DNA of 64,000 bases from the IMG/VR virus record IMGVR_UViG_3300019889_000013, positions 508-64,507 of that record. The stretch is one strand, 5' to 3'. Origin of the DNA: a virus (lineage: Duplodnaviria; Caudoviricetes). The notes under the pieces are model-generated. The model made no database searches. It was not told where the DNA came from and saw only the letters and a program-made list of their open reading frames with translations. Of this stretch, positions 1 through 64,000 are shown piece after piece. Numbering within the stretch: position 1 is the first letter of the stretch; every line of letters begins with the position of its first letter. The position numbers and the translations under genes are program-made.

Positions 1-230
1 CCGTTGATGACGGCTATCGATTGCAGCGCCACCATCGGCGACATGCCAACCTCCAGCCCGTGCAGGATGGCGACGGTGCATTTCTCCGGGGTGTTCAATC
101 CGTAGGGTGCCATGCCCGCCACGACGACGGCATTGCCGATGCGCCAAGCGTCATCGAAGGATTGCGGGATGATGCCACGGATTTGGCCGCCGGTGACCAG
201 TGCTGGTAGCTTGGGTGATTCGTCGTTCAT
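1..230 (-). CDS. RecT-like single-strand annealing recombinase, N-terminal part (runs off left edge)
   Basis: Manual translation from ATG at 230: MNDESPKLPALVTGGQIRGIIPQSFDDAWRIGNAVVVAGMAPYGLNTPEKCTVAILHGLEVGMSPMVALQSIAVING, resembling phage RecT-like proteins; ATGA overlap with the upstream gene. Confidence 0.7.
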   Translation of the reverse strand, partial: MNDESPKLPALVTGGQIRGIIPQSFDDAWRIGNAVVVAGMAPYGLNTPEKCTVAILHGLEVGMSPMVALQSIAVIN

Positions 231-649
231 GTCACTTCCTCTGTTTTGAATTGCGGGTGCTTGGCGGTCATGTGCCGCGCCATGTTGGAAAAGGTTCGGT
301 GGCAGCAGGGACAGACACCTTGCGAGATGCGCGTCCTCACCTTGGTCAGGTGGCCCTTGGTCGCGGTCAGCGAGCGCTCGGCGCTGGTCTTCTGCGCGTG
401 CAGCAGGCTGATCTGGTCGTCCTTCTGGGCGAGGCGTTGCTTCAGGAGATCGCGTTCGCGCCGCAACTGGTCCTCTGGCGTGTCGATGTTGTAGTGCCAG
501 CCGTGACCGTTCGGGCAGTAGATCGCCCCGTTTTTCTTCGAGCGCCGCGCCGTGTCATAGAGCGCCCGTGGGAACATGTGCGCCACACCGCAGGTGGGGC
601 AATGGTCGAGGGCATAACTCGCTTCGTTGCATGTGAAAAAGTTGGTCAT
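227..649 (-). CDS. Zn-finger/coiled-coil hypothetical protein
   Basis: CPTC, CPNGH and CPCC...H motifs flanking a coiled coil; start moved to MTNFF. Confidence 0.75.
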   Translation of the reverse strand: MTNFFTCNEASYALDHCPTCGVAHMFPRALYDTARRSKKNGAIYCPNGHGWHYNIDTPEDQLRRERDLLKQRLAQKDDQISLLHAQKTSAERSLTATKGHLTKVRTRISQGVCPCCHRTFSNMARHMTAKHPQFKTEEVT

Positions 650-691
650 CACACTCGTCCTGTCACTTCCTCTGTTTTTAATTGCGGGTGC
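230..691. repeat. 31-bp direct repeat (230-260 and 661-691) flanking gene 227-649
   Basis: tgtcacttcctctgtttt(g/t)aattgcgggtgc, one mismatch. Confidence 0.9.
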
Positions 692-896
692 GGGCTGCAC
701 CCTTGTCGGTGATCTCCCAGTAGACGTCGTCGTCGACCGTGTCCTCCGGCCCGATCTCGCCGTCCAACGTGACCCGGCGAACCTCGCCCCGGGCATGCAG
801 GCGCTTGAGCGTGGTCAGCGCAGCCTTGAAATACTTGTCGGCCTCCGGGATCGGGCTCGTCAGCATGCGCAGCAGATATTTGCGTTCGAGGTTCAT
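678..896 (-). CDS. hypothetical protein
   Basis: MNLERKYLL... ORF in tightly packed operon. Confidence 0.7.
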   Translation of the reverse strand: MNLERKYLLRMLTSPIPEADKYFKAALTTLKRLHARGEVRRVTLDGEIGPEDTVDDDVYWEITDKGAARTRN

Positions 897-898
897 GA

Positions 899-1138
899 TC
901 ACTCGTCCTGTATGTCGGCTTGGCGCATCTTCTCCAAGACTTCGGCGTAGTCGATAATTGCCGCGCGTTCCTCCTTGGTGTGCTTGCCGTCGCATTGGTC
1001 CATGACGCGCATCCACATCCGTTCTTCGGTCCATTCCAGCAGCCTGCCGGTGTGCAAATCCTCGACGGCGTGGGTGGTGAAGAACTTCAGCGTATCGATC
1101 TGCTTGTCGGTCAGGGCAAGGACGGTTCGCTTGGTCAT
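899..1138 (-). CDS. hypothetical protein
   Basis: 79-aa ORF with AGGAG RBS, coupled to neighbours. Confidence 0.7.
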   Translation of the reverse strand: MTKRTVLALTDKQIDTLKFFTTHAVEDLHTGRLLEWTEERMWMRVMDQCDGKHTKEERAAIIDYAEVLEKMRQADIQDE

Positions 1139-1320
1139 GCCTGTTTCTCCTGTTCAGCCTTCCACTGCTTGGCGATGATGGTCATGGCCTCGTCGCGTAT
1201 CCAGTCGGCCCGGTCCCACTGTTCCAGCAGGCTCAAGCCCGGTTCTGACAGCCATGCCTTGTGCTTGGCGATCAGCCGCATGTATTCCTTCATCAGCGTG
1301 GTCTTCTGTTCATCGGACAA
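1135..1320 (-). CDS. small helical protein, paralog of nested ORF 56371-56565 (putative antitoxin/immunity protein)
   Basis: Likely TTG start at 1320 with GAGGA 8 nt upstream (ORF track starts at 1371); 23/47 ungapped identity to 56371-56565. Confidence 0.75.
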   Translation of the reverse strand: MSDEQKTTLMKEYMRLIAKHKAWLSEPGLSLLEQWDRADWIRDEAMTIIAKQWKAEQEKQA

Positions 1321-2242
1321 CGGCTTGTTCCTCGATTGTAAATCCGGTGACATCGACACCGTTGTCGACATCCCTCTGCGCCAGCTTGATCAACAGCGCG
1401 GTCATTTCCGCGTGCCCCGCATAGCGCATCAGCGCCGGGGTGCGGTCGTTGGCGAGGCCGGTCACCACCTTGCGCGTGCCGACGCTGGCGGCGCGACCGT
1501 AGCCGCCCCTGATCCCCTGCTTCGGCTGGATGTCTGGTTCCGGCTGGTCCGGCCCGGACATGTCCAGTTCCTTCGGGCGTTCGGCCTCGCGTTTCGCAGC
1601 CTCTTCGGCCTCTTTCTTGCGCCGATCCTGAAGCTTGACCGTCTCGAATCTTTCCATCGCCTTGCGCAGCTTGACGACCATGTCGTCGGCATTCTTGACC
1701 AGCGGCATCCACACCTTGTCGACCTTCTTGCCCGCTTCGAGGTGCGGTTTCTTTTCCGCTTCCCTGATCTTGTCGGCGCGGCCTTTCAGTTCGAGGGCGC
1801 GGCTGCGCAGGCTCTGCGCCTTGGCGGCTTGCTCGTCGCTCTCGATGGTTTCGTAGGCCTTGGCGGCTTGCTCCAGCAGATTGAGCAGCGCGCTGATCGC
1901 CTCCGCGTCTTCGGCGTCGCGGATGTTGTCGCCGAGAGTCTCGCGCACCATCTCGTCCATGTCATGCCAGACCCAGCCGTTATCGCAGGCGGTCTGCCAC
2001 TGCTCCTCCGTCACCGGCCGGTTGGCGCAGCGGGTCCAGACGTCCTCGTACTGCTCCAGCGCCACCATCTTGTCGCTGCCGATCATGATGTTGCAGACCA
2101 CGTCCTCGTACCAGATCGCCACCGGCTCACCCTTCTTGGTGCGGTAGTAACCCGGCTCCGGGGTGTTGGCGTCGATGGGTGGATTCTTGCCATCAAGCGC
2201 GGCGTACCAGTAGTCGTAGGTGTGTTCAGTCGTGTCTGTCAT
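1310..2242 (-). CDS. conserved phage protein of the recombination module (coiled coil)
   Basis: 310 aa, PGYYR...PVAIW N-terminus and EKKPHLEAGKKVD coiled-coil motif of a kind seen near phage SSAP genes. Confidence 0.75.
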   Translation of the reverse strand: MTDTTEHTYDYWYAALDGKNPPIDANTPEPGYYRTKKGEPVAIWYEDVVCNIMIGSDKMVALEQYEDVWTRCANRPVTEEQWQTACDNGWVWHDMDEMVRETLGDNIRDAEDAEAISALLNLLEQAAKAYETIESDEQAAKAQSLRSRALELKGRADKIREAEKKPHLEAGKKVDKVWMPLVKNADDMVVKLRKAMERFETVKLQDRRKKEAEEAAKREAERPKELDMSGPDQPEPDIQPKQGIRGGYGRAASVGTRKVVTGLANDRTPALMRYAGHAEMTALLIKLAQRDVDNGVDVTGFTIEEQAVVR

Positions 2243-2353
2243 CGCGTTTCCTTTTTTCGTTGCGTTCTTTCCAGCGGACGGCTGGGTCGTATCTGGACGG
2301 CAGCACGATCAGCACCGCGCACACCGCCAATAGAATCGGGCCAAGCCATTCCG

Positions 2354-2767
2354 TCATCGTGGATGCTCCGCTGGCCAGCCCAAGAGGTGACCGGCTTCGT
2401 GACGGATGAGCCGAACGGCGAGGTCGGGCCGAGTGGGGTCGTAGCTGTAGACGATGATCGGCCTGCCCATGTCCGCGTCGCGGATCAGGCAGCCGACGAG
2501 CACGTTCCAGAAGTCGTTGCCTTCCGGGTAAGGCGTCGCGTAGCGCTCGGAGTGGATGCGGTCGCACTCGGCTTTGGCTGTGCCGTAGGGCACACTGATC
2601 AGCGGTGCGCTGTCGTTGCCGAAGCGGTCGGAGTAGGCGACGAGGGCGTCAGCTTCTGTCACCCCTCCGATGTCATACTGCGGCGGTGGCAAGTCACTGT
2701 CGGCGGCGGCCGGGACGACCATCACTCCCAGTGATGCAGCCAGCGCCAGTGCCTGTTGCCATGTCAT
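2354..2767 (-). CDS. secreted protein with HExxH zinc-metallopeptidase-like motif
   Basis: Signal-peptide-like N-terminus; C-terminal LIRHEAGHLLGWPAEHP. Confidence 0.7.
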   Translation of the reverse strand: MTWQQALALAASLGVMVVPAAADSDLPPPQYDIGGVTEADALVAYSDRFGNDSAPLISVPYGTAKAECDRIHSERYATPYPEGNDFWNVLVGCLIRDADMGRPIIVYSYDPTRPDLAVRLIRHEAGHLLGWPAEHPR

Positions 2768-3171
2768 AGTGTGCCCTTGCCTTTCTCGACCAGCTTGTCC
2801 ATCAGCCGCCGTGCCTTCACGCCGGGTTCGTCCATGTCCGTAACGCCGTGCTTCGCCGCTTCGGCCCCGGACTTGAACACCGGCACGTCGGTCTTGTAGT
2901 CCCACGTTTCATCAGGAACATTGTCGGCGCGCAGGCGCAGGGCCAAGAGGTTCGGCGCACCGTGGGTGGCAACCCAGCCAGCGCACAGATGACCGTCGCG
3001 CTGGTGGCAACCGAACACCTGCGTCGCGCCATTGATCACCTGATCGATGATGTCGCCGTCGTATGCGATCAGCTTGGCATATTCGTGCTCGGCCCATACC
3101 CCGCTCGGCACGTCCTGCCGGTAAGGGCAGGAGGCACAGGGGCGGGCGGCACAGGTTAGTTTGTCAGGCAT
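2764..3171 (-). CDS. DUF6283-like Cys-rich protein
   Basis: PCASCPYRQDVPSGVW...EYAKL...FGCHQ...CAGW pattern. Confidence 0.7.
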   Translation of the reverse strand: MPDKLTCAARPCASCPYRQDVPSGVWAEHEYAKLIAYDGDIIDQVINGATQVFGCHQRDGHLCAGWVATHGAPNLLALRLRADNVPDETWDYKTDVPVFKSGAEAAKHGVTDMDEPGVKARRLMDKLVEKGKGTL

Positions 3172-3181
3172 GTTTTCTCCT

Positions 3182-4048
3182 TCATCCGAAAAACTTGTTG
3201 GCGCAGACCGGGCCGATCCCGGCGGCGACACTGGCGGCGTCCGTCAGTTCGCGGGCGCAGATGCAGCATGTGCCGGTCGACCGGCCGTACTTGATCGCGG
3301 CTTCCATCGGGTCGGCGGCGATCTCGCAGAGCAGCTTCAGCGTGTCGGGCTTGGCTTCGCGCCGCGCCTCGAACTTGCCGTTGACGATCTTGCCGACATA
3401 CTCGCCGCCCAGATCGCGGTCCATGACATAGAGCGCGCCAGCGTTTCGGCCGCCTGCCGGTGCCCGCTTGATCGTCAGGCGTTCCGTCCTAAAAATCGGC
3501 TTCATCAAGCCGTTGCCCGTGGCCGTGGCGAACAGGGCGTCAATCGCCTCGACCCCCACGCTGCCGGACTTGGCTGCGTTCTCGGCGTTTTTCTCGGCCT
3601 TCTTGGCTGCGAAGAACTCGGCGTCCTTGGCCATGTCCTTGCGGATGATTTCGATTGTCGTATCGAAGAGCGATCCGTGGGCATCGAGCCGGACCTTGAA
3701 GCCGTAGTAGTAGTTGCTGCCGCTCTCGACCCGCTTGTTGACGTAGGCGATCTCGGCGGCGTGATCCGCTTCCCACTTGGCCCGGTTGGCTTGCTTGGTG
3801 GCCTTGCCTTTAACGGCGGCGACCTGTCCCTTGGAGATGTTGCCCTTGCCGTTGCACTTGAAGCATTTGCCCCAGCGCGTCTGTCCAGAGCCACTGCACT
3901 TCGGGCACTTGAACACAGCGTCACCGCCGTTGACCATGTGGGCATTGCGGCGGATGTCTTCATTGGTGGAGGTGTTGACCGGGGCGTCGAAGCTGTCGTC
4001 GTGCAGGTCTTCGAAGCTGACTGGTTCCTTGGAGGCTGAATGGTTCAT
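3182..4048 (-). CDS. DUF6011-domain Zn-finger protein
   Basis: CPKCSGSG/CFKCNGKG zinc finger and C-terminal YGRSTGTCCICARELTD..S...GIGPVCA. Confidence 0.75.
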   Translation of the reverse strand: MNHSASKEPVSFEDLHDDSFDAPVNTSTNEDIRRNAHMVNGGDAVFKCPKCSGSGQTRWGKCFKCNGKGNISKGQVAAVKGKATKQANRAKWEADHAAEIAYVNKRVESGSNYYYGFKVRLDAHGSLFDTTIEIIRKDMAKDAEFFAAKKAEKNAENAAKSGSVGVEAIDALFATATGNGLMKPIFRTERLTIKRAPAGGRNAGALYVMDRDLGGEYVGKIVNGKFEARREAKPDTLKLLCEIAADPMEAAIKYGRSTGTCCICARELTDAASVAAGIGPVCANKFFG

Positions 4049-4086
4049 CGGGCTATCCCTTCCGTGAACGAAACACTTACGATCTG

Positions 4087-4129
4087 AATGTAAACTCCGG
4101 TTACAGGGGTGTCAACTCTGTACTACGAA
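4087..4129 (-). promoter_or_regulatory. sigma70-like early promoter with upstream TTCGTAGTACA motif
   Basis: Minus strand TTGACA-17nt-TACATT; motif at 4119-4129. Confidence 0.75.
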
Positions 4130-4938
4130 ATAATTTTGCGTGGCCATACCGTCTTGAGGGTCGGCGATGGCGATGGCGACGGCGGTGTCGGCGAGAATGC
4201 CGCCTGCACCTGCTGGACCCCCCTCCCCTGCACCGACTGCTGTTCAAGTTCGGGGATTGGGGCTGGTGTGGCCGGGGAATTACGATCAGACCCGGCTGGC
4301 GGCATCTGGTAACCGGCCCGTTCCTTTTCCTCGTAGGCGATCATCGAATCGGCGGCGGTGAAAGCATAGGCAGCCACCTTACCGGCCAGTTGCGCGGCGC
4401 TCACGTTGGATGCGGAGATGAATCCCATCATCGCCTGCGCGGCGTAGTATTGCCGGATGGTCAGGCCGGGAGTGGTGTACTTGGTGCCGGTGTGCGGGTA
4501 GGCGAAGTCGAAGCTGACCAACTGCCCTTCGATGTCCACCTCGTTCGTCTTGATGCCCAGCCGGAAGCCGGTGACCGGGATCACGGTATGCGCGGTCAGG
4601 ACGTCGAGGTTGATGCGCTGCGTCGCCAGATTGGTGCCGCCTGCCTGCCAAGTGACCGGATATTCGACGTAGACACCCCGGTCAATCGGGACGCCGGTGA
4701 TGAGAAAGCTTTGCCACTTGGCCGCGTCATCCTTGTCGCGCAGGCGCACCAGATGATCCTGCGTGATCGACGTCAGGAACGCGACCGCGTCCATGCTGTT
4801 GGCGGTGGCTTCGCTGACGAACATCAGGGTGGCGTTCTTCTGCGTGGCATTGTTCAACCGTATCTGCCCGGTTGCGGGCGGGGCGGTGATCGTGTTCTGG
4901 AAATTCCACTCGCCCAAGAATGCGGGAACATCAGCCAT
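4123..4938 (-). CDS. fusion protein: tail-fibre-like N-terminal module plus GxTxRxYxAAxAM domain
   Basis: PATGQIRLNNATQ...LFVS...LRDKDD N-terminus; GLTIRQYYAAQAMMG...AF.AAD.M C-terminal domain. Confidence 0.65.
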   Translation of the reverse strand: MADVPAFLGEWNFQNTITAPPATGQIRLNNATQKNATLMFVSEATANSMDAVAFLTSITQDHLVRLRDKDDAAKWQSFLITGVPIDRGVYVEYPVTWQAGGTNLATQRINLDVLTAHTVIPVTGFRLGIKTNEVDIEGQLVSFDFAYPHTGTKYTTPGLTIRQYYAAQAMMGFISASNVSAAQLAGKVAAYAFTAADSMIAYEEKERAGYQMPPAGSDRNSPATPAPIPELEQQSVQGRGVQQVQAAFSPTPPSPSPSPTLKTVWPRKIIS

Positions 4939-5116
4939 GTTCTGGCTCCTTCACATCGAGATAGACCGCCTCGACCCGGTTGAGGATCAGTCTCATCAGG
5001 TTCGCCAGATCGCGACGGTCGCCATCCTTGAGCGCGACAGCATCATACAGCCTCCCGTTGATATTGCGCAGGGTGGTCAGGTCGGCATCATCGATGTGGT
5101 TAAAGCGCCGTGGCAT
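4931..5116 (-). CDS. hypothetical protein
   Basis: MPRRFNHIDD..., operon packing. Confidence 0.6.
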   Translation of the reverse strand: MPRRFNHIDDADLTTLRNINGRLYDAVALKDGDRRDLANLMRLILNRVEAVYLDVKEPEHG

Positions 5117-5123
5117 GCTTCGG

Positions 5124-5270
5124 TCAGTTTCCTGTGCAGGTGGTGTAGCAATGGGTGATGCCGTCGCCGAGATGGTAACAGGTGGTGGTGCAATACGCGG
5201 CGTGGGCGACACTGGCAATGATGGCCGCCAGCACAAGGATGATCAGCAGGGCGAAGTACGGGTCTTTCAT
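5124..5270 (-). CDS. small secreted Cys-rich peptide
   Basis: Signal peptide followed by CTTTCYHLGDGITHCYTTC. Confidence 0.6.
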   Translation of the reverse strand: MKDPYFALLIILVLAAIIASVAHAAYCTTTCYHLGDGITHCYTTCTGN

Positions 5271-5271
5271 A

Positions 5272-5526
5272 TCAGTGCCCGCGCTTGTCGAAGTCAGCGA
5301 CCGCGTCGGCACCCTCGTCGGCCTTGAAGTAGTGGCCCCAGTATGTGCTCCCGTCCGTGACGTTCATCTGCCACGTCACCAGCGGCGTGACCGGGTTGTG
5401 CGGCAGGTAGCAGAGCACGACCTCCGCCGCCATCAGTCCGGGGCGGTCCTTCAGCGTGCGGCGCAGCTTGACCTCGCCGCCGCTCGCCGTCTTGCCCAGC
5501 GTGGGCATGTTCATCAGGTTGTCCAT
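5272..5526 (-). CDS. hypothetical protein
   Basis: First gene behind the promoter at 5550-5578; VTW...TYWGHYF motif. Confidence 0.7.
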   Translation of the reverse strand: MDNLMNMPTLGKTASGGEVKLRRTLKDRPGLMAAEVVLCYLPHNPVTPLVTWQMNVTDGSTYWGHYFKADEGADAVADFDKRGH

Positions 5527-5549
5527 GTGATTTGTCTCCCTTCGTTTCT

Positions 5550-5578
5550 AATGTAATTACTGTACTACGAAATTGCAA
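5550..5578 (-). promoter_or_regulatory. sigma70-like promoter with TTCGTAGTACA motif in the spacer
   Basis: TTGCAA-17nt-TACATT; motif at 5561-5571. Confidence 0.75.
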
Positions 5579-5597
5579 TAGGGTGTGCCACGAATTA

Positions 5598-5912
5598 TCA
5601 GTCCATCCGCGCGACTTCGAACGCGCCGTCCGGTTGCACAATCGCAACGAGGCTGTGCTGGTAGAAGTACAAGCGCTCGTCGCGCAGGGTGGTCATGGCG
5701 AACGGAATGAGCGTCGGGTCGCCGGGGAACTTGATCGTGCCGGTCGCCGGGTTCAGCTTGAACTTTGCAATCGGATGCCAGCCGCCGCCGTGGACGTAGT
5801 GGCTGTCCAGTTGCTCGCGGGCGGATCGCGGGTCGGTGTCGTTGAGGAAGCCGGGAAGGTAGCCCAAGTGCTCGAAGCTGAAGCGCGAGTCGAGGCCGAT
5901 GTAGACCATCAT
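5598..5912 (-). CDS. conserved phage hypothetical protein
   Basis: LGYLPGFL..DPRSAREQLD..Y.HGGGW...PGDP...FEVARMD. Confidence 0.75.
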   Translation of the reverse strand: MMVYIGLDSRFSFEHLGYLPGFLNDTDPRSAREQLDSHYVHGGGWHPIAKFKLNPATGTIKFPGDPTLIPFAMTTLRDERLYFYQHSLVAIVQPDGAFEVARMD

Positions 5913-6358
5913 GATGTTTCCTCCAGTGTCCAGTAGCCGTAGACGCAGCGGGTGCCGTCGCGGGATGGGTCGTGCGTGTCGTGGACGATGCCGTCGATCA
6001 TCGCGGTGTAGTGCCTGCTGACCACGACGACGAGGCGGCCTGACGGCAGTTCGGCAGCGTTGAGATGCACGGTGGTGCCAGCGCCGATCTGCATCGTGGG
6101 CACCCAGCGGAAGCCGATTGATGCCATGTAGTCCTTGAACCATTTGCGCTTGGTGTGGACGCCGTCGCGGGCCGACGAGGCCTTGACCCGGCTGCGCTTG
6201 GTGGCGCGCTTGTTGCGCTCGCCTTCGGACAGGGCGTCGTAGACTTCCCTGTAGGGTCGCCGGGTGGCTATCGCTATCGACCGGGTGACACAGTCACCGG
6301 CGTGGCCCTTGTAGCCAGCTTCGGTGCGACCGCCGTCGTCGTGAACCAGAACAATCAT
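5909..6358 (-). CDS. conserved phage protein, possible papain-like Cys-His-Asp fold
   Basis: GDCVTRSIAIA...HYTAMIDG..HDTHD. Confidence 0.7.
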   Translation of the reverse strand: MIVLVHDDGGRTEAGYKGHAGDCVTRSIAIATRRPYREVYDALSEGERNKRATKRSRVKASSARDGVHTKRKWFKDYMASIGFRWVPTMQIGAGTTVHLNAAELPSGRLVVVVSRHYTAMIDGIVHDTHDPSRDGTRCVYGYWTLEETS

Positions 6359-6594
6359 AGCTTTGCCTCGATCACCAGAACGTAGTTGCACTTGTCGATG
6401 ACGGTGTAGTGGTTGCACTCCTCGCACTTCCCGGCGCGGTGGAAGGAGTTCTTCTCCTCCATCGTCTGGCGCGTGTGGCAGTGGCGGCATGTCCATTTCT
6501 GGTGGACGTAGCCTTGGCCGTTGATCGACGCGAGCCGTTCGTTAACCTGCTTGACCACGTCCTCCAGCGGGTAGTCGCGGTGGGTGTCCTTCAT
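6355..6594 (-). CDS. Zn-ribbon protein
   Basis: QKWTCRHC...CEEC. Confidence 0.7.
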   Translation of the reverse strand: MKDTHRDYPLEDVVKQVNERLASINGQGYVHQKWTCRHCHTRQTMEEKNSFHRAGKCEECNHYTVIDKCNYVLVIEAKL

Positions 6595-6785
6595 CGCACT
6601 CCCTCCAGCGCCTTGATGCCATCGGTTGTCATCCTCCAGTCGTCGCCCGTCTTCTCGATCAGGCCCTTGGCCATGAGGTTGCGGACGGTGGCGGCACGCG
6701 GGCGAACCCACGTCTTGAATAGCAGTCCCTGCCGGGTGCATTCCAGCAGCGAGCGCTCGTAGTTGCTGAGTGGTTTGGCCTTCAT
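6591..6785 (-). CDS. small winged-helix-like protein
   Basis: ATVRNLMAKGLIE...WRMTTDGIKAL. Confidence 0.6.
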   Translation of the reverse strand: MKAKPLSNYERSLLECTRQGLLFKTWVRPRAATVRNLMAKGLIEKTGDDWRMTTDGIKALEGVR

Positions 6786-6976
6786 GCTATCTTCTCCTTG
6801 CGGCTCTCGATCACGGCGCGTGCCAAGCCATCGACGGCGCGCTCGATGCGGTCGTCATTGGCCAGTCGAAGCTCCAGCCGGTCAGCCAGTTCGTACATGT
6901 GCTTGCCGTCAAACACGGTGTCGACAAACTCGCGCTCCTTGTCCGTCAACTGGTCGTAGTGGTGGTGGATTTTCAT
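6782..6976 (-). CDS. hypothetical protein
   Basis: MKIHHHYDQL..., GGAG RBS, ATGA coupling. Confidence 0.65.
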   Translation of the reverse strand: MKIHHHYDQLTDKEREFVDTVFDGKHMYELADRLELRLANDDRIERAVDGLARAVIESRKEKIA

Positions 6977-7124
6977 GGCTTCTCCTTGAAGTGTTCCGCG
7001 ACGCGCTCTGCGCTTTCGGCAAGCTTCAGCCATTCGCGGCGCGTCTTGCTGTTCCACGGTGCCAGACGGGCGTAGCGCCGATAGAGACCGGCGCTGTTCA
7101 GTTGGGCTTGGGTGATCGTGAGGA

Positions 7125-7352
7125 TCATGCGGGCACCGTGAAGGAGACGACACCGTTCTCGTCGTTGACGACGTGTGGCACCTTGCCGGACAGGAGCGCG
7201 TCGGCGTGGTCGTCGGGCAGGTTGTAGCCCTCAACGAACACCTTGCGGATGGCCTTGCGATCCTTGGGGAAGCGGTAGCCGTTGACACCCCAGCGGACCA
7301 TGCCGGGTGTGAACACCAGCGGGCTGGACGTGAGGTTGTAGGTCTTGCTCAT
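7125..7352 (-). CDS. hypothetical protein
   Basis: 75-aa ORF with AAAGGA RBS. Confidence 0.7.
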   Translation of the reverse strand: MSKTYNLTSSPLVFTPGMVRWGVNGYRFPKDRKAIRKVFVEGYNLPDDHADALLSGKVPHVVNDENGVVSFTVPA

Positions 7353-7370
7353 GGATGTTTCCTTTCGAGG

Positions 7371-7655
7371 TTAAGGCAGGCAGACTTCGAACATGCCCAG
7401 CTTCTCGGGCATGCCGTACTTCTCATCGATCTGGACAATGGAACCGGGGCCGCAGTAGCCAAAGTCGTAGCCGCGCGCCAACTGGATTTGGGCGTTGTGC
7501 TTGGCGGCGGCGGCGCAGGCTTCGGCCGCTTCGCGGTCCTTGTAGTAGTTCCAGCTTACCTTCATGCCGCTGCGACGGTCGTCGGGCTCCGGGTACTGGT
7601 GCCAGATTTCCCAAGGCTGCTTGGCTGGTTCTGGTTTCTTTGTTCTCTTGGCCAT
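7371..7655 (-). CDS. hypothetical protein
   Basis: MAKRTKK...GYDFGYCGPG. Confidence 0.7.
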   Translation of the reverse strand: MAKRTKKPEPAKQPWEIWHQYPEPDDRRSGMKVSWNYYKDREAAEACAAAAKHNAQIQLARGYDFGYCGPGSIVQIDEKYGMPEKLGMFEVCLP

Positions 7656-7656
7656 T

Positions 7657-7779
7657 TCAGTGGGCTCCCGTGAGGGTGATGACGAAGGTGTCGGCATCGG
7701 CGTTGAAGCCAAGGCCACGCTCGACCAGCGTGGTGATGGCGATCATGAAGCTTTGGTAACTGTGGCATGTGATTGTCAT
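7657..7779 (-). CDS. 40-aa hypothetical protein (below ORF-track cutoff)
   Basis: MTITCHSYQSFMIAITTLVERGLGFNADADTFVITLTGAH, AAGGAG RBS, first gene after a promoter. Confidence 0.65.
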   Translation of the reverse strand: MTITCHSYQSFMIAITTLVERGLGFNADADTFVITLTGAH

Positions 7780-7802
7780 GGGTGATTCTCCTTACAACTA
7801 GG

Positions 7803-7848
7803 AGTGTACTACGAAACTAAAATAGCTGTCAAGCGGTCGTACTACAAA
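7803..7848 (-). promoter_or_regulatory. sigma70-like promoter with two motif copies
   Basis: TTGACA-18nt-TACACT; motifs at 7805-7815 and 7838-7848. Confidence 0.7.
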
Positions 7849-7849
7849 A

Positions 7850-8038
7850 TTATTCAGGCGGCATTGTCTCCTTGGACATCTGGTCGAGGCGGATCGCGGT
7901 GATCAGGCAGAGAACGTTCTCGATCTTGCGGCTGTTGGCCGGGGCCTTGTCCAGTTCCTCGACAAGCCGGGTGGCGATCTTGAGATCGCCCTCCTTCTGG
8001 ATCATCTCGAACCATTCCGGGATTTGACGGACGGTCAT
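7850..8038 (-). CDS. hypothetical protein
   Basis: MTVRQIPEW..., operon packing. Confidence 0.6.
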   Translation of the reverse strand: MTVRQIPEWFEMIQKEGDLKIATRLVEELDKAPANSRKIENVLCLITAIRLDQMSKETMPPE

Positions 8039-8220
8039 GCGCGTTCCTTTCGGCGGATCAGGGCGAGCGTGTCGGCGTTGCGCTTGTCGATCACGCATTG
8101 CGGGTGGGCGGTGAACATGGCGCGGTAGTCTTCCGGCTTGCCGCCGTACCGCTTCGCCCGTGATTCGGCGGATGGGACGAGGACGATCTCCTCGCCGCAG
8201 ATTTTGCACTTGCGGTTCAT
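8035..8220 (-). CDS. small Zn-binding hypothetical protein
   Basis: CKICGEEIVLVPSA...H..C. Confidence 0.65.
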   Translation of the reverse strand: MNRKCKICGEEIVLVPSAESRAKRYGGKPEDYRAMFTAHPQCVIDKRNADTLALIRRKERA

Positions 8221-8528
8221 GCCCGTGTTCTCCGCTCCACCAGTTCGCTTTCCCAGCGGCGCTGCTTGGCGTCCTGCTCTTCGGCCAGCGTGTTCAGCTT
8301 GACCTTGTCCTCGTCGCTGAAGCGCGCCCAGAACTGCTTGACGGAGTTGATGCCGACGACGTCGTGCGGGCCGATGTCTTCGATGTTCTCCATGTAGGCC
8401 TTGTCGTAGGCCGGGACGCAGTCCCAGAGCGGGTCGTAGAGTCCGGCGGCGGTCACCCCGTCCCAGCACTCCGCCACCTCGTCGGGGCGGATGTAGGTCA
8501 ATGCGGCGTGGGGCTTGATCTTGGTCAT
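8217..8528 (-). CDS. hypothetical protein
   Basis: MTKIKPH..., AAGGAG RBS. Confidence 0.65.
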   Translation of the reverse strand: MTKIKPHAALTYIRPDEVAECWDGVTAAGLYDPLWDCVPAYDKAYMENIEDIGPHDVVGINSVKQFWARFSDEDKVKLNTLAEEQDAKQRRWESELVERRTRA

Positions 8529-8572
8529 TGATGGTTCTCCTTCGGGTATCATTTTTAATTCAGGGGATTTTT

Positions 8573-8959
8573 TCAGACAGGCGTGTTGTCCATCAGCACG
8601 CAGACGATGCCGGGTTTGAAGGCTGCCTTGCGGGTGTCGTGCTGGATGGGCACGCTCTTGTGCGGCGTCTCGCCGAACAGGACCGCGTCGAAGGTTGGCA
8701 GCGTCTGGCGGTTGAACTCGCGGCTGTTGCCGCTGTCGTGGTAGCAGACGTCGACACACTGGGGCGGGCCGCCGTGGTTGTAGGGCTGGAAGGCGAATGT
8801 GATCCGCTTGTCCTCGCTGGTCTTGACGGTGATGGTGAAGCCGCCGTTCGGGATGTCGATGCAGAGGTGCGGATTCTTGTTGAACTGCGCGTAGCCTGCC
8901 GCTTCGGCGTCGTCGGCGGTGACCGGCGGGAATGGGACCACGTTGTGGATGTCAGTCAT
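8573..8959 (-). CDS. hypothetical protein
   Basis: MTDIHNVVPF..., AAGGAGG RBS. Confidence 0.7.
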   Translation of the reverse strand: MTDIHNVVPFPPVTADDAEAAGYAQFNKNPHLCIDIPNGGFTITVKTSEDKRITFAFQPYNHGGPPQCVDVCYHDSGNSREFNRQTLPTFDAVLFGETPHKSVPIQHDTRKAAFKPGIVCVLMDNTPV

Positions 8960-9756
8960 ATTGCCTCCTTGGGGGTGAGTTGCTGGATGACGTAGCGGGC
9001 GGCGTAGATGCCCGCGTTGTTGAGGTGCCGCTGCCATGCTCCCTCGCTCGGAGCCCAGCGGAACCCGTGCCGCTTGAGCAGCGCGCGGGTGGCATCGTCC
9101 GGCTTGCCGGGGAAGATGATCTGGACGCGGTTGGCGTCGGTGTTTTCGTGGATTTTGAAACCAAGGTTCGTCTCGGTCACCTTGTCGACGCGCGTGGCGG
9201 CTCGCTCCAGTTGCTCGATGCGTGCCTTTGTCTGGCGGATCACCGCGCTTGCGTTCGACAGGGCGTAGCTCGGGATGCCCTTGCGACCGGCAAAGTCCGG
9301 CGTCAGCACCGCGCCGATTGTGCTTTCCTTGAAGCCCAGTGCGGCGAGCGCGGCGACCGGGTCTTTGCTGCGCACCGCCTTGTTGGTGGCGACCATCGTC
9401 GCCTGATCGGCCTCCAGCTTGGCAAGCTTGGCCTTGAGCAGGTCAATCGCGTCCGGGTTGTCGCTCGATATCCCGGCGTAATCCATCCCGGCGACGCGGC
9501 TCTCGATCTTGTCGGCCTCGCGGTTGAGCATGACCGACTTGTCGATGTTGCCGATTGCCTTGGCGCGGTAGTTGCGGTCGCGGCTTTCGCTGTGGTGACC
9601 GACGAGGATCGGCTGGCCGAACGGGATGGCGTGTAGGTCATCCCAGCCGCGCTTCGAGCGGGCGTTGGCTTCGTTGCGCAGGCGCTCGGCTCGGGCTTCG
9701 AGGCGTTCGCGCTTGGCTTCCTGCTTGGCGTGGTAGTCACTGACTGGCATTTTCAT
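8956..9756 (-). CDS. DUF3560-domain protein
   Basis: IPFGQPILVGHHSE.RDRNYR, ISSDNPDA and RVQIIFPGKPD...LK.HGFRWAPS..AWQR motifs. Confidence 0.85.
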   Translation of the reverse strand: MKMPVSDYHAKQEAKRERLEARAERLRNEANARSKRGWDDLHAIPFGQPILVGHHSESRDRNYRAKAIGNIDKSVMLNREADKIESRVAGMDYAGISSDNPDAIDLLKAKLAKLEADQATMVATNKAVRSKDPVAALAALGFKESTIGAVLTPDFAGRKGIPSYALSNASAVIRQTKARIEQLERAATRVDKVTETNLGFKIHENTDANRVQIIFPGKPDDATRALLKRHGFRWAPSEGAWQRHLNNAGIYAARYVIQQLTPKEAI

Positions 9757-9803
9757 TCCCCTTGCTGCTGGTTGGGCAACCGGCCCGTGGGCCGGAAACC
9801 GAA

Positions 9804-10058
9804 CTAGCTCGACAGGACTTTGTAACTTTCCCAGTCCTCGTAGCGGATCACCGGCGTTCCATCCGGGTCTGTGCCGCCCCACATCGGGCCGGTCAATCCG
9901 GCGAACTGGGGCTGTCCCTGCAACTCCTTGCGAAGGTGCGTGGCATTCTGGGTGCCGATGTGCTGGAAGCCGCGTGCCGCGAAGGCGGCGACCGGGTCGA
10001 AGGTGTCGAACCGTTCGCTCTGGCTGGCGCTGTTGGTGACGATCTGGAACTTGGTCAT
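9804..10058 (-). CDS. hypothetical protein
   Basis: First gene behind the promoter at 10083-10128; LR.ELQGQP.F.GL.GPM. Confidence 0.7.
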   Translation of the reverse strand: MTKFQIVTNSASQSERFDTFDPVAAFAARGFQHIGTQNATHLRKELQGQPQFAGLTGPMWGGTDPDGTPVIRYEDWESYKVLSS

Positions 10059-10082
10059 TTGGTTTCTCCCGTTTCTATCCGT

Positions 10083-10128
10083 ACCGTACTACGATATTCA
10101 AATGGGTGTCAATGGTGTGTACTACGAT
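10083..10128 (-). promoter_or_regulatory. sigma70-like promoter with two ATCGTAGTAC motif copies
   Basis: TTGACA at 10107-10112 (minus strand); motifs at 10085-10095 and 10118-10128. Confidence 0.7.
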
Positions 10129-10432
10129 ATTTTGCAATGTGGCTGAACATGAACTCGGGCGTGGTCGTGCTGCGATCTGTCATTGAGCACCAGTAGTCGT
10201 TGCCGATCTTCTGGAACGTCGAGGCGATGCTGCCGGTCAGGTGCTCGCAGATACGGAACCCGGCGGCGCAGTAGACCGGCGGCAGCATGCCGAGAAACTC
10301 GTCGTAGATGTCTTCATCGATCTGCCAGAACTTGCCCAGCATCTGGTGCGCCGGGTAGCCGTTGCGGCTGTAGTCGTTGAGGTTGGCGTAGTGCTGGGTG
10401 CGGTCGCCCCGTGCGGATTTCAGTTGGATCAT
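10109..10432 (-). CDS. DUF1419-like protein
   Basis: WQIDEDIYDEFLGMLPP...F.I.E.LTGSIAS.F; may extend upstream to 10552. Confidence 0.6.
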   Translation of the reverse strand: MIQLKSARGDRTQHYANLNDYSRNGYPAHQMLGKFWQIDEDIYDEFLGMLPPVYCAAGFRICEHLTGSIASTFQKIGNDYWCSMTDRSTTTPEFMFSHIAKYRSTHH

Positions 10433-10548
10433 TTCAAAATTCCTTTGCTGTTGAAGCTCATTTGTTCTGCTGCTCAATTCGAGGAGCGCTATGACGAGGA
10501 GGAAAGCGGCGATTCCGCAGATGATGATCGCGCCAACTTCTCCATCCT

Positions 10549-10791
10549 TCACTTGTCGTCATCCTTTTTTCCCCACCAAAATCCAGCGTCGCGCTCCTTC
10601 TTGGCTGCCTCCACGTCTTCATCCGTGACCCCCCAGCCCGCCAGCGCCATCAGGACGAAGGCGACCCCGTACCAGAGCGCCAAGCCGCCAAGGTTCTGGA
10701 AGAAGGCGATGGGCATCGTTTCAACAGCGATGGGCGTGGCGATCATGGAAAGGGCGACGTAACCGCCTAGCTCAAGCAATTTCTTCATCAT
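10549..10791 (-). CDS. small membrane protein
   Basis: Two hydrophobic segments. Confidence 0.6.
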   Translation of the reverse strand: MMKKLLELGGYVALSMIATPIAVETMPIAFFQNLGGLALWYGVAFVLMALAGWGVTDEDVEAAKKERDAGFWWGKKDDDK

Positions 10792-10985
10792 AATTCCGCT
10801 CCATCGTGGAGCACGGGCTTGCCTTCCTTCTCGGCGAGCATCACCGCTATCTCGTAGGCCTTGACCTTGGCGCGGCGACCCTTCTGCAATTCCTGCCTTG
10901 CCAGTTCCTGCGCATCGAACGTCCGCAGCGCGCGAACCTCGACCCGCTCGCCCTTCCAGAAACACACATATCCAAACATGATCAT
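10788..10985 (-). CDS. hypothetical protein
   Basis: GY.CFW.G.R.EV.A..T.DAQ..A...I.VMLAEK. Confidence 0.7.
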   Translation of the reverse strand: MIMFGYVCFWKGERVEVRALRTFDAQELARQELQKGRRAKVKAYEIAVMLAEKEGKPVLHDGAEL

Positions 10986-11002
10986 TCTCCCTTTCGACTC
11001 GG

Positions 11003-11050
11003 AGTGTAAACGATGGTTACAAGAGCGTCAACAGGAAATCGTACTACGAA
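11003..11050 (-). promoter_or_regulatory. sigma70-like promoter with upstream motif
   Basis: TTGACG-17nt-TACACT; motif at 11040-11050. Confidence 0.75.
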
Positions 11051-11055
11051 ACTAT

Positions 11056-11274
11056 TTATTTGAATGTCACTCCCTTGCCGTACTGCCACTCGAAGCAGCA
11101 GGCGTCGCCTTCGTCGGTGACGATCACCCGGCGGGTCATGCCGATCTGCGCGCCGACACAGTGGCAGTAGTGGTGGGCGGCCTTGACCGCCTCCTCTGCC
11201 GTGACGCCGCGCCGGACATATTCGTGGCTGTCGTCCTCGAAGAACTGCACCACGTTGAATGTCTCTTCGGTCAT
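11056..11274 (-). CDS. conserved phage hypothetical protein
   Basis: FNVVQFFED..HEYVRR...AEEAV...RRVIVTDEGD.CCFEW..GKG. Confidence 0.75.
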   Translation of the reverse strand: MTEETFNVVQFFEDDSHEYVRRGVTAEEAVKAAHHYCHCVGAQIGMTRRVIVTDEGDACCFEWQYGKGVTFK

Positions 11275-11666
11275 TTGCCTGCCTCCATCTTGTCGGCGAG
11301 CGGCGAGATCACCTCGTTCCAGATCGCGTCGGTTGCTTCGGTGATGCCGTAGTCGGCGACCAGATCGTAGCCGTCGTTGCCGTAGACGAGGAAGAACCAG
11401 CCCCGGCGCTTGCCTTCGGCGTCGAAGATCACAACGTGCTCCTCGTCGGTCTGCCACATCTCGTTCATGATCGCCCGGTAGTTGCGGCTCTTCTTGATCG
11501 GCTTGTCCTCGCCGTTGTCGATGGTGACCGAGAAGCCCCGGCGCAGGCAGGCCTTGACCAAGGCGCTCGCCATGCGGCGTTCGAGTTCCATGCGGCGGGC
11601 ACCGGCGGTCCAGCCCTTTTCGAGCGCGCGCTTGATCCCGTGGTTGAAAGAGTTCTCTGTCATCAT
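11271..11666 (-). CDS. hypothetical protein
   Basis: ERR.A..LV...L..G....D.GE...W..LVYGNDG.D...DY. Confidence 0.75.
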   Translation of the reverse strand: MMTENSFNHGIKRALEKGWTAGARRMELERRMASALVKACLRRGFSVTIDNGEDKPIKKSRNYRAIMNEMWQTDEEHVVIFDAEGKRRGWFFLVYGNDGYDLVADYGITEATDAIWNEVISPLADKMEAGK

Positions 11667-11803
11667 TTCCTCCTGTTGAGCCATTCTACGGCAGCTTCCT
11701 TGCTGTCGAACCTGCCGGACAGCGGCGTCTGGTGCGGACCCCGCACGACGTACCAGCCACCCAGCAGCTTGTTGAAGATGATCTTCACGGTGACCTTGGC
11801 CAT
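11663..11803 (-). CDS. 46-aa hypothetical protein (below cutoff)
   Basis: MAKVTVKIIFNKLLGGWYVVRGPHQTPLSGRFDSKEAAVEWLNRRK, AAGGAG RBS. Confidence 0.7.
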   Translation of the reverse strand: MAKVTVKIIFNKLLGGWYVVRGPHQTPLSGRFDSKEAAVEWLNRRK

Positions 11804-11830
11804 CTTTTCTCCTTGTTTTTACGCTCTCTG

Positions 11831-11879
11831 TGTACTATGTAATTGCAAAACCGTAACACGTCAAGAGTTTCGTAGTACG
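11831..11879. promoter_or_regulatory. divergent promoter region with motif copies
   Basis: Minus-strand TTGACG at 11859-11864; plus-strand TTCGTAGTACG at 11869-11879. Confidence 0.6.
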
Positions 11880-11907
11880 ATTTTTGAAATAAAAGAGGAG
11901 TCCGCTA

Positions 11908-12093
11908 ATGGATATGAATGTTGAAAAGAAAAAGGTCGGGCGGCCACCGTCGAGAAAGCGTCTTTTGACCCTGCGTCTCGAACCCGAAGTCGTTGACTAC
12001 TTCCGTGCCACCGGCCCCGGCTGGTTGCAGCGGGTCAACGATACCCTGAAGAAGTCGATGAAGGCGCAGATCGCCCGCCAGCGTCATGAATGA
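11908..12093 (+). CDS. BrnA-family (DUF4415) antitoxin, orphan
   Basis: GRPP...K...TLRLEPEVVDYFRATGPGWLQRVNDTL; no BrnT toxin adjacent. Confidence 0.85.
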   Translation: MDMNVEKKKVGRPPSRKRLLTLRLEPEVVDYFRATGPGWLQRVNDTLKKSMKAQIARQRHE

Positions 12094-12274
12094 GCCGGAC
12101 ATCATCATCAATGGCCGTCAGTTGACGGTCGGGCAGGCGATGACCGTGCGCGTCGCCATCTCGGCTTTCAGCATGCAGCTTGGTGCGATAGGTGATGATG
12201 TGCATGGCCGCCGCATGGCCGCCGCCTATATGGAACGGCTCCGGGAAATCTCTCTTCTGATGCACCCGGACTAA
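12086..12274 (+). CDS. hypothetical protein
   Basis: EP.I.ING..LT.GQAMTVRVAI..F...LG.D.HG...Y..RL.EI. Confidence 0.75.
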   Translation: MNEPDIIINGRQLTVGQAMTVRVAISAFSMQLGAIGDDVHGRRMAAAYMERLREISLLMHPD

Positions 12275-12280
12275 AAGAAT

Positions 12281-12325
12281 TTCGGTGGAGGCGGTCGTGA
12301 ACGGTCGCTACCAACCCTCCACCGG
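12281..12325. terminator. hairpin between convergent genes
   Basis: cggtggag...ctccaccg stem, A-run on the left side. Confidence 0.5.
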
Positions 12326-12333
12326 AACGGGCG

Positions 12334-12573
12334 TCACCGACCTCCTTTCTCCCCCGTTTGTTGGTCGGTGGCGCTCACTTTGTACTGCTCACTCTGGACG
12401 GCCCACTCGTAATCCAACTGCACCATTTCAGACGGGCGGCCCTCCTGCTCAGCGATCAGATCGCGCAGGAAGCACATGTAGCGCTGGTTATAATGCCGCT
12501 CCAGCCCGCCAATCGGCAGGCGCAGCAGGCGGAAATATTCCGCGCGGGCGTAGGGGAGTATGTCGGTTTTCAA
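12334..12573 (-). CDS. hypothetical protein
   Basis: 79-aa ORF coupled to the MTase. Confidence 0.6.
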   Translation of the reverse strand: MKTDILPYARAEYFRLLRLPIGGLERHYNQRYMCFLRDLIAEQEGRPSEMVQLDYEWAVQSEQYKVSATDQQTGEKGGR

Positions 12574-13259
12574 AAGAGTTCTCCCTGTCTTGGCTTGCGG
12601 TCGAGGCGCTTGAAAAGCGTGTCGCCCCGGTGGCCCTTATCCCAGATGAACCACGCATTGTTCTGCGGCGGTGCTCCCTGCCCGGTGAAATCGATCTTCC
12701 ATGTCAAGAGATAGACGACCGCCGGTGGGTGCTTGTCCCAGACCCGGCCCAGACCGCCAGCGCTTGGCCATGTGAACGGCAGCAGCAGCGCCATGTAGTC
12801 GATGTCGAGCGTGCCCAGCGCATGGGTGATCCACCTGCCCTTGCCGTCGCGGACGTTGACGAGGCTGAACGGCGGATTGGTGACCAGCGCCGGGGCGGGC
12901 GGCTTGTCATAATCGAAGAAGGATTTTATCTCGGCACCGATGCCCCGGTCGATGATATCGGAGGTGACGATCTTGGCGGGCAGCGCCTTGGCGAGTTCCT
13001 TTGCCATTGCGGCCTCGCCTGCGGCAGGCTCCCAAATCTTCTTGAATCCACTGAGGCGCTTGCCCTCGACCCGGAGCAATGCCCGCGTGACGTCGGCCGG
13101 GGTACTGTAAAAATCATGCGAAATGCGGTCGATTGGCTTGGAAACCTTGCCGGTGGCGGCGAAAAGCCCGCGTGCCGAACGCAGTACAGTTTTGCCGGAT
13201 GTACCATTCCCTACTTTGTCGTCGGCCTTGGCCATGCCTGCGGTGGCTCCCAGCGCCAA
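12570..13259 (-). CDS. orphan DNA methyltransferase (amino-type, NPPF)
   Basis: DFYSTP, IWEPAAGEAAM (motif I), TSDI, VTNPPF (motif IV); start uncertain. Confidence 0.85.
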   Translation of the reverse strand: MALGATAGMAKADDKVGNGTSGKTVLRSARGLFAATGKVSKPIDRISHDFYSTPADVTRALLRVEGKRLSGFKKIWEPAAGEAAMAKELAKALPAKIVTSDIIDRGIGAEIKSFFDYDKPPAPALVTNPPFSLVNVRDGKGRWITHALGTLDIDYMALLLPFTWPSAGGLGRVWDKHPPAVVYLLTWKIDFTGQGAPPQNNAWFIWDKGHRGDTLFKRLDRKPRQGELF

Positions 13260-13529
13260 AATCGCGCCCTGAATATTTGACTTTGTCTTAGCAGGTTACT
13301 TTGCTTTGCTTCAAAAGTTACGTAGTACAGGAAAAACAGTGTTTTCGATTAGAACCGTATTTTACGGTTTCCTGCCCCGTGGAGGCATCGTGGAACGCGA
13401 CGAAGATTTTAGATCAGATCGTCCATGACATCCTCGCCGCGCTTCTGTAACCCCTGTCTACGTCGATTTACACTTTTTTACGGTTGTACCATAAAACAGG
13501 GGTATTTCAACTCACGGTTGTACTACGAA

Positions 13530-13949
13530 TTATGCGGCTGCGGGCGGCTCGTCGTCAGGCTCGTCCGCGTCGTCGGGATAAGGCTTCAACACCTCCTCGA
13601 CATATTTGTCCCAGCCGTGCTCGGAGATGAACATCAGCCGCATCATCACATGGTGCATCTGCGCCCCGGTGCATTCGAGGTGGGTTTTGCCGGTCGCGTC
13701 CGGTTCGCCCCGGCTGGACTCGGCCACCACCTTCTCCAGTTCCTCGCCTGCGGGCGTGCCCATCTGAAAAATGCCGGTAACGTTGCGGATGCCCGACATT
13801 TTCAGTTCGGCGTCGGGATGCTCCATGATCCACTTCACCCCGGCCTCCAGCATGTCGTTGCACACCTTCTCGTAGAGTGCGCCCCCCATGCTGCCATCGG
13901 CGGCAAAGCCCGATATCTCGCCCATCTCCGCTGTATGCCTATAATTCAT
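13530..13949 (-). CDS. hypothetical protein
   Basis: Y.HT.EMGEISGF...YE..C...GV.W...CTGAQMH...GWDKYV. Confidence 0.75.
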   Translation of the reverse strand: MNYRHTAEMGEISGFAADGSMGGALYEKVCNDMLEAGVKWIMEHPDAELKMSGIRNVTGIFQMGTPAGEELEKVVAESSRGEPDATGKTHLECTGAQMHHVMMRLMFISEHGWDKYVEEVLKPYPDDADEPDDEPPAAA

Positions 13950-14109
13950 CTCGGCCTCTCCTTAGCCAGCTTGCCAACGATAAAGATCAGCCCGACCATG
14001 ATCAGGTCGAAAAAGAAGTCCAGCCAAGCCGGACTGATCAGTGAAAGGAAGGTGATCGTGGCAGCGGCAGACAACGCCGCCGCCATGATGCGCTGCTTCA
14101 GCCAGTCGA

Positions 14110-14904
14110 TCATCCCGCGATCTTGTCGTAGTTGACGCCGCACACGTCGGCGATCTTGCGCATGACCGCCGTCTCGGCATCGCTGATGCCGCCGGTGTCG
14201 GCAACGTCGAGCGCCACCAGCACGATGGCCTGACCCATCTTGCCGCTCTTGTCGCGTTCAACCACCTGCCGGATTTCCTCCATCAATTCGGCCTTGCCCA
14301 TGCGGGTGCCGGTCTTCTTAGTCATCTTGCCCAGCACCTGCTCGACCTCGCTGCCCGAAAAAGAGGCAGCGATGGCGCTGTTTGACATCATCACTTCGAG
14401 CGCCTTGTCGAACTCCTCGTCGTCAATGCCACCTTCGGCCGCTGCCGTCATGGCGCAGGCGGCGCACAGGCCTTCGAGAAAATCCTTGTTGCCAGAGAAC
14501 TGGTTGACTGCGTCTTTGGCTTTTGATCCCAACAGATTCGATAATAGTCCCATTGTCGTAACTCCCATTTGGTTAAAATAGGCGATGGCCTTCGTGACCA
14601 TTGCCGCATGCCCCGCGACAGCCTCGTCCCACGTCGCATAACGGTCGATGTCGTGGTCGATGCCGTCCTCGCGGTCCTTCGTAAACACCATCGTTTCGAA
14701 CAGGCTCGGCGGCCCGACGCCGCTCCAGTTGTAGTCGATGCCGCTGAACACCGTCGAGATTTCGAACTGCTCGGTGATGGTCAGGGCGACGCTGCGGGCC
14801 TCCGGGTAATCCTCGAACCAAACCGCCCACGTCATCAGGTCGCAGGAGGTGATCGAGTGGTCGGGGTTGAGGATGTACTTGGTGTGCCAATGGTCGTCGG
14901 TCAT
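14110..14904 (-). CDS. in-frame fusion of a conserved phage domain and a TerB-family domain (internal start likely at 14553)
   Basis: N-part ISTVF.GID...GPP.LFETMVF...RY.TW.EA..GH; C-part NKDFLEG.CAACA..AAAEG.IDDEE...VAD..GI...E..V...IA; GGGAG RBS before ATG 14553. Confidence 0.75.
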   Translation of the reverse strand: MTDDHWHTKYILNPDHSITSCDLMTWAVWFEDYPEARSVALTITEQFEISTVFSGIDYNWSGVGPPSLFETMVFTKDREDGIDHDIDRYATWDEAVAGHAAMVTKAIAYFNQMGVTTMGLLSNLLGSKAKDAVNQFSGNKDFLEGLCAACAMTAAAEGGIDDEEFDKALEVMMSNSAIAASFSGSEVEQVLGKMTKKTGTRMGKAELMEEIRQVVERDKSGKMGQAIVLVALDVADTGGISDAETAVMRKIADVCGVNYDKIAG

Positions 14905-14905
14905 G

Positions 14906-15358
14906 TCACTTCAGCATTTTTTCGACCAGATCGATCATGTCCATCGCCGGTCGCGCCTTGGCGTTGGTCTGCTCGGCCAGCACCTTGTGCGCCTCGTCGT
15001 GCTCGCGCGCCGCCTCTGTCAGCCGCTGCTGGTACTGGTTGTCGATCTCGAACGCCTTCAGCGTGTGGTCGCGCTTGATCTCCTGAAGCTGGTCGCGGGC
15101 GAATTGCAGCCGGGACCGCGCCAGTTCGATCAGGCGGCTGGCGTCGAGGCCCTGCTGCGGGGCGACGCGGATATGGGTTGATTCCCGGACCACCGAATTG
15201 ACGGTGGCGTTCTCCACCTGCGGCGCTTCCGCCGCTATGTTCAGTTCGTTGATGGCTGATTCCATCTTCTTCATTGCGTCGTGTTCGGTCATTGCGTCTT
15301 CTCCTTTGAGTTTTGTGATGACGTTGCGCCAGAATTTGTTCGAGTGGATGTCGGTCAC
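14906..15358 (-). CDS. coiled-coil hypothetical protein
   Basis: 150-aa ORF, helical heptads; start uncertain. Confidence 0.65.
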   Translation of the reverse strand: MTDIHSNKFWRNVITKLKGEDAMTEHDAMKKMESAINELNIAAEAPQVENATVNSVVRESTHIRVAPQQGLDASRLIELARSRLQFARDQLQEIKRDHTLKAFEIDNQYQQRLTEAAREHDEAHKVLAEQTNAKARPAMDMIDLVEKMLK

Positions 15359-15900
15359 GGTTCCACCTCCATGACCATGCCGTACCCGGCCTTGAAGATA
15401 TCGGCCGGGGAGTGTTCTTCAGTCAGTTGGCCATCCGTGCGGATGACCCAGTCGCCGCCGGTGACGGCGGGTGGAAAGACGCTGATCACCCGGTCGTTGC
15501 CGAAGCGGATCAGTGTGCCCATGTTGTCCGTCTCGCCGCGACGGGCGATGTAGGCCATCAGGTGCGGATCGCGCCATGCGTCCGGGTGGCCCGGATCGAC
15601 CCAGACCTGTAGCACCGGGATCGAGGCGGCAAAGCCGGTGATCTCGTCGCGCACGGTGACGAAGTCCGGCATGATGTCGATGACGTAGTGGCTGCGGTCT
15701 GGGCGCTTCAGGTCGTCGGCGTCGTCGTTGACCAGCCAGCGGCAGTTCCACACCTTGCACGAAAACGGCATGCGCATCGTGTTGTAGACCATACAGCCCT
15801 TGCCGGTGCGCTGGTGGGCGCAGCGGGTGTTGGCGAGCTTGCCGATCTCCTTGACCGGCAAAAGCTTGCAGCAGAGTTGGCAGTCGCCGCAGGTTCTCAT
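15355..15900 (-). CDS. CxxCxxCC Zn/Fe-chelating domain protein (YkgJ-like)
   Basis: RTCGDCQLCCKLL...C.H...GC.VY...P.SC..W.C.WL. Confidence 0.8.
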   Translation of the reverse strand: MRTCGDCQLCCKLLPVKEIGKLANTRCAHQRTGKGCMVYNTMRMPFSCKVWNCRWLVNDDADDLKRPDRSHYVIDIMPDFVTVRDEITGFAASIPVLQVWVDPGHPDAWRDPHLMAYIARRGETDNMGTLIRFGNDRVISVFPPAVTGGDWVIRTDGQLTEEHSPADIFKAGYGMVMEVEP

Positions 15901-16406
15901 GACCACCCCTTCAAAATGCTTGTCATCGTCCCTGACGTGTTGGTGAAATCCTCGGCGTCGACCCGTGGCCCGAGAAAATTCATGCCCCGGCGCGGCTGTG
16001 TCACCAGCCAGCGGCTATGCGCCTGCTCGTTGCGGTCGACGGAGAGCACGTAGAGGATGTCGTCACGCTCGCTCTTGGGCAGATCACCCGGCGGCGTATA
16101 GTTCGGCCCCGGCATCTCCTTGTAGACGGCAAGCCATGCCTCCGAGATGAAGGCGTAGCAGTCGGCCTTGAGCGCATAGGCGGTCTTGCGCAGGAAATAG
16201 ACCGCCGCCATCTTCTCGTTTTCATTCTCCCACGGCGTCTCGATCCAGACGATGCGCGGGCCGCTGCCAATGAGCCACATGAACGGCGCTTTGCCCTTCA
16301 GGCTGAACTCGTTCTCGGCGAAGCTGGCCGCCATCTCATGCAGCAGCGCCCGCGTGGCGCGTACCGGGGAGAGGTTGTCGGTAGTGAAAAGCTGCGGTGC
16401 GCTCAT
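15897..16406 (-). CDS. hypothetical protein
   Basis: 169 aa, W.N..EK...YAFISEAW motif. Confidence 0.7.
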   Translation of the reverse strand: MSAPQLFTTDNLSPVRATRALLHEMAASFAENEFSLKGKAPFMWLIGSGPRIVWIETPWENENEKMAAVYFLRKTAYALKADCYAFISEAWLAVYKEMPGPNYTPPGDLPKSERDDILYVLSVDRNEQAHSRWLVTQPRRGMNFLGPRVDAEDFTNTSGTMTSILKGWS

Positions 16407-16572
16407 GGTAATTCCCCTGATATCGTTTTATTGCCGCGCTTGGTCAGCACCCGCACCGCGATGTCGACAACCAGTCCGGCGTCGTCGGCGAGGCGGAACA
16501 GTTCCTGCATGGCGGCGATGAAGGCCGGGGCCTTCTCCGCTGGCAGCATGGTGGCGATCATCTCTTCGGTGT

Positions 16573-16887
16573 TCATGACTTGCCCTCCAACAGCTTGGCG
16601 AAGGTGGCTTGTCCTTCCGGGCTATTGGCCCATGCCTCGCTCTCTTCGCTGTCGGCGTCGAAGTCGCCGTCGATCACCCGCTGGCGCAGGGCGATGATCG
16701 CGCGCATGCGCCTGCCATCGGGGCAGCCTTGGGCAGCGCCGGACAGCATGTCGACCAGTCCCATCGTCGGCGTCGCCTGCGGTGACAGGTAGTCGTGGAA
16801 CATGTCCTGCCGCGCCAGCTTGGCCATCGTGGTCAGGCCGACCTCGTCCAGTGCCTTTGCCAGTAGTTCGGAGGTGCGGGCGGTCAT
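16573..16887 (-). CDS. hypothetical protein
   Basis: HDYLS..ATP...RVIDGDFDA..EES.AWA.SPEGQ. Confidence 0.75.
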   Translation of the reverse strand: MTARTSELLAKALDEVGLTTMAKLARQDMFHDYLSPQATPTMGLVDMLSGAAQGCPDGRRMRAIIALRQRVIDGDFDADSEESEAWANSPEGQATFAKLLEGKS

Positions 16888-17186
16888 TGGTCTTTCTCCT
16901 TCGATATCGCACGGATCACATCAGCACGAGCTTTCTCGACTTTATTCGACACTTCATTCCACCCGTAGCTTGACTCAAGCGAGCCCAACTGTTCGGCAGC
17001 AGAGATCAGCTTTGACAGAGCGTTGTTGATCTTGGTCCGTTCTGCCTTAGTCATCCTGTCTGGCCGCATTTCCACAAGCGCGGCGGTGATCACGGCGATG
17101 GCGCAGGTCCGGTAGTCGGATTTGTTCTCGGCTTCGATGATCAGCGCCTTGGTCCCGGCGGCAACGACCTGCTCGGTCAGGCTCAT
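16884..17186 (-). CDS. hypothetical protein
   Basis: 100-aa ORF, GGAG RBS. Confidence 0.6.
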   Translation of the reverse strand: MSLTEQVVAAGTKALIIEAENKSDYRTCAIAVITAALVEMRPDRMTKAERTKINNALSKLISAAEQLGSLESSYGWNEVSNKVEKARADVIRAISKEKDQ

Positions 17187-17422
17187 GCCGGTATCTCCGC
17201 CTTGTAGCGGTCAAAGCCGGTGAAGCGACCGTGGTCGTGGACGAGTTCATCCCACTCACCCATCGTGTCGCGGTAGACGATGCGGCGGTCGCCGTAAGCC
17301 TCGTAGGCGTCCTTGACCACCGCTTCGGCGGCGTTGGTGATGCTCATGCCACCATTGTCGTCATCGACAATGAAGATGATGTCTTCGGTCTGTTTGTGCA
17401 GCGTCCATGAAACAGGTTTCAT
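17183..17422 (-). CDS. conserved phage hypothetical protein
   Basis: I.I.D.D.G.MSITNAAE.VV......RIVYRDTMG.WDEL.H..G.F.GF. Confidence 0.75.
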   Translation of the reverse strand: MKPVSWTLHKQTEDIIFIVDDDNGGMSITNAAEAVVKDAYEAYGDRRIVYRDTMGEWDELVHDHGRFTGFDRYKAEIPA

Positions 17423-17571
17423 TCGGGCTCCCTTTCGTTTGCGGTACTCGTTGAGTTGACGGCGCTCGTCGCGCATGCGGTCCAGTTGCGAATGCAGCTT
17501 GCCGACTTCGTGACGCCAGTGGTTCAAATCGGTCTGCTGCTGCCGCAAGCGGTTGTTGATGATGACGAAGC

Positions 17572-17802
17572 TCACAGCCACACCTCGACAATGGTGGCGT
17601 AGTCGTCCTCCTGCCGGTCGATGCAGACGAGGCCGCGCAGGCGCATTTCGTGCCGGACATCCTTCAGCTTGGGCGAGGTGACGATGTCGCCGGTGGTAAC
17701 CAGCACGCCGCCGCCGTGAACCTCCGACCGGCGGGCGATGAACACATCCGGGAAGTCGCTCGGATGGTCGTAGACCGTCCACATGGAAATATGTCCGGGC
17801 AT
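17572..17802 (-). CDS. conserved phage hypothetical protein
   Basis: WTVYDHPSDFPD.FIARR...GL..I.R...D...IVEVW. Confidence 0.75.
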   Translation of the reverse strand: MPGHISMWTVYDHPSDFPDVFIARRSEVHGGGVLVTTGDIVTSPKLKDVRHEMRLRGLVCIDRQEDDYATIVEVWL

Positions 17803-17807
17803 GTCGG

Positions 17808-18290
17808 TCACCACTGCTGGATCGCGATGGTGGCGACGGCGACGACGAGGCCAAGAACGACACCCGACCTGACCATCACCCGGTCGCGGCCATGCAGCAG
17901 CGCGTAGCTGAAATCGAGGGCGTTGACCTGCATCACGGCGGCGATGATGGCGATATAGCGCCCCAGCGCCCCGGCCGTGTAGTTCGGGCCGGTGAAGAGT
18001 TCCGTCGTCCGGGCTTGGATCGACACGCCGATCAGGACGAACAGGGCGACCCACGGCAGGAACAGGCCGAGAGAATAGCTGCGGATACGGTCATATTCGC
18101 CGCCGCGCCAGATCGCTTCCCAGATCAGCCGGTAATAGGCGGCGACGATGCCGACGGTCATCCCGGCGAACAAGCCGTTGAGGACACTCATCAACAGGTT
18201 GGGCTCGATGAAGACCTTCATGGCGACAAAAACGACAATGAGCCCCGCTGCGGTCAGCAACACCCGGTTAAGTGCTAGGCTTCTGTACAT
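17808..18290 (-). CDS. multi-pass membrane protein
   Basis: About 5 hydrophobic segments. Confidence 0.7.
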   Translation of the reverse strand: MYRSLALNRVLLTAAGLIVVFVAMKVFIEPNLLMSVLNGLFAGMTVGIVAAYYRLIWEAIWRGGEYDRIRSYSLGLFLPWVALFVLIGVSIQARTTELFTGPNYTAGALGRYIAIIAAVMQVNALDFSYALLHGRDRVMVRSGVVLGLVVAVATIAIQQW

Positions 18291-18462
18291 TGCGTCGTTC
18301 CCTCCGTGCCAGCCGGTCATTCTCCTGAATGAGGCGGCGGATGACATATTCCAGTCGGCTGCCTGCATTTTCCATGTCCAGCCTTGCCTGTACGACACTT
18401 TCGAGCATTTCCGCCCGCGTGCCGTCGTGCGGCTTGAACAGCATCCTTAAAAATTGCTTCAC
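18268..18462 (-). CDS. hypothetical protein
   Basis: 64-aa ORF between membrane genes. Confidence 0.6.
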   Translation of the reverse strand: MKQFLRMLFKPHDGTRAEMLESVVQARLDMENAGSRLEYVIRRLIQENDRLARRERRNVQKPST

Positions 18463-18465
18463 GGC

Positions 18466-18708
18466 TTACTTCTCCGATAATTCCCGTCGTGAGCGCAAGA
18501 GGTCGGTCAGCCGGTTGATGGCGTCGGTTGCCGCCTCCTGCGATTTGACGTTTTCTCGTGTCATGGCGATCAGCGTGTCGGTCAGTTCCTGCGAGCGGTT
18601 GTAGAAACGATAGGAGGCAAACCCCAGTCCGATGATCACTAGGCCGGGAAGGCCGAGAGCCAGCAACTGCTGGAACATGGGTTCGACAAAGCCGCTCGAT
18701 TCGTTCAT
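18466..18708 (-). CDS. single-TM holin-like protein
   Basis: LLALGLPGLVIIGLGF TM segment followed by a coiled-coil tail. Confidence 0.5.
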   Translation of the reverse strand: MNESSGFVEPMFQQLLALGLPGLVIIGLGFASYRFYNRSQELTDTLIAMTRENVKSQEAATDAINRLTDLLRSRRELSEK

Positions 18709-18709
18709 C

Positions 18710-19027
18710 TCAATGCTTGTGCCTCCCGGCGATCATCTGCTCCCGCAAGGCGGCGATCTGCTGGAAACTCTCGTTGGCGATGCGGGCGATCACCCCCATC
18801 GAGGTCATGACGTCCTCGGGCTCCTGCAACAGGTTGGCGACCACCCCGGCGTTGATCGCGCCCAGCGTGCCGAGAATGATGTTGCCGCGCTGGTGATCGT
18901 CCGGGTCCGGCAGGTCTTCGGGGTTGGGGCATTCCATGAGGATTTTCATCATCATGTCGTTGACGAACTTCGAGTGGGGCGTGCCATCCGGGTCTATCCC
19001 CGCCTTCAAGTGCATGTGCTTTTCCAT
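18710..19027 (-). CDS. hypothetical protein
   Basis: 105-aa ORF, GAGGT RBS. Confidence 0.65.
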   Translation of the reverse strand: MEKHMHLKAGIDPDGTPHSKFVNDMMMKILMECPNPEDLPDPDDHQRGNIILGTLGAINAGVVANLLQEPEDVMTSMGVIARIANESFQQIAALREQMIAGRHKH

Positions 19028-19045
19028 TTCACCTCTCCACTTCGG

Positions 19046-19405
19046 TCATCGCCTGCTGATCCTCGTCATCTTGTCGCAATACTCGCACTTGGTTCTCGAC
19101 CGTTCGGCGAGGCGTTTCATCTCGTCATCGTAGCGCTGGCGCGTCTCATGCCATTTCGTCTCCTCATGGGCGAGCCGCCGCAGGACAAACATCGGGTCGA
19201 GGCGGGTGCCGCATGCGCCGCATTCCACCTCAGTCTCGCCCTCGTTGGAGATCACATATGTGACGCAGCGCATGGTGCCGTCCTTCCACGTCCAGCGGTG
19301 GTCGCAGCCAGTGCCGCCGCCACGATGCACCACCTTGAGCAACTGCTCTTCCGGCTGCGGCGACTTGAACTTGATCGGCAGGGTGGTGACCTTGTCGTCG
19401 CTCAT
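19046..19405 (-). CDS. Zn-finger hypothetical protein
   Basis: CDH...VECGACG..L.PM.VL...RSRTKCEYC.KMTRI. Confidence 0.75.
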   Translation of the reverse strand: MSDDKVTTLPIKFKSPQPEEQLLKVVHRGGGTGCDHRWTWKDGTMRCVTYVISNEGETEVECGACGTRLDPMFVLRRLAHEETKWHETRQRYDDEMKRLAERSRTKCEYCDKMTRISRR

Positions 19406-19445
19406 GCCGTCATCCTCCCCGGCTTCCATGTCATGTCTTCCATTG

Positions 19446-19652
19446 TCATTCCTCGCGCGGATAAAGGTCGGGGCGAAGGTCGTGGCGGGAAACGCCGGTG
19501 ATCTTCTCGATTTTCAACACCCGTGTCGGCGGCACCAGTGTCCAGCGGTAGAAGGCGGTGTGCTTGATGCCCAGCCTGCGCGCCAGTTCGGAAAGGCCGC
19601 CGATACGCAAGGCGGCTTCATGCACGATGGCAGGTGGTCTTTGGTCGGACAT
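19446..19652 (-). CDS. Cro/YdaS-like HTH transcriptional regulator
   Basis: GGLSELARRLGI...FYRW..VP..RV..IE..TGVSRHDLRPDLY; motif copy at 19664-19674 just upstream. Confidence 0.85.
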   Translation of the reverse strand: MSDQRPPAIVHEAALRIGGLSELARRLGIKHTAFYRWTLVPPTRVLKIEKITGVSRHDLRPDLYPREE

Positions 19653-19787
19653 TCCCAGTACCTCTCGTAGTACACGGTTCCTACACCTGTAACCTGCGGC
19701 TACATAGATATCAAGAGCGGTACTTCAGATATTTGCCGACAACGATGGTGACGACGGCGGCGGCGACGACCCAGATCGCGAGGGTGC

Positions 19788-20054
19788 TCACCGCAGCACC
19801 GTGCCAAGGCCGCGCGGGCGTGCCGCGCCTGCCAGCGGCTTGCCCAGCGACACCGCCGATTGTGCCTGCATGGCGGCGGCGCGATTGATCTGTCCGGCCA
19901 AGGCTTGGCTCGCGGCAGGCGATGCGTTGGTGGGAAGGCCTGCCGCCTTCAGTTGCGGGCCTGCCGGGGCACGTAATGGAGCGCCGGGAGCGGGAACTGT
20001 GCCGCTTTGCACCGGGACGGAGCCCGGTATGATGTTTCCGAGTGCATCACGCAT
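19788..20054 (-). CDS. Ala/Pro-rich hypothetical protein
   Basis: 88-aa ORF coupled to the upstream gene. Confidence 0.5.
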   Translation of the reverse strand: MRDALGNIIPGSVPVQSGTVPAPGAPLRAPAGPQLKAAGLPTNASPAASQALAGQINRAAAMQAQSAVSLGKPLAGAARPRGLGTVLR

Positions 20055-20055
20055 G

Positions 20056-20214
20056 TCACTTGCCCTTCTTCATCGCCTTGCCAAAGCCCTTGTGCTGGTC
20101 GGCGGCCACGTATTCCCGCGCCACTTCGCGCGGGATGTCCATCTTCTTGGCGAACTTCGGGTTGTGCGCGGCAGCGCGCATCGTCCGTTTTTGTTTTTGA
20201 GATTTTGACGGCAT
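20056..20214 (-). CDS. small basic conserved phage protein
   Basis: MPSKSQKQKRTMRAAAHNPKFAKK..IP..VA.EY..AD; AAAGGAG RBS. Confidence 0.75.
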   Translation of the reverse strand: MPSKSQKQKRTMRAAAHNPKFAKKMDIPREVAREYVAADQHKGFGKAMKKGK

Positions 20215-20254
20215 GGGGTTCTCTCCTTTCGCCTCTTGTACTATAAAAATTAGC

Positions 20255-20716
20255 ATGGGTGAAGCACGGCAACTCGACATCTTCAAAACCAAGCGGCAGC
20301 GCGGGATAAAACCGCGTGGCCCGAGTGAATTTGAAATCCACTGCTGCGTCACCGATTATCTGCGCGCGGGCCTCGCTCCGGGATGGACGTGGTTCCATGT
20401 GCCAAATGGCGGCGAGCGTCCGGCCTTCATCAACAGTAAAGGCAGGCGGGTGTCGCCGGAAGGCGGCAGGCTGAAGCGCATGGGCGTCAAGGATGGTGTT
20501 TCCGACATCCTCTTGGTAAAGGCCCCGGCGGCGCAGTTGCATGCGCTCGAACTGAAACGTGGCGGCGAGGAGCCGACCGACGAGCAATATAATTTCATGA
20601 ATGAGGTCATCGCGCTCGGCGGCGTTGCAACATGGGCCGACAGCGTCGAGGCGGCGTTCCGGATTTTGACCGACTGGGGAGCTATTTCGACTCGCATTCA
20701 CTTGCAAGGCGGCTAA
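20255..20716 (+). CDS. VRR-NUC domain nuclease
   Basis: WFHVPNGG.R...G.RLKRMGV..GVSD...LELKR.G..PT.EQ. Confidence 0.85.
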   Translation: MGEARQLDIFKTKRQRGIKPRGPSEFEIHCCVTDYLRAGLAPGWTWFHVPNGGERPAFINSKGRRVSPEGGRLKRMGVKDGVSDILLVKAPAAQLHALELKRGGEEPTDEQYNFMNEVIALGGVATWADSVEAAFRILTDWGAISTRIHLQGG

Positions 20717-20869
20717 AGATAAGACCCGAAGCGCGGGAACGCTTCGGGCCAATCCATCCCTCGAACCTGTGCCCAGTCATAACCCGCAAAGATCATAGAA
20801 AGCAGCCCAGATGCCCAGTCAACATATCGTATTTCCCCCGAGATTCAATACTACAAAGGGTGGTGCGGT

Positions 20870-21100
20870 GTGACTGATGGCCCCAAAATGGCTGATCCTG
20901 CCAAGGTGGCGCGAGCGTTGGCCATCGCCCGGATCATGCTGATCGCCCATGAAAATGCCATCACCGTCGAATGGGCCGAAGACGTCGAGGATGACGAGGT
21001 GGTGGCGTGGCTGGCGACCGCCCCCAGAGAGTATGAATGGCCTGAATATTTCTTGCGCGCGACCGTCGAGTTCCGCAAAGAGCGCGGGGATTTGTCATGA
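20870..21100 (+). CDS. hypothetical protein
   Basis: 76-aa ORF with ATGA coupling to the helicase. Confidence 0.6.
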   Translation: MTDGPKMADPAKVARALAIARIMLIAHENAITVEWAEDVEDDEVVAWLATAPREYEWPEYFLRATVEFRKERGDLS

Positions 21101-22431
21101 GCGACATTCCCAAGGACGACGACGCGCTCATCGAGGAGTTCTTTAGCGAGCACAAGATCAACGAGCGCATACGCAAGGATGCCGGGTTTGAAGAGGAACA
21201 GTCGTTTTTTGCCCATGACGGGCCGAATGGTTACCATTGGACAGCGCAAGAGGCGGCGACATTCGACATACGCTGGCCCGAACCGGAGATGCCGGAATGG
21301 GAGTTTGATCCCAAGCCCAACGGCCACGCAAATTTGCATGGTAATGGGCAGGAAGCTCCGCCGTTGGAGCCTTTGCCTACAGTGTTGGTGTCATCTTGGC
21401 ATGGTTTAGCGCGTCCGGTGCGCGAATGGCTGGATGGCCGCAACCTGTTCCGCGTCGGTTATGTCTCCATTCTCACCGGCCCCGGCGCAGTCGGCAAGAC
21501 ACTGGTGGCGTTGCAGGCATCGGTTGCCTGTGCCGCTTCCATGCCGTGGCTGTCGGCACCGATCAGGGCTGGCCCGGTGATCTTCTATTCGGCGGAAGAA
21601 CCACTGGAGGAAATGCACATCCGCTGCGACGAGATATGTGAGGCTGAAGGCATGCATCTCGACCGGCTGGACAATTTCCACATCATCGATCTCAACAAGA
21701 TAATCAATGCCGCCTTGATCACTCAGAGTGACGACAAGAAGGCCGTGGTGGCGCTGACCGACCTGTTCCACCGCCTCGACATGACCATCGGGTTAATCAA
21801 GCCGATCTGTGTCTGGCTCGACAACCGCTCGCTGCTGGTCACCGGCGACGAAAACAACCGCAATCTTGCTGCCTTCTCGATGCGCCATTTGCAATTGCTG
21901 GCGGAAAAACACAACTGCGCCATCATCATGCTTGCCCACCCATCCAATGCCGGGGTGAACGAAGGCACCGGCGCTTCAGGCTCGACGGCGTGGTTCAATA
22001 TGGCGCGCTCGGTGGTCTACATGACCAAGCCAAGAGCGGAAAAGGATAGTGATCCGGTCGATCCCGATGCCCGCATTCTGACCAACAACAAGCCTAACTA
22101 CTCCAAGCCGGACAAGCAGGTGAACATCAAATGGCAGTTCTACCGCTTCATCTGCACCGATGCGCCGATCCGGGCCGACGACGGCATCGGCAGGCAGGAC
22201 AAGGTGGAAGGCGTCGTGCTGCGCCTGCTCAAATGGCACGCGGATCGCAACATGAAGGTGACGCGGGCGAGCGCCGCCAAAACCTTCGACAAGATGCCCA
22301 AGGACCAGCGCGAGGGGTTTAATATGCCGTGGTTCGAGAAGGGGATTCTGGGGCTCCTTGACCGGCAAAAAATCCGGGTGGTGAGTGGGCGGAAAAGCGG
22401 CCATATGGTCGAGATTTTAGAGATGGTTTAG
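21097..22431 (+). CDS. AAA_25/RepA-type replicative helicase-like ATPase
   Basis: Walker A GPGAVGKT, SAEE, VWLDN, DEN, LAHPS..G......SGSTAW.N..RS. Confidence 0.85.
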   Translation: MSDIPKDDDALIEEFFSEHKINERIRKDAGFEEEQSFFAHDGPNGYHWTAQEAATFDIRWPEPEMPEWEFDPKPNGHANLHGNGQEAPPLEPLPTVLVSSWHGLARPVREWLDGRNLFRVGYVSILTGPGAVGKTLVALQASVACAASMPWLSAPIRAGPVIFYSAEEPLEEMHIRCDEICEAEGMHLDRLDNFHIIDLNKIINAALITQSDDKKAVVALTDLFHRLDMTIGLIKPICVWLDNRSLLVTGDENNRNLAAFSMRHLQLLAEKHNCAIIMLAHPSNAGVNEGTGASGSTAWFNMARSVVYMTKPRAEKDSDPVDPDARILTNNKPNYSKPDKQVNIKWQFYRFICTDAPIRADDGIGRQDKVEGVVLRLLKWHADRNMKVTRASAAKTFDKMPKDQREGFNMPWFEKGILGLLDRQKIRVVSGRKSGHMVEILEMV

Positions 22432-22619
22432 GTGTAGCGCGCGCACACGTTTTGGGGTGTAGCGCATGAATGGCAAATGTTAAAGAATTACAGTATGTTA
22501 GAAGCTGCGCGCGCGCATGGCATATCCTAACGGATATAAACCCCACCGGGGTTTTGATGTCCCGATGGGGTTTCCGGGGGTGGTCGTGGGCGCATAACCG
22601 GAAAGGGAGTTTAAACACC

Positions 22620-22862
22620 ATGAACCTGATCAAGATCGCCACCACCAAAGCAGGGGAAATTATCATCAATCTCGATCACGTCAGATGTATCGAGCCTGTG
22701 GAATGGGACGATGAGTGGAAATGGTTCCAGTTCACCTTCACAGATGGTTCGACCCGGCGGTTTGATTTCGAACTGTATTTCGAAGCTTTCTCGATACTCC
22801 CCGGCTTGTCGCTCAGTTATGATCGCGACATCTGGCATGAACGTGAGGCTGCGAAGGAGTGA
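22620..22862 (+). CDS. hypothetical protein
   Basis: MNLIKI...IINLDHVRCIE; GGGAG RBS. Confidence 0.6.
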   Translation: MNLIKIATTKAGEIIINLDHVRCIEPVEWDDEWKWFQFTFTDGSTRRFDFELYFEAFSILPGLSLSYDRDIWHEREAAKE

Positions 22863-22962
22863 AGTTATCCGCTCTCCCACCCCTTGGTCTTCCCAAGAAA
22901 TTTGTGGTACGCATCACGTCGCAAGGATTTTACCAACCAACCGGGAGAAACGGGGGAACGAT

Positions 22963-23292
22963 ATGCCAGATGAACGCTGGTCCAGTAGACGATCTCACCA
23001 CCAACTGCACGAAGCACTTGAGCATCAGCACGAACTGCTTCATCAAATCAAAGAAGGAATTTTGATCATGACCGCTGCCCTAGATCGCATTAAGCAGGAA
23101 GTTTTCGAAACCAAGACGGCTGTTGCTTCCATCCTCACACTCGTTGCCGGTCTTGCAACGCAGATTCGCGAAAACGCCGAAGACCCTGTTGCCCTTAACG
23201 CCTTGGCTGACTCCCTTGATGCAGACCAGCAGGAGATTGCCGCTGCCATCACGGCCAACACACCTGCACCGCCGGTCGAATCCGGGCAGTAA
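22963..23292 (+). CDS. coiled-coil protein
   Basis: LDRIKQEV.E.KT.V.S...L..GLA......DP.AL..LA..LD.....AAAITANTPA. Confidence 0.65.
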   Translation: MPDERWSSRRSHHQLHEALEHQHELLHQIKEGILIMTAALDRIKQEVFETKTAVASILTLVAGLATQIRENAEDPVALNALADSLDADQQEIAAAITANTPAPPVESGQ

Positions 23293-23723
23293 TGGGCGTT
23301 CTCAAAAACCCCAAGCATGAAGCGTTCTGTCAGGCCCGTGCGCTTGGCAGGACGCTGGAGGAGGCCTACGCCGATGCAGGCTACAAGCCGTCAAGGCAGC
23401 ATGCGCAGCGTCTGGCGACAAAGGGCTACATCAAGGATCGGCTGAAAGAATTGCAAAACCATGTGGTCGAAAAGTTCGAGATCACGGTCGAACTGATCAC
23501 CAAGATGCTCAAGGAGGATCGTGCCTTCGCCCGCAAGTGCAAGGTGCCATCCGCTGCGGTGCAGGCGACGATGGGCCTCGCCAAGGTCGCAGGATTGCTG
23601 GTCGAGCATGCCACCCTGCAAGTTAGCCATAGCTATTCTTCGATGACCCTTGATGAAATCCGATTCGAGCTTGCGGCCCTCAATGCCGAAGCGCGGTCAC
23701 TCAAGCCGGGAGTGCAGCATTGA
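23292..23723 (+). CDS. terS: terminase small subunit
   Basis: LKNPKHE.FCQ...G....AY..AGY.P....A.RL.....I..R..EL HTH N-terminus; upstream of terL. Confidence 0.8.
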   Translation: MGVLKNPKHEAFCQARALGRTLEEAYADAGYKPSRQHAQRLATKGYIKDRLKELQNHVVEKFEITVELITKMLKEDRAFARKCKVPSAAVQATMGLAKVAGLLVEHATLQVSHSYSSMTLDEIRFELAALNAEARSLKPGVQH

Positions 23724-23989
23724 TCCCCGCCGGACCCATCTCGCAGGTTGACGACTTCGAGCCCCAGCCCAGTGACATGGTGCTGTACATCCGCGACGGC
23801 CATCCGATCATCCATGCCCCGGAGAACGACGGCGGCGTGGTGCCGGACGATTTTCTCATCCTGCTCGGCGTTGCCGCAAGCTGGCACAATCCCGACTTCA
23901 GGGCCAAGATACTGGGGCTGATCAACAAGCTGGCCGAAGAGGGCAACTTGCGCGACCTGATGGGCCGCTCCGATGAACGACCCCACTAA
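23720..23989 (+). CDS. hypothetical protein
   Basis: ORF between terS and terL. Confidence 0.55.
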   Translation: MIPAGPISQVDDFEPQPSDMVLYIRDGHPIIHAPENDGGVVPDDFLILLGVAASWHNPDFRAKILGLINKLAEEGNLRDLMGRSDERPH

Positions 23990-24194
23990 AGCCACATGTG
24001 CGGCTTGCGGCGGTGACCAGTACCTGCGCTATTCGATGTGGCATGGCGATGATCCGATCTGCAAACCGTGTTTCCTGATCTGGTACGATTGCCCGATAGA
24101 CCTCGACGTTACCGACCCGGAAGCAGTCGGAGCCGAATCCAGACGGCGCAAGGAGGCTGGTGAGTGGCCTTGGAACGATGAACGCTTTACTTGA
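23973..24194 (+). CDS. Zn-ribbon hypothetical protein
   Basis: CAAC...ICKPC. Confidence 0.6.
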   Translation: MNDPTKATCAACGGDQYLRYSMWHGDDPICKPCFLIWYDCPIDLDVTDPEAVGAESRRRKEAGEWPWNDERFT

Positions 24195-24978
24195 TGACAT
24201 CCTGCCGCCCGAGATCATCGCGCGGCTGCCACTCCAGAGCCAGCAGCACTACGCAGCACTGACCGCCACCCTGATCGAGCGGCTGAAGCAGCGTATGTTC
24301 TTCGACCTGTTCCCGGACAAGGACACGCTCGACCGCGACGGCAGCGTGCTGATCTACCGGCGCGAACTCTATCCACGGCATCTGGAGTTCTTCGAGGCGG
24401 GCTTGACCTACCGCGAGCGCTGCTTCCTCGCCGCCAACCGCGTCGGCAAGACCACCTGCGGCGCGTATGAAACCACCTGCCACCTGACCGGGCTCTATCC
24501 GAACTGGTGGACCGGCAAGCGTTTCACCATGCCAATCCGGGCATGGGCCTGCGGCAAGCGCAACGAAACCACCCGTGACATCGTGCAGGCGGCGCTGCTC
24601 GGCCCCATTGCTTACGATGGCGTGCGCAAAATACTTCAGGGAACTGGCATGGTGCCCGGAAATCTACTTGGCCGGGTCACATGGAAACGCGGCGTTGAAG
24701 ACTTGGTCGACACCGTCAAAGTACAACATTCGTCTGGCGGCTGGTCGACACTCAGCATGAAGTCATACGAGCAGGGGCGCGGCTCGTTCGAAGGTACATC
24801 GCAGCATGTGATCTGGCTCGATGAAGAATGTCCGATGGACGTCTACGGCGAGTGCCTGATCCGGCTGATGACGACGCAGGGCATCCTATTGATTACGTTC
24901 ACGCCGCTTGAAGGCATGAGCGAAACTGTACTACAATTCCAGCTTCTGACCGACAAGGCGATACTGGGACACATGTGA
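24178..24978 (+). CDS. terL: terminase large subunit, N-terminal ATPase part (P22 gp2-like)
   Basis: RERCFLAANRVGKT (Walker A), HLTG.YP.WW.G.RF, KSYEQGR..FEG, IWLDEE (Walker B), TFTPLEG (coupling motif); stops before the lid and nuclease. Confidence 0.9.
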   Translation: MNALLDDILPPEIIARLPLQSQQHYAALTATLIERLKQRMFFDLFPDKDTLDRDGSVLIYRRELYPRHLEFFEAGLTYRERCFLAANRVGKTTCGAYETTCHLTGLYPNWWTGKRFTMPIRAWACGKRNETTRDIVQAALLGPIAYDGVRKILQGTGMVPGNLLGRVTWKRGVEDLVDTVKVQHSSGGWSTLSMKSYEQGRGSFEGTSQHVIWLDEECPMDVYGECLIRLMTTQGILLITFTPLEGMSETVLQFQLLTDKAILGHM

Positions 24979-24979
24979 T

Positions 24980-25198
24980 ATGCGACACCACAACTGGGAC
25001 GAGTTCCGTTCGCTGCTGATGCGCGAGGCCACCAGCCACGACATCGCCTCGCGCACGGTCCTCGCCGACCGGCTCGGCGTCGGCTACCGGCGGCTGTTCG
25101 AATGGCTGTACCGGGGCGTGTTGCCCAACCGCAAGAACCTGACGATGCTGGCAGAAAAGACCGGCAACGAGCGCTATCTCAAGCTGCGCGATTTTTAA
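24980..25198 (+). CDS. XRE/Cro-type HTH protein
   Basis: SRTVLADRLGVGYRRLFEWLYRGVLP....L..LA. Confidence 0.7.
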   Translation: MRHHNWDEFRSLLMREATSHDIASRTVLADRLGVGYRRLFEWLYRGVLPNRKNLTMLAEKTGNERYLKLRDF

Positions 25199-25210
25199 GG
25201 GGAGAACAGC

Positions 25211-25507
25211 ATGACCGAAGAGTATTACGAGTTCCTGCTCGCCAACGGCTACGCGCTGGTGCGCCAGATCGGCGTCACCCACTGGGCGGCGATCTACCGC
25301 TTCGGCTTCACTCACGCCATCATCCTTGGCGAGATCGGCGACCGCGCAGGCTATGCCGACCGCTGGTGCTACCACACGGTGAACGATGCGGCGCGGGCGC
25401 TGTTGGCATGGGACGGCAAGGGCGAGCCCGAAGGCTGGCACCGGCATCCGCCATCCGGCAGGCGTCGGCCCGAAGGCCTCGCGGAACTGGAGTACATCCT
25501 GCCGTGA
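25211..25507 (+). CDS. conserved phage hypothetical protein
   Basis: F.FT.AII.G....GY.DRWCY.....A..AL.AWDG.GEP.GWHRHP.SGRRR. Confidence 0.75.
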   Translation: MTEEYYEFLLANGYALVRQIGVTHWAAIYRFGFTHAIILGEIGDRAGYADRWCYHTVNDAARALLAWDGKGEPEGWHRHPPSGRRRPEGLAELEYILP

Positions 25508-25536
25508 CCGACGAGCCCTCAAACCGGGTTCCGCCG

Positions 25537-25722
25537 ATGAAACACACCAACATCAACGTCCCGTCGTGGCAGATGACCGCGCTGATCGAGGCGACCGCCG
25601 ACATGCAGCGCCACATCCATGCGGTGGAAAACCACGTCTGGTATCTGACCCTGTACGCGAAGGCCTCGACCGTCGCGGTGGTGCTTTTGGCTGTCATGGT
25701 GGCGGTGGCGGTTCTGGTGTAG
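25537..25722 (+). CDS. small membrane protein
   Basis: C-terminal hydrophobic segment. Confidence 0.5.
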   Translation: MKHTNINVPSWQMTALIEATADMQRHIHAVENHVWYLTLYAKASTVAVVLLAVMVAVAVLV

Positions 25723-25759
25723 ATTGCCCGCACCCCTAACCCGAGAGGAAGCTTCGAAG

Positions 25760-26113
25760 ATGTCCGACGAAACCGACCAGCAGCGCTACGAGCGCACCAA
25801 CCTGTCCTCCGTCAGAATGACCGACGACGAGTCGAAGGCGGTGCAGAAGACGCCGAACCGCATCGACCTCGATGACATCCTCGCCAAGATCGAGTTCGAG
25901 GACTACATCGCCCCGGAGCGCCACCCGCACATGACCCTTTGTGTCGTCACGCTGGACAACGGCTACATCATCATCGGCAAGTCGACACCGGCCGACCCGC
26001 TCAACTTCGATGAGCAACTCGGGCGCAAGTTCGCCAAGGAGGATGCCATCCGCCAGATATGGCCGCTCGAAGCCTACCTGTTGCGCGAGCGCATGAGCGG
26101 CATGGGCGAGTGA
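25760..26113 (+). CDS. Gp49/Sf6 gp66-family protein
   Basis: RI....I.AKI....Y....MTLCV..L.NG..I.G.S..ADP.NFD...G.K.A...A..QIWPLE.YLL. Confidence 0.85.
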   Translation: MSDETDQQRYERTNLSSVRMTDDESKAVQKTPNRIDLDDILAKIEFEDYIAPERHPHMTLCVVTLDNGYIIIGKSTPADPLNFDEQLGRKFAKEDAIRQIWPLEAYLLRERMSGMGE

Positions 26114-26154
26114 ACGAATCAGGACCGAATCAGCAACGCACAAGGGAACAGACC

Positions 26155-26379
26155 ATGACCGAATCAGCACCCGAGAAGACCACCGATGAACTCAAGGCTG
26201 AACTGGCGAAACTCTTGGAGAGGGCCTCGAAGCAAACGGCCACCCCGGAGGGCGCATCCGGCGCATTCGGCATGCCCAACCTGTGGGGGCTCGTCGCCGC
26301 CCACCTGATCACGGCCATCGAGCAGATCGTGCGGGAAGCGTTCCAGCGCTATCAGGCGGAGCAGAAGCAGCAGAAGTGA
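26155..26379 (+). CDS. hypothetical protein
   Basis: 74-aa ORF, AGGGA RBS. Confidence 0.6.
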   Translation: MTESAPEKTTDELKAELAKLLERASKQTATPEGASGAFGMPNLWGLVAAHLITAIEQIVREAFQRYQAEQKQQK

Positions 26380-26380
26380 C

Positions 26381-26424
26381 AAAAAACCCCACGGCGCAGG
26401 GGTGGTGCGTTTTATCCGTGGGGG
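26381..26424 (-). terminator. rho-independent terminator on the minus strand
   Basis: ccccacgg/ccgtgggg stem with an A6 run on the left (U6 on the minus strand). Confidence 0.6.
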
Positions 26425-26496
26425 AGGAGAAGCGTCAACATTCGGACCACCAAGCTACTGGAGGACCGCGCTGACCATAGCGCAGAGGAGACAGCC

Positions 26497-26994
26497 ATGC
26501 CAACGAAATACAATCCCGACACCGGCGTGCCCTATTTCATCCCGGACTTTGGCGAGGAGATCGAGGAAGGCGTCACCCCGAAGCCGACCGTGCTTTCCTC
26601 CAAAGCCGATGTGTTCAAGGGCGACAAGAAGCCGACCAAGCGGGAATACGAGAAGCTGCGCGACGGCCCCAAGGTCGAGCCCGTCGATCCCGCCCCGTAC
26701 ATCCACCCGGATGACAAGGGCAAGCTGTGGTCGAGCGAACAGGTCTACCGGATGATCGAGGCGGTCACCACCAAGGCAGGCCAACTGGTGACGCCGGACC
26801 AGTACGAGAGGCTGAAGGCCGAGATCGAGAGCATCGGCGGCGAACTCAACGCCGAACCGGCCAAGCTCGACAAGGATTGCGCCACCGACGAGGAGATCGA
26901 CGCGGTCGAGCGGATGGCCGAAGGGCGCGAGGTTCCGTACTGGCCGATGCTGCTGCGCCTGCTCAATCGCCTGCGCAAGGCTGAAGGCACATGA
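26497..26994 (+). CDS. hypothetical protein
   Basis: 165-aa ORF, GAGGAG RBS. Confidence 0.7.
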   Translation: MPTKYNPDTGVPYFIPDFGEEIEEGVTPKPTVLSSKADVFKGDKKPTKREYEKLRDGPKVEPVDPAPYIHPDDKGKLWSSEQVYRMIEAVTTKAGQLVTPDQYERLKAEIESIGGELNAEPAKLDKDCATDEEIDAVERMAEGREVPYWPMLLRLLNRLRKAEGT

Positions 26995-27179
26995 CCTCCG
27001 ACTTCTGGTATCTCATCGGCCACAACTACGAAGTCCGGGTGTTCAAGACCAAGCGGCAGGCACAGGCGATCTTGAACATGCTCGATGACGACAGCGACTA
27101 TTACCAGTTGCACAGTGGCCGCTATGGCGAGGAGTTCTCGGGCTGGATCGGCGAGGCGCGGCCCCATTCATCCGGGTGA
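26991..27179 (+). CDS. hypothetical protein
   Basis: ATGA-coupled 62-aa ORF. Confidence 0.55.
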   Translation: MTSDFWYLIGHNYEVRVFKTKRQAQAILNMLDDDSDYYQLHSGRYGEEFSGWIGEARPHSSG

Positions 27180-27243
27180 TTGCGTTTCGCGCCGGTTTGG
27201 ATGATAGTCTCGCGGTCAGAGAACTGGCTTCGAGGGGTCGACC

Positions 27244-27549
27244 ATGCCGCTATTCCTGACAGAGTACCGAGACAGCGCGAGAGATACCGGCTCGAACTTC
27301 ATCGCCGCAGGCATGGAGCCAGCCGTCGCCGAACAGCAGATCGTCGCGTCCGGAACCTCCGCCCAATCCGCCCTCTTCAACAACCAGACATCCTTCGTCA
27401 TGGTCCACGCGCAGGAAGCGGTGTGCCTGAAGTGGGGCGCTAACCCGGTTGCGGTCACCACCGCGCAGCGCATGGCGGCGGGCGAAACCCGCTATGTCGG
27501 CATCCCGGCAGGGCGCGGCTTCCGCGTCGCTGTCATCGCAGGAGTGTGA
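27244..27549 (+). CDS. conserved phage protein (possible virion component)
   Basis: LF.TEY......EPAVA.Q.....TS.QSA.F...T.FV........G.NP.A.T...RMAAG.T.Y.G. Confidence 0.7.
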   Translation: MPLFLTEYRDSARDTGSNFIAAGMEPAVAEQQIVASGTSAQSALFNNQTSFVMVHAQEAVCLKWGANPVAVTTAQRMAAGETRYVGIPAGRGFRVAVIAGV

Positions 27550-27553
27550 AATC

Positions 27554-28102
27554 ATGATGTCAGGTTCCAGAGGCGAAACGTCCGACGCCTTCACCAGCCT
27601 TCTCGGCATCGTCGGCGACCCGGCGGCCACCAAGAAACGCATCGAGCAGTTGCAGGCGGCGACCAAGGCCAACGAGGATTCACTGGTGGAACTCCAGACC
27701 AAGCGGGCCGAACTCGACACGCAGGCACTGGAACAAGGCAGGACCGACGACAAGCACTCGAAGGAACTCATCGACATCCAAGCCAAGCACGCCGAACTCG
27801 ACCGGCGCGAACGCAAGGTCATCGCCAAGGAACAGGCGCTCAAGGACGATATCGCCAAGCACGACGCCGAGAACACCACCGACCGGCAGGCCATCCTCGA
27901 CCATCAGGCCGTGATCGAAGGCTTGGCCAAGGTGACCGACGTCCGAACCGCCGAACTCGACCAGCGCGAGGCCGATCTCGATGAGCGCACCACGCAGGTG
28001 ACGGCCGACCGCGACAAGCTCGCCGCCTTCGAGGAACAGTTGCACGAACGGCAGGCCGACATCGACAAGCGCTTCGAATCATTGAAGGCGCTGGTCGGAT
28101 GA
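27554..28102 (+). CDS. coiled-coil protein
   Basis: Long heptad pattern. Confidence 0.7.
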   Translation: MMSGSRGETSDAFTSLLGIVGDPAATKKRIEQLQAATKANEDSLVELQTKRAELDTQALEQGRTDDKHSKELIDIQAKHAELDRRERKVIAKEQALKDDIAKHDAENTTDRQAILDHQAVIEGLAKVTDVRTAELDQREADLDERTTQVTADRDKLAAFEEQLHERQADIDKRFESLKALVG

Positions 28103-28335
28103 AGGGCGAGCAAGTCGGCATGGGCATGGGCAATGTGACCGTGGTCACAACGTCCGGCGGCGGCAGGCCGCCCGAGTATTTCGCCCAGCGCATCATGGAC
28201 AAGCTGATGTACGTCGGCGACAACGCCCCGGACCCGATCAAGGAGCAGGCACTGGTCTACCAGCAGAAGATGCACGCGATCATCCTCGCCGGGATCAAGG
28301 CGGCCATCGAGAGTGATCGCATCTACCGCAAATAG
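28099..28335 (+). CDS. conserved phage protein
   Basis: V.TT.G.G.PPE..A.R..DK...V.D.AP..I..QA.......AI.SDR; a family usually found upstream of MAITQA-type genes. Confidence 0.7.
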   Translation: MKGEQVGMGMGNVTVVTTSGGGRPPEYFAQRIMDKLMYVGDNAPDPIKEQALVYQQKMHAIILAGIKAAIESDRIYRK

Positions 28336-28350
28336 GAAGGACGTCCGACT

Positions 28351-28794
28351 ATGGCCCCCACCCAAGCCATCTGCACCACATTCAAGCAGGAGCTTATGAC
28401 CGCCCTGCACAACTTCACCACCGCCGCGCACGCCTTCAAGATGGCACTGGTCACGTCGGCCTCGACCATCTCCGGGGCGACCGACCACTATTCCGGCGGC
28501 ACCAACAACATCTCCAGCGAGGTCGCATCCGGCGGCAACTACACCACCGGCGGCGCGGCGCTGACCAATGTCACGCCGACCGTGTCCTCGACCACGGCGC
28601 TGACCGACTTTGCCGACGCGACATGGGCGACATCGACCATCACCGCCAGAGGCGCGCTGATCTACAACACCACCTCGTCCAACCGCTCGGTGCTGGTCTT
28701 GGACTTCGGTTCGGACAAGTCGAGTTCCGCCGGGGATTTCACCGTGGTGTTTCCGGCAGCGGACGCATCCAACGCCATCATCCGCATCGCTTGA
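28351..28794 (+). CDS. putative virion structural protein (MAxTQAxCTxFKxEL family)
   Basis: FK.AL...YT.GG..L...TP.......DFAD.TW...TITARGALIYN......V.VLDFG.DK.S..GDFT..FP.ADA.NAIIRIA. Confidence 0.8.
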   Translation: MAPTQAICTTFKQELMTALHNFTTAAHAFKMALVTSASTISGATDHYSGGTNNISSEVASGGNYTTGGAALTNVTPTVSSTTALTDFADATWATSTITARGALIYNTTSSNRSVLVLDFGSDKSSSAGDFTVVFPAADASNAIIRIA

Positions 28795-28805
28795 TCCGAT
28801 GACAG

Positions 28806-31800
28806 ATGGCATGGTCCTTCGTCGGCGTTAGCACAACAGTCACCGCGACAGCATCGCCGATAGTCCTGACCATGCCTGCGGGTACGCAGGAAGGCGATCT
28901 ATTAATCGCCCACATCGCCTACCGCATCGCCTCGACCACGGCGATCACCAAGCCAGCCGACTGGATACTGGCGGCGACCGACCGGCTCAACAACGACGTC
29001 ACCACCACCACCTCGTCGCTGTCCTCCGCCATGATGGCCTACTGCGTCAAGGGTCCGACCGATCCCGGCCTGTCGTTCGCCTTCCCGACCACCCCCAGCA
29101 TCGCGCTCGGCACCATCGTCGCCTATCGCGGCAACGCCCCGACCAATGTGCTGAATGTCGCCATCGCGGCCAACGCGGCGGCCAACACCACGGCGCTCAA
29201 TGCCACCGGCGTGACGACGACCACGACCGATGCCCTGCTCGTCGCCGCGATGGCGGGTGGCTCGGCCGGGACGTGGAGCGTCTACAAGACCACCACGCCG
29301 GGAACCGCCGCCAGCGGTGGCAGCGTCACCACCGCGCCATCCGATACGACATGGAAGCAGCGGGCAGGCAACACCACGACGACCGGCGCGGACACGGCCC
29401 AGTACATCTACGACGCGCTCAAGGTCGTGGCGGGTGCGACCGGCAACCAGACCGCGACGATCTCGTCCGGGGCGCGGCCCTCCAGTGCGCTGGCTTCGTT
29501 CAAGCAGCCGGTGCTGAATATCGAGAACGGCTGGAGCCAAGGCGACAAGATCGCCACCGTCGTCCTTTCCGGCCACGACAAGATCGCCGCAGGCCTGACC
29601 ACCACCGGCGTGCGCTCGACCAAGGCGTACCTGCCCGGAACGGCGGGCAAGTATTATGGCGAAGTCTGCGTCACCGGCACGACGCCCAGTGCCTGCCGCA
29701 TCGGCATCGCGCCGATCACCAATGCGCTGACCGCCACCACCGCCAACATGAACGTCAACGGGACAAACGGCTCGATCTTCGTCAATGCCGTCGACACCAC
29801 GCTGACGGTCGGGGCGACCGCCCTCGTCGCCAACGACGTCATCTGCATCGCATGGGATGCGGGCGCGGAACTGATCTGGTTCCGCAAGAACGGCGGCAAC
29901 TGGAACAACAACGCCACGCATGACCCGGCCACCGGCGTCGGCGGCATCTCCTGCTCGTTCGCCCCGAACACGGTCTATCACGCGCTGTCGGCGACCTTCA
30001 CCGGCACCCTGACCGCGACCATCCGCACGCAAGTCGGCGAGTTCACCCAGAGCGTCCCGTCCGGCTTTGCCGCGTGGGCACCAACCCACGTCGATGCCCC
30101 GATACGCGGCGTCGACTACCTCAAGAACCCGGCGTGGACGGCAGGCGCGACCACCACGATGTCGATTGCTGGCGGCAAGGCGAGGGCGACGGCCACCGAC
30201 AGCGTCGCCAACAACCCGCGCCTTGCCAAGACCATGACCGGCCTGACCATCGGCCGCGTCTACGAGGTTTCCGGCGGCAACGTCTACATGGGCACGACGC
30301 CTACGCCGCAAGTCTATGTCCGCGTCAGCGATACGGTGCTGCTCGATGCGGCCTCGTCGCGCTACAACGTCGGCGAGACGGCCGACGCCGACCCGCAGAG
30401 CTTCACCTTCACCGCGACGCAGACCACCCACTATTTCGGCTTCATCCCGGTCTGTAACGCCAATGGCCAGTACGGTGAACTCACCGACACGATCCAGTGC
30501 TTCGAGGACACGCCGGTCGGTAACGACGTCGGCATGGCCATCACCTGCGGCAGCGTCACCGTCTCGACCCCGGCGGGCGGCCCCGATGTGTCTGTCAACG
30601 TCACCAGCCCCGGCGCGCTGACGGTTACGCTCGGCAACGAATCTGTCGTCGGCAAGGCCAATGCCGTCATTGCCAGTGTTCCCGGCCTGACCTCTGCGGT
30701 CGGCACGGTCTATATCCCGACCGCCTATACGACGCTCAACCCGCTCGACAAGAAGAATGTCAACGTCGTCCTGTCCAACGGCAACCTCACCGTCAGCGGC
30801 AGCGACGTAAGCAACAACTGGGTGCGCTCGACCACGGCCAAGACCGGCAAGCGCTACGTCGAGTTCACCACCACCACCGTCGCCAATTCCATCAACGGCA
30901 TCTCCGACCTGTCGGCGCTGACCTACCCCGGTGCCGACGCCCATTCCTTCGGCCAGTTCGCCAACGGCGCGGGCTCGATCAACGGCACCTTCCCGGCATG
31001 GGGGCCGACCTACGCTTCCGGCGACGTCTTGGGCATGGCCGTCGATTTGACCGCCAAGCTGGTGTGGTATCGCGTCGGCGCGGGATCATGGAACGCGGGC
31101 GGCACCGCCAATCCTGCGACAGGCGTCGGTGGCTGGGACATCTCGCTCTATACCGGCACGCCGCACCACCTCGTCGTCAGCGGCGATACCGGCATGGTCA
31201 CCACCGTCAACTTCGGTGGTACCGCCTTCGCCAACACCGCCCCGGCCGCCTTCATTGCTTGGGACGCGGTGCCCGCCGTCGATGTCAGCGTCAACGTCAC
31301 CGGCAACGCCTTGACCATCAGCCAAGGTGACGAGACGGTCGTCGGCAAGGCCAATGCCACCATCTCGATGCTGGCCAACGGCATGACCGCCACGCTCGGC
31401 GACGAGAGCGTCACCGCCAACCAGAGCGTGTCGACCACGATCTCGGCGGTGCCGGGGATGACCATCACGGCGGGCACGGCCACGGCGTCGGCGGTGATCC
31501 ACGTTTCGACCAACGTCACCGGCAATGCACTGGCGATCAGCCTTGGCGACGAGACGGTGGTGATCGAGGCCGATGTCGCCGTCACCATGTCATCCCTCAA
31601 CATATCACTCGGCAATGAGAGCGTGACCGGCATTGCCAATGTCGCCGCGACCAGCCCGCCGCTGGTGATCACACTCGGCGACGCCTTCGCTTCGGTGCCG
31701 GAAATTGCCGAGGTCAGCGGCTTCGAACTCGACATCGACATCGGCGACGCAAGCGTGTCACTGCCCAAGACCGTCAACGTCAGCGGCAACTTCATGCTGG

Positions 31801-32240
31801 CTTCACTCGGTTCGGTTGCGGTTGCGGGCGGTGCCGGGGCGGTGGTCACGGCGATGCCAGCGCTGACATCGAGCCTTGGCAACGAGAACGTGATCGGCAC
31901 GGCCAACGTCGACATCACCGGCATTCCGCTTGCCATCACACTCGGCGACGAGGTGGCCAGCGGCAACGCCATCGTCGCCGTCACCAGCCCCGCATTGCTC
32001 ACCGTGGGGCTCGGAGACGAGGTGGTCAGGCTCAACACCGCGATCCCTGTCAGCGGCTTTGGGCTCACCGCATCGACCGCCAATCCGGGCGGTATTTCGG
32101 TTAATTTCTCAATCAGCGTTATAGTCACGGGATTCCGACTGACGGTCTTGATCGGCAGTCAGGTCTACGTTCCCCAAGCGTCGTCACCCATCCAGCGCGA
32201 GGGCATCATGAAAACGATGGCCAACATGATGGGCAATTAG
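28806..32240 (+). CDS. large fibre/adhesin-like protein with two SPRY/lectin-like domains and C-terminal beta repeats
   Basis: Thr/Ala-rich; two VRST..K.GK.Y.E...DV...A.D.....W.R...W......PATGVGG domains; repeated V.VTG.AL...LGDE.V motifs. Confidence 0.75.
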   Translation: MAWSFVGVSTTVTATASPIVLTMPAGTQEGDLLIAHIAYRIASTTAITKPADWILAATDRLNNDVTTTTSSLSSAMMAYCVKGPTDPGLSFAFPTTPSIALGTIVAYRGNAPTNVLNVAIAANAAANTTALNATGVTTTTTDALLVAAMAGGSAGTWSVYKTTTPGTAASGGSVTTAPSDTTWKQRAGNTTTTGADTAQYIYDALKVVAGATGNQTATISSGARPSSALASFKQPVLNIENGWSQGDKIATVVLSGHDKIAAGLTTTGVRSTKAYLPGTAGKYYGEVCVTGTTPSACRIGIAPITNALTATTANMNVNGTNGSIFVNAVDTTLTVGATALVANDVICIAWDAGAELIWFRKNGGNWNNNATHDPATGVGGISCSFAPNTVYHALSATFTGTLTATIRTQVGEFTQSVPSGFAAWAPTHVDAPIRGVDYLKNPAWTAGATTTMSIAGGKARATATDSVANNPRLAKTMTGLTIGRVYEVSGGNVYMGTTPTPQVYVRVSDTVLLDAASSRYNVGETADADPQSFTFTATQTTHYFGFIPVCNANGQYGELTDTIQCFEDTPVGNDVGMAITCGSVTVSTPAGGPDVSVNVTSPGALTVTLGNESVVGKANAVIASVPGLTSAVGTVYIPTAYTTLNPLDKKNVNVVLSNGNLTVSGSDVSNNWVRSTTAKTGKRYVEFTTTTVANSINGISDLSALTYPGADAHSFGQFANGAGSINGTFPAWGPTYASGDVLGMAVDLTAKLVWYRVGAGSWNAGGTANPATGVGGWDISLYTGTPHHLVVSGDTGMVTTVNFGGTAFANTAPAAFIAWDAVPAVDVSVNVTGNALTISQGDETVVGKANATISMLANGMTATLGDESVTANQSVSTTISAVPGMTITAGTATASAVIHVSTNVTGNALAISLGDETVVIEADVAVTMSSLNISLGNESVTGIANVAATSPPLVITLGDAFASVPEIAEVSGFELDIDIGDASVSLPKTVNVSGNFMLASLGSVAVAGGAGAVVTAMPALTSSLGNENVIGTANVDITGIPLAITLGDEVASGNAIVAVTSPALLTVGLGDEVVRLNTAIPVSGFGLTASTANPGGISVNFSISVIVTGFRLTVLIGSQVYVPQASSPIQREGIMKTMANMMGN

Positions 32241-32251
32241 GAGGGGTTCCT

Positions 32252-32473
32252 ATGATCAGCGCATTGATAACACTCATCATTTACCTGATGGTTCTCGGGC
32301 TGTTGTACTGGCTGGTGATCTACGTCATCGACACCATCCCGATCCCCGACCCGCCCGCCCGCATCATCAAGATTTGCCTGATGGTGCTGATGGTGCTGAT
32401 CATCGTCGTGCTCCTGCTCAACATCTTGGGCGGCGGAACCAATCTCAACATCCCCAAGATCAGTGTGCAGTGA
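32252..32473 (+). CDS. small membrane protein (Thivi_2564-like)
   Basis: LI..II...V.GLLYW.....P...P...II.....L; two TM segments. Confidence 0.7.
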   Translation: MISALITLIIYLMVLGLLYWLVIYVIDTIPIPDPPARIIKICLMVLMVLIIVVLLLNILGGGTNLNIPKISVQ

Positions 32474-33222
32474 TGGGAGAAGTTTCCTCTTCGCGCTACA
32501 TCGTGCAGGCCGGATGGGACTCAGTTCCTCATCTGGATGAAGCCACCAAGCGGGAACTGCTCGAATCGACACCGGAATACCTGCGCGACGCCCGCTCGAA
32601 GGGCGAACCGACAATGGGCTCGGGGGTGATCTACCCGATCCCGATCTCCGACATCGAGGTCAAGCCGTTCGCCATCCCCTTCGGCTGGAAGAAAGCCTAT
32701 GCGCTCGATGTCGGCTGGAACCGCACCGCCGCCTTGTGGGGTGCGCAGAACCCGGTCGACGGTACGATCTATCTCTACTCGGAACACTACAAGGGCCAGC
32801 AACTCCCGGTCGTGCATGCCACCGCCATCAAGGCGCGCGGCGAGTGGATCAGGGGGTGCATCGATCCGGCGGCGAAGGGCTCATCCCAGAAGGACGGCAA
32901 GCAACTCAAGGCCGAATACCAGTCGCTCGGCCTCATCCTCACCGACGCCAACAACGAACTGGAGGCCGGTCTGGTCGCGGTCTGGCAGGCGCTGTCGCTG
33001 GGGCAACTCAAGATTTTCTCGACATTGCAGTCGTTAAAGGCCGAATACCGGGTCTACCAGCGCGACGAGCACGGCAAGATCAAGGATGGTCAGGCCGACC
33101 ACCTGATGGATGACATGCGCTATCTGTGGCGCACATGGTCGAAGATCGCCACACTGCCGCCGCTGAAGATCAGCCGGGGCGGATCAGGCATGGAAAACGC
33201 GGATCAAAGGGCAGGGTACTAA
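32473..33222 (+). CDS. terL: terminase large subunit, C-terminal lid plus RNase H-like nuclease part
   Basis: WD.VPHL....K.EL....P...RDARSKG.P.MGSG.IYP, A.DVGWN.TAA.W, IDPAA, DHLMD..RY; ATG overlaps the upstream stop (TGATG). Confidence 0.9.
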   Translation: MGEVSSSRYIVQAGWDSVPHLDEATKRELLESTPEYLRDARSKGEPTMGSGVIYPIPISDIEVKPFAIPFGWKKAYALDVGWNRTAALWGAQNPVDGTIYLYSEHYKGQQLPVVHATAIKARGEWIRGCIDPAAKGSSQKDGKQLKAEYQSLGLILTDANNELEAGLVAVWQALSLGQLKIFSTLQSLKAEYRVYQRDEHGKIKDGQADHLMDDMRYLWRTWSKIATLPPLKISRGGSGMENADQRAGY

Positions 33223-33223
33223 G

Positions 33224-35656
33224 ATGGCCGACATGATGACGATGAACCCACCGGCGCAAAATATGCAACTGCCGGAAAGCCTCGCCCCGGAACAGCAGCT
33301 AAGGCCGCCATCCCGCGACAAGCTCAAGGAGATCGTCGGCCGCATGGAGGCGGAAGTCACCGCCCGCATCGGCAAGCGCACCAATCTGGAGGAGCGCTGG
33401 ATTGCCGATCTGGAGCAGTACCACGGGCGCTATGACCCGCCGACCGCCAAGGTCTTGTTCGAGGAGCAGCGCTCGGGCCTGTTCATCAATGCCACCCGGC
33501 CAAAGACCGACGCGCTCGGGGCGCGGCTCAAAGACCTGTTGTTTCCGACCGACGAGAAGAACTGGGGTATCTCGCCGACGCCGGTGCCGACACTGGCCGA
33601 GAGTGCCGAGAAGGCCGCCGCCGATTTCCGCGCCAAGCAGGAGCAGGCCAAGGCGGCGCAGGAGCAACAGGCAACGGCGGCCGAAGCGGGCGCACCGCCG
33701 GACCAGCAGGCGCAGTTGACTCAACAGGCGACGCAGCAACAGGCGCAGGCCGACGAGGCCAAGGAAGCAGCATCGGTGCTGGCAGCGCGGCTGGAGGAAG
33801 GCCGCAAGCGCTCCGACCTGATGGAGAAGGAGATCGATGACCAGTTGAAGGAATGCCTGTACCAGTCGGTCAAGCGCGACCAGATCGACTGCGCGGTCAA
33901 GCTCGGCACCGGCGTGACCAAGGGGCCGGTGACGGGCGACAAGGTGCGGCGCGGCTGGAAGGCCGACCCGCAGACAGGCGAGCACAAGCTTGACGTCTCG
34001 ACCGGGCAGCAACCGGCCTACCGCTATGTCGACCTGTGGGGATTCTTCCCGGACATGGACGCCACCAAGATCGAGGACGGCAACGGCACCTTCGAGCGCC
34101 ATTTGATGAACCGGCGCATGCTCAGACAGCTTGCCGTGCTCGAAGGCTTCGACAAGGATTCAATCCGCCGCCTGCTCCAGCTTGCGCCGTCAACGTCGGC
34201 CCCGGCTTACCTTGCGCAACTCCGCAACATCCGCGCCGCAACCCAGCAGGTGACCGGCGATCTCTACCATGTGTTCGAATATTACGGGCCGCTCGAACCG
34301 CAGGACATGCAGGACATCGCGCTGTGGATGATGCAAAGCCAAGACGAGACGGTCAACGGCATCGCCAAGGAAGGCTTGAGCCAAGTGGCGGAAGTCGACC
34401 CGCTGGCGTCGGTCAACGCCTGCATCTGGTTCTGTCAGGGCGAGATATTGAAGTTCGCGCTCTACCCCTACGACAGCGGCGAGTGCATCTATTCGGTGTT
34501 CAACCTTGTCAAGGACGAGGCCTCGATCTTCGGCTATGGCATGCCGTCGATCATCCGCGATCCGCAGTCGGCGTTGAACGGCGCGTTCCGGGCGATGATG
34601 GACAATGCCGGGGTTTCCTCCGGGCCGCAGGTGATCATCGACACGCAGAACATCGAACCGGAGGACGGCGACTACCGGCTCAAGGCACGCAAGGTGTGGA
34701 AGGCCAAGAACGGCATCCAGAAGGAAAACCCGCCATTCCAGTTGTTCCACATCGAAACCCGGCAGAACGAACTCGCCAACATCATCGTCCTGTGCGAACG
34801 CTTCATCGACAACATGTCGGCGATGCCGCAGGTGATACAGGGGCAGCAGGGCGAGGTCGGCACCAACAACGCGCAGAACACCGCGACCGGCATGGCGCTG
34901 ATGCACAACTCCGCCAACACGGTGTTCCGCTCCATCGTCAAGAACTTCGATGACGACGTGACCACGCCGGACATCCGCCGCGCCTACGACTGGAACATGC
35001 AGTTCAACGAGAAGCCCGAGATCAAGGGCGACTTCGAGGTCGACGCACGCGGCAGTAGCGTCTTGCTGATGCGCGAATTGCAGGCGCAGAACCTGATGGT
35101 GATCGCCATCCAACTCGGCGGCCACCCGATCTTCGGGCCGATGCTGCGCAACCGCGAACTCCTCAAAAAGATATTCCAAGCCTACATGATCCCGGCCGAC
35201 GAGGTGATGCTCTCCGACGACGAGATCGATGCGATTCTGGCGGCGGCAGCGCAGAACAACGAGGCGGCAGCGGCGGCCAAGGCGCAGGCCGAAGCCGACG
35301 AGAAGAAGCTCGCACTGGAGAACCACAAGCTCGAAATGCAGGTGGCGCTGGCCAACCAGTCGAACGCCTCGAAGGAGCGCATCGCCAAGATGAACTACGA
35401 TGCGCAGATGAACATGACCGCCGCCAAGCTCAACATGTCGGTGCAGGAACTCGAAGCCATGCTGGCGGGCAAGGAGATGGACGTCGCCTCGAAGGAGCGC
35501 ATCTTCGCCTCCGAAGTCGGGGTCGAGCAGAAGAACGCCGAAGCCGCCCGCGCCAGAGGCGAGGAGCCGCAGGGATCAGGCGGTTATGTCGCCGGTGGCG
35601 GGTCGGCCGCGCCAGCAAAACCGGCCAAGCCGGTGGAACAGAGAGCGCCGTATTGA
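33224..35656 (+). CDS. portal protein
   Basis: 810 aa directly after terL; EERW..D..QY.G.YD, F.N.TRPK...ARL.D.LFP...NWGI, S.FGYG.P, TATGMA.L, IKGDF.VDARGSS.L. Confidence 0.88.
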   Translation: MADMMTMNPPAQNMQLPESLAPEQQLRPPSRDKLKEIVGRMEAEVTARIGKRTNLEERWIADLEQYHGRYDPPTAKVLFEEQRSGLFINATRPKTDALGARLKDLLFPTDEKNWGISPTPVPTLAESAEKAAADFRAKQEQAKAAQEQQATAAEAGAPPDQQAQLTQQATQQQAQADEAKEAASVLAARLEEGRKRSDLMEKEIDDQLKECLYQSVKRDQIDCAVKLGTGVTKGPVTGDKVRRGWKADPQTGEHKLDVSTGQQPAYRYVDLWGFFPDMDATKIEDGNGTFERHLMNRRMLRQLAVLEGFDKDSIRRLLQLAPSTSAPAYLAQLRNIRAATQQVTGDLYHVFEYYGPLEPQDMQDIALWMMQSQDETVNGIAKEGLSQVAEVDPLASVNACIWFCQGEILKFALYPYDSGECIYSVFNLVKDEASIFGYGMPSIIRDPQSALNGAFRAMMDNAGVSSGPQVIIDTQNIEPEDGDYRLKARKVWKAKNGIQKENPPFQLFHIETRQNELANIIVLCERFIDNMSAMPQVIQGQQGEVGTNNAQNTATGMALMHNSANTVFRSIVKNFDDDVTTPDIRRAYDWNMQFNEKPEIKGDFEVDARGSSVLLMRELQAQNLMVIAIQLGGHPIFGPMLRNRELLKKIFQAYMIPADEVMLSDDEIDAILAAAAQNNEAAAAAKAQAEADEKKLALENHKLEMQVALANQSNASKERIAKMNYDAQMNMTAAKLNMSVQELEAMLAGKEMDVASKERIFASEVGVEQKNAEAARARGEEPQGSGGYVAGGGSAAPAKPAKPVEQRAPY

Positions 35657-35899
35657 TGCGCCGGTTGCTCAGATGGTTCGGATGGATCGACCGCAAGCCG
35701 GGAGACATGTGGCCGTTTCCGTTCGCCGGTCTTGAACCGGGACCAAAGGGGAAAAAATGAAGGAGGGACCAGACGAAGATGACGAACTGTTCCGCCCGAA
35801 AAAACGACCAGACCGGACGGTATTCTGGACCATCGTCTGCGTCATCTACACCTTCATCATGCTTGCCGGGATCATCTGGTATGGAAGGGATTTGAGCCA

Positions 35900-36106
35900 A
35901 TGACCAAGAAGCTGTTCGAGAAAAAAGGTAAAGCCATCATCATGGACCGCCGCGAAGCGTGGGACGGTATCTGCGAACTGTGCGGCAAAGCGGACGATCT
36001 CAGGCCATACGGCCCCAACAACGAGATGATCTGCTACGACTGCGGCATGAAGGACGAGGCGACGACCGCCCGCAAGTTTGAAGAGTTCATGCGGGGGCAG
36101 GCATGA
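35900..36106 (+). CDS. Zn-ribbon hypothetical protein
   Basis: CELCG...LRPYGP..E.IC..C. Confidence 0.7.
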   Translation: MTKKLFEKKGKAIIMDRREAWDGICELCGKADDLRPYGPNNEMICYDCGMKDEATTARKFEEFMRGQA

Positions 36107-36321
36107 GCAAGACGGAAGCCGACCCGGACTATGCCGCCGCCATCGAGGCGATGAAATCGCAGTTGCTCATCGTGCTGGTGCGCCGCCTCAAGGGCAAGGT
36201 GACCATTCCGGTCAAGGAGATCGATGACACCGGCAGGTTCGTCATGATGATGCGGATGGACGCGGCCACCGGCTCGTTCCACTTCGAGGTCATCGAGAAA
36301 GGACAGGGAGGCACAGCATGA
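36103..36321 (+). CDS. hypothetical protein
   Basis: K.QLLIVL..RL.G...IPV.EID.TG. Confidence 0.7.
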   Translation: MSKTEADPDYAAAIEAMKSQLLIVLVRRLKGKVTIPVKEIDDTGRFVMMMRMDAATGSFHFEVIEKGQGGTA

Positions 36322-36551
36322 GCGTCGATGTCTATACCGACACATGGCGCGAGGTGATCGCCAAGACCACCGCGATCATCGATCAGGCGCGCGGGCGGCT
36401 GGAGCAGAACGACCAGAGCCATGCCGACAGCCAGTTCCAGCGCGGGCGCATCGCCGCCTGCCGCGAGATACTGGCGCTGGTCGAGCCAGAGGTCAGACCG
36501 GCCAGCAAGACACCAGAGGAATTAAGGCCCCGCGACCGTAGCGGGATTTGA
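36318..36551 (+). CDS. small head-module protein
   Basis: TW..V.......R..LE........RGRIA..REIL.L, typical of the gene between portal and scaffold. Confidence 0.7.
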   Translation: MSVDVYTDTWREVIAKTTAIIDQARGRLEQNDQSHADSQFQRGRIAACREILALVEPEVRPASKTPEELRPRDRSGI

Positions 36552-36567
36552 GACGAGGGATGGAACC

Positions 36568-37551
36568 ATGACCGACACACCGACGACACCGGCCGCCCCG
36601 GCGGCAACCGTACCGCAGGAAAAGACCGAAGCCGAGATTTGGGCCGAACTCGACGCCGCCGAAAAGGCAGGCGAGAAGCCCGACGAAAAACTCCCGGACG
36701 ACTCTGAATTTGCGGAAAATCCTGAAAGTGGTAATGATACGCCAGTTGACGGAGCCGCTCCTGCGCAGAAGCCCGCACCGCAACAGCAAGACCCCGATGT
36801 CTGGGCAGACGCGCCGCCGGAACTGAAGGCCGCACACGATGCACAGGTAAAGGCACTCGAAACCGCGACGACGGATCACGCCCGCCGATCTATAGAGGGC
36901 CGGATTGCTTCGTACAGCCGCAGGTTAAGGGAACGGAATGAGGCTGCTGCGCGGCAGCCTTCTCCCGCCCAACAAGAGGCCGCCGACCCGCTCGCGGAGT
37001 TAGCCGCCGAATATCCAGAGATCGCGACGCCGCTTCAGAAGAAGCTCGCGCCGATTGCGGAAAAACTTTCACAGTTCGACACCCATCTGAAGAGCCGCCA
37101 AGAGGCCGCCGATCAGGAGATGGACACAGAACTCAAGGCCAACGAGGACATGCTTGAAGCCAAGCATCCGGGTTGGGATGCGTACTTGAAGGAACATGGA
37201 GCCGCGTTCGGGGCATGGATTGTCGACCAGCCGCTTTATCTTCGCCAAGCCTTCGTCACCAATCAGGAAGCGATCATCGATCCGTACAGCGCGATTGAGA
37301 CTCTGGCTGCATTCAAGGATTTCGTTGCGTCGAACCAAGAACCGGCGCAGCAGGAGGAGAAGCCCCCTGTCGTGCCACAAACGCAAAGGCTCAACCCGCG
37401 ACGCGCGGCACAACTGGCAGGCTCGGCATCTCCGCACTCGGCAGGCACCCGGCCCACCGTGAGCGGCATCCCGCAGGATGGTGACCCGGAGCAAATCTGG
37501 AAAGCCTTCGCGGAAACTGACCCGGACGAAAAGAAGTATCGCAGCGCATGA
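36568..37551 (+). CDS. capsid scaffolding protein
   Basis: Acidic, helical, HPGW motif; directly upstream of the MCP. Confidence 0.7.
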   Translation: MTDTPTTPAAPAATVPQEKTEAEIWAELDAAEKAGEKPDEKLPDDSEFAENPESGNDTPVDGAAPAQKPAPQQQDPDVWADAPPELKAAHDAQVKALETATTDHARRSIEGRIASYSRRLRERNEAAARQPSPAQQEAADPLAELAAEYPEIATPLQKKLAPIAEKLSQFDTHLKSRQEAADQEMDTELKANEDMLEAKHPGWDAYLKEHGAAFGAWIVDQPLYLRQAFVTNQEAIIDPYSAIETLAAFKDFVASNQEPAQQEEKPPVVPQTQRLNPRRAAQLAGSASPHSAGTRPTVSGIPQDGDPEQIWKAFAETDPDEKKYRSA

Positions 37552-37582
37552 GGGGTTGAGCGGTCGATGAAGGACCGCTCCA

Positions 37583-38581
37583 ATGACCATCACAGCTTAT
37601 GCCGATGGCGGTGTATCACCCCGCACAAATGTCTACGCGGAACGGCAGATGCTCAAGCATGCCAAGCCAGTCATGGTCTTGGAAAAGCTTGGCCTCACCA
37701 AGCCGATGCCGAAGAACAAGACGGACACCATCAAGTTCCGGCGTCCGCGTGTCTTCACCGCAGCCACCACGCCGCTGGTCGAAGGCGTCACCCCGACCGA
37801 AACGCAGTTCTCCTACGAGGACGTCTCGGCGACCCTGCGCCAGTATGGTCAGGTCGTCATCGTCACCGACAAGATCGAAGACCTGCATGAAGACCCGGTG
37901 CTCAACGACGCATCGGTGCAGGCCGGTGAAAACATCGGGCGCACCATCGAGGCGCTGAACTACGGAATTGTCAGGGCGGGCACCAGCGTGTACTACGCCA
38001 ACGGCACCCAGCGCACCGACGTCAACACCCCGATCACCCTTGGCAAGCAGCGCGCCGTGCTGCGTTCGCTCAAGGCTCTGAAGGCGCAGAAGATCACCCG
38101 TTCGCTGTCACCGTCTTCGGACTATGGCACGCGGGCGGTGGAAGCCGCCTATGTCGCCGTCGCCCACACCGACGTCGAATCCGACATCCGCAATCTCCCC
38201 GGCTTCAAGACGGTGGCCGAATACGGCACCCGTTCGCCGATCTCCGACTACGAGATCGGTTCGGTCGAGGATGTGCGCTATGTCCTGTCGCCGGACCTTA
38301 ACCCGTTCCTCAATGCCGGTGGGACACCCGGCACGATGGTATCGACGGGTGGCACCAATGCCGACGTCTACCCGATCATCTACTTCGGTCAGGATAGCTG
38401 GGGCATGGTGGCGCTGCGCGGCCAAGGTGCGGTTTCTCCCACGATTATTCCGGTTGGACAAAAGACCAAGGATGATCCGCTCGGCCAGCGCGGCTATGTC
38501 GGCTGGAAGACGTGGCACGCCGCCCTGATCCTCAATCAGGCGTGGATGTCACGGCTGGAAGTTGCAGTCTCGGCACTCTGA
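37583..38581 (+). CDS. major capsid protein (N4-gp56 family)
   Basis: SPRT..YA...ML.HA.P..VLEK.G...PMPKNK..TIKFRR, L.EGVTP, D.HEDPVL, DPLGQRGYVGWK.W. Confidence 0.92.
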   Translation: MTITAYADGGVSPRTNVYAERQMLKHAKPVMVLEKLGLTKPMPKNKTDTIKFRRPRVFTAATTPLVEGVTPTETQFSYEDVSATLRQYGQVVIVTDKIEDLHEDPVLNDASVQAGENIGRTIEALNYGIVRAGTSVYYANGTQRTDVNTPITLGKQRAVLRSLKALKAQKITRSLSPSSDYGTRAVEAAYVAVAHTDVESDIRNLPGFKTVAEYGTRSPISDYEIGSVEDVRYVLSPDLNPFLNAGGTPGTMVSTGGTNADVYPIIYFGQDSWGMVALRGQGAVSPTIIPVGQKTKDDPLGQRGYVGWKTWHAALILNQAWMSRLEVAVSAL

Positions 38582-38588
38582 GCGGACT

Positions 38589-38616
38589 GGCGGCGGGCCA
38601 TCTGCCGCCCTTTTTT
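38589..38616 (+). terminator. rho-independent terminator after the MCP
   Basis: ggcggcgg..tctgccgcc stem plus T6. Confidence 0.8.
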
Positions 38617-38640
38617 CAACCGAATAAAGGAGCCTTCACA

Positions 38641-39204
38641 ATGGCGAAGGGCAATATCAGGACAGGCATCACCGTAGGAAACGGCGCTGCCATCAACGTC
38701 GAACTGGGCTGGATTCCAACTCACGTTCAAGTCTTCAACGCAACGGACGGCACGCTGATCACCGCTGCCTTCCTAAGCTGGGTACTTCCGTTCTCGGGCG
38801 GCGGCACGGCAGTGATTGCACCGGGCTCGGCCGTCCGGGGGGTAACCTCACGCGCCACGGCCACGGTCAGGGATGTGCTGCTCTATTCCGGCAGCTTCGC
38901 TGGCGGTGACGCGGCAGGCTTCCTCGTCCTCGATGAGGGGTCGCTGGTCGGCACCTTCGCGGGCGAGAACATCGTCGTCACCAACCTCGCATCCGGCATG
39001 CTTGGCACCGACGACGCCACCGTGACCGCCAACATCACCCACAACATCGCCGTCGCGGCGGCAGCGGCACCGGCAACCGGCACATCGGCGATCTCCCGCT
39101 ACGAAGGGGTGGCAGCGAGCGCTTCGCAAGGCTTCACCATCGGCTCGGTGCTCGCCGTCGAGGCCAAGGTGTTGCGCTATCTCGCTGTCCGCGATGACGC
39201 ATAA
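38641..39204 (+). CDS. putative capsid decoration/virion protein
   Basis: G.G.AINVELGW.P..V...N.TDG; position after the MCP. Confidence 0.6.
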   Translation: MAKGNIRTGITVGNGAAINVELGWIPTHVQVFNATDGTLITAAFLSWVLPFSGGGTAVIAPGSAVRGVTSRATATVRDVLLYSGSFAGGDAAGFLVLDEGSLVGTFAGENIVVTNLASGMLGTDDATVTANITHNIAVAAAAAPATGTSAISRYEGVAASASQGFTIGSVLAVEAKVLRYLAVRDDA

Positions 39205-39215
39205 GGAGAACGCAC

Positions 39216-39725
39216 ATGCCCTACACCTCTGCACTTGACGCTGCTGCTACACGGCGGGCGATCTCGATGGGCGACGACACCGCCCTCGAACGCTACCTGC
39301 GCGAAGGCGGCAACAACCCGGTGGTCGCGGCGACCGGGGCAACCGGCTTCCTGTCCGGCAGCGGCACCACCATCATGAACCGGGCGGCCGGGGTGACGTT
39401 GACCCTGCCACCGGCGCGCGGCTCGCAGGAACGCTACCATGTCGTTGTCCAGACCACGTTCTCGGGCGGGTCCGGCATCATCAAGGTGGCGAACGCCGCC
39501 GATTCGATGATCGGCAACGTGATCATGTCGACGGACACCTTGGCCGCCGGTTCGATGCAGGCCCCACCGGCAGACTCCGACACCATCACCATGAACGGCA
39601 CCACCACCGGCGGCGCGGCTGGTTCCCAGCTAACGCTGATCGACGTTGCCGCCAACACATGGATGGTCGAGGGTGTCCTCGTCTGCGTCGGCTCGGCGGC
39701 GACACCGTTCTCGAATGGTGTCTGA
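39216..39725 (+). CDS. putative virion protein
   Basis: NRAAG.T.TLP.A.GS...Y......IKVANA.D...G...SDTITMNGTTTGG..G....DVA.N.W. Confidence 0.65.
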   Translation: MPYTSALDAAATRRAISMGDDTALERYLREGGNNPVVAATGATGFLSGSGTTIMNRAAGVTLTLPPARGSQERYHVVVQTTFSGGSGIIKVANAADSMIGNVIMSTDTLAAGSMQAPPADSDTITMNGTTTGGAAGSQLTLIDVAANTWMVEGVLVCVGSAATPFSNGV

Positions 39726-39733
39726 TCCTTAAA

Positions 39734-39760
39734 GACCGGGCGGGTCATCCCTGCCCGGTC
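39734..39760 (+). terminator. GC-rich hairpin
   Basis: gaccgggc...gcccggtc stem, no clear U-run. Confidence 0.45.
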
Positions 39761-39788
39761 CATCCCCTCGAACCAAGGACCAAACGTC

Positions 39789-40208
39789 ATGGCCGGAAAG
39801 AAACCCGAAAACATCAAGTCCACCTCGCCTGCCGACTACAAGGGCACCGACAAGGACGTCGACAACTCGACCCCTGACCCGGACAAGGGGTCGCAGCAAC
39901 CATTGCCCGACCAGCCGCAGCAGCAGCAACCGGAGTTTATGAAAGCTCCTGATCCGGCACCTCCTCCTCAAACGCCTGCTCCCGAACACGTCCCTAATGA
40001 CGCAGCAGCCGCCAAGGAGAAGGCAGCAGGGGAGTCAGCCAAAACTCCCGCTGGCTCCCCCAAAATCACCATCGAAGGGGAAGGCCAATGCGTCATCCAC
40101 GTCGATGGAGCCGTGCAATACCTTGAGCGCGGAAAGTCAATCAAGGTAGACGACGCGACACTGGCCGCTCTCGATGCCGCTGCTGTCCCGTACAAGAAGG
40201 GTAAGTGA
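39789..40208 (+). CDS. Pro/Gln-rich hypothetical protein
   Basis: 139-aa ORF, AAGGA RBS. Confidence 0.6.
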   Translation: MAGKKPENIKSTSPADYKGTDKDVDNSTPDPDKGSQQPLPDQPQQQQPEFMKAPDPAPPPQTPAPEHVPNDAAAAKEKAAGESAKTPAGSPKITIEGEGQCVIHVDGAVQYLERGKSIKVDDATLAALDAAAVPYKKGK

Positions 40209-40210
40209 GC

Positions 40211-40780
40211 ATGGCCAAGAAACAGATACCAATCGATCTGATGAGCGCGACGGCGCTGTCCGATCACGTCGTCGCCAACATGGGGCTCGACGTCAATCCG
40301 CGCATGGGGGTTTCCGGGATCAGGGCGAAGATGGCGCAGGCCGGGTTCCCGACCGAGTTTGTCGAGATCGATGACGGCAGGGAGGACGAGCCGATCAAGC
40401 GCGTCGAGCCGCCCCGGACCCGCCATATCGAGGGCAAGCGCAGCGTCCAGTTGCGCATCGAGCCGCAGGAAAAACCCGGCGGCAACGAGCCGGTGTTCAC
40501 GTCGGTCAACGGCGTCAACATCCTGATCCCGCGCGCCACGACGTGCTGGGTCGACTACAAGTATTACCACGCGCTCCAGAATGCCGTGGCGCACATCGCC
40601 GAAGTCGATCAGGACTCCAACATCACCGGCTATCGCAAGGTGCCGGAATACCCGGTGTCGGCGTTCGTGGTCGAGCCGCCGCTGACCAAGGAGGAGAAGA
40701 AGCGCGGCGAGGAAATCGAGGCGGAGAAGATCAGGCTGGCGGCTGAACGGGCAGAAGAAGAACGGGAAGATGCGGCATGA
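40211..40780 (+). CDS. conserved podovirus head-tail region protein
   Basis: EKPGG.EPVF.SVNG....IPR....V...Y..AL.NAV. Confidence 0.7.
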   Translation: MAKKQIPIDLMSATALSDHVVANMGLDVNPRMGVSGIRAKMAQAGFPTEFVEIDDGREDEPIKRVEPPRTRHIEGKRSVQLRIEPQEKPGGNEPVFTSVNGVNILIPRATTCWVDYKYYHALQNAVAHIAEVDQDSNITGYRKVPEYPVSAFVVEPPLTKEEKKRGEEIEAEKIRLAAERAEEEREDAA

Positions 40781-41487
40781 ATTTCCTCCAACTGGTGCAG
40801 ATGACAGTCCAGCAATCCGGCACCATCCACGGCCTCAAGCCGACGACGGTGCTGAATCAGGTCGACCGTCTGAAACAGTTCGTGGATTTTGTCCGGGAAG
40901 CCTACGTCGACATCCAGAACGCGCACCGGATGTGGCGCTGGCTCAACAGCCGTTTCATCGGCCAGACCATAATCGGCGAGCGCTCCTATTCCGGCACCAG
41001 CTTTCTCGATGAACGCGACAACAGCGCGATCACCCGGTTTTCGCAGTGGGGGTTCAAGGGCGACATGTCCGACGCGGGGCTGTCGTCCTTCCTCACCTCG
41101 ACCGGCGCAGCGCAAGAGGGGCCGCTGCGCTTCCTCGATACCGACACCTTCTACCAGACGCAGACGCGCGGCGTGCAGACACCCGGCAAGCCGCAATTCT
41201 ACAGCATCGACCAGCAGGACCGGCTGGTGCTGTCGCCGATCCCGGACGCGGTCTACACGGTGCGCGGCAAGTACCGCAAAAGCGCGCAGTTCCTGACCGC
41301 CGACGCCGACATTCCCGAAATGCCGGTCGACTTCCACACCATCATCAAGGATGCGGCGCTGTCCTATATCGAGGGCTTTGACGAGGGGCCGCGCATTCCG
41401 GTCTACCGGCTGCGCATGCTGCCCAACTGGTCGATGCTCGAAGGGCACCAGCTTCCGCATATAACATGGGGAGCCCCGTTGGCCTGA
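40777..41487 (+). CDS. head-tail adaptor protein
   Basis: MNFLQL.Q...A..DIQ.....WRW...L.P.PD..YTV...Y......L..D.D.P.MP..FH..I. Confidence 0.8.
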   Translation: MNFLQLVQMTVQQSGTIHGLKPTTVLNQVDRLKQFVDFVREAYVDIQNAHRMWRWLNSRFIGQTIIGERSYSGTSFLDERDNSAITRFSQWGFKGDMSDAGLSSFLTSTGAAQEGPLRFLDTDTFYQTQTRGVQTPGKPQFYSIDQQDRLVLSPIPDAVYTVRGKYRKSAQFLTADADIPEMPVDFHTIIKDAALSYIEGFDEGPRIPVYRLRMLPNWSMLEGHQLPHITWGAPLA

Positions 41488-43358
41488 TGGCGCAGGAAAT
41501 CAAAACCACGATGATGGCAGGCGGCCTCGATCTGGTCACGCCGCCGATCTCGATGCCTGCCGGAAAAGCCATCTCCGCCAGCAACTACGAGCCCGACGTC
41601 GCGGGCTACACGTCGTTCGGCGGCTATGAGCGCTTCGACGGTTCGCCCCGGCCCTCCGATGCGTCCGACGCGGTCAATGCCGAATCACGGCGCGGTAACA
41701 TTCACCCGGTGCCCGGCAGCGGCCCGGTACGCGGCGTCTGGGTCTATGACAGCGACATCTATGCCTTTCGCGACCAGACCGAAGGGCTCAACTCGGCCGC
41801 TGGCATGTTCAAGGCCACCGGCGGCGGCTGGCTGGCGCAGGCGTTCGGCTATCTCATTCCCTTCGTTGCCGGGACCGACGACTTCGTCACCGGCGAATAC
41901 GTGGTCGGCGGAACCTCGCTGGCGACCGCCTTCATCGACCGGGTCATCCTGCGCGCTGGCAACTGGAGCGGCACCGCCGAAGGCTACCTGATCGTCTCCA
42001 AGCTCACCGGCACTTTCACCACCGAAACCATCAGCGGCACGTCCGGCGGCTCGGCGACCGGCCTCGCCGCGACACCGATGATCATCCAGCCGGGGGGGCA
42101 CTACGATTTCACCAACCACAATTTCTACGGCGCGTCCGACCGCGTGCGCATGTACTTCGCCAACGGCGTCGACACCGCCTATGAGTGGAACGGGTCCGTG
42201 CTGGCACCGATCCGCACCGGGCAGTCATCCGGTACCCTCGTCAATTACGTCGTGGCCGCCAATGGCGATTTCCTCCTCGCCTACAATGGCGATTCGATCA
42301 CGACGACGACGACCAGCGATGCGCCGACCTTCATCAGCCATTACAAGAACCACCTGTTCCTTGGCTATTCGGCGGGCTCCCTGATCAATTCCTCGCTGGG
42401 CGAACCGCTCGAATACATCACCACGACCGGCGCGGGCGAGATTGCCTTCGGTGAGCAGATCACCGGGCTCCTGACGGCGGCGGCCACCTCGCTGGTGATC
42501 TTCGGCCAGAACCGGCTCGAATATCTCACCGGCGATGATTCGACCACCTTCGTCATGAACCCGATCTCGGATGCCTCCGGGGCGCAGCCCTACACCGCGC
42601 AGATGATGGACGTGCCGGTGTTTCTCGATGACGCTGGCGTGAGATCGCTACCAACGACGGCGGCATTCGGCGATTGGCGCATGGGCTCGCTGACGCAGGC
42701 CATCGAGACGCTGATCCTGCAAAAGCGTGACAACGGCGTGACGCCGGTCGCCTCGATGCGGGTCAAGGGCAAGGACCAGTACAAGCTGTTCTGGAGCGAC
42801 GGCAGCGGCATCACCGTCTATATCGGCCGCAAGAACCCGGAAGTGCTGCCGTTCAAGATACCCGTGCAGGTGTTCTGCACCTGTCAGGGCGAAGTCACCA
42901 GCGGGCAGGGCGACCGGCTGTTCATGGGCTGCGAGGATGGTTTTGTCTACGAGATGAACCGGGGCACCTCCTTCGACGGTGCCGAAATTCCCAGCTATAT
43001 CCGGTTGCCGTTCACCCCGGCCGCGTCGCCGATGCAGCATACCCGCTGGATGAAGGCGAGCTACGAACTCTCGACACCCGACGCCATCACCATCGGTTTT
43101 GCCTTCGATGTCGACTACGCACGCGGCGACGGCGGCCTCAAGACGGATATCCCGGTCGATGCGGGCACTGCCATCGTCACCACCGACAACTGGCCGGACA
43201 TCGACTGGACGCAGGCGGTCGAGGGGCGGCTGGAGCATCACCTGTCCGGGATCGGTCCCAACATCGCGGCGACACTGGTCCACAACTCGGCGGTCGCCCG
43301 CCCGCATACGATCTCCTCGCAGACCTATAATTACTCCCGGCGCGGGCTGAAGAGGTAA
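41487..43358 (+). CDS. tail nozzle/stabilisation protein (tail tubular protein B-like)
   Basis: GGLDLVTP......G......NYE....GY....GYERFDG; VPGSGPVRGVW; beta-rich, follows the adaptor. Confidence 0.75.
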   Translation: MAQEIKTTMMAGGLDLVTPPISMPAGKAISASNYEPDVAGYTSFGGYERFDGSPRPSDASDAVNAESRRGNIHPVPGSGPVRGVWVYDSDIYAFRDQTEGLNSAAGMFKATGGGWLAQAFGYLIPFVAGTDDFVTGEYVVGGTSLATAFIDRVILRAGNWSGTAEGYLIVSKLTGTFTTETISGTSGGSATGLAATPMIIQPGGHYDFTNHNFYGASDRVRMYFANGVDTAYEWNGSVLAPIRTGQSSGTLVNYVVAANGDFLLAYNGDSITTTTTSDAPTFISHYKNHLFLGYSAGSLINSSLGEPLEYITTTGAGEIAFGEQITGLLTAAATSLVIFGQNRLEYLTGDDSTTFVMNPISDASGAQPYTAQMMDVPVFLDDAGVRSLPTTAAFGDWRMGSLTQAIETLILQKRDNGVTPVASMRVKGKDQYKLFWSDGSGITVYIGRKNPEVLPFKIPVQVFCTCQGEVTSGQGDRLFMGCEDGFVYEMNRGTSFDGAEIPSYIRLPFTPAASPMQHTRWMKASYELSTPDAITIGFAFDVDYARGDGGLKTDIPVDAGTAIVTTDNWPDIDWTQAVEGRLEHHLSGIGPNIAATLVHNSAVARPHTISSQTYNYSRRGLKR

Positions 43359-43362
43359 AGAC

Positions 43363-44886
43363 ATGGCCAATATGAACATCAACGACATGACCGACCTGTG
43401 GAACACGGGGGGCACGGTCTATTCGGCGATCAAGATGAACGTCACCAACGCCGCGTCGGCGGCGGCGTCGAAGCTCTTGCAATTGCAGGTGGGCGGCGTC
43501 GACAGGTTCACCGTCGACAAGAACGGCAACATCGTGGCGGCTGGCACCATCGCCACCATCGGCATCGTTACCAGCGGCGCATCGGTGCCATCGGCCGACG
43601 ATTCGGCCTCGCTCGGCACATCCGGCACCGGATGGTCTGACCTCTTCCTCTCCACCGGCGGCGTCGTCAACTTCGGTGCAGGCGACGTCACCATCACCCA
43701 CTCCGCCAACGCCTTGGCCTTCGCTGGCGCGTCCGGCGGGTATTCGTTCGATGCCGGGATCAGGCCAGCCGCCAATGACGGCGCGCAACTGGGCACGTCC
43801 GGCACGGCGTGGGGCGACCTGTTTCTCGCCACGGGCGGTGTCATCGATTTCGGCGCGGCGGACGTCACCATCAGCCATGCCGCCAATGCCTTGCTCTTCG
43901 GCGGGGCATCGAACGGCTACTCCTTCGATGCCACGATCAAGCCTGCTGCCAATGACGGTGCGGCGCTCGGGGTGTCGGGCACGGCGTGGTCCGATGCCTT
44001 CTTTGCCACCGGCGCAACCTTCAATTTCGCCAGTGCCGACGTCGTCATCACCCATTCGACCGGCTTCCTGACAGTTGCTCCCGGCGATCTCCGGGTGACG
44101 GCGGCAGGCACGAATGCCGCATCGGTGGTGACAGTCGGCGGCACCCAGACCCTGACCGCCAAGACATTGACCAACCCGGTGATCAACGGCGCGACGATCA
44201 ATTCATCGACTCTGGCTTCGCCGACGATCAGCGGCACCATAGGAGGCGGCATCAGTGTCGGCGGCGGCGTCGCCATGACCGGCAGCCTGACCTCCGCCGC
44301 TGGCAACGTCCAAGTCAACGATCTCTATTCCGTGCGCAACGCCGCGCCCTCCACCGGCGTGGTCTTCTTGGGCAACACCGGCCACTACCTGTTTTTCGAC
44401 GGGACGAACTATGCGCTGCCCGCCGGTTCCCTGTCCGTGGGAGGCAACATTACGGCGACAGGCGGCACGATCACCGTCTCGGGCACAGCCAACTACCTCA
44501 GCATGACCGACACTGACGCCGGGGCCACGCGCTACATCCACCACAACAGCGGTCTGATCGGCTTTCTTGGCTCGGGCGGCGGCTGGGCTTTGCGTACCGA
44601 GGATAGCGGCACCCTGTGGTCTGCCCAGTTCGGCGACTTCAACACCTACTGGGAAGGCCGCTGCACCGCGCACCAGAACGCGGCGGTCAATCGCTGCGTC
44701 ACCTCCACGCAGATGGCGGGCGAGACAGCGTTCAACCGATCCGGCAACACCGGCAAGTGGCAGAACAGCGGCTATGTCTTTACCGGCGTTCAAGGTACAT
44801 CATCCGGCGGCGACGCCACCTACTACGCGCGCCAGCCGCAGCGGTATATAGCCAACGCCGGATGGGCAGCAGCATTCCCGTTCTAG
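43363..44886 (+). CDS. tail fibre protein with three ~59-aa tandem repeats
   Basis: P.A.D.A.LG.SGT.W.D.F..TG....F...DV.I.H repeated three times (about 43580-44080); QTLT.KTLT.P motif. Confidence 0.8.
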   Translation: MANMNINDMTDLWNTGGTVYSAIKMNVTNAASAAASKLLQLQVGGVDRFTVDKNGNIVAAGTIATIGIVTSGASVPSADDSASLGTSGTGWSDLFLSTGGVVNFGAGDVTITHSANALAFAGASGGYSFDAGIRPAANDGAQLGTSGTAWGDLFLATGGVIDFGAADVTISHAANALLFGGASNGYSFDATIKPAANDGAALGVSGTAWSDAFFATGATFNFASADVVITHSTGFLTVAPGDLRVTAAGTNAASVVTVGGTQTLTAKTLTNPVINGATINSSTLASPTISGTIGGGISVGGGVAMTGSLTSAAGNVQVNDLYSVRNAAPSTGVVFLGNTGHYLFFDGTNYALPAGSLSVGGNITATGGTITVSGTANYLSMTDTDAGATRYIHHNSGLIGFLGSGGGWALRTEDSGTLWSAQFGDFNTYWEGRCTAHQNAAVNRCVTSTQMAGETAFNRSGNTGKWQNSGYVFTGVQGTSSGGDATYYARQPQRYIANAGWAAAFPF

Positions 44887-44895
44887 GAGAGAGAC

Positions 44896-45336
44896 ATGAA
44901 GGTCATCAGGAACTGGGGCAAGATGGTACCGATAGAAGTGATCGTGCCGCCGGTCGTGATGTCGAGCCCTCTTGGCCTTCCCGACGTGGTGATGGAACCC
45001 GGTTACAGATCGTTCATGCAGGGCAACGCCGATGGCGTCACTTGGTACAACCTGACCAAGGACATCCCGCTCAAGGACGACCAGTGGTTCATCGCGGTGC
45101 AGGACGGGGATGGATTCATCGCCTGCTGCGAGCGTGACCCGTCGATGGTGTCGCTGACCGGCTACGACATCATCCAGATCGAAACCGACCTGACCCGCGA
45201 CGAGATTTTTTGCCAGAAGTGGGCGGATGATGACGTGGTGCCGCCGCCAAAGGACGAACAGGTGATGGCGACGCCTTCGCCTGAAGACAAGATCGCACAA
45301 CTGGAGGCGCGGTTGGCCGCGTTGGAGAAAAAATGA
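44896..45336 (+). CDS. putative tail fibre assembly/chaperone protein
   Basis: Follows the fibre; DG..WY...D..G.I.....D.SM. Confidence 0.55.
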   Translation: MKVIRNWGKMVPIEVIVPPVVMSSPLGLPDVVMEPGYRSFMQGNADGVTWYNLTKDIPLKDDQWFIAVQDGDGFIACCERDPSMVSLTGYDIIQIETDLTRDEIFCQKWADDDVVPPPKDEQVMATPSPEDKIAQLEARLAALEKK

Positions 45337-45533
45337 CCCAGCAGGAACACATCGACCAGCTTATCCGCATCCATCTTGGCGACCTGATCGTCCAGATCGT
45401 CATGCTCAAGGCGCGGATCACCGAACTGGAGCATGAGGCGCAGGCTGCGCGGGACGCGCAAAACCTGACGCCAGAGATCATTCCAGAGAACAAGCCGAAC
45501 GGTCGGCATGAGAAGCGAGTCCAAGATGGCTGA
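45333..45533 (+). CDS. hypothetical protein
   Basis: IR...GDL..QI..L.A...ELE. Confidence 0.6.
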   Translation: MTQQEHIDQLIRIHLGDLIVQIVMLKARITELEHEAQAARDAQNLTPEIIPENKPNGRHEKRVQDG

Positions 45534-46500
45534 AAATCCCAATCCCTATCTCGATCCGGCCACGGGATTGCCGAAGACCGGCACCAGTGCGGCATGGCTC
45601 GGCACGCAGGCGCAAGTCGATGATTCGGTGGCCACCAAGGTCAACGACATCGCCTCGAAGGACAGTGCGCTCAACCAGATGGCGCGCACCGAAGGGTTGA
45701 AGGCGGCCAACCGGCGCGGCCTTCTTAACTCTTCGATGGCCATTGGCGAGAGCCAAGATGCTGTCTTGAAGAATGCGCTGCCGATTGCCAGTCAGGACGC
45801 GGCGCAGGCCTTTGCCAAGAATCAGTCGGCCAAGGCTTTCGAATACGGCATGACCGCGCAGGAGGGGCAACAGCAGTTCCAGAGCGGTGAACGGCTGGGT
45901 GGCGAGGCCTTCCAGACCGGCGAGAGGCTCGGCTCGGAAGTCTTCCAGCGCGGCGAGAACGTCGAGGCACGCGGCTGGCAGACGGCGGAAAACATTGCGC
46001 AGCGCGGCTTTGTCGGTTCGCAGGCCGACCTTGACCGCGACCTCCAGCAGACCTTGCAGACGGAGCAGATCGATGCCACGCAACAGGGGCAGATCAGGCA
46101 GATCGCTTCGGTCGAGGGCATCGAGGCGGCCAACCGGGCGCTGCAATCGGCCTTGCAGGAAAACGACATCAACTACCGCATGCGCGAGGGCGGGCTCGAC
46201 CGGGCCGCTGCCTTGCAGGCGCAGCAGAACGACATCTCCTTCCAGACCTCGCAGAATACGGCGACGCGCGATCTGCAACTGAAGATCGCCAACATGAACC
46301 TTGGCTCGACCGAACGGGCGGCGGCGTCGCAATTCGTGACCAACATGGAATCGATGTACCAGTCGAGCGTCCAGTCGATCATGGCCAACACGGCGCTCGA
46401 CGCCAAGACGCGGACAAGCCTCCTGACATCTTCGAAGAATCTCAGAGACACGCAACTCAATCTGGTAGAGCAGATGTACAACATCGACCTGAAGTGGTGA
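45526..46500 (+). CDS. internal virion (ejection) protein
   Basis: A.T.G...AN.RGLLNSSMA....Q.A....ALPIA.QDA; FQ.GER.G repeats. Confidence 0.75.
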   Translation: MAENPNPYLDPATGLPKTGTSAAWLGTQAQVDDSVATKVNDIASKDSALNQMARTEGLKAANRRGLLNSSMAIGESQDAVLKNALPIASQDAAQAFAKNQSAKAFEYGMTAQEGQQQFQSGERLGGEAFQTGERLGSEVFQRGENVEARGWQTAENIAQRGFVGSQADLDRDLQQTLQTEQIDATQQGQIRQIASVEGIEAANRALQSALQENDINYRMREGGLDRAAALQAQQNDISFQTSQNTATRDLQLKIANMNLGSTERAAASQFVTNMESMYQSSVQSIMANTALDAKTRTSLLTSSKNLRDTQLNLVEQMYNIDLKW

Positions 46501-46502
46501 CC

Positions 46503-47018
46503 ATGATCCGGGACATGAAATTCGCCGACATCCACGCCGTGACCCGCTTTCTCGAAGCCTGCCACGCCCGCACGCATTACGGCAAGGATGGCACGGCGAA
46601 CCTCGACATCGGCGAAACCAAGCGGCTCTTGGGCGCAGGACTCGGCCGTCATGGCCACAAGGGCATCGGCGCGTGCTGGGTGCAGGTGGTCGACAATGAC
46701 GGCCACATCGACGGGCTGATGTATGCGACACTGGCGCGGGTCTATTCGATCTACGACAAGCTCTATGCCACCGACCTGTTCTGGATCACCAGCAGCCATG
46801 CCCATCCGGGCGACGGGCTGGAACTGATGAAGAACATGCTGGACTGGGCGCGCGCCTGTCCGTTGGTGATCGAGGTACATATCGGCGCGACATCTGTCGT
46901 CATCGAACGGCCGGAAGTCACCAGCCGGTTGCTCAAGAAACTGGGATTGAAGAGCTACGGAATTATTCACCGGCTTGAATTTGGAGAAGAGAAATGTCTG
47001 GCCTCGTCAGCGGCATAA
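46503..47018 (+). CDS. GNAT-fold protein
   Basis: MIRD...DI......ATDLFW...GL.L.K....WA...G..RL.K.LG; typical position among podovirus ejection genes. Confidence 0.65.
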   Translation: MIRDMKFADIHAVTRFLEACHARTHYGKDGTANLDIGETKRLLGAGLGRHGHKGIGACWVQVVDNDGHIDGLMYATLARVYSIYDKLYATDLFWITSSHAHPGDGLELMKNMLDWARACPLVIEVHIGATSVVIERPEVTSRLLKKLGLKSYGIIHRLEFGEEKCLASSAA

Positions 47019-47887
47019 CCAAGGTTTTCAGCAGTTTAGGCACAGGCGTCGCCAAGCTGGGGTCGGCGGTGCGCGCAGCCGGGGCCACCCTGTTCACGGC
47101 AGGGGCGGCGACCGGAACCGGCTTGGCTGGCGCGGCCAAGGGCGGCGGCGCTCTCAGCAGTCTCTTGGGCGGCGGAGGTGTGCTCGGCAATGTTTTGGGC
47201 GGGGCGATCAAGCAGGGGCTGAGTTCCGGGCTGCTCGGCGGCATTGTCGGCACTGTCACCGGACAGGGGTTTGCGGCGGGCGCGAAGCAGGGCGCGCTTG
47301 TCGGTGGGCTTGGCGGGGCGCTTGGCGGCCTGTTTTCCCCGGCGGCAGTCGCAGGTGAACCCGGCGTCGACCCGACAGTGACCGGCTCGACCTCACCGCT
47401 TGTCACGGCGGAATCGCCGACAGGCGCGGTTCCAACCACCGGCGGCGTCGGACGATTCGGCGGCGGCACGACCGGGTCGACAGGCAAGGGTTTCGGCGGT
47501 GCTGTTTCCAGTCTCTACGGTGGCGGCCCCGGCGGCGCGACCACCGTTCCGACCGTTGCGGTGACCGGCACGACAGCCGCAGCGACGGAAGGCGGCGGCT
47601 GGAAAGGGTTAGGAAATTTCCTCAACACCAATGCCGGGGCTTCGATGATCAGCGGTATCGGCGAGGCGCTCGGGACGGAGCGGCAGGCGGAACTTATCGC
47701 GGAAATGAAAGAGGCCGACCGAAAGTTCCTGCGCGACAAGGAACAGCGGCTCACCGACAGCTACGCGGGCGCTGGCGAAGCGGTGGCAGGTTCCACACCA
47801 TCGGCCCCGGATACGACGGCGCGGCCGACACCCGCTGCCAAGTGGGCCTACAACCCGAACACCGGGATGATCGACATGACGGCGTGA
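46994..47887 (+). CDS. Gly-rich DNA-transfer/ejection protein
   Basis: Gly-zipper hydrophobic N-terminus. Confidence 0.65.
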   Translation: MSGLVSGITKVFSSLGTGVAKLGSAVRAAGATLFTAGAATGTGLAGAAKGGGALSSLLGGGGVLGNVLGGAIKQGLSSGLLGGIVGTVTGQGFAAGAKQGALVGGLGGALGGLFSPAAVAGEPGVDPTVTGSTSPLVTAESPTGAVPTTGGVGRFGGGTTGSTGKGFGGAVSSLYGGGPGGATTVPTVAVTGTTAAATEGGGWKGLGNFLNTNAGASMISGIGEALGTERQAELIAEMKEADRKFLRDKEQRLTDSYAGAGEAVAGSTPSAPDTTARPTPAAKWAYNPNTGMIDMTA

Positions 47888-47897
47888 AGGAAAGACC

Positions 47898-49946
47898 ATG
47901 CCTTTTGGCTTCGGCGGTACGAGCAGCAGCAAGAGCAGCAGTAGCAGCAGCCCCGGCTTCGGCGCGGGCAGCATGGCGAGCGCGCGTTCGGCTGACCGGA
48001 GTTCAGTTGCTGGCTATTCAGGCGGCAACGCCTCTTCCTCCAAAAGCAGCACATCCTCTTCCAAGGGCAGCACTGCCACCGCTGCGGGCAGGGGCAGCAA
48101 TGCCGCGTCGAGCAGCAGCAGCAAGAGCGGCAGCACGGCCACCGGCAGCAAGAGCAGCAATTCCGGCGGCGGCGATGTCGGCCGCTTCGGCGGCGGGTCG
48201 ACCGGCACGACCGGAAAAGGCTTTGGCGGCGCGGTCGGCAGTTCTGTCAGCAACTCTATCGGCGGCTCGATGGCGGCGGCGCGATCCGCAGACCGGGCTT
48301 CCGTGGCGGGTTATGCCGGTCGTTCGGCAAGCCCGACCGGCGACACCGGCACCACCACCCGTTCGACACAGACGACTTCGCGGCTGGGCAGTGCAGGCTC
48401 GATGGCAGCAGCGCGTGCGGCTGATCGTGCTTCCGTCACCGGCTATGCGGGGCCGCGTGGCCCCTCCAGCATAGCGGACGCGCGGGCACTCGACCGGGCC
48501 TCTGTTCCCGGCTACAGCGCCACCTCTCCGGGCACGGAGACAACCGGCAGCGTCACGCGCGGGCTGGGAACGGGACTGACCGCGCCGACAGCAGATCGGT
48601 TTGGAGCGCTTCCCTCGCCGACAGCAGATCGGTTTGGAGCCCCCACCGCCACCGGGCTTTCGGCGACGGAACCCGGCGTGGCAGTCGGACCAGCCACCCC
48701 GACAGGCGTTGCGCTCGGCCAGATCACCGCCGCGCCGGTTGGCAGCCTTCCCGATCTGGCGACGGCTCCCAAGGCATTCGTCAGTTGGCCTGCGGGCAAG
48801 GCCAAGCCAACCACCGACGTTCAAGATCGCATTGCCGCAGCATGGGCCGATGTGCTCGGCGCGGAAAATGTCCACATCACCGGCGTCTCCGGTTTGCGCA
48901 AGGGGGCGGGCTCGCGTTCGCATCGGCATGGGCCGGATGTCGGCACGGCGATGGACTATGGGGTTTCGGTCAAAGACCCCAAGACTGGAGCATTCCGTTC
49001 GCTGGATTTTGGCAAGGTCGCCGACAAGGCTCTCGCCGCCAGAGTTTCGGAAGTAGGCATGGCCAAGTTCGGTCTTCAAGGTGCCGGGTTTGGTCTGGGT
49101 TACATGGGCGACAAGTCCATCCATCACGACGTCTTCACCGATCTTTCCCCGCAGCAGACGAAACAATGGGCGGGAGCCAAGGTGAACGCCGCTGCGTTCA
49201 ACGCCGCGCGTGCCACCTATGCCGAAGCGAGCAAGTCACCAGCACCAAAGGCATCGCCGCAACCCGTGTCCTCAATGATCGCATCGGCCGCCGAGATGAC
49301 GCCGCAGATGGCGGCGCTGAACAAGGCGTCCGGCGTGACGTCGCCGACACAAACGGCGTCGGTTAGCCGGGTAACATCCCAGCCAGCGTCAGCGGCATCG
49401 GCAACGGCCCCGGCGCGGACAGCGGCACAGCCAGCGAGCGTGGCCACACCAGCCGCGCGGCCAGCGACGACGCCGACCGGCCAATTGGCGATGCAGACGC
49501 CGACCAAGGAACAACCATACAAGCGCTCGCTGACCGGCGAAGTCGCCGCCACCGGCATCGATCTGGTGTCGATGAGCAATCCGGTCGGTCTGGCCGCCAA
49601 CGTTCTCTCCGGGCTGTTCCTTGGCACCACGGTGGGCGGTGCCGCATGGGACGCCGCGCACGGGCGCTGGGGTGAAAACCAGTACAGTCCCGGCAGCGAA
49701 AATCAGCGGGAGGGCGGCGGAGCCAACACGGCGCAAGCGCAAGCCGCCAAGGAAGCCGCGTCGGACTCGACAACGCCGTCGACCCCGGCCGAAGAGTTCA
49801 TCACGAAATATATCGAGTTCAAAGACCCGACGTGGCAGTCACCGGCCATCCGGTTTACGAGCAGCGTCGAGCCAATGGTGCTGACGCCGCCGAAATACAA
49901 CTTCGAGCCGCCGACAGCGCCGCCGCTTTCGTATAGGAGAGTCTGA
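47898..49946 (+). CDS. internal virion protein with M15-like peptidoglycan peptidase domain
   Basis: SGLR....S.H.HG....AMD...G.G.GYM....IHHD; Ser/Gly-rich repeats at the N-terminus. Confidence 0.65.
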   Translation: MPFGFGGTSSSKSSSSSSPGFGAGSMASARSADRSSVAGYSGGNASSSKSSTSSSKGSTATAAGRGSNAASSSSSKSGSTATGSKSSNSGGGDVGRFGGGSTGTTGKGFGGAVGSSVSNSIGGSMAAARSADRASVAGYAGRSASPTGDTGTTTRSTQTTSRLGSAGSMAAARAADRASVTGYAGPRGPSSIADARALDRASVPGYSATSPGTETTGSVTRGLGTGLTAPTADRFGALPSPTADRFGAPTATGLSATEPGVAVGPATPTGVALGQITAAPVGSLPDLATAPKAFVSWPAGKAKPTTDVQDRIAAAWADVLGAENVHITGVSGLRKGAGSRSHRHGPDVGTAMDYGVSVKDPKTGAFRSLDFGKVADKALAARVSEVGMAKFGLQGAGFGLGYMGDKSIHHDVFTDLSPQQTKQWAGAKVNAAAFNAARATYAEASKSPAPKASPQPVSSMIASAAEMTPQMAALNKASGVTSPTQTASVSRVTSQPASAASATAPARTAAQPASVATPAARPATTPTGQLAMQTPTKEQPYKRSLTGEVAATGIDLVSMSNPVGLAANVLSGLFLGTTVGGAAWDAAHGRWGENQYSPGSENQREGGGANTAQAQAAKEAASDSTTPSTPAEEFITKYIEFKDPTWQSPAIRFTSSVEPMVLTPPKYNFEPPTAPPLSYRRV

Positions 49947-50881
49947 TGCCCCTTGATCCCAACATGCCTCCAGACGAGATGCCGCCGACCGACGAGATGC
50001 CGCCAGAGGTGCCACCCGAACAGGGCGGCGCGCAACTGCCAGCCGACAACATGAACGCGCCGATGGCCGAAGGCCTGCAAGATGCGACGCCGGAAGAGCA
50101 GGAGATGGCCGACCAGTTCGTCGGGCGGGCTTGGCAACTGATTTATGATGACCGGACATTCCCGCACATTGTCGAAATGCTGCGCGGTGGCGAAGGCCCC
50201 GCTACGCCTGAAGCTGCCCCACCGGAAGGCGGGCCTGCTCCCGGTGCGCCTCCACCTGAAGCAGGAGGCGTCCCACCCGGCGCTCCTCCGCCTGCACCGG
50301 GTGCTCCTCCACCGGGTGCGCCACCGCCTGAAGGCATGCCGCCTGAAGGTATGCCACCTGAAGCGGGCGGGGCTCCACCTGAAGTTCCACCTGAAGTGCC
50401 TCCACCAGAGGGTGCGCCAGAAGGTGCTGCGCCAGAGGGTGCTCCCGGCGATCCTGTCTCGGGTCTTGCCAGCGCGACCGACATGGTGGTGGCGAAAGTG
50501 GGCGAGGCCGCAGAACAGGCGGGGCAGGAACTCCAGCCCGATGTCGTGTTCCATGCCGCCGGTGATATCTTCGAGGAACTGGCGGAGATTTCCCGACGCG
50601 CCAAGATCAAGGATTATGCGAAAGACCCGGATGCGCTGGAATCGGCATGGTTCCAAGCGCTAGACCTCTATCGCGAGCGGCTGCAAGCGGCCGGTGCCAT
50701 CGATCAGGGGCATGCGCAGGCCGACCTCGACAAGCTGGTCAAGGCAGATGCGGACGGCACATTCGAGCGGATCATGCGCTCGCTGGCCGATAGTGATAAT
50801 TCTGGTCCAGCCGGTGGCCCGGAACCGCCACCGCAAAAAGAGAAAAAGCCGAAAGGCTTCAACGCGGCTATGGGGATTTGA
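49946..50881 (+). CDS. Pro-rich virion-region protein
   Basis: PPE repeat insert inside a helical domain. Confidence 0.7.
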   Translation: MPLDPNMPPDEMPPTDEMPPEVPPEQGGAQLPADNMNAPMAEGLQDATPEEQEMADQFVGRAWQLIYDDRTFPHIVEMLRGGEGPATPEAAPPEGGPAPGAPPPEAGGVPPGAPPPAPGAPPPGAPPPEGMPPEGMPPEAGGAPPEVPPEVPPPEGAPEGAAPEGAPGDPVSGLASATDMVVAKVGEAAEQAGQELQPDVVFHAAGDIFEELAEISRRAKIKDYAKDPDALESAWFQALDLYRERLQAAGAIDQGHAQADLDKLVKADADGTFERIMRSLADSDNSGPAGGPEPPPQKEKKPKGFNAAMGI

Positions 50882-50882
50882 G

Positions 50883-51839
50883 ATGGTTGGATTTCTTGGA
50901 GCGATTGCTGGTGGAGCAATGAAGGGATGGGGCGCTGGCACGCTTCAGGAGATCAAGGACAAGCGCGAGGAAAAGCTCAAGCTCCTCGATCAGGCATACC
51001 AGTCGAGCGAGAACGAACTCACCCGGCAGGTGCAGCGTGACGATCTTGCCTCCCGCGAGAAGATGAACGCCGCGCAACTCGCCAGCCAAGAGAAGCTGAC
51101 GGGCGCACAGCTTGGCGTGCAGGAGCGGCTTGGCCAACTGTCGGCCGAAACCTCGAAGAGCAATGCCCAGCTTGCGGCCACGGTCAATCGCGAGGAACTC
51201 GGGGTCAGGCGGGAACTCACCCAAGCGCAGCTTGAGAACAGCAAGGAACTGGCGACACTGGCGGCCGATTCGGCGCAGCAACTCAACATCAAGCCGGTCC
51301 AGTACACCACCAAGGCTGGCAAGTCGCTCATCCGCATGGAGCGGCCGGACGGGACGGCGCTGCCGCAGCCGAAGGACGAGCAAGGCAATGAACTCACCTA
51401 CCTGTCCACCGATACCGACACGCCGGACATCAAGAACATGAAGTCGCTGATGGCGCTCGGCGTGCCGCAGGAGAAGGCGATCAGCACGATCTTCGAGGCC
51501 AAGAACGCCAACCGCGAACTGGCGGAAGCAGGCATCTTCAAGTCGATCACCGATGGCATGAGCACCATGAAGAATCTCGGCGAGAGCGATATCGATTTCG
51601 CCAAGAAGAAGGCACGCGAAGTGACCGAAGGCATCTATGGTGCGGAGGGAACCCCGGCGCCAACAGGAACAAAGCCGGACGTCTCGTCGGCAACCGAAAA
51701 ACAACCCACGCTGACGCCTGCCGAGAAACAGGCGACCATCGCCAAGGCCCGAGAACTGGTCGCGTCGGGAAAGAGCAAGGCGGATATCCGCAAGAAGCTG
51801 GTCGATCTCGGCCTCAATCCGTCAGAAGCGGGGCTATGA
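50883..51839 (+). CDS. internal virion (ejection) protein
   Basis: GFLGAIAGGA..GWG N-terminus, coiled coil. Confidence 0.7.
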   Translation: MVGFLGAIAGGAMKGWGAGTLQEIKDKREEKLKLLDQAYQSSENELTRQVQRDDLASREKMNAAQLASQEKLTGAQLGVQERLGQLSAETSKSNAQLAATVNREELGVRRELTQAQLENSKELATLAADSAQQLNIKPVQYTTKAGKSLIRMERPDGTALPQPKDEQGNELTYLSTDTDTPDIKNMKSLMALGVPQEKAISTIFEAKNANRELAEAGIFKSITDGMSTMKNLGESDIDFAKKKAREVTEGIYGAEGTPAPTGTKPDVSSATEKQPTLTPAEKQATIAKARELVASGKSKADIRKKLVDLGLNPSEAGL

Positions 51840-51842
51840 CCA

Positions 51843-54800
51843 ATGGTCGATATCGATGCCTTGTTCGCGGATGTTCCCACCGAAGCCGAACGGGTGGCAA
51901 TGGACAAGGCCAGCCTGCTCTTCGCGGACATTCCTGACGAGAAGCCAGCGGACGAGACGGGCTGGGTCGAGGGGGCTGTAACCGGAACGCTCAACACCGG
52001 GGCGCGTGCCGGGGCGCGGCTCCAGCAGGGCGGTTCCCAGTTGATGCTGGAACAGACGGCCGGTCGCGCCGCTGACCGCAAGCGGAGCTTCAGCGAGATT
52101 CTGGAAGACGAGCAGTTGTCGAGCGGCCTGACCGACATGCAGGGCAAGCCGATGAAAACCAACACCGGCGGCGAATATGTCTCGGCAGCGGCCCGCTGGA
52201 TTGATGCCAAGTATGCCGACATGATCGGCACGGACGACGAGGCGGCGGCACAGTCCTATGCCGAAAGCATGCAAAAACACATGGACGAAGTCGCGTCGAT
52301 ACCGAAGTCGCAGATCGCGCAGGCGTTCGAAAAGAAGGCGATGGTCAAGGACGCAACGCTGGGCCAGACGCTGGCCAACTTCGGCAGCGCGATTCTCGAC
52401 AATCCGGTCGGCGGCTTCTCATGGATGCTGGAGACGGCAGGAGAAAGCGCGCCGCAGATCGGCGCGGCGGTCATTGGCGGTGCGCTCACCAAAAACCCGG
52501 CGGTCGGCATCGGCCTGATGGGCGGCGGCAGCTATGCGACGGAACGCTACACGTCGCCCGGTGAGTTCTTTCAGGAGAAGGGGTTGGACCTCAAGAAGCC
52601 GGAAGACCGGGAAAAACTGCTCAATGATCCGAAGATGATGGCGGAAGCGGCAGATCGCGGCATGATCCGTGGCCTGATCATCGGTGGCTTCGACGCTCTC
52701 TCCGGTGGCATCGCAGGCAAGGCGCTGATCAAGAATCCGTTCGCCGAAGCGCTGGCGCAAACCATGACGCAGGGCCTGCTCGGCGCAGGCGGCGAATATG
52801 GCGCGCGCAAGGCGGCCGGTCAGAAGATCGACTGGGGCGAAGTCGTCGCCGAAGGCTTTGCCGAATTGGTCACCACGCCATTCGATATGGTCGCCGCCGC
52901 AAGGGGCGAACGTCCCGGCACCGCCGACGAGGCGCTCCCGGCCGGGGATGTCCTGCCAGCGGAGCCGCCGGTCGTGCCTCCCGGAGCAGCACCCGCAGCA
53001 CCGCCGGAAGCAGCACCGGCAGCACCGGCCGTGCTGGAAGCGGCAGGCTTGCCGAAGACACCCGAGAATATTGCGGTCGCCGAAAGCGTGCCGGAACAGG
53101 TCGCGCGCCAGACCGAATTGCCCGACAGCCCACGGCTGACACCGGCCGACCGCGCCTCGCCCATCCCCAACGAGATCATCGACGCAGGCAGGGCAACGGT
53201 CGAGGCGGCAACCGGGCAGGAATCAAGCTTCACCACGACGAAGGTGGTCGACGGCCACCGGCAGGTGGTCAACGCCAAGGTGTCCGATTTGGTCGCCGCC
53301 AACCGGGTCGAGACGCAGGCGGTGGTATCGGAGATCATGCAGGGGGTTGATACCCCGGAAATCCTTGCACAGCCCCAGCCAGCCGCCGCGCCTGCAAGCA
53401 CGGGCGAGATGCCGGGTACACTCGGGCCTGTTGAGGCTTCCGCCTCTGTAGCGCCTTCTATGGCCGAAACCGCGCCGGTCGCCCCGACCATAGAACGCGC
53501 CAACCAGCCGCCGCCTGCCGAAGGCTCGCCGCTCGCCGAACAGATCAAGAAGTTCAAGGCGCGCTCGGCCGCCCGCGATGTCGAGGTATCGGACCTCACC
53601 GCAAGCGGCAAGTCGATCAAGCTGGTGTCGAACCGAGATCCGACCCGCAAGGCGATGGTCGGGCCTGACATGAGCGAGCCGGGGAAATTCCGCGTCACCT
53701 ATATCGATGAGCAGGGGCCATCCGGGCACACGGTCTACGACACGATGGAGGAAGCCGCGCGCAGTGTCGTCGGCTCCTATCATCCCGTTGGCAATATCGC
53801 CAAGCAGGTGGTCAAGAAGGATGTGGCCATCACCCCGGCCGGACGCGAGGTGCCGGTGGTCTATGCCGTTGTCGAGGCCGACGATCTGGTTTCCTCGCAG
53901 CGCGACGAGGGCGGGGCCAACCCGGCCTATCCGCAGGAATTGCAGCCGCGCGACCGCAGCCGTGGCACGTCGGACGTGCAGATCAACCAGATTGCGCAGA
54001 ACCTCAACCCGGCACTTCTCGACAACGTTGCCAGCGCCACCGATGGCGCTCCCATCGTTTCCGCCGATGGCGTGGTCGAGAGCGGCAATGGCCGCGTGCT
54101 CGGCATCCGCAAGGCCTACAAGGAGAACCTGCCCGGAGGACAGACCTACCGGCAGTATCTGGTCGACCAAGGTTATATCGACACCGTCGCGGCCAAGGAG
54201 ATGAAGAACCCTGTGCTGGTGCGCATCCGGCAGGGGCAAATGGAGCCCGGTGAGCGGACGGCATTTACCCGCGAGGCCAACGAACGCACGACGATGACAT
54301 TGTCGGCGACGGAAAAGGCGATGGCCGATGCGGAGGCGCTGTCGCCGGATACGGTCGGGCTCTACAGGGGCGGCGAGGTTGCGGAGGCAGGCAACCGTGA
54401 CTTCGTCCGCTCCTTCATGCAGTCGGTGGTCAGTCCCAACGAACAGGGCGCGATGGTCACCCCGGACGGGGAACTGTCGCAGGAGGCCATCCGCCGGGTA
54501 CAGGCGGCGCTCCTCGCCCGTGCCTATGGTGACGCCGATCTCGTCGGGGCTCTGGTCGAATCGACCGACAACAACATCAAGGCCATCGGCGGCGCGATGA
54601 TGGATGTCGCAGGCGCGTGGTCGCAGATGCGTTCCGAATCCAAGGAAGGCACGATCAGCCCAGACGTCGATGTCACCCCCTTCCTACTCGAAGCCATCCG
54701 GCTGGTGCAGCGGGCGCGCAACGAGGGCAAGCCGCTGTCGGCGCTGGTGTCGCAGACCGACATTTTCTCCGGGACGACCATCGTGCCGGAAGCCGAGATG

Positions 54801-57800
54801 CTGCTGCGGCTGATGTTCCGAAACAACGTCAGTTGGACACAACCGGCCGGACGTGAGAAGCTGGCGGAAGCACTACGATATTATGTGACGGAAGCCCGCA
54901 AGACCGCACCCGGCATCGACCTGCTTGGCGAGACTGCACCACCGGCGAACAAGATTCTCGAACAGGCGAAGAAGCGGCAATATGGAACAGAAGAAACCCA
55001 AGAAAAGCTCACCCTTGGTGGTGGAACTGCTGGCAAGAACGATGGAGCACCAGCAGGAGGACGAGCCGTCGAAGCTCAACCGCGACCGAAACCTGAAAAT
55101 CGCCCAGCAGTTCCGGGAAAAACACGGGAAGAAGCCAAACTCAGCGTCCCAGAAGCCGGAACAAGAGTAACGCTTCCCGGCGGCCAGACCGCCACCATCG
55201 AGCATCCCGACGAGGAAACATTCCGCATTACTGTCGACGGCAAGCGCGTCGGCGAGATGCACCTCACCCTGAAGCGCGCCGCGCCCTATGCCACCAGCGT
55301 TTCGGTGATCGGAGAGCGGCGGCTGGGTGTGGCGACGGCGCTGTACGATGCGGCTGAAAAGGTACTCGGGCGGCGGCTGATTCCAAGTCCGCTTGGCCTG
55401 TCGCCGGAAGCGATCGCATTCTGGAAGAACCGGCTAGGTAAGATGGAGCCGGGAGAAAAGCAGGCGCTCCTCGCCGAAGCTCTGAAGATCGGACAGGACG
55501 CAGGCGTCGGCAGAACGGCGCGTGACCGGGTCGATTCTCTGGGCTACCGCGAAGAAGCCAAGTTCAAGAAGTCCAGTCTTCCCGGCCCGCTGGGTGCGGC
55601 TGTCGACCGGATGAACAAGCTGCGCCTTGAGAAGCGGCTCAATTCACCGGAGATCGCGGAGGCCATCAAGGCGATGGCGGATATCCCGGTAACCTTCGAT
55701 CCCAAGGGACCGCCGGTTGCCCAAGGCTTTTGGGACAGCAGGGCGCGAACATACAATTTCGCAGAAAAGGGCGAGCGGCCTCACCGTGTTCCAAGCAATG
55801 ACGCAGCAGTCGAGGTTCTGGTCGAGCGCGCCCGCTCTCTGGCGGTTGACGAACTCAATGGTGACCGAAAGAAGGCAGGCCAGCCGCCGCTAGAACCGTA
55901 CATCCCGTCGCGGGATCGCAAGGCAACCATCATCATCGGGCCACCGGCGGCAGGCAAGTCGACCATCGCCAATGCCATCGCGCTGCGCATGCGGGCGGCC
56001 ATCGCCGACGTCGATGATGCCAAGAAAGTCATCCCGGAATATGGCGGTGGCATCGGCGCGAATGCGGTCCACGAAGAAAGCTCGGTCTTGGGGGAGGAAG
56101 TGCTGGAGCGCCTGATGAACGCTGGCGACAATATCATCATCCCCAAGGTCGGCCACAAGCTCGCCAGCATCGAGAAGCTGCGCGAGAACTTGAAGCTATT
56201 TAACTATGACGTCGAACTCGTCCTGATGGACGTGGACCCCCGCACTGCCGTTGGCCGCATGCTCGGCCGGTTCAAGAGTAGCGGGCGGCTGATCAACCCA
56301 ACGTATTTCTTGGACGTCGTCGGCGAACCGCCGGTCACCTACGATCAGGCAAAGAAGGAAGGAAAATTCGATGGCTACTCAAGAGTCAAATCGGAAAACA
56401 ACGTTCCTACAAGAGTACACGAAGCTATTGGAAAAGCGGCGAGCGTGGCTCGGGGAGAAATCTTTGAGCGAAGCGGAGAGATTGGAACGGGGCGACCTTC
56501 TGAGGGAAGAGGCGATGAGCGTGGTGGCAAAACAGTACGAGAAAGACCACAAGAAGCAAAGCTGAAGACAGCCGAACCGGCCCCCCAGCGAGGCAAGAAT
56601 GTCGACGTCCAAGGCGGCGTCATCCACTACGCGACGTCACCCGGCTTTGAGGAAAAGGCCGATGCGGTTCTCGCAGATCTGCGCAAGGCGCTCGACAAGC
56701 TCGGCCTGACCGGCGTCGACCTTGGGGTGTGGCAGCAAATCTTCGCCGATCTGGAGTCCGGCCCGGTCGGCCCGGACGGTGTCTATCTCAGGAACGTGAT
56801 CGACATCTCCCTGCAATCCGCCGACCCGGACATGGTGCTGCACCATGAGGCGGTGCATGCGATGGTCGGTCTTGGCCTCCTCACCGATTCGGAGATGAAC
56901 ATCCTCAATCGCAAGTCGAAGAAGGAATGGATCACCGACGCGATCAAGGAGCGCTACCCGGAATCACAATGGGTCGAGGAGGGCATCGCCCACGCCTACA
57001 CCGACTGGATCAACGGCACGCGCATGGACGGCATGATTGCCCGCTCCTTCAAGAAGATAAAGACCTTCTTGAAAGCGCTGTACCAGACGCTGACCAACCA
57101 CGACATCCGCACGGCCGACGACGTCTTCCGGCAGATGACATCCGGCGAAGTCGGCAAGCGTTCGGCCGGTGCCGACACCCGCAAAGAGCCATCGTTTGCC
57201 GTGACCGAAACCGTCGACATGTTCGAGGGCAAGCGCGAACAGTATGTCCTTCCCGGCGCGGAGAAACTCACCGACGCGCAGATGGCGCAGCGCAAGGCCG
57301 AAGAGAGGATGACGGCGAAAACGGCGCAGAAGTCGGTCGAGGCGCTGCCGCTTTTTGGCGACCAGAAAGACCAGTTGGCGCTGTTCTCGAAGCCGCCATC
57401 CGGCCCGAATGATCCGCGCTTCAATCTCAATGTGCCGCCGCACACCACGACGCAGGCGGCGGCGGTAACGCAAGGGTTCCTCAATCGCGGCCAGTTTGTC
57501 GACCGTGCTATCCGGGTGCCGTTCCAGTTGTTCGGCGGGCTCGACAGCCAGAACCGCTGGCGGGCCACCAAGCGGCTGACCGACATGATGGGACCGCAAA
57601 GAATACAGGCAGGAAGTCTCAGCGCCGTCATTGGCGGTGCGGTTGGCGGGGCGATAGCCGGTCCCATTGGCGGCGTGGCTGGCTTTTTCGCAGCAGGGAC
57701 GGCGGGCGCGTACATCCTTGGTTCGGCACCGGCACCGGCGAACGGCAAGTTCGGCTGGTTCAAGAGTATCGCGGAGAACGGCAAGCGCGGCCTGATCGAC

Positions 57801-60206
57801 GGCTACGGGCTCGACCCGGCCTATATCGAGGCCTACCAGAAAAGCGATCTCGGCAAGGCCGCGATCATGCGCAAGGCACAGGACGTCCTCAAGGTGCTGT
57901 CCAATGCGGGTGTCAGCGCGCCGGAAGCCAAGGTGTTGCAGGCGGTCCTGACCGGCGAGAACGTGACCGACGCCGACATGATCAAGCTGGCGGTGCCGAT
58001 CCGCAAGGCAATCGATGACATGGGAGCCGAAGCCGTTTCCCTTGGATTGATCTCGGCCGAAAGTTTCGAGAGAAACCGCGCCTCCTACCTGCACCGCGTC
58101 TACACCAAGAACGAGATCGACCAGTCGACGCTGGCAGGCTGGGTGTCGGCCAAGATGACCGGACGCCGCAAGAAGATCATCGGCGACCAGTTGAAGGGTC
58201 GCGGCATGTTCATGGACATCGAGACTGACCGGCTGATGCAGGACGTCGATTCGTTCAAGAGCGGCAAGCGCGGCGGGCCGCAGCTTAACGAGAAGTTCCG
58301 GGTGATCGATGAGGTGAGTTCAACGCCGAATCTCAATCCAACTGCCCCTGCCAGCGACAAGGTGTTGCGCCGCATCTACCTGCCGACAAACGAGGCGGTG
58401 CCTGCCAAGTATCAGGGGCCAAACTGGGTGGATCGCGGGACGTGGGAGGTGCGCAAGTCCGGCGCAAAGCAGACGCTATGGCGCGACTACACCAAGGAAG
58501 AGCGCGGCAAGATGGGCGAGCTTGTCGATGCCCGCTACACCATCGCCAAGACCTTCATGCTGATGGCCAACGATCTGTCGACCGGGCGATTCTTCAAGGA
58601 AGTCTCCGAGAAGGACGAGTGGACCCGTTCGATGCAGCCGCCGGATGGCCAGTGGAAAGAGGCGTCCGAGTACAACCAGTATTGGAACGACCCGGAGATT
58701 CAATGGGTCAAGGTGCCCGATACCAACATCGCCGACACCGGCGGCAAGAAGCGCTGGGGTGCGCTGGCGAACAAGTTTGTCCGGGCGGAAATCTGGCGCG
58801 ATCTCAACGAGGTCAACATCGCCAACAACCCCGGCACATGGCGCATTCTTTTGACGCAATGGAAGAAGAACAAGACCGCGCGTAACCCGGTCGTTCACAT
58901 GAACAACGTCGTCTCGAACCTGATGTTCATGGACCTTGCCGATGTCCGCGCCCAAGACCTCGTCGCTGGCATCAAGGCTTTTGCCAAGGGCGACGTCCAC
59001 TATCAGGAAGCGCTCGACAACGGTGCGTTCGGCGGCGACATGGTTGCCCAAGAGATCAGGGACGAAGTGTTCAAGCCACTGCTCGATGCGATCACCAAGC
59101 AATCGACCGGCGCTGGCAATCCCTTCCTTGCCAAGGCTGGCATGGTGGGCGTCGTCGCTGACAAGTTGTGGACGTGGGCCAAGGCCGCCGACAACGGCAT
59201 GCTCCGGGCCTATCAGGCAGAGGATCAGATATTCCGCATGGCCACCTACATGCGCCGCCGCAGTCAAGGCGAGAGTCCGAAGGTGGCAGCGGCCAATGCC
59301 CGCGACCAGTTCCTCAACTACGACATCCGCGCGCCGTGGATACGGGCCATGCGCAATTCATTCTTCCCGTTCATTTCCTACACCTACCGGGCGGTGCCGA
59401 TGCTGGCGGAAAACTTCATGCACCGGCCGTGGAAGGTGGCGAAGTACGTGGCCATCGCCTTCGCGGTCAATGCGCTGTCCTACATGTTCGATGACGGCGA
59501 CGACGGCGAGGAGCGCGAACGTGCGGCGCTGCGCGACGAGGAGCAGGGTTACTCATGGCTGGGCACGCCGCGCATGGTGCGCATGCCGTGGCGCGATGCG
59601 CATGGCCTGCCGGTGTTCCTCGACGTGCGCAGGTGGGTGCCAGCAGGCGACATCTTCGACACCACGCAAGGCTCGTCGGCGCTGCCGATCCCGGCTCCGC
59701 TGATGTTCGGTGGGCCGATGATGTTGGCTGTCGAGTTGATGCTGAACAAATCGGCATTCACCGGCGAGGAGATCATCAACGAACTGACCGACACCTCAAC
59801 GGACAAGGCTGCGAAGATCGCCGATTATCTCTGGAAGGCGTGGATGCCGAACTCGTTCTGGACGCCAAACTCATGGTACTGGACCAAGATCAGCAACGCG
59901 CTGCATGGCGCGACCGACAGCGCCGGTCGCCCCTATTCGATACCGCAGGCGGTCGCCTCCTCCTTCGGCATCAAAATAAAGCCGCTCGATGTCGAGGACG
60001 GAATCAAGTGGCACTTCTACGATTTCCAGAAGGTGCAGAAGGAACTGAAGTCACAGTTGCGCTCGGCGTCCGGGCGGCTTGATCGCGGCTTGATCAGCCA
60101 GTCGGCTTTCGATGCCGAAGCCGCTGCGATCATGGCGAAGTTCGAAACGCTCGGCGGGAAGATTGATACATTCTCGCGACAAACCGAGAAGAAGCCAAAG
60201 CCATGA
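51843..60206 (+). CDS. giant polyvalent virion protein: DdrB-like ParB, GNAT, zeta-toxin-like kinase, zincin (MPTase) and LPD38-like domains
   Basis: YPQELQPRDR...GAPIV...VESGNGR (about 53820-54920); RRLGVATALY (about 55200-55440); GPPAAGKST, D.DDAKK.IPEY, VHEES (about 55920-56370); LHHEAVH...EEGIA (about 56840-57000). Confidence 0.85.
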   Translation: MVDIDALFADVPTEAERVAMDKASLLFADIPDEKPADETGWVEGAVTGTLNTGARAGARLQQGGSQLMLEQTAGRAADRKRSFSEILEDEQLSSGLTDMQGKPMKTNTGGEYVSAAARWIDAKYADMIGTDDEAAAQSYAESMQKHMDEVASIPKSQIAQAFEKKAMVKDATLGQTLANFGSAILDNPVGGFSWMLETAGESAPQIGAAVIGGALTKNPAVGIGLMGGGSYATERYTSPGEFFQEKGLDLKKPEDREKLLNDPKMMAEAADRGMIRGLIIGGFDALSGGIAGKALIKNPFAEALAQTMTQGLLGAGGEYGARKAAGQKIDWGEVVAEGFAELVTTPFDMVAAARGERPGTADEALPAGDVLPAEPPVVPPGAAPAAPPEAAPAAPAVLEAAGLPKTPENIAVAESVPEQVARQTELPDSPRLTPADRASPIPNEIIDAGRATVEAATGQESSFTTTKVVDGHRQVVNAKVSDLVAANRVETQAVVSEIMQGVDTPEILAQPQPAAAPASTGEMPGTLGPVEASASVAPSMAETAPVAPTIERANQPPPAEGSPLAEQIKKFKARSAARDVEVSDLTASGKSIKLVSNRDPTRKAMVGPDMSEPGKFRVTYIDEQGPSGHTVYDTMEEAARSVVGSYHPVGNIAKQVVKKDVAITPAGREVPVVYAVVEADDLVSSQRDEGGANPAYPQELQPRDRSRGTSDVQINQIAQNLNPALLDNVASATDGAPIVSADGVVESGNGRVLGIRKAYKENLPGGQTYRQYLVDQGYIDTVAAKEMKNPVLVRIRQGQMEPGERTAFTREANERTTMTLSATEKAMADAEALSPDTVGLYRGGEVAEAGNRDFVRSFMQSVVSPNEQGAMVTPDGELSQEAIRRVQAALLARAYGDADLVGALVESTDNNIKAIGGAMMDVAGAWSQMRSESKEGTISPDVDVTPFLLEAIRLVQRARNEGKPLSALVSQTDIFSGTTIVPEAEMLLRLMFRNNVSWTQPAGREKLAEALRYYVTEARKTAPGIDLLGETAPPANKILEQAKKRQYGTEETQEKLTLGGGTAGKNDGAPAGGRAVEAQPRPKPENRPAVPGKTREEAKLSVPEAGTRVTLPGGQTATIEHPDEETFRITVDGKRVGEMHLTLKRAAPYATSVSVIGERRLGVATALYDAAEKVLGRRLIPSPLGLSPEAIAFWKNRLGKMEPGEKQALLAEALKIGQDAGVGRTARDRVDSLGYREEAKFKKSSLPGPLGAAVDRMNKLRLEKRLNSPEIAEAIKAMADIPVTFDPKGPPVAQGFWDSRARTYNFAEKGERPHRVPSNDAAVEVLVERARSLAVDELNGDRKKAGQPPLEPYIPSRDRKATIIIGPPAAGKSTIANAIALRMRAAIADVDDAKKVIPEYGGGIGANAVHEESSVLGEEVLERLMNAGDNIIIPKVGHKLASIEKLRENLKLFNYDVELVLMDVDPRTAVGRMLGRFKSSGRLINPTYFLDVVGEPPVTYDQAKKEGKFDGYSRVKSENNVPTRVHEAIGKAASVARGEIFERSGEIGTGRPSEGRGDERGGKTVRERPQEAKLKTAEPAPQRGKNVDVQGGVIHYATSPGFEEKADAVLADLRKALDKLGLTGVDLGVWQQIFADLESGPVGPDGVYLRNVIDISLQSADPDMVLHHEAVHAMVGLGLLTDSEMNILNRKSKKEWITDAIKERYPESQWVEEGIAHAYTDWINGTRMDGMIARSFKKIKTFLKALYQTLTNHDIRTADDVFRQMTSGEVGKRSAGADTRKEPSFAVTETVDMFEGKREQYVLPGAEKLTDAQMAQRKAEERMTAKTAQKSVEALPLFGDQKDQLALFSKPPSGPNDPRFNLNVPPHTTTQAAAVTQGFLNRGQFVDRAIRVPFQLFGGLDSQNRWRATKRLTDMMGPQRIQAGSLSAVIGGAVGGAIAGPIGGVAGFFAAGTAGAYILGSAPAPANGKFGWFKSIAENGKRGLIDGYGLDPAYIEAYQKSDLGKAAIMRKAQDVLKVLSNAGVSAPEAKVLQAVLTGENVTDADMIKLAVPIRKAIDDMGAEAVSLGLISAESFERNRASYLHRVYTKNEIDQSTLAGWVSAKMTGRRKKIIGDQLKGRGMFMDIETDRLMQDVDSFKSGKRGGPQLNEKFRVIDEVSSTPNLNPTAPASDKVLRRIYLPTNEAVPAKYQGPNWVDRGTWEVRKSGAKQTLWRDYTKEERGKMGELVDARYTIAKTFMLMANDLSTGRFFKEVSEKDEWTRSMQPPDGQWKEASEYNQYWNDPEIQWVKVPDTNIADTGGKKRWGALANKFVRAEIWRDLNEVNIANNPGTWRILLTQWKKNKTARNPVVHMNNVVSNLMFMDLADVRAQDLVAGIKAFAKGDVHYQEALDNGAFGGDMVAQEIRDEVFKPLLDAITKQSTGAGNPFLAKAGMVGVVADKLWTWAKAADNGMLRAYQAEDQIFRMATYMRRRSQGESPKVAAANARDQFLNYDIRAPWIRAMRNSFFPFISYTYRAVPMLAENFMHRPWKVAKYVAIAFAVNALSYMFDDGDDGEERERAALRDEEQGYSWLGTPRMVRMPWRDAHGLPVFLDVRRWVPAGDIFDTTQGSSALPIPAPLMFGGPMMLAVELMLNKSAFTGEEIINELTDTSTDKAAKIADYLWKAWMPNSFWTPNSWYWTKISNALHGATDSAGRPYSIPQAVASSFGIKIKPLDVEDGIKWHFYDFQKVQKELKSQLRSASGRLDRGLISQSAFDAEAAAIMAKFETLGGKIDTFSRQTEKKPKP
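54982..55170 (+). CDS. putative nested ORF in the +1 frame behind the DdrB-ParB domain
   Basis: MEQKKPKKSSPLVVELLARTMEHQQEDEPSKLNRDRNLKIAQQFREKHGKKPNSASQKPEQE; host frame here has atypical A/T-ending codons. Confidence 0.45.
   Translation: MEQKKPKKSSPLVVELLARTMEHQQEDEPSKLNRDRNLKIAQQFREKHGKKPNSASQKPEQE
56371..56565 (+). CDS. nested ORF in the +1 frame behind the zeta domain, putative antitoxin/immunity protein
   Basis: AAGGAAGG RBS 8 nt upstream; 23/47 identity with early gene 1135-1320. Confidence 0.75.
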   Translation: MATQESNRKTTFLQEYTKLLEKRRAWLGEKSLSEAERLERGDLLREEAMSVVAKQYEKDHKKQS

Positions 60207-60919
60207 TCCAGTTCGACCGCAAGACCTACTTCGACATGGTCCGTGACAGCCTGTTCATGGGCAAGATCACACAGCAGCAGGTAGACGGGCAAGATTTTAT
60301 CCTCGACACATGGGAGGACACGCGGCCGGGGCATGACATCCGCTGGCTGTCCTATGAACTGGCGACCACCATCCACGAAACCGCCTCGACCATGTGGCCG
60401 ATAGAGGAGTACGGCAAGGGCAAGGGCCAGCCCTACGGCGTTCCTGATCCAAAAACCGGCGAGGCCTATTACGGGCGCGGCTTCGTGCAACTGACGTGGA
60501 TAGACAACTACCGGAAGATGACGCCGATCATCGTTCCATTCTTTTCGGCGACGGCCATCGATCTGGTGCAGAATCCAAGCCAAGCGCTGATCCCGGAGAT
60601 TGCCGCAGCCATCATGTTCGAGGGCATGGAGCGCGGCTCGTTCCGCAAGGGGCAGACGCTGGCGCGTTACTTCGATGAGGATACGGACGATCCGTTCGGG
60701 GCGCGGGAGATCATCAACGGCGACAAGAAGAGCGTGCCGTCATGGTCGAACGGGGTGAGTATCGGCAATCTGATCAAGGGCTATCATGAAAAATTCCTGT
60801 CGGCGCTCAAGGCATCGCAGACAGCGGTCGTGCCGCCACCAGTATCGGAGCCAACAAGGGGCGTGGTCACGCTGGTCGGCGATCTCGAAGTCTGGCTCAA
60901 TGGGGTAAAACTTGCGTGA
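60203..60919 (+). CDS. endolysin, glycoside hydrolase family 19-like
   Basis: LAT..HET...M.PIEEYG, YYGRGFVQLTW..NY, AR.IING.D. Confidence 0.88.
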   Translation: MIQFDRKTYFDMVRDSLFMGKITQQQVDGQDFILDTWEDTRPGHDIRWLSYELATTIHETASTMWPIEEYGKGKGQPYGVPDPKTGEAYYGRGFVQLTWIDNYRKMTPIIVPFFSATAIDLVQNPSQALIPEIAAAIMFEGMERGSFRKGQTLARYFDEDTDDPFGAREIINGDKKSVPSWSNGVSIGNLIKGYHEKFLSALKASQTAVVPPPVSEPTRGVVTLVGDLEVWLNGVKLA

Positions 60920-61069
60920 GTAACCCCTCCAAAAGAGCGCCTTGATTTTAGCATTGGCTATCATAATGTTAGCGGGCGCGGAGCCGACGCCAAAATTCAC
61001 CCCCTGACCAAGCATTTGCCCCACAGCAAAACCCCAAAACCCGCCTAAAAAGCGAACGAGGATGAAGCA

Positions 61070-61678
61070 ATGAAAACAGTTGTCCTCATGATCCCGCTGT
61101 TCGTCATCGCCGGATACCAGATGGCGAATGCAGTGGAGTTCAATGATCAGCAGTGCCGGTATCTCAACAAGCACAACATCAACACCGCGAACCTGTGTAA
61201 ACGGCCACCCGCCAATGCCAGCGAAAACCCCGGAGGAAATGGTGGATCGATTGGTGGCAGTTCTGTTGGCAATGGCTCTGGTAGCGGTGGTTCTGATAGC
61301 GGGAGTGGCTCTGGTGGTGGAGGTTCTCCTCCCGGCAGCGGCGGTAATCCCCCCGGTGGAAATCCACCCGGTGGAGGCGGTGGCAATCCCCCCGGTGGCG
61401 GTGGCAATCCTCCCGGCGGTAACCCACCCGGCGGTAATCCTCCCGGCGGCGGTCATCATGGTGGAGGTCACCACGGTGGCGACCACGGTGGCAAAGGCGA
61501 TCACGGCAAAGGCGATCACGGCAAAGGCGATCACGGCAAAGGTCATGGCAACAATGGTCATGGCAACGGCGATCAGGACGCGCCCGGTAATTCGGGCGGC
61601 CACAACAACGGCGAGAACGGCAGCCATTCAGGACAAGGTAATTCCGGTGGCGGAAAAGGCGGCCACGACAGGCGTTAG
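61070..61678 (+). CDS. secreted Gly/His-rich low-complexity protein
   Basis: Signal peptide; GGNPPG and KGDHG repeats; NNGHGNGDQDAPGNS motif. Confidence 0.7.
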   Translation: MKTVVLMIPLFVIAGYQMANAVEFNDQQCRYLNKHNINTANLCKRPPANASENPGGNGGSIGGSSVGNGSGSGGSDSGSGSGGGGSPPGSGGNPPGGNPPGGGGGNPPGGGGNPPGGNPPGGNPPGGGHHGGGHHGGDHGGKGDHGKGDHGKGDHGKGHGNNGHGNGDQDAPGNSGGHNNGENGSHSGQGNSGGGKGGHDRR

Positions 61679-62028
61679 TCGAATAACTTCCTTGGAGGCA
61701 GGCTCTTGGATGACGTCGGCTTGCCTCCGGGCTTTCTGCCAGTGCCGACCGTGATCATGTCGTTATCGAACCAGAATTTCTGGGTGCGCCGCAGGGCATC
61801 GAGGCAGTGGCTATCCATTGCCCAGACTCTTTGATCGAGCGCGGCGTGGCAGGAAGAACAGGCGAACACCGCGTGCCAGTCATCGCCCTTGTTGCCCATG
61901 CCCTTCACCGGGTTTGGCAGGTGCGCCAGCACGGTGGTTGCCGGGTCGTGATTGCAGATGCCGGTGAGCCGCAAGGTACACTTCTGCCCCTTGGCGCTGT
62001 CGCGCAACGCCTGCGAGACGAAGCCCAT
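61675..62028 (-). CDS. DUF1364/YbcO-like nuclease
   Basis: LR.SA.G..C.LR..G.CN.DP.TTVLAH....GMG.K..D....ACS.CH..LD. Confidence 0.85.
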   Translation of the reverse strand: MGFVSQALRDSAKGQKCTLRLTGICNHDPATTVLAHLPNPVKGMGNKGDDWHAVFACSSCHAALDQRVWAMDSHCLDALRRTQKFWFDNDMITVGTGRKPGGKPTSSKSLPPRKLFD

Positions 62029-62375
62029 CAAACACCCACCATCCACCCCGGCGGCAGCGGGATTGCCCCGGTATGGGGCCGCCAGATGTGCAGGCAGTAG
62101 GGATGCAGATTGATGTGGTCACTGGGTGGGACGTGCAACTGCATGGCCACCTCGTCGTCCTTGAAGAACAGTCGCTTGACGTATTCCATCTCGTCCCAGT
62201 TCGGGACGCGGTCGCGGCGGCTGATCGAGATGTGATCCCAGCCCATCCCGGCCGATGCAATGATGCGCAGCACCCGCTTGTCGACCGGCGACTTGGTCAG
62301 GAACGAACCGCCATCATCGCCGAGTTCATGGACGATCACACCGGGCAAGGTCGGGAGACTCCAGAGTGGCTTCAT
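62028..62375 (-). CDS. conserved phage protein (DUF7694-like)
   Basis: IAS.G.GWDH.S.S...R.P.W.EM..VKRLFF..DE.AMQLHVP..DHIN.HPYCLH.WRP. Confidence 0.8.
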   Translation of the reverse strand: MKPLWSLPTLPGVIVHELGDDGGSFLTKSPVDKRVLRIIASAGMGWDHISISRRDRVPNWDEMEYVKRLFFKDDEVAMQLHVPPSDHINLHPYCLHIWRPHTGAIPLPPGWMVGV

Positions 62376-62545
62376 TTCAGTTTCACCCTTGCCTCGACGG
62401 CGACCATCGGCATGCCGCACTTGTCGCAGCACGGCTGGTCGTGCAGTGCCCGCGCCTCCTCGAACGTCAGAAGCTTCTTTGCCTTGCACGACACACACTG
62501 GATGGTGATGCCACCATCGGGCTTGATCCTATACGCGCGGCTCAT
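62372..62545 (-). CDS. Zn-ribbon protein
   Basis: CVSC...PCCDKCGMPM. Confidence 0.65.
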   Translation of the reverse strand: MSRAYRIKPDGGITIQCVSCKAKKLLTFEEARALHDQPCCDKCGMPMVAVEARVKLK

Positions 62546-62745
62546 ATCAACCTCTCTGCTGCCTCTGCCTTGTCGGCCCAACGTTCGTAGTCTTCGGCGA
62601 TCTGGGTCATGATCGCAATCTTCCGCCTCGCTTCGACGTCCGTCATCTTGCCGTCCGTCACCCGTTTCGAATAGACGAATTGTCGGTAGGTGACTTCCCG
62701 TCTTGCCTCCTTGGCCTTCTCCCTGTCCGTGAACTGGATTGCCAT
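62542..62745 (-). CDS. conserved phage hypothetical protein
   Basis: FT..EK...A.REV..R..VY...V..GKM....A...IA.M..IA.DY. Confidence 0.75.
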   Translation of the reverse strand: MAIQFTDREKAKEARREVTYRQFVYSKRVTDGKMTDVEARRKIAIMTQIAEDYERWADKAEAAERLI

Positions 62746-63614
62746 CAGCGTGCCCCCGGTCGGAGATCGGCAAGCGCGCAGCCTGCCGTCTCGGCCACCC
62801 ATTCCTTGTCGAGTTCCTGCTCGCCCTTGGTGACGGCGCGGCAATGCCGGTAGATCAACTGCGCCACGTCCTTGGCTTCTGCCGAGATGCCAGCCGGGGT
62901 GAAGCGGGCCTTGATCGTCTTCACTTGCAAGTCCACTATGTCGACGTCGCCGTCACGCAATGTCGCGGAGACGAGCATCCTTGCCGACATCCTCAACCAG
63001 TCAAGCTCGACGTCGGTAAAGGGGTCGTCAGCCGATGGCGCGTCGCGAGGGTTGGATTCGAGCGCGTCACCGGCCTCCGATCCAGAGGGAAGTGCCTCCT
63101 CTGAATCTTCTGAATAAGGTTCCCCAGCGCCGACCGGGATAGGGTCAGCGCCGGGGCCATCATCGGTCGCGGAGGGGGCTCCTGCGCCGGATGATTCTGA
63201 TGCTTCCTTCTGAAGTGTCGCCGGGTCTATCCCAAACCGCTGCTCAACGATACCGCAGAAAATCTCGAAATATTCCGCCAGTTCCCTGTCGGTAAATGTG
63301 GATATCGAACGCGGATGGCTACCCCACTTTCCGTTTCTTCTCTTGTAGGGCTCGACAAATCCGGCCGCCAGCTTCAAGGCTTCGTGCGCGGTGAGCGTGT
63401 TTGACCACGGCGTGTCGGCCTCCTTGAGCAGCTTCGACAACATGGCGAAGTATTGTTTCTCCTTCGACCGGACCTTGACCCGCACCGCGTTGACGTTGAT
63501 CTCCGCGCCTTCGTGCCACTGGTTCACCAGTTCCAGATCAAAGGCGGTGACCGGCACCAGATGCCCCCTCTCGATGCGCATGGTGATGGTCGGGCTGTCG
63601 TCGTTCTTGCTCAT
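62745..63614 (-). CDS. NinB/DUF1367-like recombination-module protein
   Basis: RS.....YFA.L.......H..LKL..G.........PRSIS..F...E...YF N-terminal domain. Confidence 0.55.
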   Translation of the reverse strand: MSKNDDSPTITMRIERGHLVPVTAFDLELVNQWHEGAEINVNAVRVKVRSKEKQYFAMLSKLLKEADTPWSNTLTAHEALKLAAGFVEPYKRRNGKWGSHPRSISTFTDRELAEYFEIFCGIVEQRFGIDPATLQKEASESSGAGAPSATDDGPGADPIPVGAGEPYSEDSEEALPSGSEAGDALESNPRDAPSADDPFTDVELDWLRMSARMLVSATLRDGDVDIVDLQVKTIKARFTPAGISAEAKDVAQLIYRHCRAVTKGEQELDKEWVAETAGCALADLRPGAR

Positions 63615-64000
63615 TCGGATACTCGCTTCAGGTGACGGCGCTTCATGCCGATGGCCACGCCGGTGAACTCCTCGCCGTTCTCCATCTGCGTCAGCCGCGC
63701 CTCCAGATCGTACTCGTTGTAGACGTCCTCAACCTCTTCGGTGGTCTTGCAGGCATTCAATGAGACGTCCAGTTCGGTCAGGAGATCGCTGGGGGTTTGC
63801 TCTTCTCCCGTTTCAGAATCGAACCCCTCCTCCTCCTGCTTCTCCGGTTCCGGTTTCGGCTCTGGCTTCTTCGGCTTGGGTGGTGCAGGCCGACCGCTGG
63901 GTTTCGCGTTTTCTGCGACTTTCTGCGGTTGCGTTGTACCGTTTGGCGGAACATCGGAGGCGTGCCCGGAGCGGGTCGGCTCCAGTTGCTTGACCGGCGC
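63611..64000 (-). CDS. C-terminal part of a gene entering from the right edge (probably the tail of the RecT-like gene)
   Basis: Open frame APVKQLEP...PKPKKPEPKPEPEKQEEEGFDSETGE...MKRRHLKRVSE*, ATGA-coupled to 62745-63614. Confidence 0.6.
   Translation of the reverse strand, partial: APVKQLEPTRSGHASDVPPNGTTQPQKVAENAKPSGRPAPPKPKKPEPKPEPEKQEEEGFDSETGEEQTPSDLLTELDVSLNACKTTEEVEDVYNEYDLEARLTQMENGEEFTGVAIGMKRRHLKRVSE

Follow-up and report, generated by a model that had tools for sequence, protein, structure and literature searches.

A large terminase encoded as two separate genes, with about 13 ORFs between them, in a soil phage

The large terminase (TerL) of a soil phage is confirmed to be split into two separate genes, one for the ATPase core and one for the lid and nuclease, within a 64,000-nucleotide stretch (hereafter the window) of a metagenomic contig with a CheckV completeness of 78%. 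The two halves lie 7494 nt apart (24978 to 32473) with about 13 ORFs between them, and are placed in a packaging module, between a TerS-like gene and the portal gene; the portal and head genes flanking the split TerL are intact. The initial annotation, which had described TerL in two genes 7.5 kb apart, a TGATG before the C-half and an adjoining portal gene, is borne out on all of these, and the ORFs exist as described. Its count of about 14 unrelated intervening genes comes down to about 13, and these are unrelated only in part, since close relatives hold a conserved block of them. We consider it very probable that this TerL consists of two separately translated chains that would assemble non-covalently, that the split is inherited and that the gap serves as a slot for cargo genes. 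The genes of the packaging module are as follows (positions are those of the window).

23292 to 23723, + strand: TerS-like gene, 143 aa; phrog_51 (terminase small subunit, 1.6e-10) and, under the cutoff, Pfam Terminase_2 (5.6e-4); homologues at 50–52% in the related viral contigs G001, G002 and G004
24160 (GTG) or 24178 (ATG) to 24978, + strand: TerL N-half, ATPase RecA-like core, 272 or 266 aa
32473 to 33222, + strand: TerL C-half, 249 aa
33224 to 35656, + strand: portal protein gene, 810 aa, starting 2 nt past the C-half stop; phrog_332 (8.8e-32) and portal families phrog_1216 and phrog_156; 81% identical in G002

The N-half matches Pfam Terminase_6N (2.6e-16), phrog_31467 (2.7e-81) and positions 230–402 of phrog_2; the PHROG family that it matches best carries the label 'unknown function'. 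It carries the motifs of a TerL ATPase of the ASCE class, with Walker A (NRVGKT) at residue 93, Walker B and the catalytic glutamate (WLDEE) at 219 and the coupling motif (TFTP) at 246, all invariant in the alignment of relatives. As had been claimed, this part ends soon after the coupling motif: its stop lies 12 residues beyond the last homologous position, and the 12-residue tail is not conserved among relatives. Either start codon may be used: an AAGGAGG lies 3 nt ahead of the GTG at 24160, and the alignments of relatives begin near the ATG at 24178.

The C-half matches phrog_5653 (3.3e-17), positions 422–595 of phrog_2 and, with a score of 20.1 that falls under the cutoff of 22.6, Pfam Terminase_6C (6.7e-4); its residues 47–219 align with the solved nuclease domain of P22 gp2 (4DKW, 7.4e-14). 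Mapping through a fused relative, L022, assigns residues 1 to about 48, which form one strand and two helices, to the last ATPase subdomain. The remainder, starting at about residue 49, is an RNase H-like nuclease with its three acidic motifs, LDVGW at 78, IDPA at 130 and DHLMDD at 209. The earlier placement of the lid and nuclease in this gene is right: the break comes about 45 residues before the boundary between ATPase and nuclease. The stop codon of a 73-aa ORF overlaps the C-half start in the TGATG, and no obvious Shine-Dalgarno sequence is found upstream of that start; judging by the sequence, translation of the C-half would depend on coupling to this small upstream gene (32252 to 32473). 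The C-halves of split relatives have their own ATG and a conserved opening, MPE(I/V)(T/S)SS(R/K)Y.

When aligned with intact TerL homologues, the two halves together cover TerL, and the break falls in a variable loop, in agreement with the initial annotation. Solved ATPase domains align to residues 16/31–282 of L022 and nuclease domains to residues 283–464, and in the predicted fold of this fused protein the break falls within the ATPase domain, about 45 residues before its end. It lies in a flexible loop of variable length (residues 232–241 by DSSP), in the internal part of the model with the lowest confidence (residues 221–240, pLDDT about 53). Because the fold of solved ATPase domains runs about 45 residues past the break, the core alone would be without its last subdomain; with the break in a flexible loop, the C-half would fold its first strand and its helices back against the core. 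We propose that one chain would contribute the ATPase core and the other the last ATPase subdomain (the lid) fused to the nuclease, and that the two would associate to form each motor subunit. A split inside the ATPase domain, and not at a domain boundary, might harm the motor. In intact relatives the two TerL parts are contiguous, and they are 40 nt apart in EBPR podovirus 1 gp39.

Neither half is degenerate: all catalytic motifs are kept, and dN/dS is low (0.09–0.15 for the N-half and 0.055–0.14 for the C-half, with 0.22 for the portal; synonymous sites near saturation), which indicates strong purifying selection on both.

The gap contains the following genes, all of them on the TerL strand, tightly packed and with the phage's own GC3 bias.

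24980 to 25198, + strand: ORF of 72 aa, GC3 0.89, beginning 1 nt after the N-half stop; no Pfam or PHROGs family and no homologue in G001, G002 or G004
25211 to 25507, + strand: ORF of 98 aa; phrog_24748 (unknown function, 9.9e-7)
25537 to 25722 (approximate), + strand: candidate small ORF of about 61 aa with a hydrophobic C-terminus, an open frame in the translated stretch 25501–25730
25724 to 26113, + strand: gene of the N4 gp49 / Sf6 gene 66 family, 129 aa; Phage_gp49_66 (2.8e-21) and phrog_322 (3.5e-29)
26059 to 26379, + strand: ORF of up to 106 aa, its true start probably further downstream; no Pfam or PHROGs family
26497 to 26994, + strand: ORF of 165 aa with a 44% identical homologue in the G002 gap; no Pfam or PHROGs family
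26991 to 27179, + strand: ORF of 62 aa, GC3 0.85; no Pfam or PHROGs family
27449 to 28102, + strand: ORF of up to 217 aa that opens the block common to close relatives, with a homologue in the gap of G002 (40%) and another in that of G001 (32%); no Pfam or PHROGs family
28099 to 28335, + strand: ORF of 78 aa in the conserved block, 77% identical in G002, dN/dS 0.24
28351 to 28794, + strand: phrog_644 gene (2.5e-20), 147 aa, with counterparts in G002 (80% identical) and G001 (79%), dN/dS 0.19–0.34
28806 to 32240, + strand: giant fibre/adhesin-like gene, 1144 aa; phrog_10080 (2.6e-28)
32252 to 32473, + strand: gene for a small hydrophobic protein, 73 aa, with two transmembrane stretches as judged by eye; no Pfam family

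Given the single strand and the tight packing, these genes are probably read with the late packaging operon, as part of which they would be co-transcribed. Close relatives retain a four-gene block of the gap and the small membrane-protein gene before the C-half; the latter is conserved in G001, G002 and partly in G004, and its TGATG overlap is identical in G001 and G002. By our reading of its charged, heptad-like sequence by eye, the product of 27449 to 28102 looks coiled-coil-like. The phrog_644 product is possibly a fibre-associated protein, a lead that comes from its nearest named Atlas cluster, the Gp80 'fiber I' domain of podophage GP4, at a score (0.85) below the reliable level. The 1144-aa protein has a SPRY match under the cutoff (5.9e-4), and the C-terminal third of its gene holds about 12 copies of a 66–69 nt repeat (D1–D3); its counterparts differ among relatives: that of G001 has 1934 aa, and that of G002, which has a Fibritin_C match (1.1e-5), has 832 aa. 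The N4 gp49 / Sf6 gene 66 family also occurs within the TerL gap of two Azospirillum prophages (L012 and L013), and the G004 gap holds an Acb2/Tad1-like gene. Within the window gap, Pfam and PHROGs searches found no endonuclease or recombinase, and there are no terminal repeats. The original statement to this effect holds for the window, although HNH homing endonuclease genes fill the same site, the TerL junction, in the relatives L016 (3.6e-5) and L040 (1.3e-9). It is plausible that the split arose by insertion of a homing endonuclease, as seen in L040.

The initial annotation had suggested a search for the same split in related phages, and it was found widely. G004, G002 and G001, which are other viral contigs from separate IMG/VR records with halves 73–88% identical, are likewise split, with gaps of 4.7, 11.2 and 11.5 kb, respectively. 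Split prophages were found in the complete chromosome of Aminobacter sp. UC22_36 (gap 4.0 kb), in Azospirillum cavernae (0.42 kb) and in Azospirillum sp. B506 (2.7 kb). Among 51 locus rows with both TerL halves, 34 are split and 17 fused; after removal of duplicates and near-identical rows, 36 relatives remain, comprising 18 split with an insert, 7 split with consecutive halves (L010, L014, L015, L025, L051, L053 and L059) and 11 fused. Where the halves are adjacent, the N-half stop codon overlaps the C-half start or comes very close to it, and the two ORFs are in different frames. Wherever a contig is long enough, both halves are present.

Phylogenetic analysis of the N-half placed the window in a clade of 17 of the 32 rows (SH-aLRT 98), all 17 of which are split and whose members are only about 50–60% identical to the window. 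The C-half tree is poorly resolved and requires 7 changes between fused and split, compared with 3 for the N-half. In their inner clades the trees are congruent except for L010, which pairs a split-clade N-half (61% identical to that of the window) with a C-half that is 40% identical and sister to that of the fused L038 (support 99). In a library of 1.84 billion proteins, 138 matches among the best 150 representatives reach the split point, of which 69 end no more than 35 residues past it, 53 continue for at least 150 residues and 16 are ambiguous. Some of the library proteins ending at the split point could be fragments from contig ends. Between near-identical relatives, cargo insertions and deletions have their limits exactly at the N-half stop and the C-half start, and cargo at this one protein position ranges from 0 to 11.5 kb across relatives, supporting the earlier view of the split site as a cargo insertion point. 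The split would be an old one, inherited in an alphaproteobacterial podovirus-like lineage of phages and prophages, after which the gap may have become a slot for gene gain, loss and swap, with the conserved halves acting as fixed flanks for recombination.

That two phage genomes or regions were misjoined in the metagenome, a concern raised by the initial annotation for 24978–32473, is extremely improbable. The metagenome is a short-read one, and contigs of a different assembler (Logan), possibly from the source sample, are interrupted near 30.8 kb, within the 1144-aa gene with its many repeats, so that each junction is covered but no single contig spans the gap. However, each of the two TerL/cargo junctions lies within a long contig of this set that shows 0 differences, the 1144-aa ORF runs uninterrupted through position 30.8 kb, and the order of N-half, cargo, C-half and portal is repeated in three IMG/VR contigs and several isolate genomes. 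It is also very unlikely that the terminase is simply broken, in a decaying or defective prophage whose terL was inactivated by the cargo insertion. An interrupted essential gene is a usual sign of decay, many relatives are prophages integrated in bacterial chromosomes and the record is incomplete, but the purifying selection on both halves holds at saturating synonymous divergence, the catalytic motifs are all retained alongside intact portal and head genes, the split persists across so divergent a clade, and N-half-only proteins make up half of the library representatives that reach the split point.

Rejoining of the halves into a single-chain TerL, through a giant or trans-splicing intron, a split intein, ribosomal bypassing or DNA excision, would match most of the split terL genes in the published accounts considered here (PMC4246154, PMC12880540, PMC2677866), and inteins do occur elsewhere in the TerL of relatives (Intein_splicing matches in the TerL ORFs of L016, L030, L039 and L040; homing-endonuclease domains in L037). 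We nevertheless hold it to be highly improbable. The inteins of relatives sit at TerL sites other than the split, and a Pfam search found no intein in the two halves of the window. A split intein would not fit, since the unconserved N-half tail has 12 residues, the C-half starts directly within homologous sequence and published parts are longer. No Rfam family was found at E<=1 in window positions 23000–34000, and at the gathering score the loci of nine relatives gave tRNAs alone; while the Rfam test by itself might miss a novel ribozyme, the 13 packed genes and the insert-free split relatives argue against one. The different-frame overlaps of those relatives leave nothing to remove, the gap consists of well-formed genes with the phage's GC3 bias, and among the Logan contigs none joins 24978 to 32473 and no excised form of the gap was found. 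Independent functions for the halves, with the core serving another partner or the nuclease acting alone and no stable TerL-like heterodimer, are unlikely. The mixed pairing in L010 implies that TerL halves can be exchanged independently, but the core alone lacks its last ATPase subdomain, L010 is the one exception to the agreement between the trees, and the two genes always co-occur. The reading of a natural two-chain terminase, as first proposed, is supported by the clade-wide split, the purifying selection and the intact motifs.

The UL15 gene of herpesviruses has two exons around a gene-bearing stretch and is spliced to one mRNA, giving one protein. Its terminase coding sequence, like that of the window, is interrupted by a long gene-containing stretch, but as the window TerL carries no sign of splicing, UL15 is an analogy only. 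Two-gene terminases are already in print: the large terminase of cluster AY Arthrobacter phages (for example, BillyTP) is described as two consecutive genes, for the ATPase and the nuclease (PMC11920828). There the two-gene form is no defect but the majority state, and in our lineage it is likewise the normal one; however, 7.5 kb separate the genes here (as much as 11.5 kb in relatives), and the break, compared by description, falls within the ATPase domain, about 45 residues before its end, instead of following the ATPase/nuclease division given for AY (PMC11920828). A review of genes in pieces describes free-standing homing endonucleases that split nrdA of Aeh1 (mobE) and gene 60/39 of T4 (mobA), as well as a split gene 43 in Aeromonas phage 25, and function in trans has been demonstrated biochemically for the NrdA and gp43 halves (PMC2988022). 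As in those cases, an essential phage enzyme is encoded as two polypeptides, which here would reassemble without splicing, and an HNH gene lies at the junction in L016 and L040, whereas the window gap holds about 13 other genes and no endonuclease (PMC2988022).

Group I introns split terL in Lelliottia phage phD2B and K1E (PMC4246154), and the intron-split terL of Jug phages has support from RNA reads (PMC12880540). In these accounts, too, several ORFs jointly encode the full-length protein, often with an endonuclease between them; unlike those RNA-spliced genes, the present locus matches no intron model and has a multi-gene insert as well as relatives that are split without any insert (PMC4246154, PMC12880540). 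The fractured genes of Dassa et al. (2009), which include a gp17-like terminase with split inteins and a free-standing endonuclease, share with our TerL an arrangement in which both genes occupy a single locus and are separated by other DNA, and an origin through endonuclease-driven gene breaking was proposed for them; theirs are ligated by split inteins with parts of 88–105 and 33–54 residues, whereas the junction here is without intein sequence (PMC2677866). Blocks of ORFs between terL and the portal gene are reported in Microbacterium phages (17 in Quhwah and 40 in Hendrix), so that there, as here, many small genes of unknown function can be accommodated in the packaging module immediately before the portal; their block follows a one-gene terL, while ours lies between the terL halves (PMC7302621).

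It is possible, although rather doubtful, that the split owes its persistence to its benefits and is not a neutral scar, providing a flanked swap slot, protected late-expressed cargo and perhaps evasion of sensors. Host-range genes, such as the giant fibre-like gene, and counter-defence genes would then be swapped by homologous recombination among co-infecting relatives, and cargo would not be easily lost, as an imprecise deletion would kill the phage. More speculatively, a two-chain TerL might alter or delay the target of terminase-recognising sensors (Avs family). No protein of tailed phages is more conserved than the large terminase, their standard phylogenetic and detection marker and also the model for viral DNA-packaging motors, which are described as rings of single-chain subunits. 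Split TerL genes will be overlooked or cut short by annotation pipelines and in trees built on TerL, and a widespread lineage with a two-chain motor cut inside the ATPase domain would be a natural experiment in the communication of the ATPase core with the lid and the nuclease. The slot between the halves of an essential gene, with fibre-like and possibly anti-defence cargo that varies between near-identical phages, is a place to seek host-range and counter-defence genes.

The window (positions 508-64507) is taken from a linear IMG/VR contig of 64.5 kb (CheckV completeness 78%) and encodes a podovirus-like phage. Its left third carries replication and DNA-metabolism genes on the minus strand, and is followed by a plus-strand late region encoding TerS-like, large terminase (TerL), portal, major head and tail proteins, a 2787-aa giant protein and an endolysin. 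Profile searches bore out the initial annotation's claim that a single TerL is encoded here by two genes, 7494 nt apart. Both ORFs match consecutive, complementary parts of the family phrog_2, which are contiguous in isolated phages, and the window therefore has one TerL in two genes. EBPR podovirus 1 gp39 exemplifies the closest isolated phages, where a single gene contains both parts ~40 nt apart.

Features of the TerL locus in the window, in order
24160/24178-24978, plus strand: TerL N-half, the ATPase-core gene (Terminase_6N, 2.6e-16; phrog_2 positions 230-402)
slot part 1, plus strand: four small ORFs
slot part 2, plus strand: gene of the N4 gp49/Sf6 gene 66 family (2.8e-21)
slot part 3, plus strand: further small ORFs
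slot part 4, plus strand: block encoding 217-aa, 78-aa, 147-aa (phrog_644) and 1144-aa repeat-rich fibre-like proteins
slot part 5, 32252-32473, plus strand: 73-aa hydrophobic protein, its stop overlapping the TerL C-half start
32473-33222, plus strand: TerL C-half (phrog_2 positions 422-595; residues 47-219 align with the P22 gp2 nuclease-domain crystal structure 4DKW, 7.4e-14)

Elsewhere in the window, the 2787-aa protein (51843-60206), which adjoins the endolysin gene and matches phrog_5143 over residues 660-1043 (2.4e-74), is likely to be a giant internal virion protein or ejection protein of the kind found in other podoviruses. Far from the terminase genes and outside the TerL gap, the minus strand encodes a putative nuclease of the YbcO family (61675-62046; Pfam 1.5e-24; phrog_131 'HNH endonuclease', 4.8e-26).

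Support across 24978-32473 was examined as a check against an assembly chimera. Contigs from a different assembler span 24000-30832 and 30807-33500 of the window with 0 differences, so that each TerL/cargo junction is bridged, and break solely inside the repeat-rich 1144-aa gene at ~30.8 kb; this support rests on contigs of sequencing runs X1 and X2, which are maybe the source sample and so not independent. None of these contigs, maybe from the source sample, joined 24978 to 32473. Screening viral contigs with the N-half yielded 38 related loci, in which both halves were then located by tblastn. The same arrangement of the two halves was present in the three closest contigs, at 73-80% identity to the window for the N-halves and 79-88% for the C-halves, with gaps of 4.7 kb (G004), 11.2 kb (G002) and 11.5 kb (G001). 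Isolate and MAG genomes provided 16 further loci, including split prophages of Aminobacter sp. UC22_36 (L047, a complete chromosome; gap 4.0 kb), Azospirillum cavernae (L049; 0.42 kb), Azospirillum sp. B506 (2.7 kb) and a Roseovarius MAG (1.0 kb). The split TerL of the window is not an artefact. In run X3, a soil metagenome from another study, short contigs with 95-100% identity were scattered over the cargo region of 24000-33500 (share of sampled words over that interval, 0.07), and a close relative of the phage seems to occur at low abundance in that sample.

Neither half proved degenerate. Between the window and three close relatives, dN/dS was 0.09-0.15 for the N-half, 0.055-0.14 for the C-half and 0.22 for the portal, values obtained with synonymous sites at or near saturation. 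Motifs preserved in the N-half are NRVGKT (Walker A), WLDEE (Walker B and the catalytic glutamate) and TFTP (coupling); LDVGW, IDPA and DHLMDD are preserved in the C-half. Judged by their sequences, both halves are working genes. The C-halves of split relatives have their own ATG start and a conserved opening, MPE(I/V)(T/S)SS(R/K)Y, and N-halves end 6-20 residues past the last homologous position in unconserved tails. Where the two genes are adjacent, the stop codon of one and the start codon of the other lie in different frames and either overlap, as in the TAATG of the related locus L010, or almost touch.

Splicing at the level of RNA or protein was considered together with mobile elements. 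Rfam searches returned nothing over 23000-34000 of the window at E<=1, and tRNAs only, at gathering score, in the loci of nine relatives. No RNA run was listed as containing sequence from 24000-33500. The split-intein parts described in PMC2677866 measure ~88-105 and 33-54 residues; the TerL junction has no room for such parts, and a split intein there was rejected. Intein_splicing and LAGLIDADG domains occur at other TerL sites in five related loci (L040, L030, L037, L016 and L039), and because inteins are common elsewhere in this TerL family their absence at this junction is informative. Searches of the window gap were likewise negative for an endonuclease or recombinase (Pfam/PHROGs) and for terminal direct or inverted repeats at its edges beyond short, low-identity matches, in agreement with the initial reading that intein, homing endonuclease, recombinase and junction repeat are all missing. 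Past the TerL N-half stop no conserved DNA motif was found, as the window, G001, G002 and G004 diverge at once. Over 22800-36000, neither promoter-like sites (3 versus 2.8 in shuffles) nor terminator-like sites (8 versus 10.4) were in excess. One GC-rich hairpin (26386-26403), which has T-runs on both strands and separates two cargo ORFs, is the only clearly intergenic terminator-like site of the slot, in a region where the count of such sites is not above chance.

The TerL genes of relatives contain, in both the ATPase and the nuclease parts, long insertions that keep the reading frame and carry Intein_splicing, LAGLIDADG or Hom_end domains (L016:8807-10579, L040:5956-8568, L030:3672-6308, L037:10-2037, L016:11135-12841 and L039:477-2165). 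Inside two of them, in L016 and L040, minus-strand ORFs match HNH_3 (8.6e-10 in L040); they may be true genes on the antisense strand or just a shadow of the plus-strand frame.

The position of the break in the fold was read from a predicted model of the 480-aa TerL of L022, a relative in which the two parts are naturally fused, folded from a 21-row alignment (mean pLDDT 81.7); the ATPase fold was located solely via this model, as the N-half matched no solved structure by sequence search, either as a single sequence or as the N-half profile A1.

Features of the L022 model around the break, by residue
214-219: coupling-motif strand
226-231: helix
232-241: loop (DSSP)
242-246: strand
257-277: two helices

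The N-half of the window ends at the equivalent of about residue 232, and the C-half strand RYIVQA corresponds to residues 243-247. This places the break, as the initial annotation had proposed, in a variable loop: blocks 221-240 form the lowest internal stretch of the model (pLDDT ~53), and the loop differs in length by 0-30 residues among fused relatives, which fits a break-tolerant site. Solved ATPase domains superpose on residues 31-282 (P74-26, Z 19.4) and 16-282 (T4 gp17, Z 14.3-14.4) and solved nuclease domains on residues 283-464 (P22, Z 25.6; also SPP1 and G20c), so the break falls within the ATPase domain, ~45 residues before its boundary with the nuclease. The C-half is thus predicted by the model to be the last ATPase subdomain, known as the 'lid' from the P74-26 work, plus the nuclease.

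The gap between the TerL halves is a cargo slot. Of the ~14 unrelated genes initially described there, the multi-gene insert stood, with ~13 ORFs counted, all on the plus strand and with the GC3 bias of the phage itself; a four-gene block, however, is common to the window, G002 and G001. The 78-aa and 147-aa proteins of this block are 77-80% identical between relatives, a level of conservation like that of TerL, and counterparts of the 1144-aa giant protein are divergent (832 and 1934 aa). Assignment of the 147-aa protein as a Gp80 fibre domain was too weak for naming a function (Atlas score 0.85). The 73-aa hydrophobic gene, which has a lower GC (0.54), is conserved in G001 and G002 and partly in G004, together with the TGATG that couples it to the C-half; as guesses, its product may be holin-like or a membrane anchor. 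The C-terminal third of the 1144-aa protein (30255-32057) has a 48-nt core repeated ~12 times, mostly at a spacing of 66-72 nt, that encodes a motif like LGDE-V-G-A-V, and these repeats suggest a repetitive beta structure.

Slot contents differ among relatives. In G004 the slot includes a gene for a 74-aa protein that has the Acb2/Tad1 hairpin domain (L046:5139-5363; 7.7e-12, above the Pfam cutoff), a family to which anti-CBASS/anti-Thoeris nucleotide sponges belong. A Fibritin_C-bearing protein is found in G002, DNA-binding proteins in G001, gp49-family and beta-helix or adhesin-like proteins in the Azospirillum loci L012 and L013, an LPD23-domain protein in L026, an HNH endonuclease in L016, and an HNH endonuclease with an RyR-domain gene in L040. 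Where relatives have almost the same TerL, the indels that distinguish them are delimited by the TerL halves themselves, bearing out the proposal that the split site is an insertion point for cargo. Between L005 and L047, homology restarts exactly at the C-half start, the 3.2 kb before it being unique to L047; between L009 and L012, it ends at the N-half stop and restarts 7 nt ahead of the C-half; L012 and L013 differ by replacement of a fibre/adhesin-like gene.

On a low-GC (0.44) contig, L010 (9917-11439) carries a split-clade N-half 61% identical to that of the window. The C-half next to it has just 40% identity and clusters with the TerL of L038, which is distant and fused (support 99). 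From their sequences the two halves seem to have recombined at the junction, and since a split-clade N-half is paired here with a C-half of another group, recombination would also act at the TerL junction itself.

Both halves were located in 51 rows, 34 split and 17 fused, a set that contains same-contig repeats (L029/L046, L003/L045, L009/L049, L013/L050) and near-identical sets (L005-7, L016/17, L018/19, L030-35, L053-58). Taking one locus per duplicate or near-identical group, plus the window and G002, left 36 non-redundant loci: 18 split with an insert of 0.2-11.5 kb, seven split with adjacent or overlapping genes, and 11 fused. The N-half tree (32 rows) was built without duplicates and near-identical rows, without L039, L040, L059 and L060 (best N-half match <=150 residues) and without the N-only fragments L004, L061 and L062. 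It contains a 17-row clade (SH-aLRT 98) that is split in 17/17; fused forms occur only outside it, and at least three fused/split changes are needed. The C-half tree (35 rows) recovered the same inner 9-row group (support 97), is otherwise poorly resolved and needs seven changes.

The N-half had 2843 matches among 1.84 billion representative proteins. Among the best 150, 138 reach the split point, 69 of them stopping <=35 residues past it, 53 going on for >=150 residues and 16 being ambiguous; truncation at contig ends may account for some of the 69. The strongest PHROG match of the N-half was phrog_31467 (2.7e-81), a family of 261 positions labelled 'unknown function', so N-half-only proteins are already present, unrecognised, in reference collections. 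Three Bryobacterales MAGs carry two adjacent-split loci each (L053-L058; halves 43-45% identical to those of the window, N-half stop at the C-half start), and thus at least two copies of one prophage type. In Xanthomonas phage DES1 (OK624832.1, 31227-33251), the N-half matches as two pieces across three annotated features (hypothetical protein, large terminase protein, terminase family protein), and terL of this isolated phage may also be interrupted.

In the mechanism we propose, the two TerL chains would be translated separately from the late operon and would associate, with no covalent link, to give a TerL-like unit in which the opening strand and helices of the C-half complete the ATPase fold of the N-half. 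As to origin, L040, which the C-half tree places apart from the main split clade, has an HNH gene in its TerL gap, and this would fit the 'genes-in-pieces' route shown for Aeh1 nrdA/mobE (PMC2988022). The HNH gene of L016 is probably a later arrival, as it sits in a clade already split.

Interruption of terL by introns (PMC4246154, PMC12880540) and inteins (PMC2677866) is well described, and large gene blocks lie between terL and portal in Microbacterium phages (PMC7302621). A two-gene terminase appears in print as an annotation remark on cluster AY Arthrobacter phages (PMC11920828); there the two genes are consecutive, whereas in the window 7494 nt lie between them. Within the literature covered (main texts of open-access papers), the cases seen were of the intron, intein and consecutive-gene kinds; neither a TerL that goes unspliced and has several kilobases of cargo between its halves nor a TerL break inside the ATPase domain was described there, and the literature on Mic1 and on Avs2/Upx held nothing on two-gene terminases.

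Follow-up and report, generated by a model that had tools for sequence, protein, structure and literature searches.

A small gene nested in the +1 frame of a phage polyvalent protein gene, and its possible antitoxin-like role towards the adjacent zeta-like kinase domain

Zeta toxins and PezT are kinases that phosphorylate UDP-sugars and are toxic to the cell. Kinase domains resembling them have been noted in the polyvalent proteins of phages and in MuF fusions (Iyer et al. 2017, PMC5512222). The word 'overlapping' does not occur in the text of that paper, and its one passage on zeta proposes no zeta inhibitor. Our literature search, which covered that text, found no published antitoxin nested in a polyvalent gene. 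The locus described here raises the question of whether such a kinase domain comes with an inhibitor encoded on the same DNA in another frame. It lies in a 64,000-nucleotide stretch of a Caudoviricetes genome (IMG/VR record IMGVR_UViG_3300019889_000013), here called the window.

The host gene and the reading frame nested in it

The features of the locus are as follows.

51843..60206, + strand: host gene, encoding a 2787-aa polyvalent protein (P0002), a putative virion protein, with ddrB-ParB, zeta-like kinase and HExxH regions and a glycine-rich hydrophobic stretch in its C-terminal part
54982..55170, + strand: second nested gene, +1 frame, 62 aa, in the linker that follows the ParB region, encoding a different protein
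55908..56396, + strand: zeta-toxin-like P-loop kinase domain, host residues 1356-1518 (PF06414, E 9.5e-16)
56343..56613, + strand: stretch of low host-frame GC3 (150-nt windows; minimum host GC3 0.32, +1-frame GC3 up to 0.72)
56355..56362, + strand: Shine-Dalgarno-like AAGGAAGG
56371..56565, + strand: nested gene, +1 frame, 64 aa (P0001), predicted two-helix hairpin
56844..56858, + strand: HExxH motif (HEAVH) in the domain after the linker, identified from sequence only

The host gene closes the structural module, being found 3' of the portal (33224-35656) and major head (37583-38581) genes and preceding an endolysin-like gene (60203-60919). Its ddrB-ParB domain (Pfam match at host residues 666-796) places it in the same class as the polyvalent proteins of Iyer et al. 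2017 (PMC5512222), and by this analogy and the gene context its product is probably a virion protein.

The kinase domain belongs to the Zeta_toxin family by profile, with 58.3 bits against a cut-off of 22.3, and shows weak sequence matches to the solved structures of zeta (1gvn_B, E 0.0044) and PezT (2p5t_B, E 0.0097). The motifs GPPAAGKST, ADVDDAKK and AVHEES, which a sequence-only reading had picked out, are all present in the host translation. The first of these (Walker A) and ADVDDAKK are unchanged across six relatives, which places the domain in the zeta family by motif as well. We take the Asp of the ADVDDAKK-type acidic motif, which follows strand 2, to be the catalytic base. Residues H369, E370 and H373 of the HExxH motif are also invariant in six relatives; this domain has no Pfam match in the host protein, and by analogy it may be linked to the zincin peptidases of polyvalent proteins (PMC5512222). 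The AlphaFold model of a 401-aa host region was poor (mean pLDDT 53.4), with the linker region (residues 219-300) below 50. The linker had been called low-complexity. It is not strictly so, but it does form the low-confidence part of the model.

The nested ORF lies entirely within the polyvalent gene and has its own start and stop, with the coordinates and frame first reported for it. Its ATG takes two bases (2-3) from host codon D1510 and one (base 1) from G1511, in an FDGY motif. The ORF begins nine codons before the end of the Pfam Zeta_toxin match and continues downstream in the host gene. It is a complete ORF inside another gene in another frame, and its frame is conserved beyond what the outer frame explains, as expected of embedded out-of-frame genes of the Rz1-in-Rz type. 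In phage lambda, the larger Rz gene wholly contains the small gene Rz1, which is read in the +1 frame from a start of its own, and the Rz and Rz1 proteins cooperate. The nested gene resembles Rz1 in being a complete small +1 gene inside a larger phage gene. Rz and Rz1 serve in lysis and their proteins are unrelated to the present ones; here the outer gene is giant and multi-domain, and the nested gene lies over a domain end and a linker.

The best explanation of the whole locus, to which we give a probability of roughly 0.55, is a functional nested gene whose product binds the adjacent zeta-like kinase domain and probably holds it inactive. Ribosomes would most likely initiate internally on the late polyvalent mRNA, using the ATG and Shine-Dalgarno sequence of the nested gene. 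The product, modelled as a 64-aa two-helix hairpin, would bind the neighbouring kinase domain and probably keep it inactive in the virion-producing cell, as an antitoxin or immunity protein does; the kinase would act only once delivered into a new host. If this is true, the DNA for a phage-delivered toxin domain also encodes, in another frame, an inhibitor of that domain. It would also explain how giant phage proteins armed with zeta-type kinases are produced safely, add a class of small genes overlooked by gene callers and standard annotation, and give a simple pair of proteins with which the long-standing question of polyvalent zeta-domain function could be tested.

The predicted hairpin and the kinase domain

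In the epsilon/zeta and PezA/PezT systems, as described in PMC10532202, a zeta-family P-loop kinase is encoded adjacent to a small helical binder, and the same holds here for a predicted binder. Unlike in those systems, the kinase in the window is an internal domain of the putative virion protein. The epsilon and pezA genes are found upstream of the toxin in one operon, whereas the small gene here is downstream, within the toxin's own reading frame but shifted by +1. The nested protein also differs from epsilon and PezA in having two predicted helices, no sequence similarity to them and no DNA-binding part. AlphaFold2 modelled its helices at residues 3-27 and 34-63 (mean pLDDT 73.5), which is not the three-helix bundle of epsilon and PezA. 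Pfam searches with P0001 and P0003 (E up to 0.1) returned no families, including the Epsilon_antitox and PezA C-terminal families. Homology to epsilon or PezA was ruled out by the lack of a Pfam match and by the two helices in place of three.

Epsilon is a three-helix bundle and ng_epsilon1 is extended, so the zeta antitoxins described in these papers are unrelated in fold (PMC10532202, PMC5923241), and a new small helical inhibitor is therefore plausible. The ng_epsilon1/ng_zeta1 pair of Neisseria gonorrhoeae illustrates that a small fold unrelated to epsilon can neutralise zeta from the kinase surface (PMC5923241). That pair is a separate two-gene operon for which binding and rescue were established by experiment, whereas binding by the nested protein is predicted. 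MuF and other polymorphic toxins (PMC5576092) similarly combine a phage-borne toxin domain with a small variable protector encoded directly after it. In these the toxin is C-terminal and followed by a separate immunity ORF, whereas in the window it is an internal domain and the candidate protector is overlapped by the continuing host frame; the locus is thus not a polymorphic toxin and immunity cassette of the usual form.

Co-folding of the zeta domain with the nested protein, a check named in the sequence-only reading, gave a score of 0.65, compared with 0.13 for the best of three controls. The three runs scored 0.65, 0.00 and 0.66, with a between-run contact agreement of at least 0% and a partner pLDDT of at least 54. 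The mark used is reached by 58 of 80 solved complexes and by 2 of 110 mismatched pairs, counts that are rough here as custom alignments were used. The co-fold thus passed its controls but scored 0.00 in one of three runs, and an antitoxin-like role of the nested product is therefore supported rather than shown; binding to the zeta domain is likewise a supported prediction. The predicted contacts are concentrated in one part of the domain.

56070..56204, + strand: predicted contact helices, host residues 1410-1454, the two zeta-domain helices with most predicted contacts

In the numbering of the co-fold (A3, to which 1299 is added for the host number) the interface spans residues 111-155. It touches H111 and E112 of the AVHEES motif and omits the Walker A loop (67-75) and the DVDD motif (90-93).

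That the predicted interface misses the P-loop favours a second explanation, which we regard as possible and clearly less probable than kinase inhibition. The nested ORF may be real and selected while its product serves the giant protein as a chaperone or packaging factor, regulates the proteolytic processing of that protein by the HExxH domain, or acts on the host. Every observation given below in favour of a genuine gene fits this explanation equally well, and the small protein has no similarity to any antitoxin family. The second nested gene (54982-55170) points the same way: it is equally conserved and has the same architecture as the first, encodes an unrelated protein and lies in another linker, at a distance from the zeta domain; genes nested in linkers are thus not confined to toxin domains. 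The two nested proteins gave an hhalign probability of relatedness of 0.2%. Against the second explanation, the co-fold puts the small protein on the zeta domain, with no control above 0.13, and a +1 ORF accompanies the zeta domain in loci of very different architecture.

This last observation comes from a wider set of zeta-bearing loci. An ATG-initiated +1 ORF of 48-102 aa is present at the end of the zeta domain in 71/71 of the non-redundant loci fetched (GC 0.33-0.73); the synonymous-redraw expectation is that 12.8 of the 71 would be stop-free. The architecture around the zeta domain varies widely among these loci, and the products of their +1 ORFs are unrelated. The sequence-only reading proposed the capture of a toxin-plus-immunity cassette. 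The observations fit a two-part module composed of zeta domain and +1 ORF. No free-standing form, with a zeta gene followed by a downstream small gene, was found. It is a tentative suggestion that all polyvalent zeta kinase domains carry a hidden, fast-evolving antidote gene in the +1 frame, that this two-frame module moves as a unit, and that an early free copy, as in the window, gives immunity against the phage's own or a rival's kinase. As the pattern seems general, re-annotation of polyvalent genes in all frames could reveal many inhibitor families.

Kinship of the nested family to the 'MATxxSTTT...' family of other zeta loci was rejected, since the two align only over the first six residues, which the host frame dictates (probability 3.8%). 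In a wider set of 35 loci per-column conservation was mixed, and the C-terminal part carried no clear frame signal. Anchored on the stop, a codon-position test of 27 wider-family loci was flat (0.37/0.31/0.33).

The nested frame as a gene

Orthologous nested ORFs, with an ATG and a stop, occur in the same place in four relatives (L003, L004, L083 and L152). Together with the window these form a set of five polyvalent genes whose zeta regions are 44-55% identical. The ribosome-binding site claimed for the nested ORF is present as AAGGAAGG, 8 nt before the ATG, and purine-rich stretches are found 8-14 nt 5' of the ATG in all four relatives as well. A promoter and terminator scan of 54700-56800 gave nothing close to the nested start.

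These start signals bear on whether the small protein is made separately at all. A +1 ribosomal frameshift, or a 1-nt genomic variant, could instead yield a truncated polyvalent protein with a cis-inhibitory helical tail. EzeT is one polypeptide with its own antitoxin part. The validated zeta systems listed in PMC10532202 include it as 'the dual TA EzeT'. A database protein, P0100 (151 aa, from a 64.5-kb contig), runs from the C-terminal part of a zeta domain into the frame of the small protein and then stops; its start within the domain points to an indel-prone assembly. The purine-rich stretches upstream of the ATG speak against a frameshift. So does the ATG itself, which heads the ORF in 5/5 orthologs, with D/N-G as the underlying host codon pair in three of them and Y-V in the other two. 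There is almost no space to shift in L003 and L083, where a +1-frame stop precedes the ATG by only six codons; no slippery motif was seen by eye, and the family also exists as a stand-alone gene. We consider a frameshift product very improbable.

The nested ORF keeps its start, its stop and a length of 64-66 aa in all five lineages, in spite of the divergence of their zeta domains, and only 2.8% of synonymous recodings leave four of the orthologs open together. In the overlap the GC3 of the host frame is 0.37-0.45, compared with 0.69-0.87 in the flanks, and that of the nested frame is 0.63-0.74, in all five genes. Unusual A/T-ending host codons had been remarked on in the window, where host-frame GC3 is indeed 0.37 in the overlap and 0.77 over the whole gene. 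The stretch 56343..56613 is one of only two in the host gene with a host GC3 below 0.5 (150-nt windows), and in the three complete genes such values occur only over the two nested ORFs. The nested gene has GC1/2/3 values of 0.54/0.37/0.63, resembling those of its free-standing paralog (0.55/0.37/0.79).

Identity at the three host codon positions is 0.55/0.63/0.63 in the overlap block, compared with 0.59-0.76/0.64-0.81/0.46-0.59 in four flanking blocks. In the overlap the +1-frame protein is more conserved (identity 0.46) than the host protein (0.42). Its similarity is above a synonymous-redraw null at z=10.9, whereas the flanking blocks gave z=1.8-5.0 in the same test. The host frame, too, exceeds the conservation expected from redrawing the nested protein (z=7.7, compared with a control range of 2.1-4.5 at that frame offset), and the host stretch is therefore not a pure passenger. 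The sequence comparisons support the view that the host frame over the nested gene is a tolerant linker, needed only to stay open, with the nested frame as the main selective constraint. The motif GKF[DN]GY occurs only in loci bearing the nested gene, which leaves a comparison of its D/N codon without controls. Of L003, L004 and L083, none conserves the boundary motif RPQEAKLK in its host frame.

The close pair L004 and L152 gives the finest view of substitution. In nucleotides 1-114 of the nested ORF there are six changes, five of them on nested third positions; four of these five are silent in the nested frame and all five alter a host residue. The last 87 nt contain 21 changes, spread over all codon positions and altering both proteins. 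Overall, the zeta domain (76/600) does not change faster than the overlap (27/201).

An overlap rate that is not reduced, together with a C-terminal third which evolves fast in both frames, would suit a small gene overrun by gene fusion and now decaying, neither expressed nor selected. Such a remnant is very improbable given the retained start, stop and length, the unrecovered codon composition of the host frame, the mostly nested-synonymous changes of the first 114 nt and the rarity with which recoded orthologs stay open jointly. The host gene has 15 other +1 frames of at least 55 codons, which would speak for a frame left open by chance in GC-rich DNA; this reading is refuted by the orthologs and by a match of E 2e-19 to a separate gene in the same genome. 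Length by itself is thus not significant, and the significance of the nested ORF comes from its homology and conservation. From the orthologs, the GC3 pattern, the substitutions and the z of 10.9, the sequence-only reading was right to call the nested frame a real gene, and the +1 frame does stay intact in homologs (5/5), with nested-frame signals of selection. Sequence comparison confirms that 56371-56565 is a gene under selection and not a chance ORF.

The free-standing paralog and database relatives

The separate gene that matches the nested one lies at the other end of the window.

1135..1320, - strand: free-standing paralog, 61 aa from a TTG at 1320 or 78 aa from an ATG at 1371

This gene had been described as an independent early gene related to the nested one. 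The gene and its paralogy stand; its strand is corrected to minus, and its start to TTG or ATG. The protein-database form is the 61-aa TTG-start version (P0004), and a GAGGA is found about 8 nt upstream of the TTG. The stop codon of the paralog shares bases with the start codon of the gene that follows (ATGA at 1135-1138). It lies in a recombination and early region, the upstream gene (1310-2242) being exonuclease-like, and from this position it is probably an early gene. BLASTP aligned the nested and free-standing proteins without gaps over 57 residues (25/57 identical, 43/57 positive), and both end at the aligned stop; the gapless alignment of 23/47 reported earlier is the core of this one. 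The two copies are the sole matches to the small protein within this genome.

The paralog could provide the same binding activity early in infection. A protective role for it is speculation, and the stand-alone copy would be a natural test of an inhibitor role in phage-phage competition. An early paralog is not supported as a general feature: it was found only in this genome, and no second copy was detected in three related virus records (33-76% complete). It is 41% identical to the nested copy of its own genome, a value no higher than those among nested copies from different phages. In a tree of ten small proteins, one of seven inner branches was supported.

Searches of INPHARED phages, by blastn with 55000-58000 and by tblastn with P0003, gave no match. 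Viral-contig scans found nothing with either P0003 or a 601-aa host stretch as query, and PHROGs and PADLOC had no matches for the small protein. The ESM Atlas and Foldseek against the PDB gave nothing usable for it, with no Foldseek PDB match at E <=0.001. A word-indexed protein search with P0003 returned its own entry P0004 alone. Among 1.84 billion cluster representatives, none is an entry for the nested protein of the window itself.

Dynamic programming found no +1-frame coding for P0102, P0103 or the tail of P0100 in any of the long proteins P0005-P0099 (best 8 residues); the positive control, P0001 in P0002, gave 63/63. A HMMER scan of the 1.84 billion representatives with a two-sequence profile gave six matches at E <=0.001, one of which is P0004. 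The match P0104 (435 aa, with repeats) was set aside as spurious. P0101, P0102 and P0103 are found on contigs of 616, 1086 and 574 bp, and P0105, a cluster-mate of P0103, comes from a 49.4-kb contig.

Host gene and nested reading frame

The virus record is 64.5 kb long, about 78% complete and has a G+C content of 61.7%. Its structural block, which includes the portal and major head genes, ends with the gene for a 2787-aa protein and is followed by an endolysin-like gene. Because it carries ParB and zeta domains and lies at the end of the structural block, this protein is a polyvalent protein of the class of Iyer et al. 2017; that paper (PMC5512222) includes zeta-toxin-like kinases in this class. 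The features concerned are as follows.

1135-1320, minus strand: early paralog of the nested ORF, 61 aa in its database form, with a TTG start at 1320 preceded by GAGGA
33224-35656: portal gene, structural block
37583-38581: major head gene, structural block
51843-60206, plus strand: gene for the polyvalent protein, 2787 aa (translation)
Residues 666-796 of the 2787-aa protein, plus strand: ddrB-like ParB domain (Pfam)
Residues 1356-1518 of the 2787-aa protein, plus strand: Zeta_toxin domain (Pfam, 58.3 bits against a cut-off of 22.3)
56371-56565, plus strand: nested ORF, 64 aa, +1 frame, wholly within 51843-60206

The sequence-only reading placed a 64-aa +1 ORF with its own ribosome-binding site wholly inside the polyvalent gene, at the end of the zeta domain. 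Its coordinates and frame were confirmed, and the putative ribosome-binding site AAGGAAGG is found 8 nt upstream of the ATG. This ATG is composed of bases 2 and 3 of an Asp codon and base 1 of a Gly codon in the host motif FDGY, and the Pfam Zeta_toxin match ends 9 codons further on. The length of the ORF alone is uninformative, because the host gene contains 15 other +1 open frames of at least 55 codons.

Two further elements of the host frame lie nearby. RPQEAKLK, a repeated 'EEAKL'-type boundary motif (window 56530-56560), falls on the 3' end of the nested ORF; the related loci L003, L004 and L083 do not conserve it in their host frames. The domain after the linker (host residues about 1590-1700) carries an invariant HExxH motif (window 56844-56858). 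Six relatives conserve this domain, but Pfam gives no match to it in this protein; by analogy, it may correspond to the zincin peptidase that has been proposed to autoprocess polyvalent proteins.

Conservation and selection in the overlap

The case that the nested ORF exceeds chance rests on four independent lines of sequence evidence: orthologs, composition, frame-wise conservation and a close pair. The zeta region of the six relatives was aligned and used to scan public contigs. A six-frame profile search of the fetched loci found the small protein nested at the same place in the +1 frame in 2 of 80 viral loci (L003 and L004), 1 of 67 metagenome loci (L083) and none of 5 genome loci; the viral and metagenome sets overlap, some loci being the same contigs. 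A further viral contig with the nested protein, L152, was retrieved via the small-protein alignment. The +1 frame has stayed open in all four orthologs, which keep the ATG and the stop over 65-66 codons, and their zeta regions are only 44-55% identical to that of the window. The nested start lies over the host codon pair D/N-G (window, L003, L083) or Y-V (L004, L152).

In all five genes the host-frame GC3 is 0.37-0.45 over the ORF, compared with 0.69-0.87 in the 600-nt flanks, and the nested-frame GC3 is 0.63-0.74. By codon position, G+C in the nested ORF (0.54/0.37/0.63) resembles that in the free-standing paralog (0.55/0.37/0.79); the host frame has 0.65/0.54/0.37 over the ORF, and the host gene as a whole 0.64/0.46/0.77. 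When the three complete genes (8.4-10 kb) were scanned without bias in 150-nt windows, host GC3 dropped below 0.5 in exactly two stretches per gene, the zeta-end ORF and a second nested ORF.

54982-55170, plus strand: second nested ORF, 62 aa, +1 frame, in the linker after the ParB region
L003 9168-9338, L004 5097-5258 and L083 1838-2002: the same ORF in relatives, nested in the same polyvalent gene
L152 4588-4752 and L158 about 4001-4138: likewise

The second ORF lies just upstream of a GNAT-like stretch and is 62-73% identical in these five loci. Its GC3 is 0.76-0.86, against 0.31-0.43 in the host frame (window, L003, L004, L083, L152). Its product shows no relationship to the zeta-end protein (hhalign probability 0.2%) and no match in PADLOC, and the window contains it only once.

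Across four orthologs, the host codon-position identity in the ungapped overlap block is 0.55/0.63/0.63. In four flanking blocks it is 0.59-0.76/0.64-0.81/0.46-0.59, the third position being least conserved or tied for least. Protein identity in the overlap block is higher in the +1 frame (0.46) than in the host frame (0.42). When synonymous codons were redrawn with the host protein fixed, the +1 similarity of the overlap lay 10.9 sd above this null, which is too lenient alone because flanking blocks also score 1.8-5.0; the overlap is well clear of these controls. Host-frame conservation is likewise somewhat higher than expected from the nested protein alone (z 7.7, control range 2.1-4.5). We read the overlap as dual coding, with the nested frame dominant in the first two thirds.

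Between L004 and L152, a close pair, 76 of 600 zeta-domain nucleotides differ (16/16/44 at codon positions 1/2/3), as do 27 of 201 in the nested ORF. Six changes fall in nested nucleotides 1-114, five of them at nested third positions; of these five, four leave the nested residue unchanged, and each of the five alters a host residue. The last 87 nt hold 21 changes at all codon positions, and the nested C-terminal tail is therefore fast-evolving in both frames. The orthologs, the GC3 shift, the redraw score and the close-pair substitutions uphold the earlier claim of a real gene, and comparison of the orthologs shows a conserved nested gene whose frame dominates selection. The composition of the overlap reflects the present balance of constraint between the frames, not their order of origin.

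Predicted fold and binding of the nested protein

The small protein has no match in Pfam, PHROGs, PADLOC or the ESM Atlas, and among 1.84 billion representatives a full HMMER scan found just six matches. None of the six is an in-frame domain of a large protein except P0100, a 151-aa database protein from a 64.5-kb public contig, in which the C-terminal half of a zeta domain continues without a break into the small-protein frame as far as the small-protein stop. Either P0100 results from a 1-nt assembly error or is a pseudogene, or it represents a natural variant in which the small protein forms the C-terminal tail of the kinase.

The complex of the zeta domain (residues 35-235 of the six-relative alignment) with the nested protein (from the small-protein alignment) was predicted in three runs with our own alignments and three controls. 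The score was 0.65, against 0.13 for the best control. Of the solved complexes, 58 of 80 attain the mark used, compared with 2 of 110 mismatched pairs; both counts are rough because our own alignments were used. Two runs gave 0.65 and 0.66 but one gave 0.00; contact agreement between runs was at least 0% and the partner pLDDT at least 54. The proposed binding of the nested protein to the zeta domain is supported by these models and not demonstrated. Confident contacts involve host residues 1410-1426 (from the H-E of AVHEES), 1442-1454 and 1488, and small-protein residues 10-16 and 35-60; the P-loop is absent from the list. The predicted arrangement is a helical hairpin seated on two kinase helices beside the AVHEES motif. 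The zeta domain has only weak sequence similarity to solved zeta and PezT (E 0.004-0.01), which makes it less probable that the prediction simply reproduces a solved complex.

The AlphaFold2 model of the small protein, made from six sequences, has helices at 3-27 and 34-63 with a mean pLDDT of 73.5, the alignments behind the structure models being shallow. Foldseek found no PDB match to it at E 0.001 or better. The epsilon/PezA antitoxins fold as three-helix bundles and block the active site (PMC10532202), whereas the small protein has two predicted helices. Homology to epsilon/PezA is ruled out by the lack of a family match, the two-helix model and the lack of a Foldseek PDB match. A small protein of unrelated fold can inhibit a zeta kinase, as PMC5923241 describes for ng_epsilon1.

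Early paralog, origin and other zeta loci

The gapless alignment of the nested product to the early gene was confirmed with the product of 1135-1371 (minus strand), at 25/57 identical and 43/57 positive residues (E 2e-19). The two proteins end at the same aligned position and are the only matches in the whole record. The paralog overlaps the upstream gene, whose stop lies at 1310-1312, and shares an ATGA with the downstream gene. The minus-strand run (899-2242) comprises an exonuclease-like gene (1310-2242), the paralog and a 79-aa ORF (899-1138), and a RecT-like fragment at the window start adjoins it. The position of the paralog in a tightly coupled run beside exonuclease-like and RecT-like genes suggests that it is co-expressed with recombination genes.

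The idea that the paralog is a general part of the system found no support, as three related virus records (33%, 73% and 76% complete) have no second copy. The early protein is 41% identical to the nested copy of its own genome, its nearest relative is P0101 (50%, 110 aa, on a 616-bp contig) and the small-protein tree does not resolve; for these reasons the paralog appears to be old or imported, not a conserved part of the system.

We propose that the nested product would be translated by internal initiation on the late mRNA and would inhibit the kinase in the virion-producing cell, the inhibition being released on packaging or delivery. The paralog would be expressed early and, speculatively, might quench the injected kinase or give immunity against related virions. 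The overlap more probably arose by read-through fusion over a small gene that was already there than by de novo birth, since the small-protein family has an ordinary free-standing member; an unfused zeta-plus-small-gene arrangement was not found.

Nested +1 genes are known in phages, such as Rz1 in Rz, as are zeta antitoxins and polyvalent proteins. What seems new is the combination of a stand-alone paralog with a candidate inhibitor gene that sits inside a giant virion-protein gene, across the end of its product's predicted binding partner, the toxin domain; this combination appears in none of the literature searched, including the available part of PMC5512222.

All fetched loci in which 480 nt or more of host frame follow a zeta motif were collapsed at 97% identity, giving 71 (G+C 0.33 to 0.73). 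A +1 ATG-ORF of 48-102 aa (median 64) is present at the end of the zeta domain in all 71. Its start lies between 184 and 358 nt past the GANAVH-type motif, and in 40 loci the offset is 316; the +1 ORF is constantly associated with the zeta domain. For the 35 loci with a G+C below 0.5, the median open-frame length at this place is 70 codons in +1 and 26 in +2; ranked within its own gene, the +1 frame has a median percentile of 89 (minimum 77). Such frames are otherwise rare at 33-45% G+C and are present in those zeta loci too. Synonymous redraws gave an expectation of 12.8 of 71 stop-free, an indication rather than a probability since the observed span was tested and the loci are related. These results suggest that a nested partner gene is a general property of these zeta domains.

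The +1 products are diverse and form several unrelated-looking groups, such as MATxxSTTT..SSK..FDYD.. and MPKST..PSKGFLDLEEIENRS.. In the large MATxxSTTT group only the host-dictated first six residues align with the 64-aa protein; per-column conservation is mixed, and the C-terminal part has no clear frame signal. A GC3 dip with a high +1 GC3 directly follows the zeta domain in L160, L162, L053, L073, L097/L099/L106, L135, L024 and L049, which are GC-rich polyvalent genes with no detectable homolog of the 64-aa protein. A host GC3 collapse with a high GC3 in another frame also occurs at L053 7889-8129, L003 9476-9656, L131 2823-3123 and L106 2131-2311; these stretches may be further nested genes at a distance from the zeta domain.
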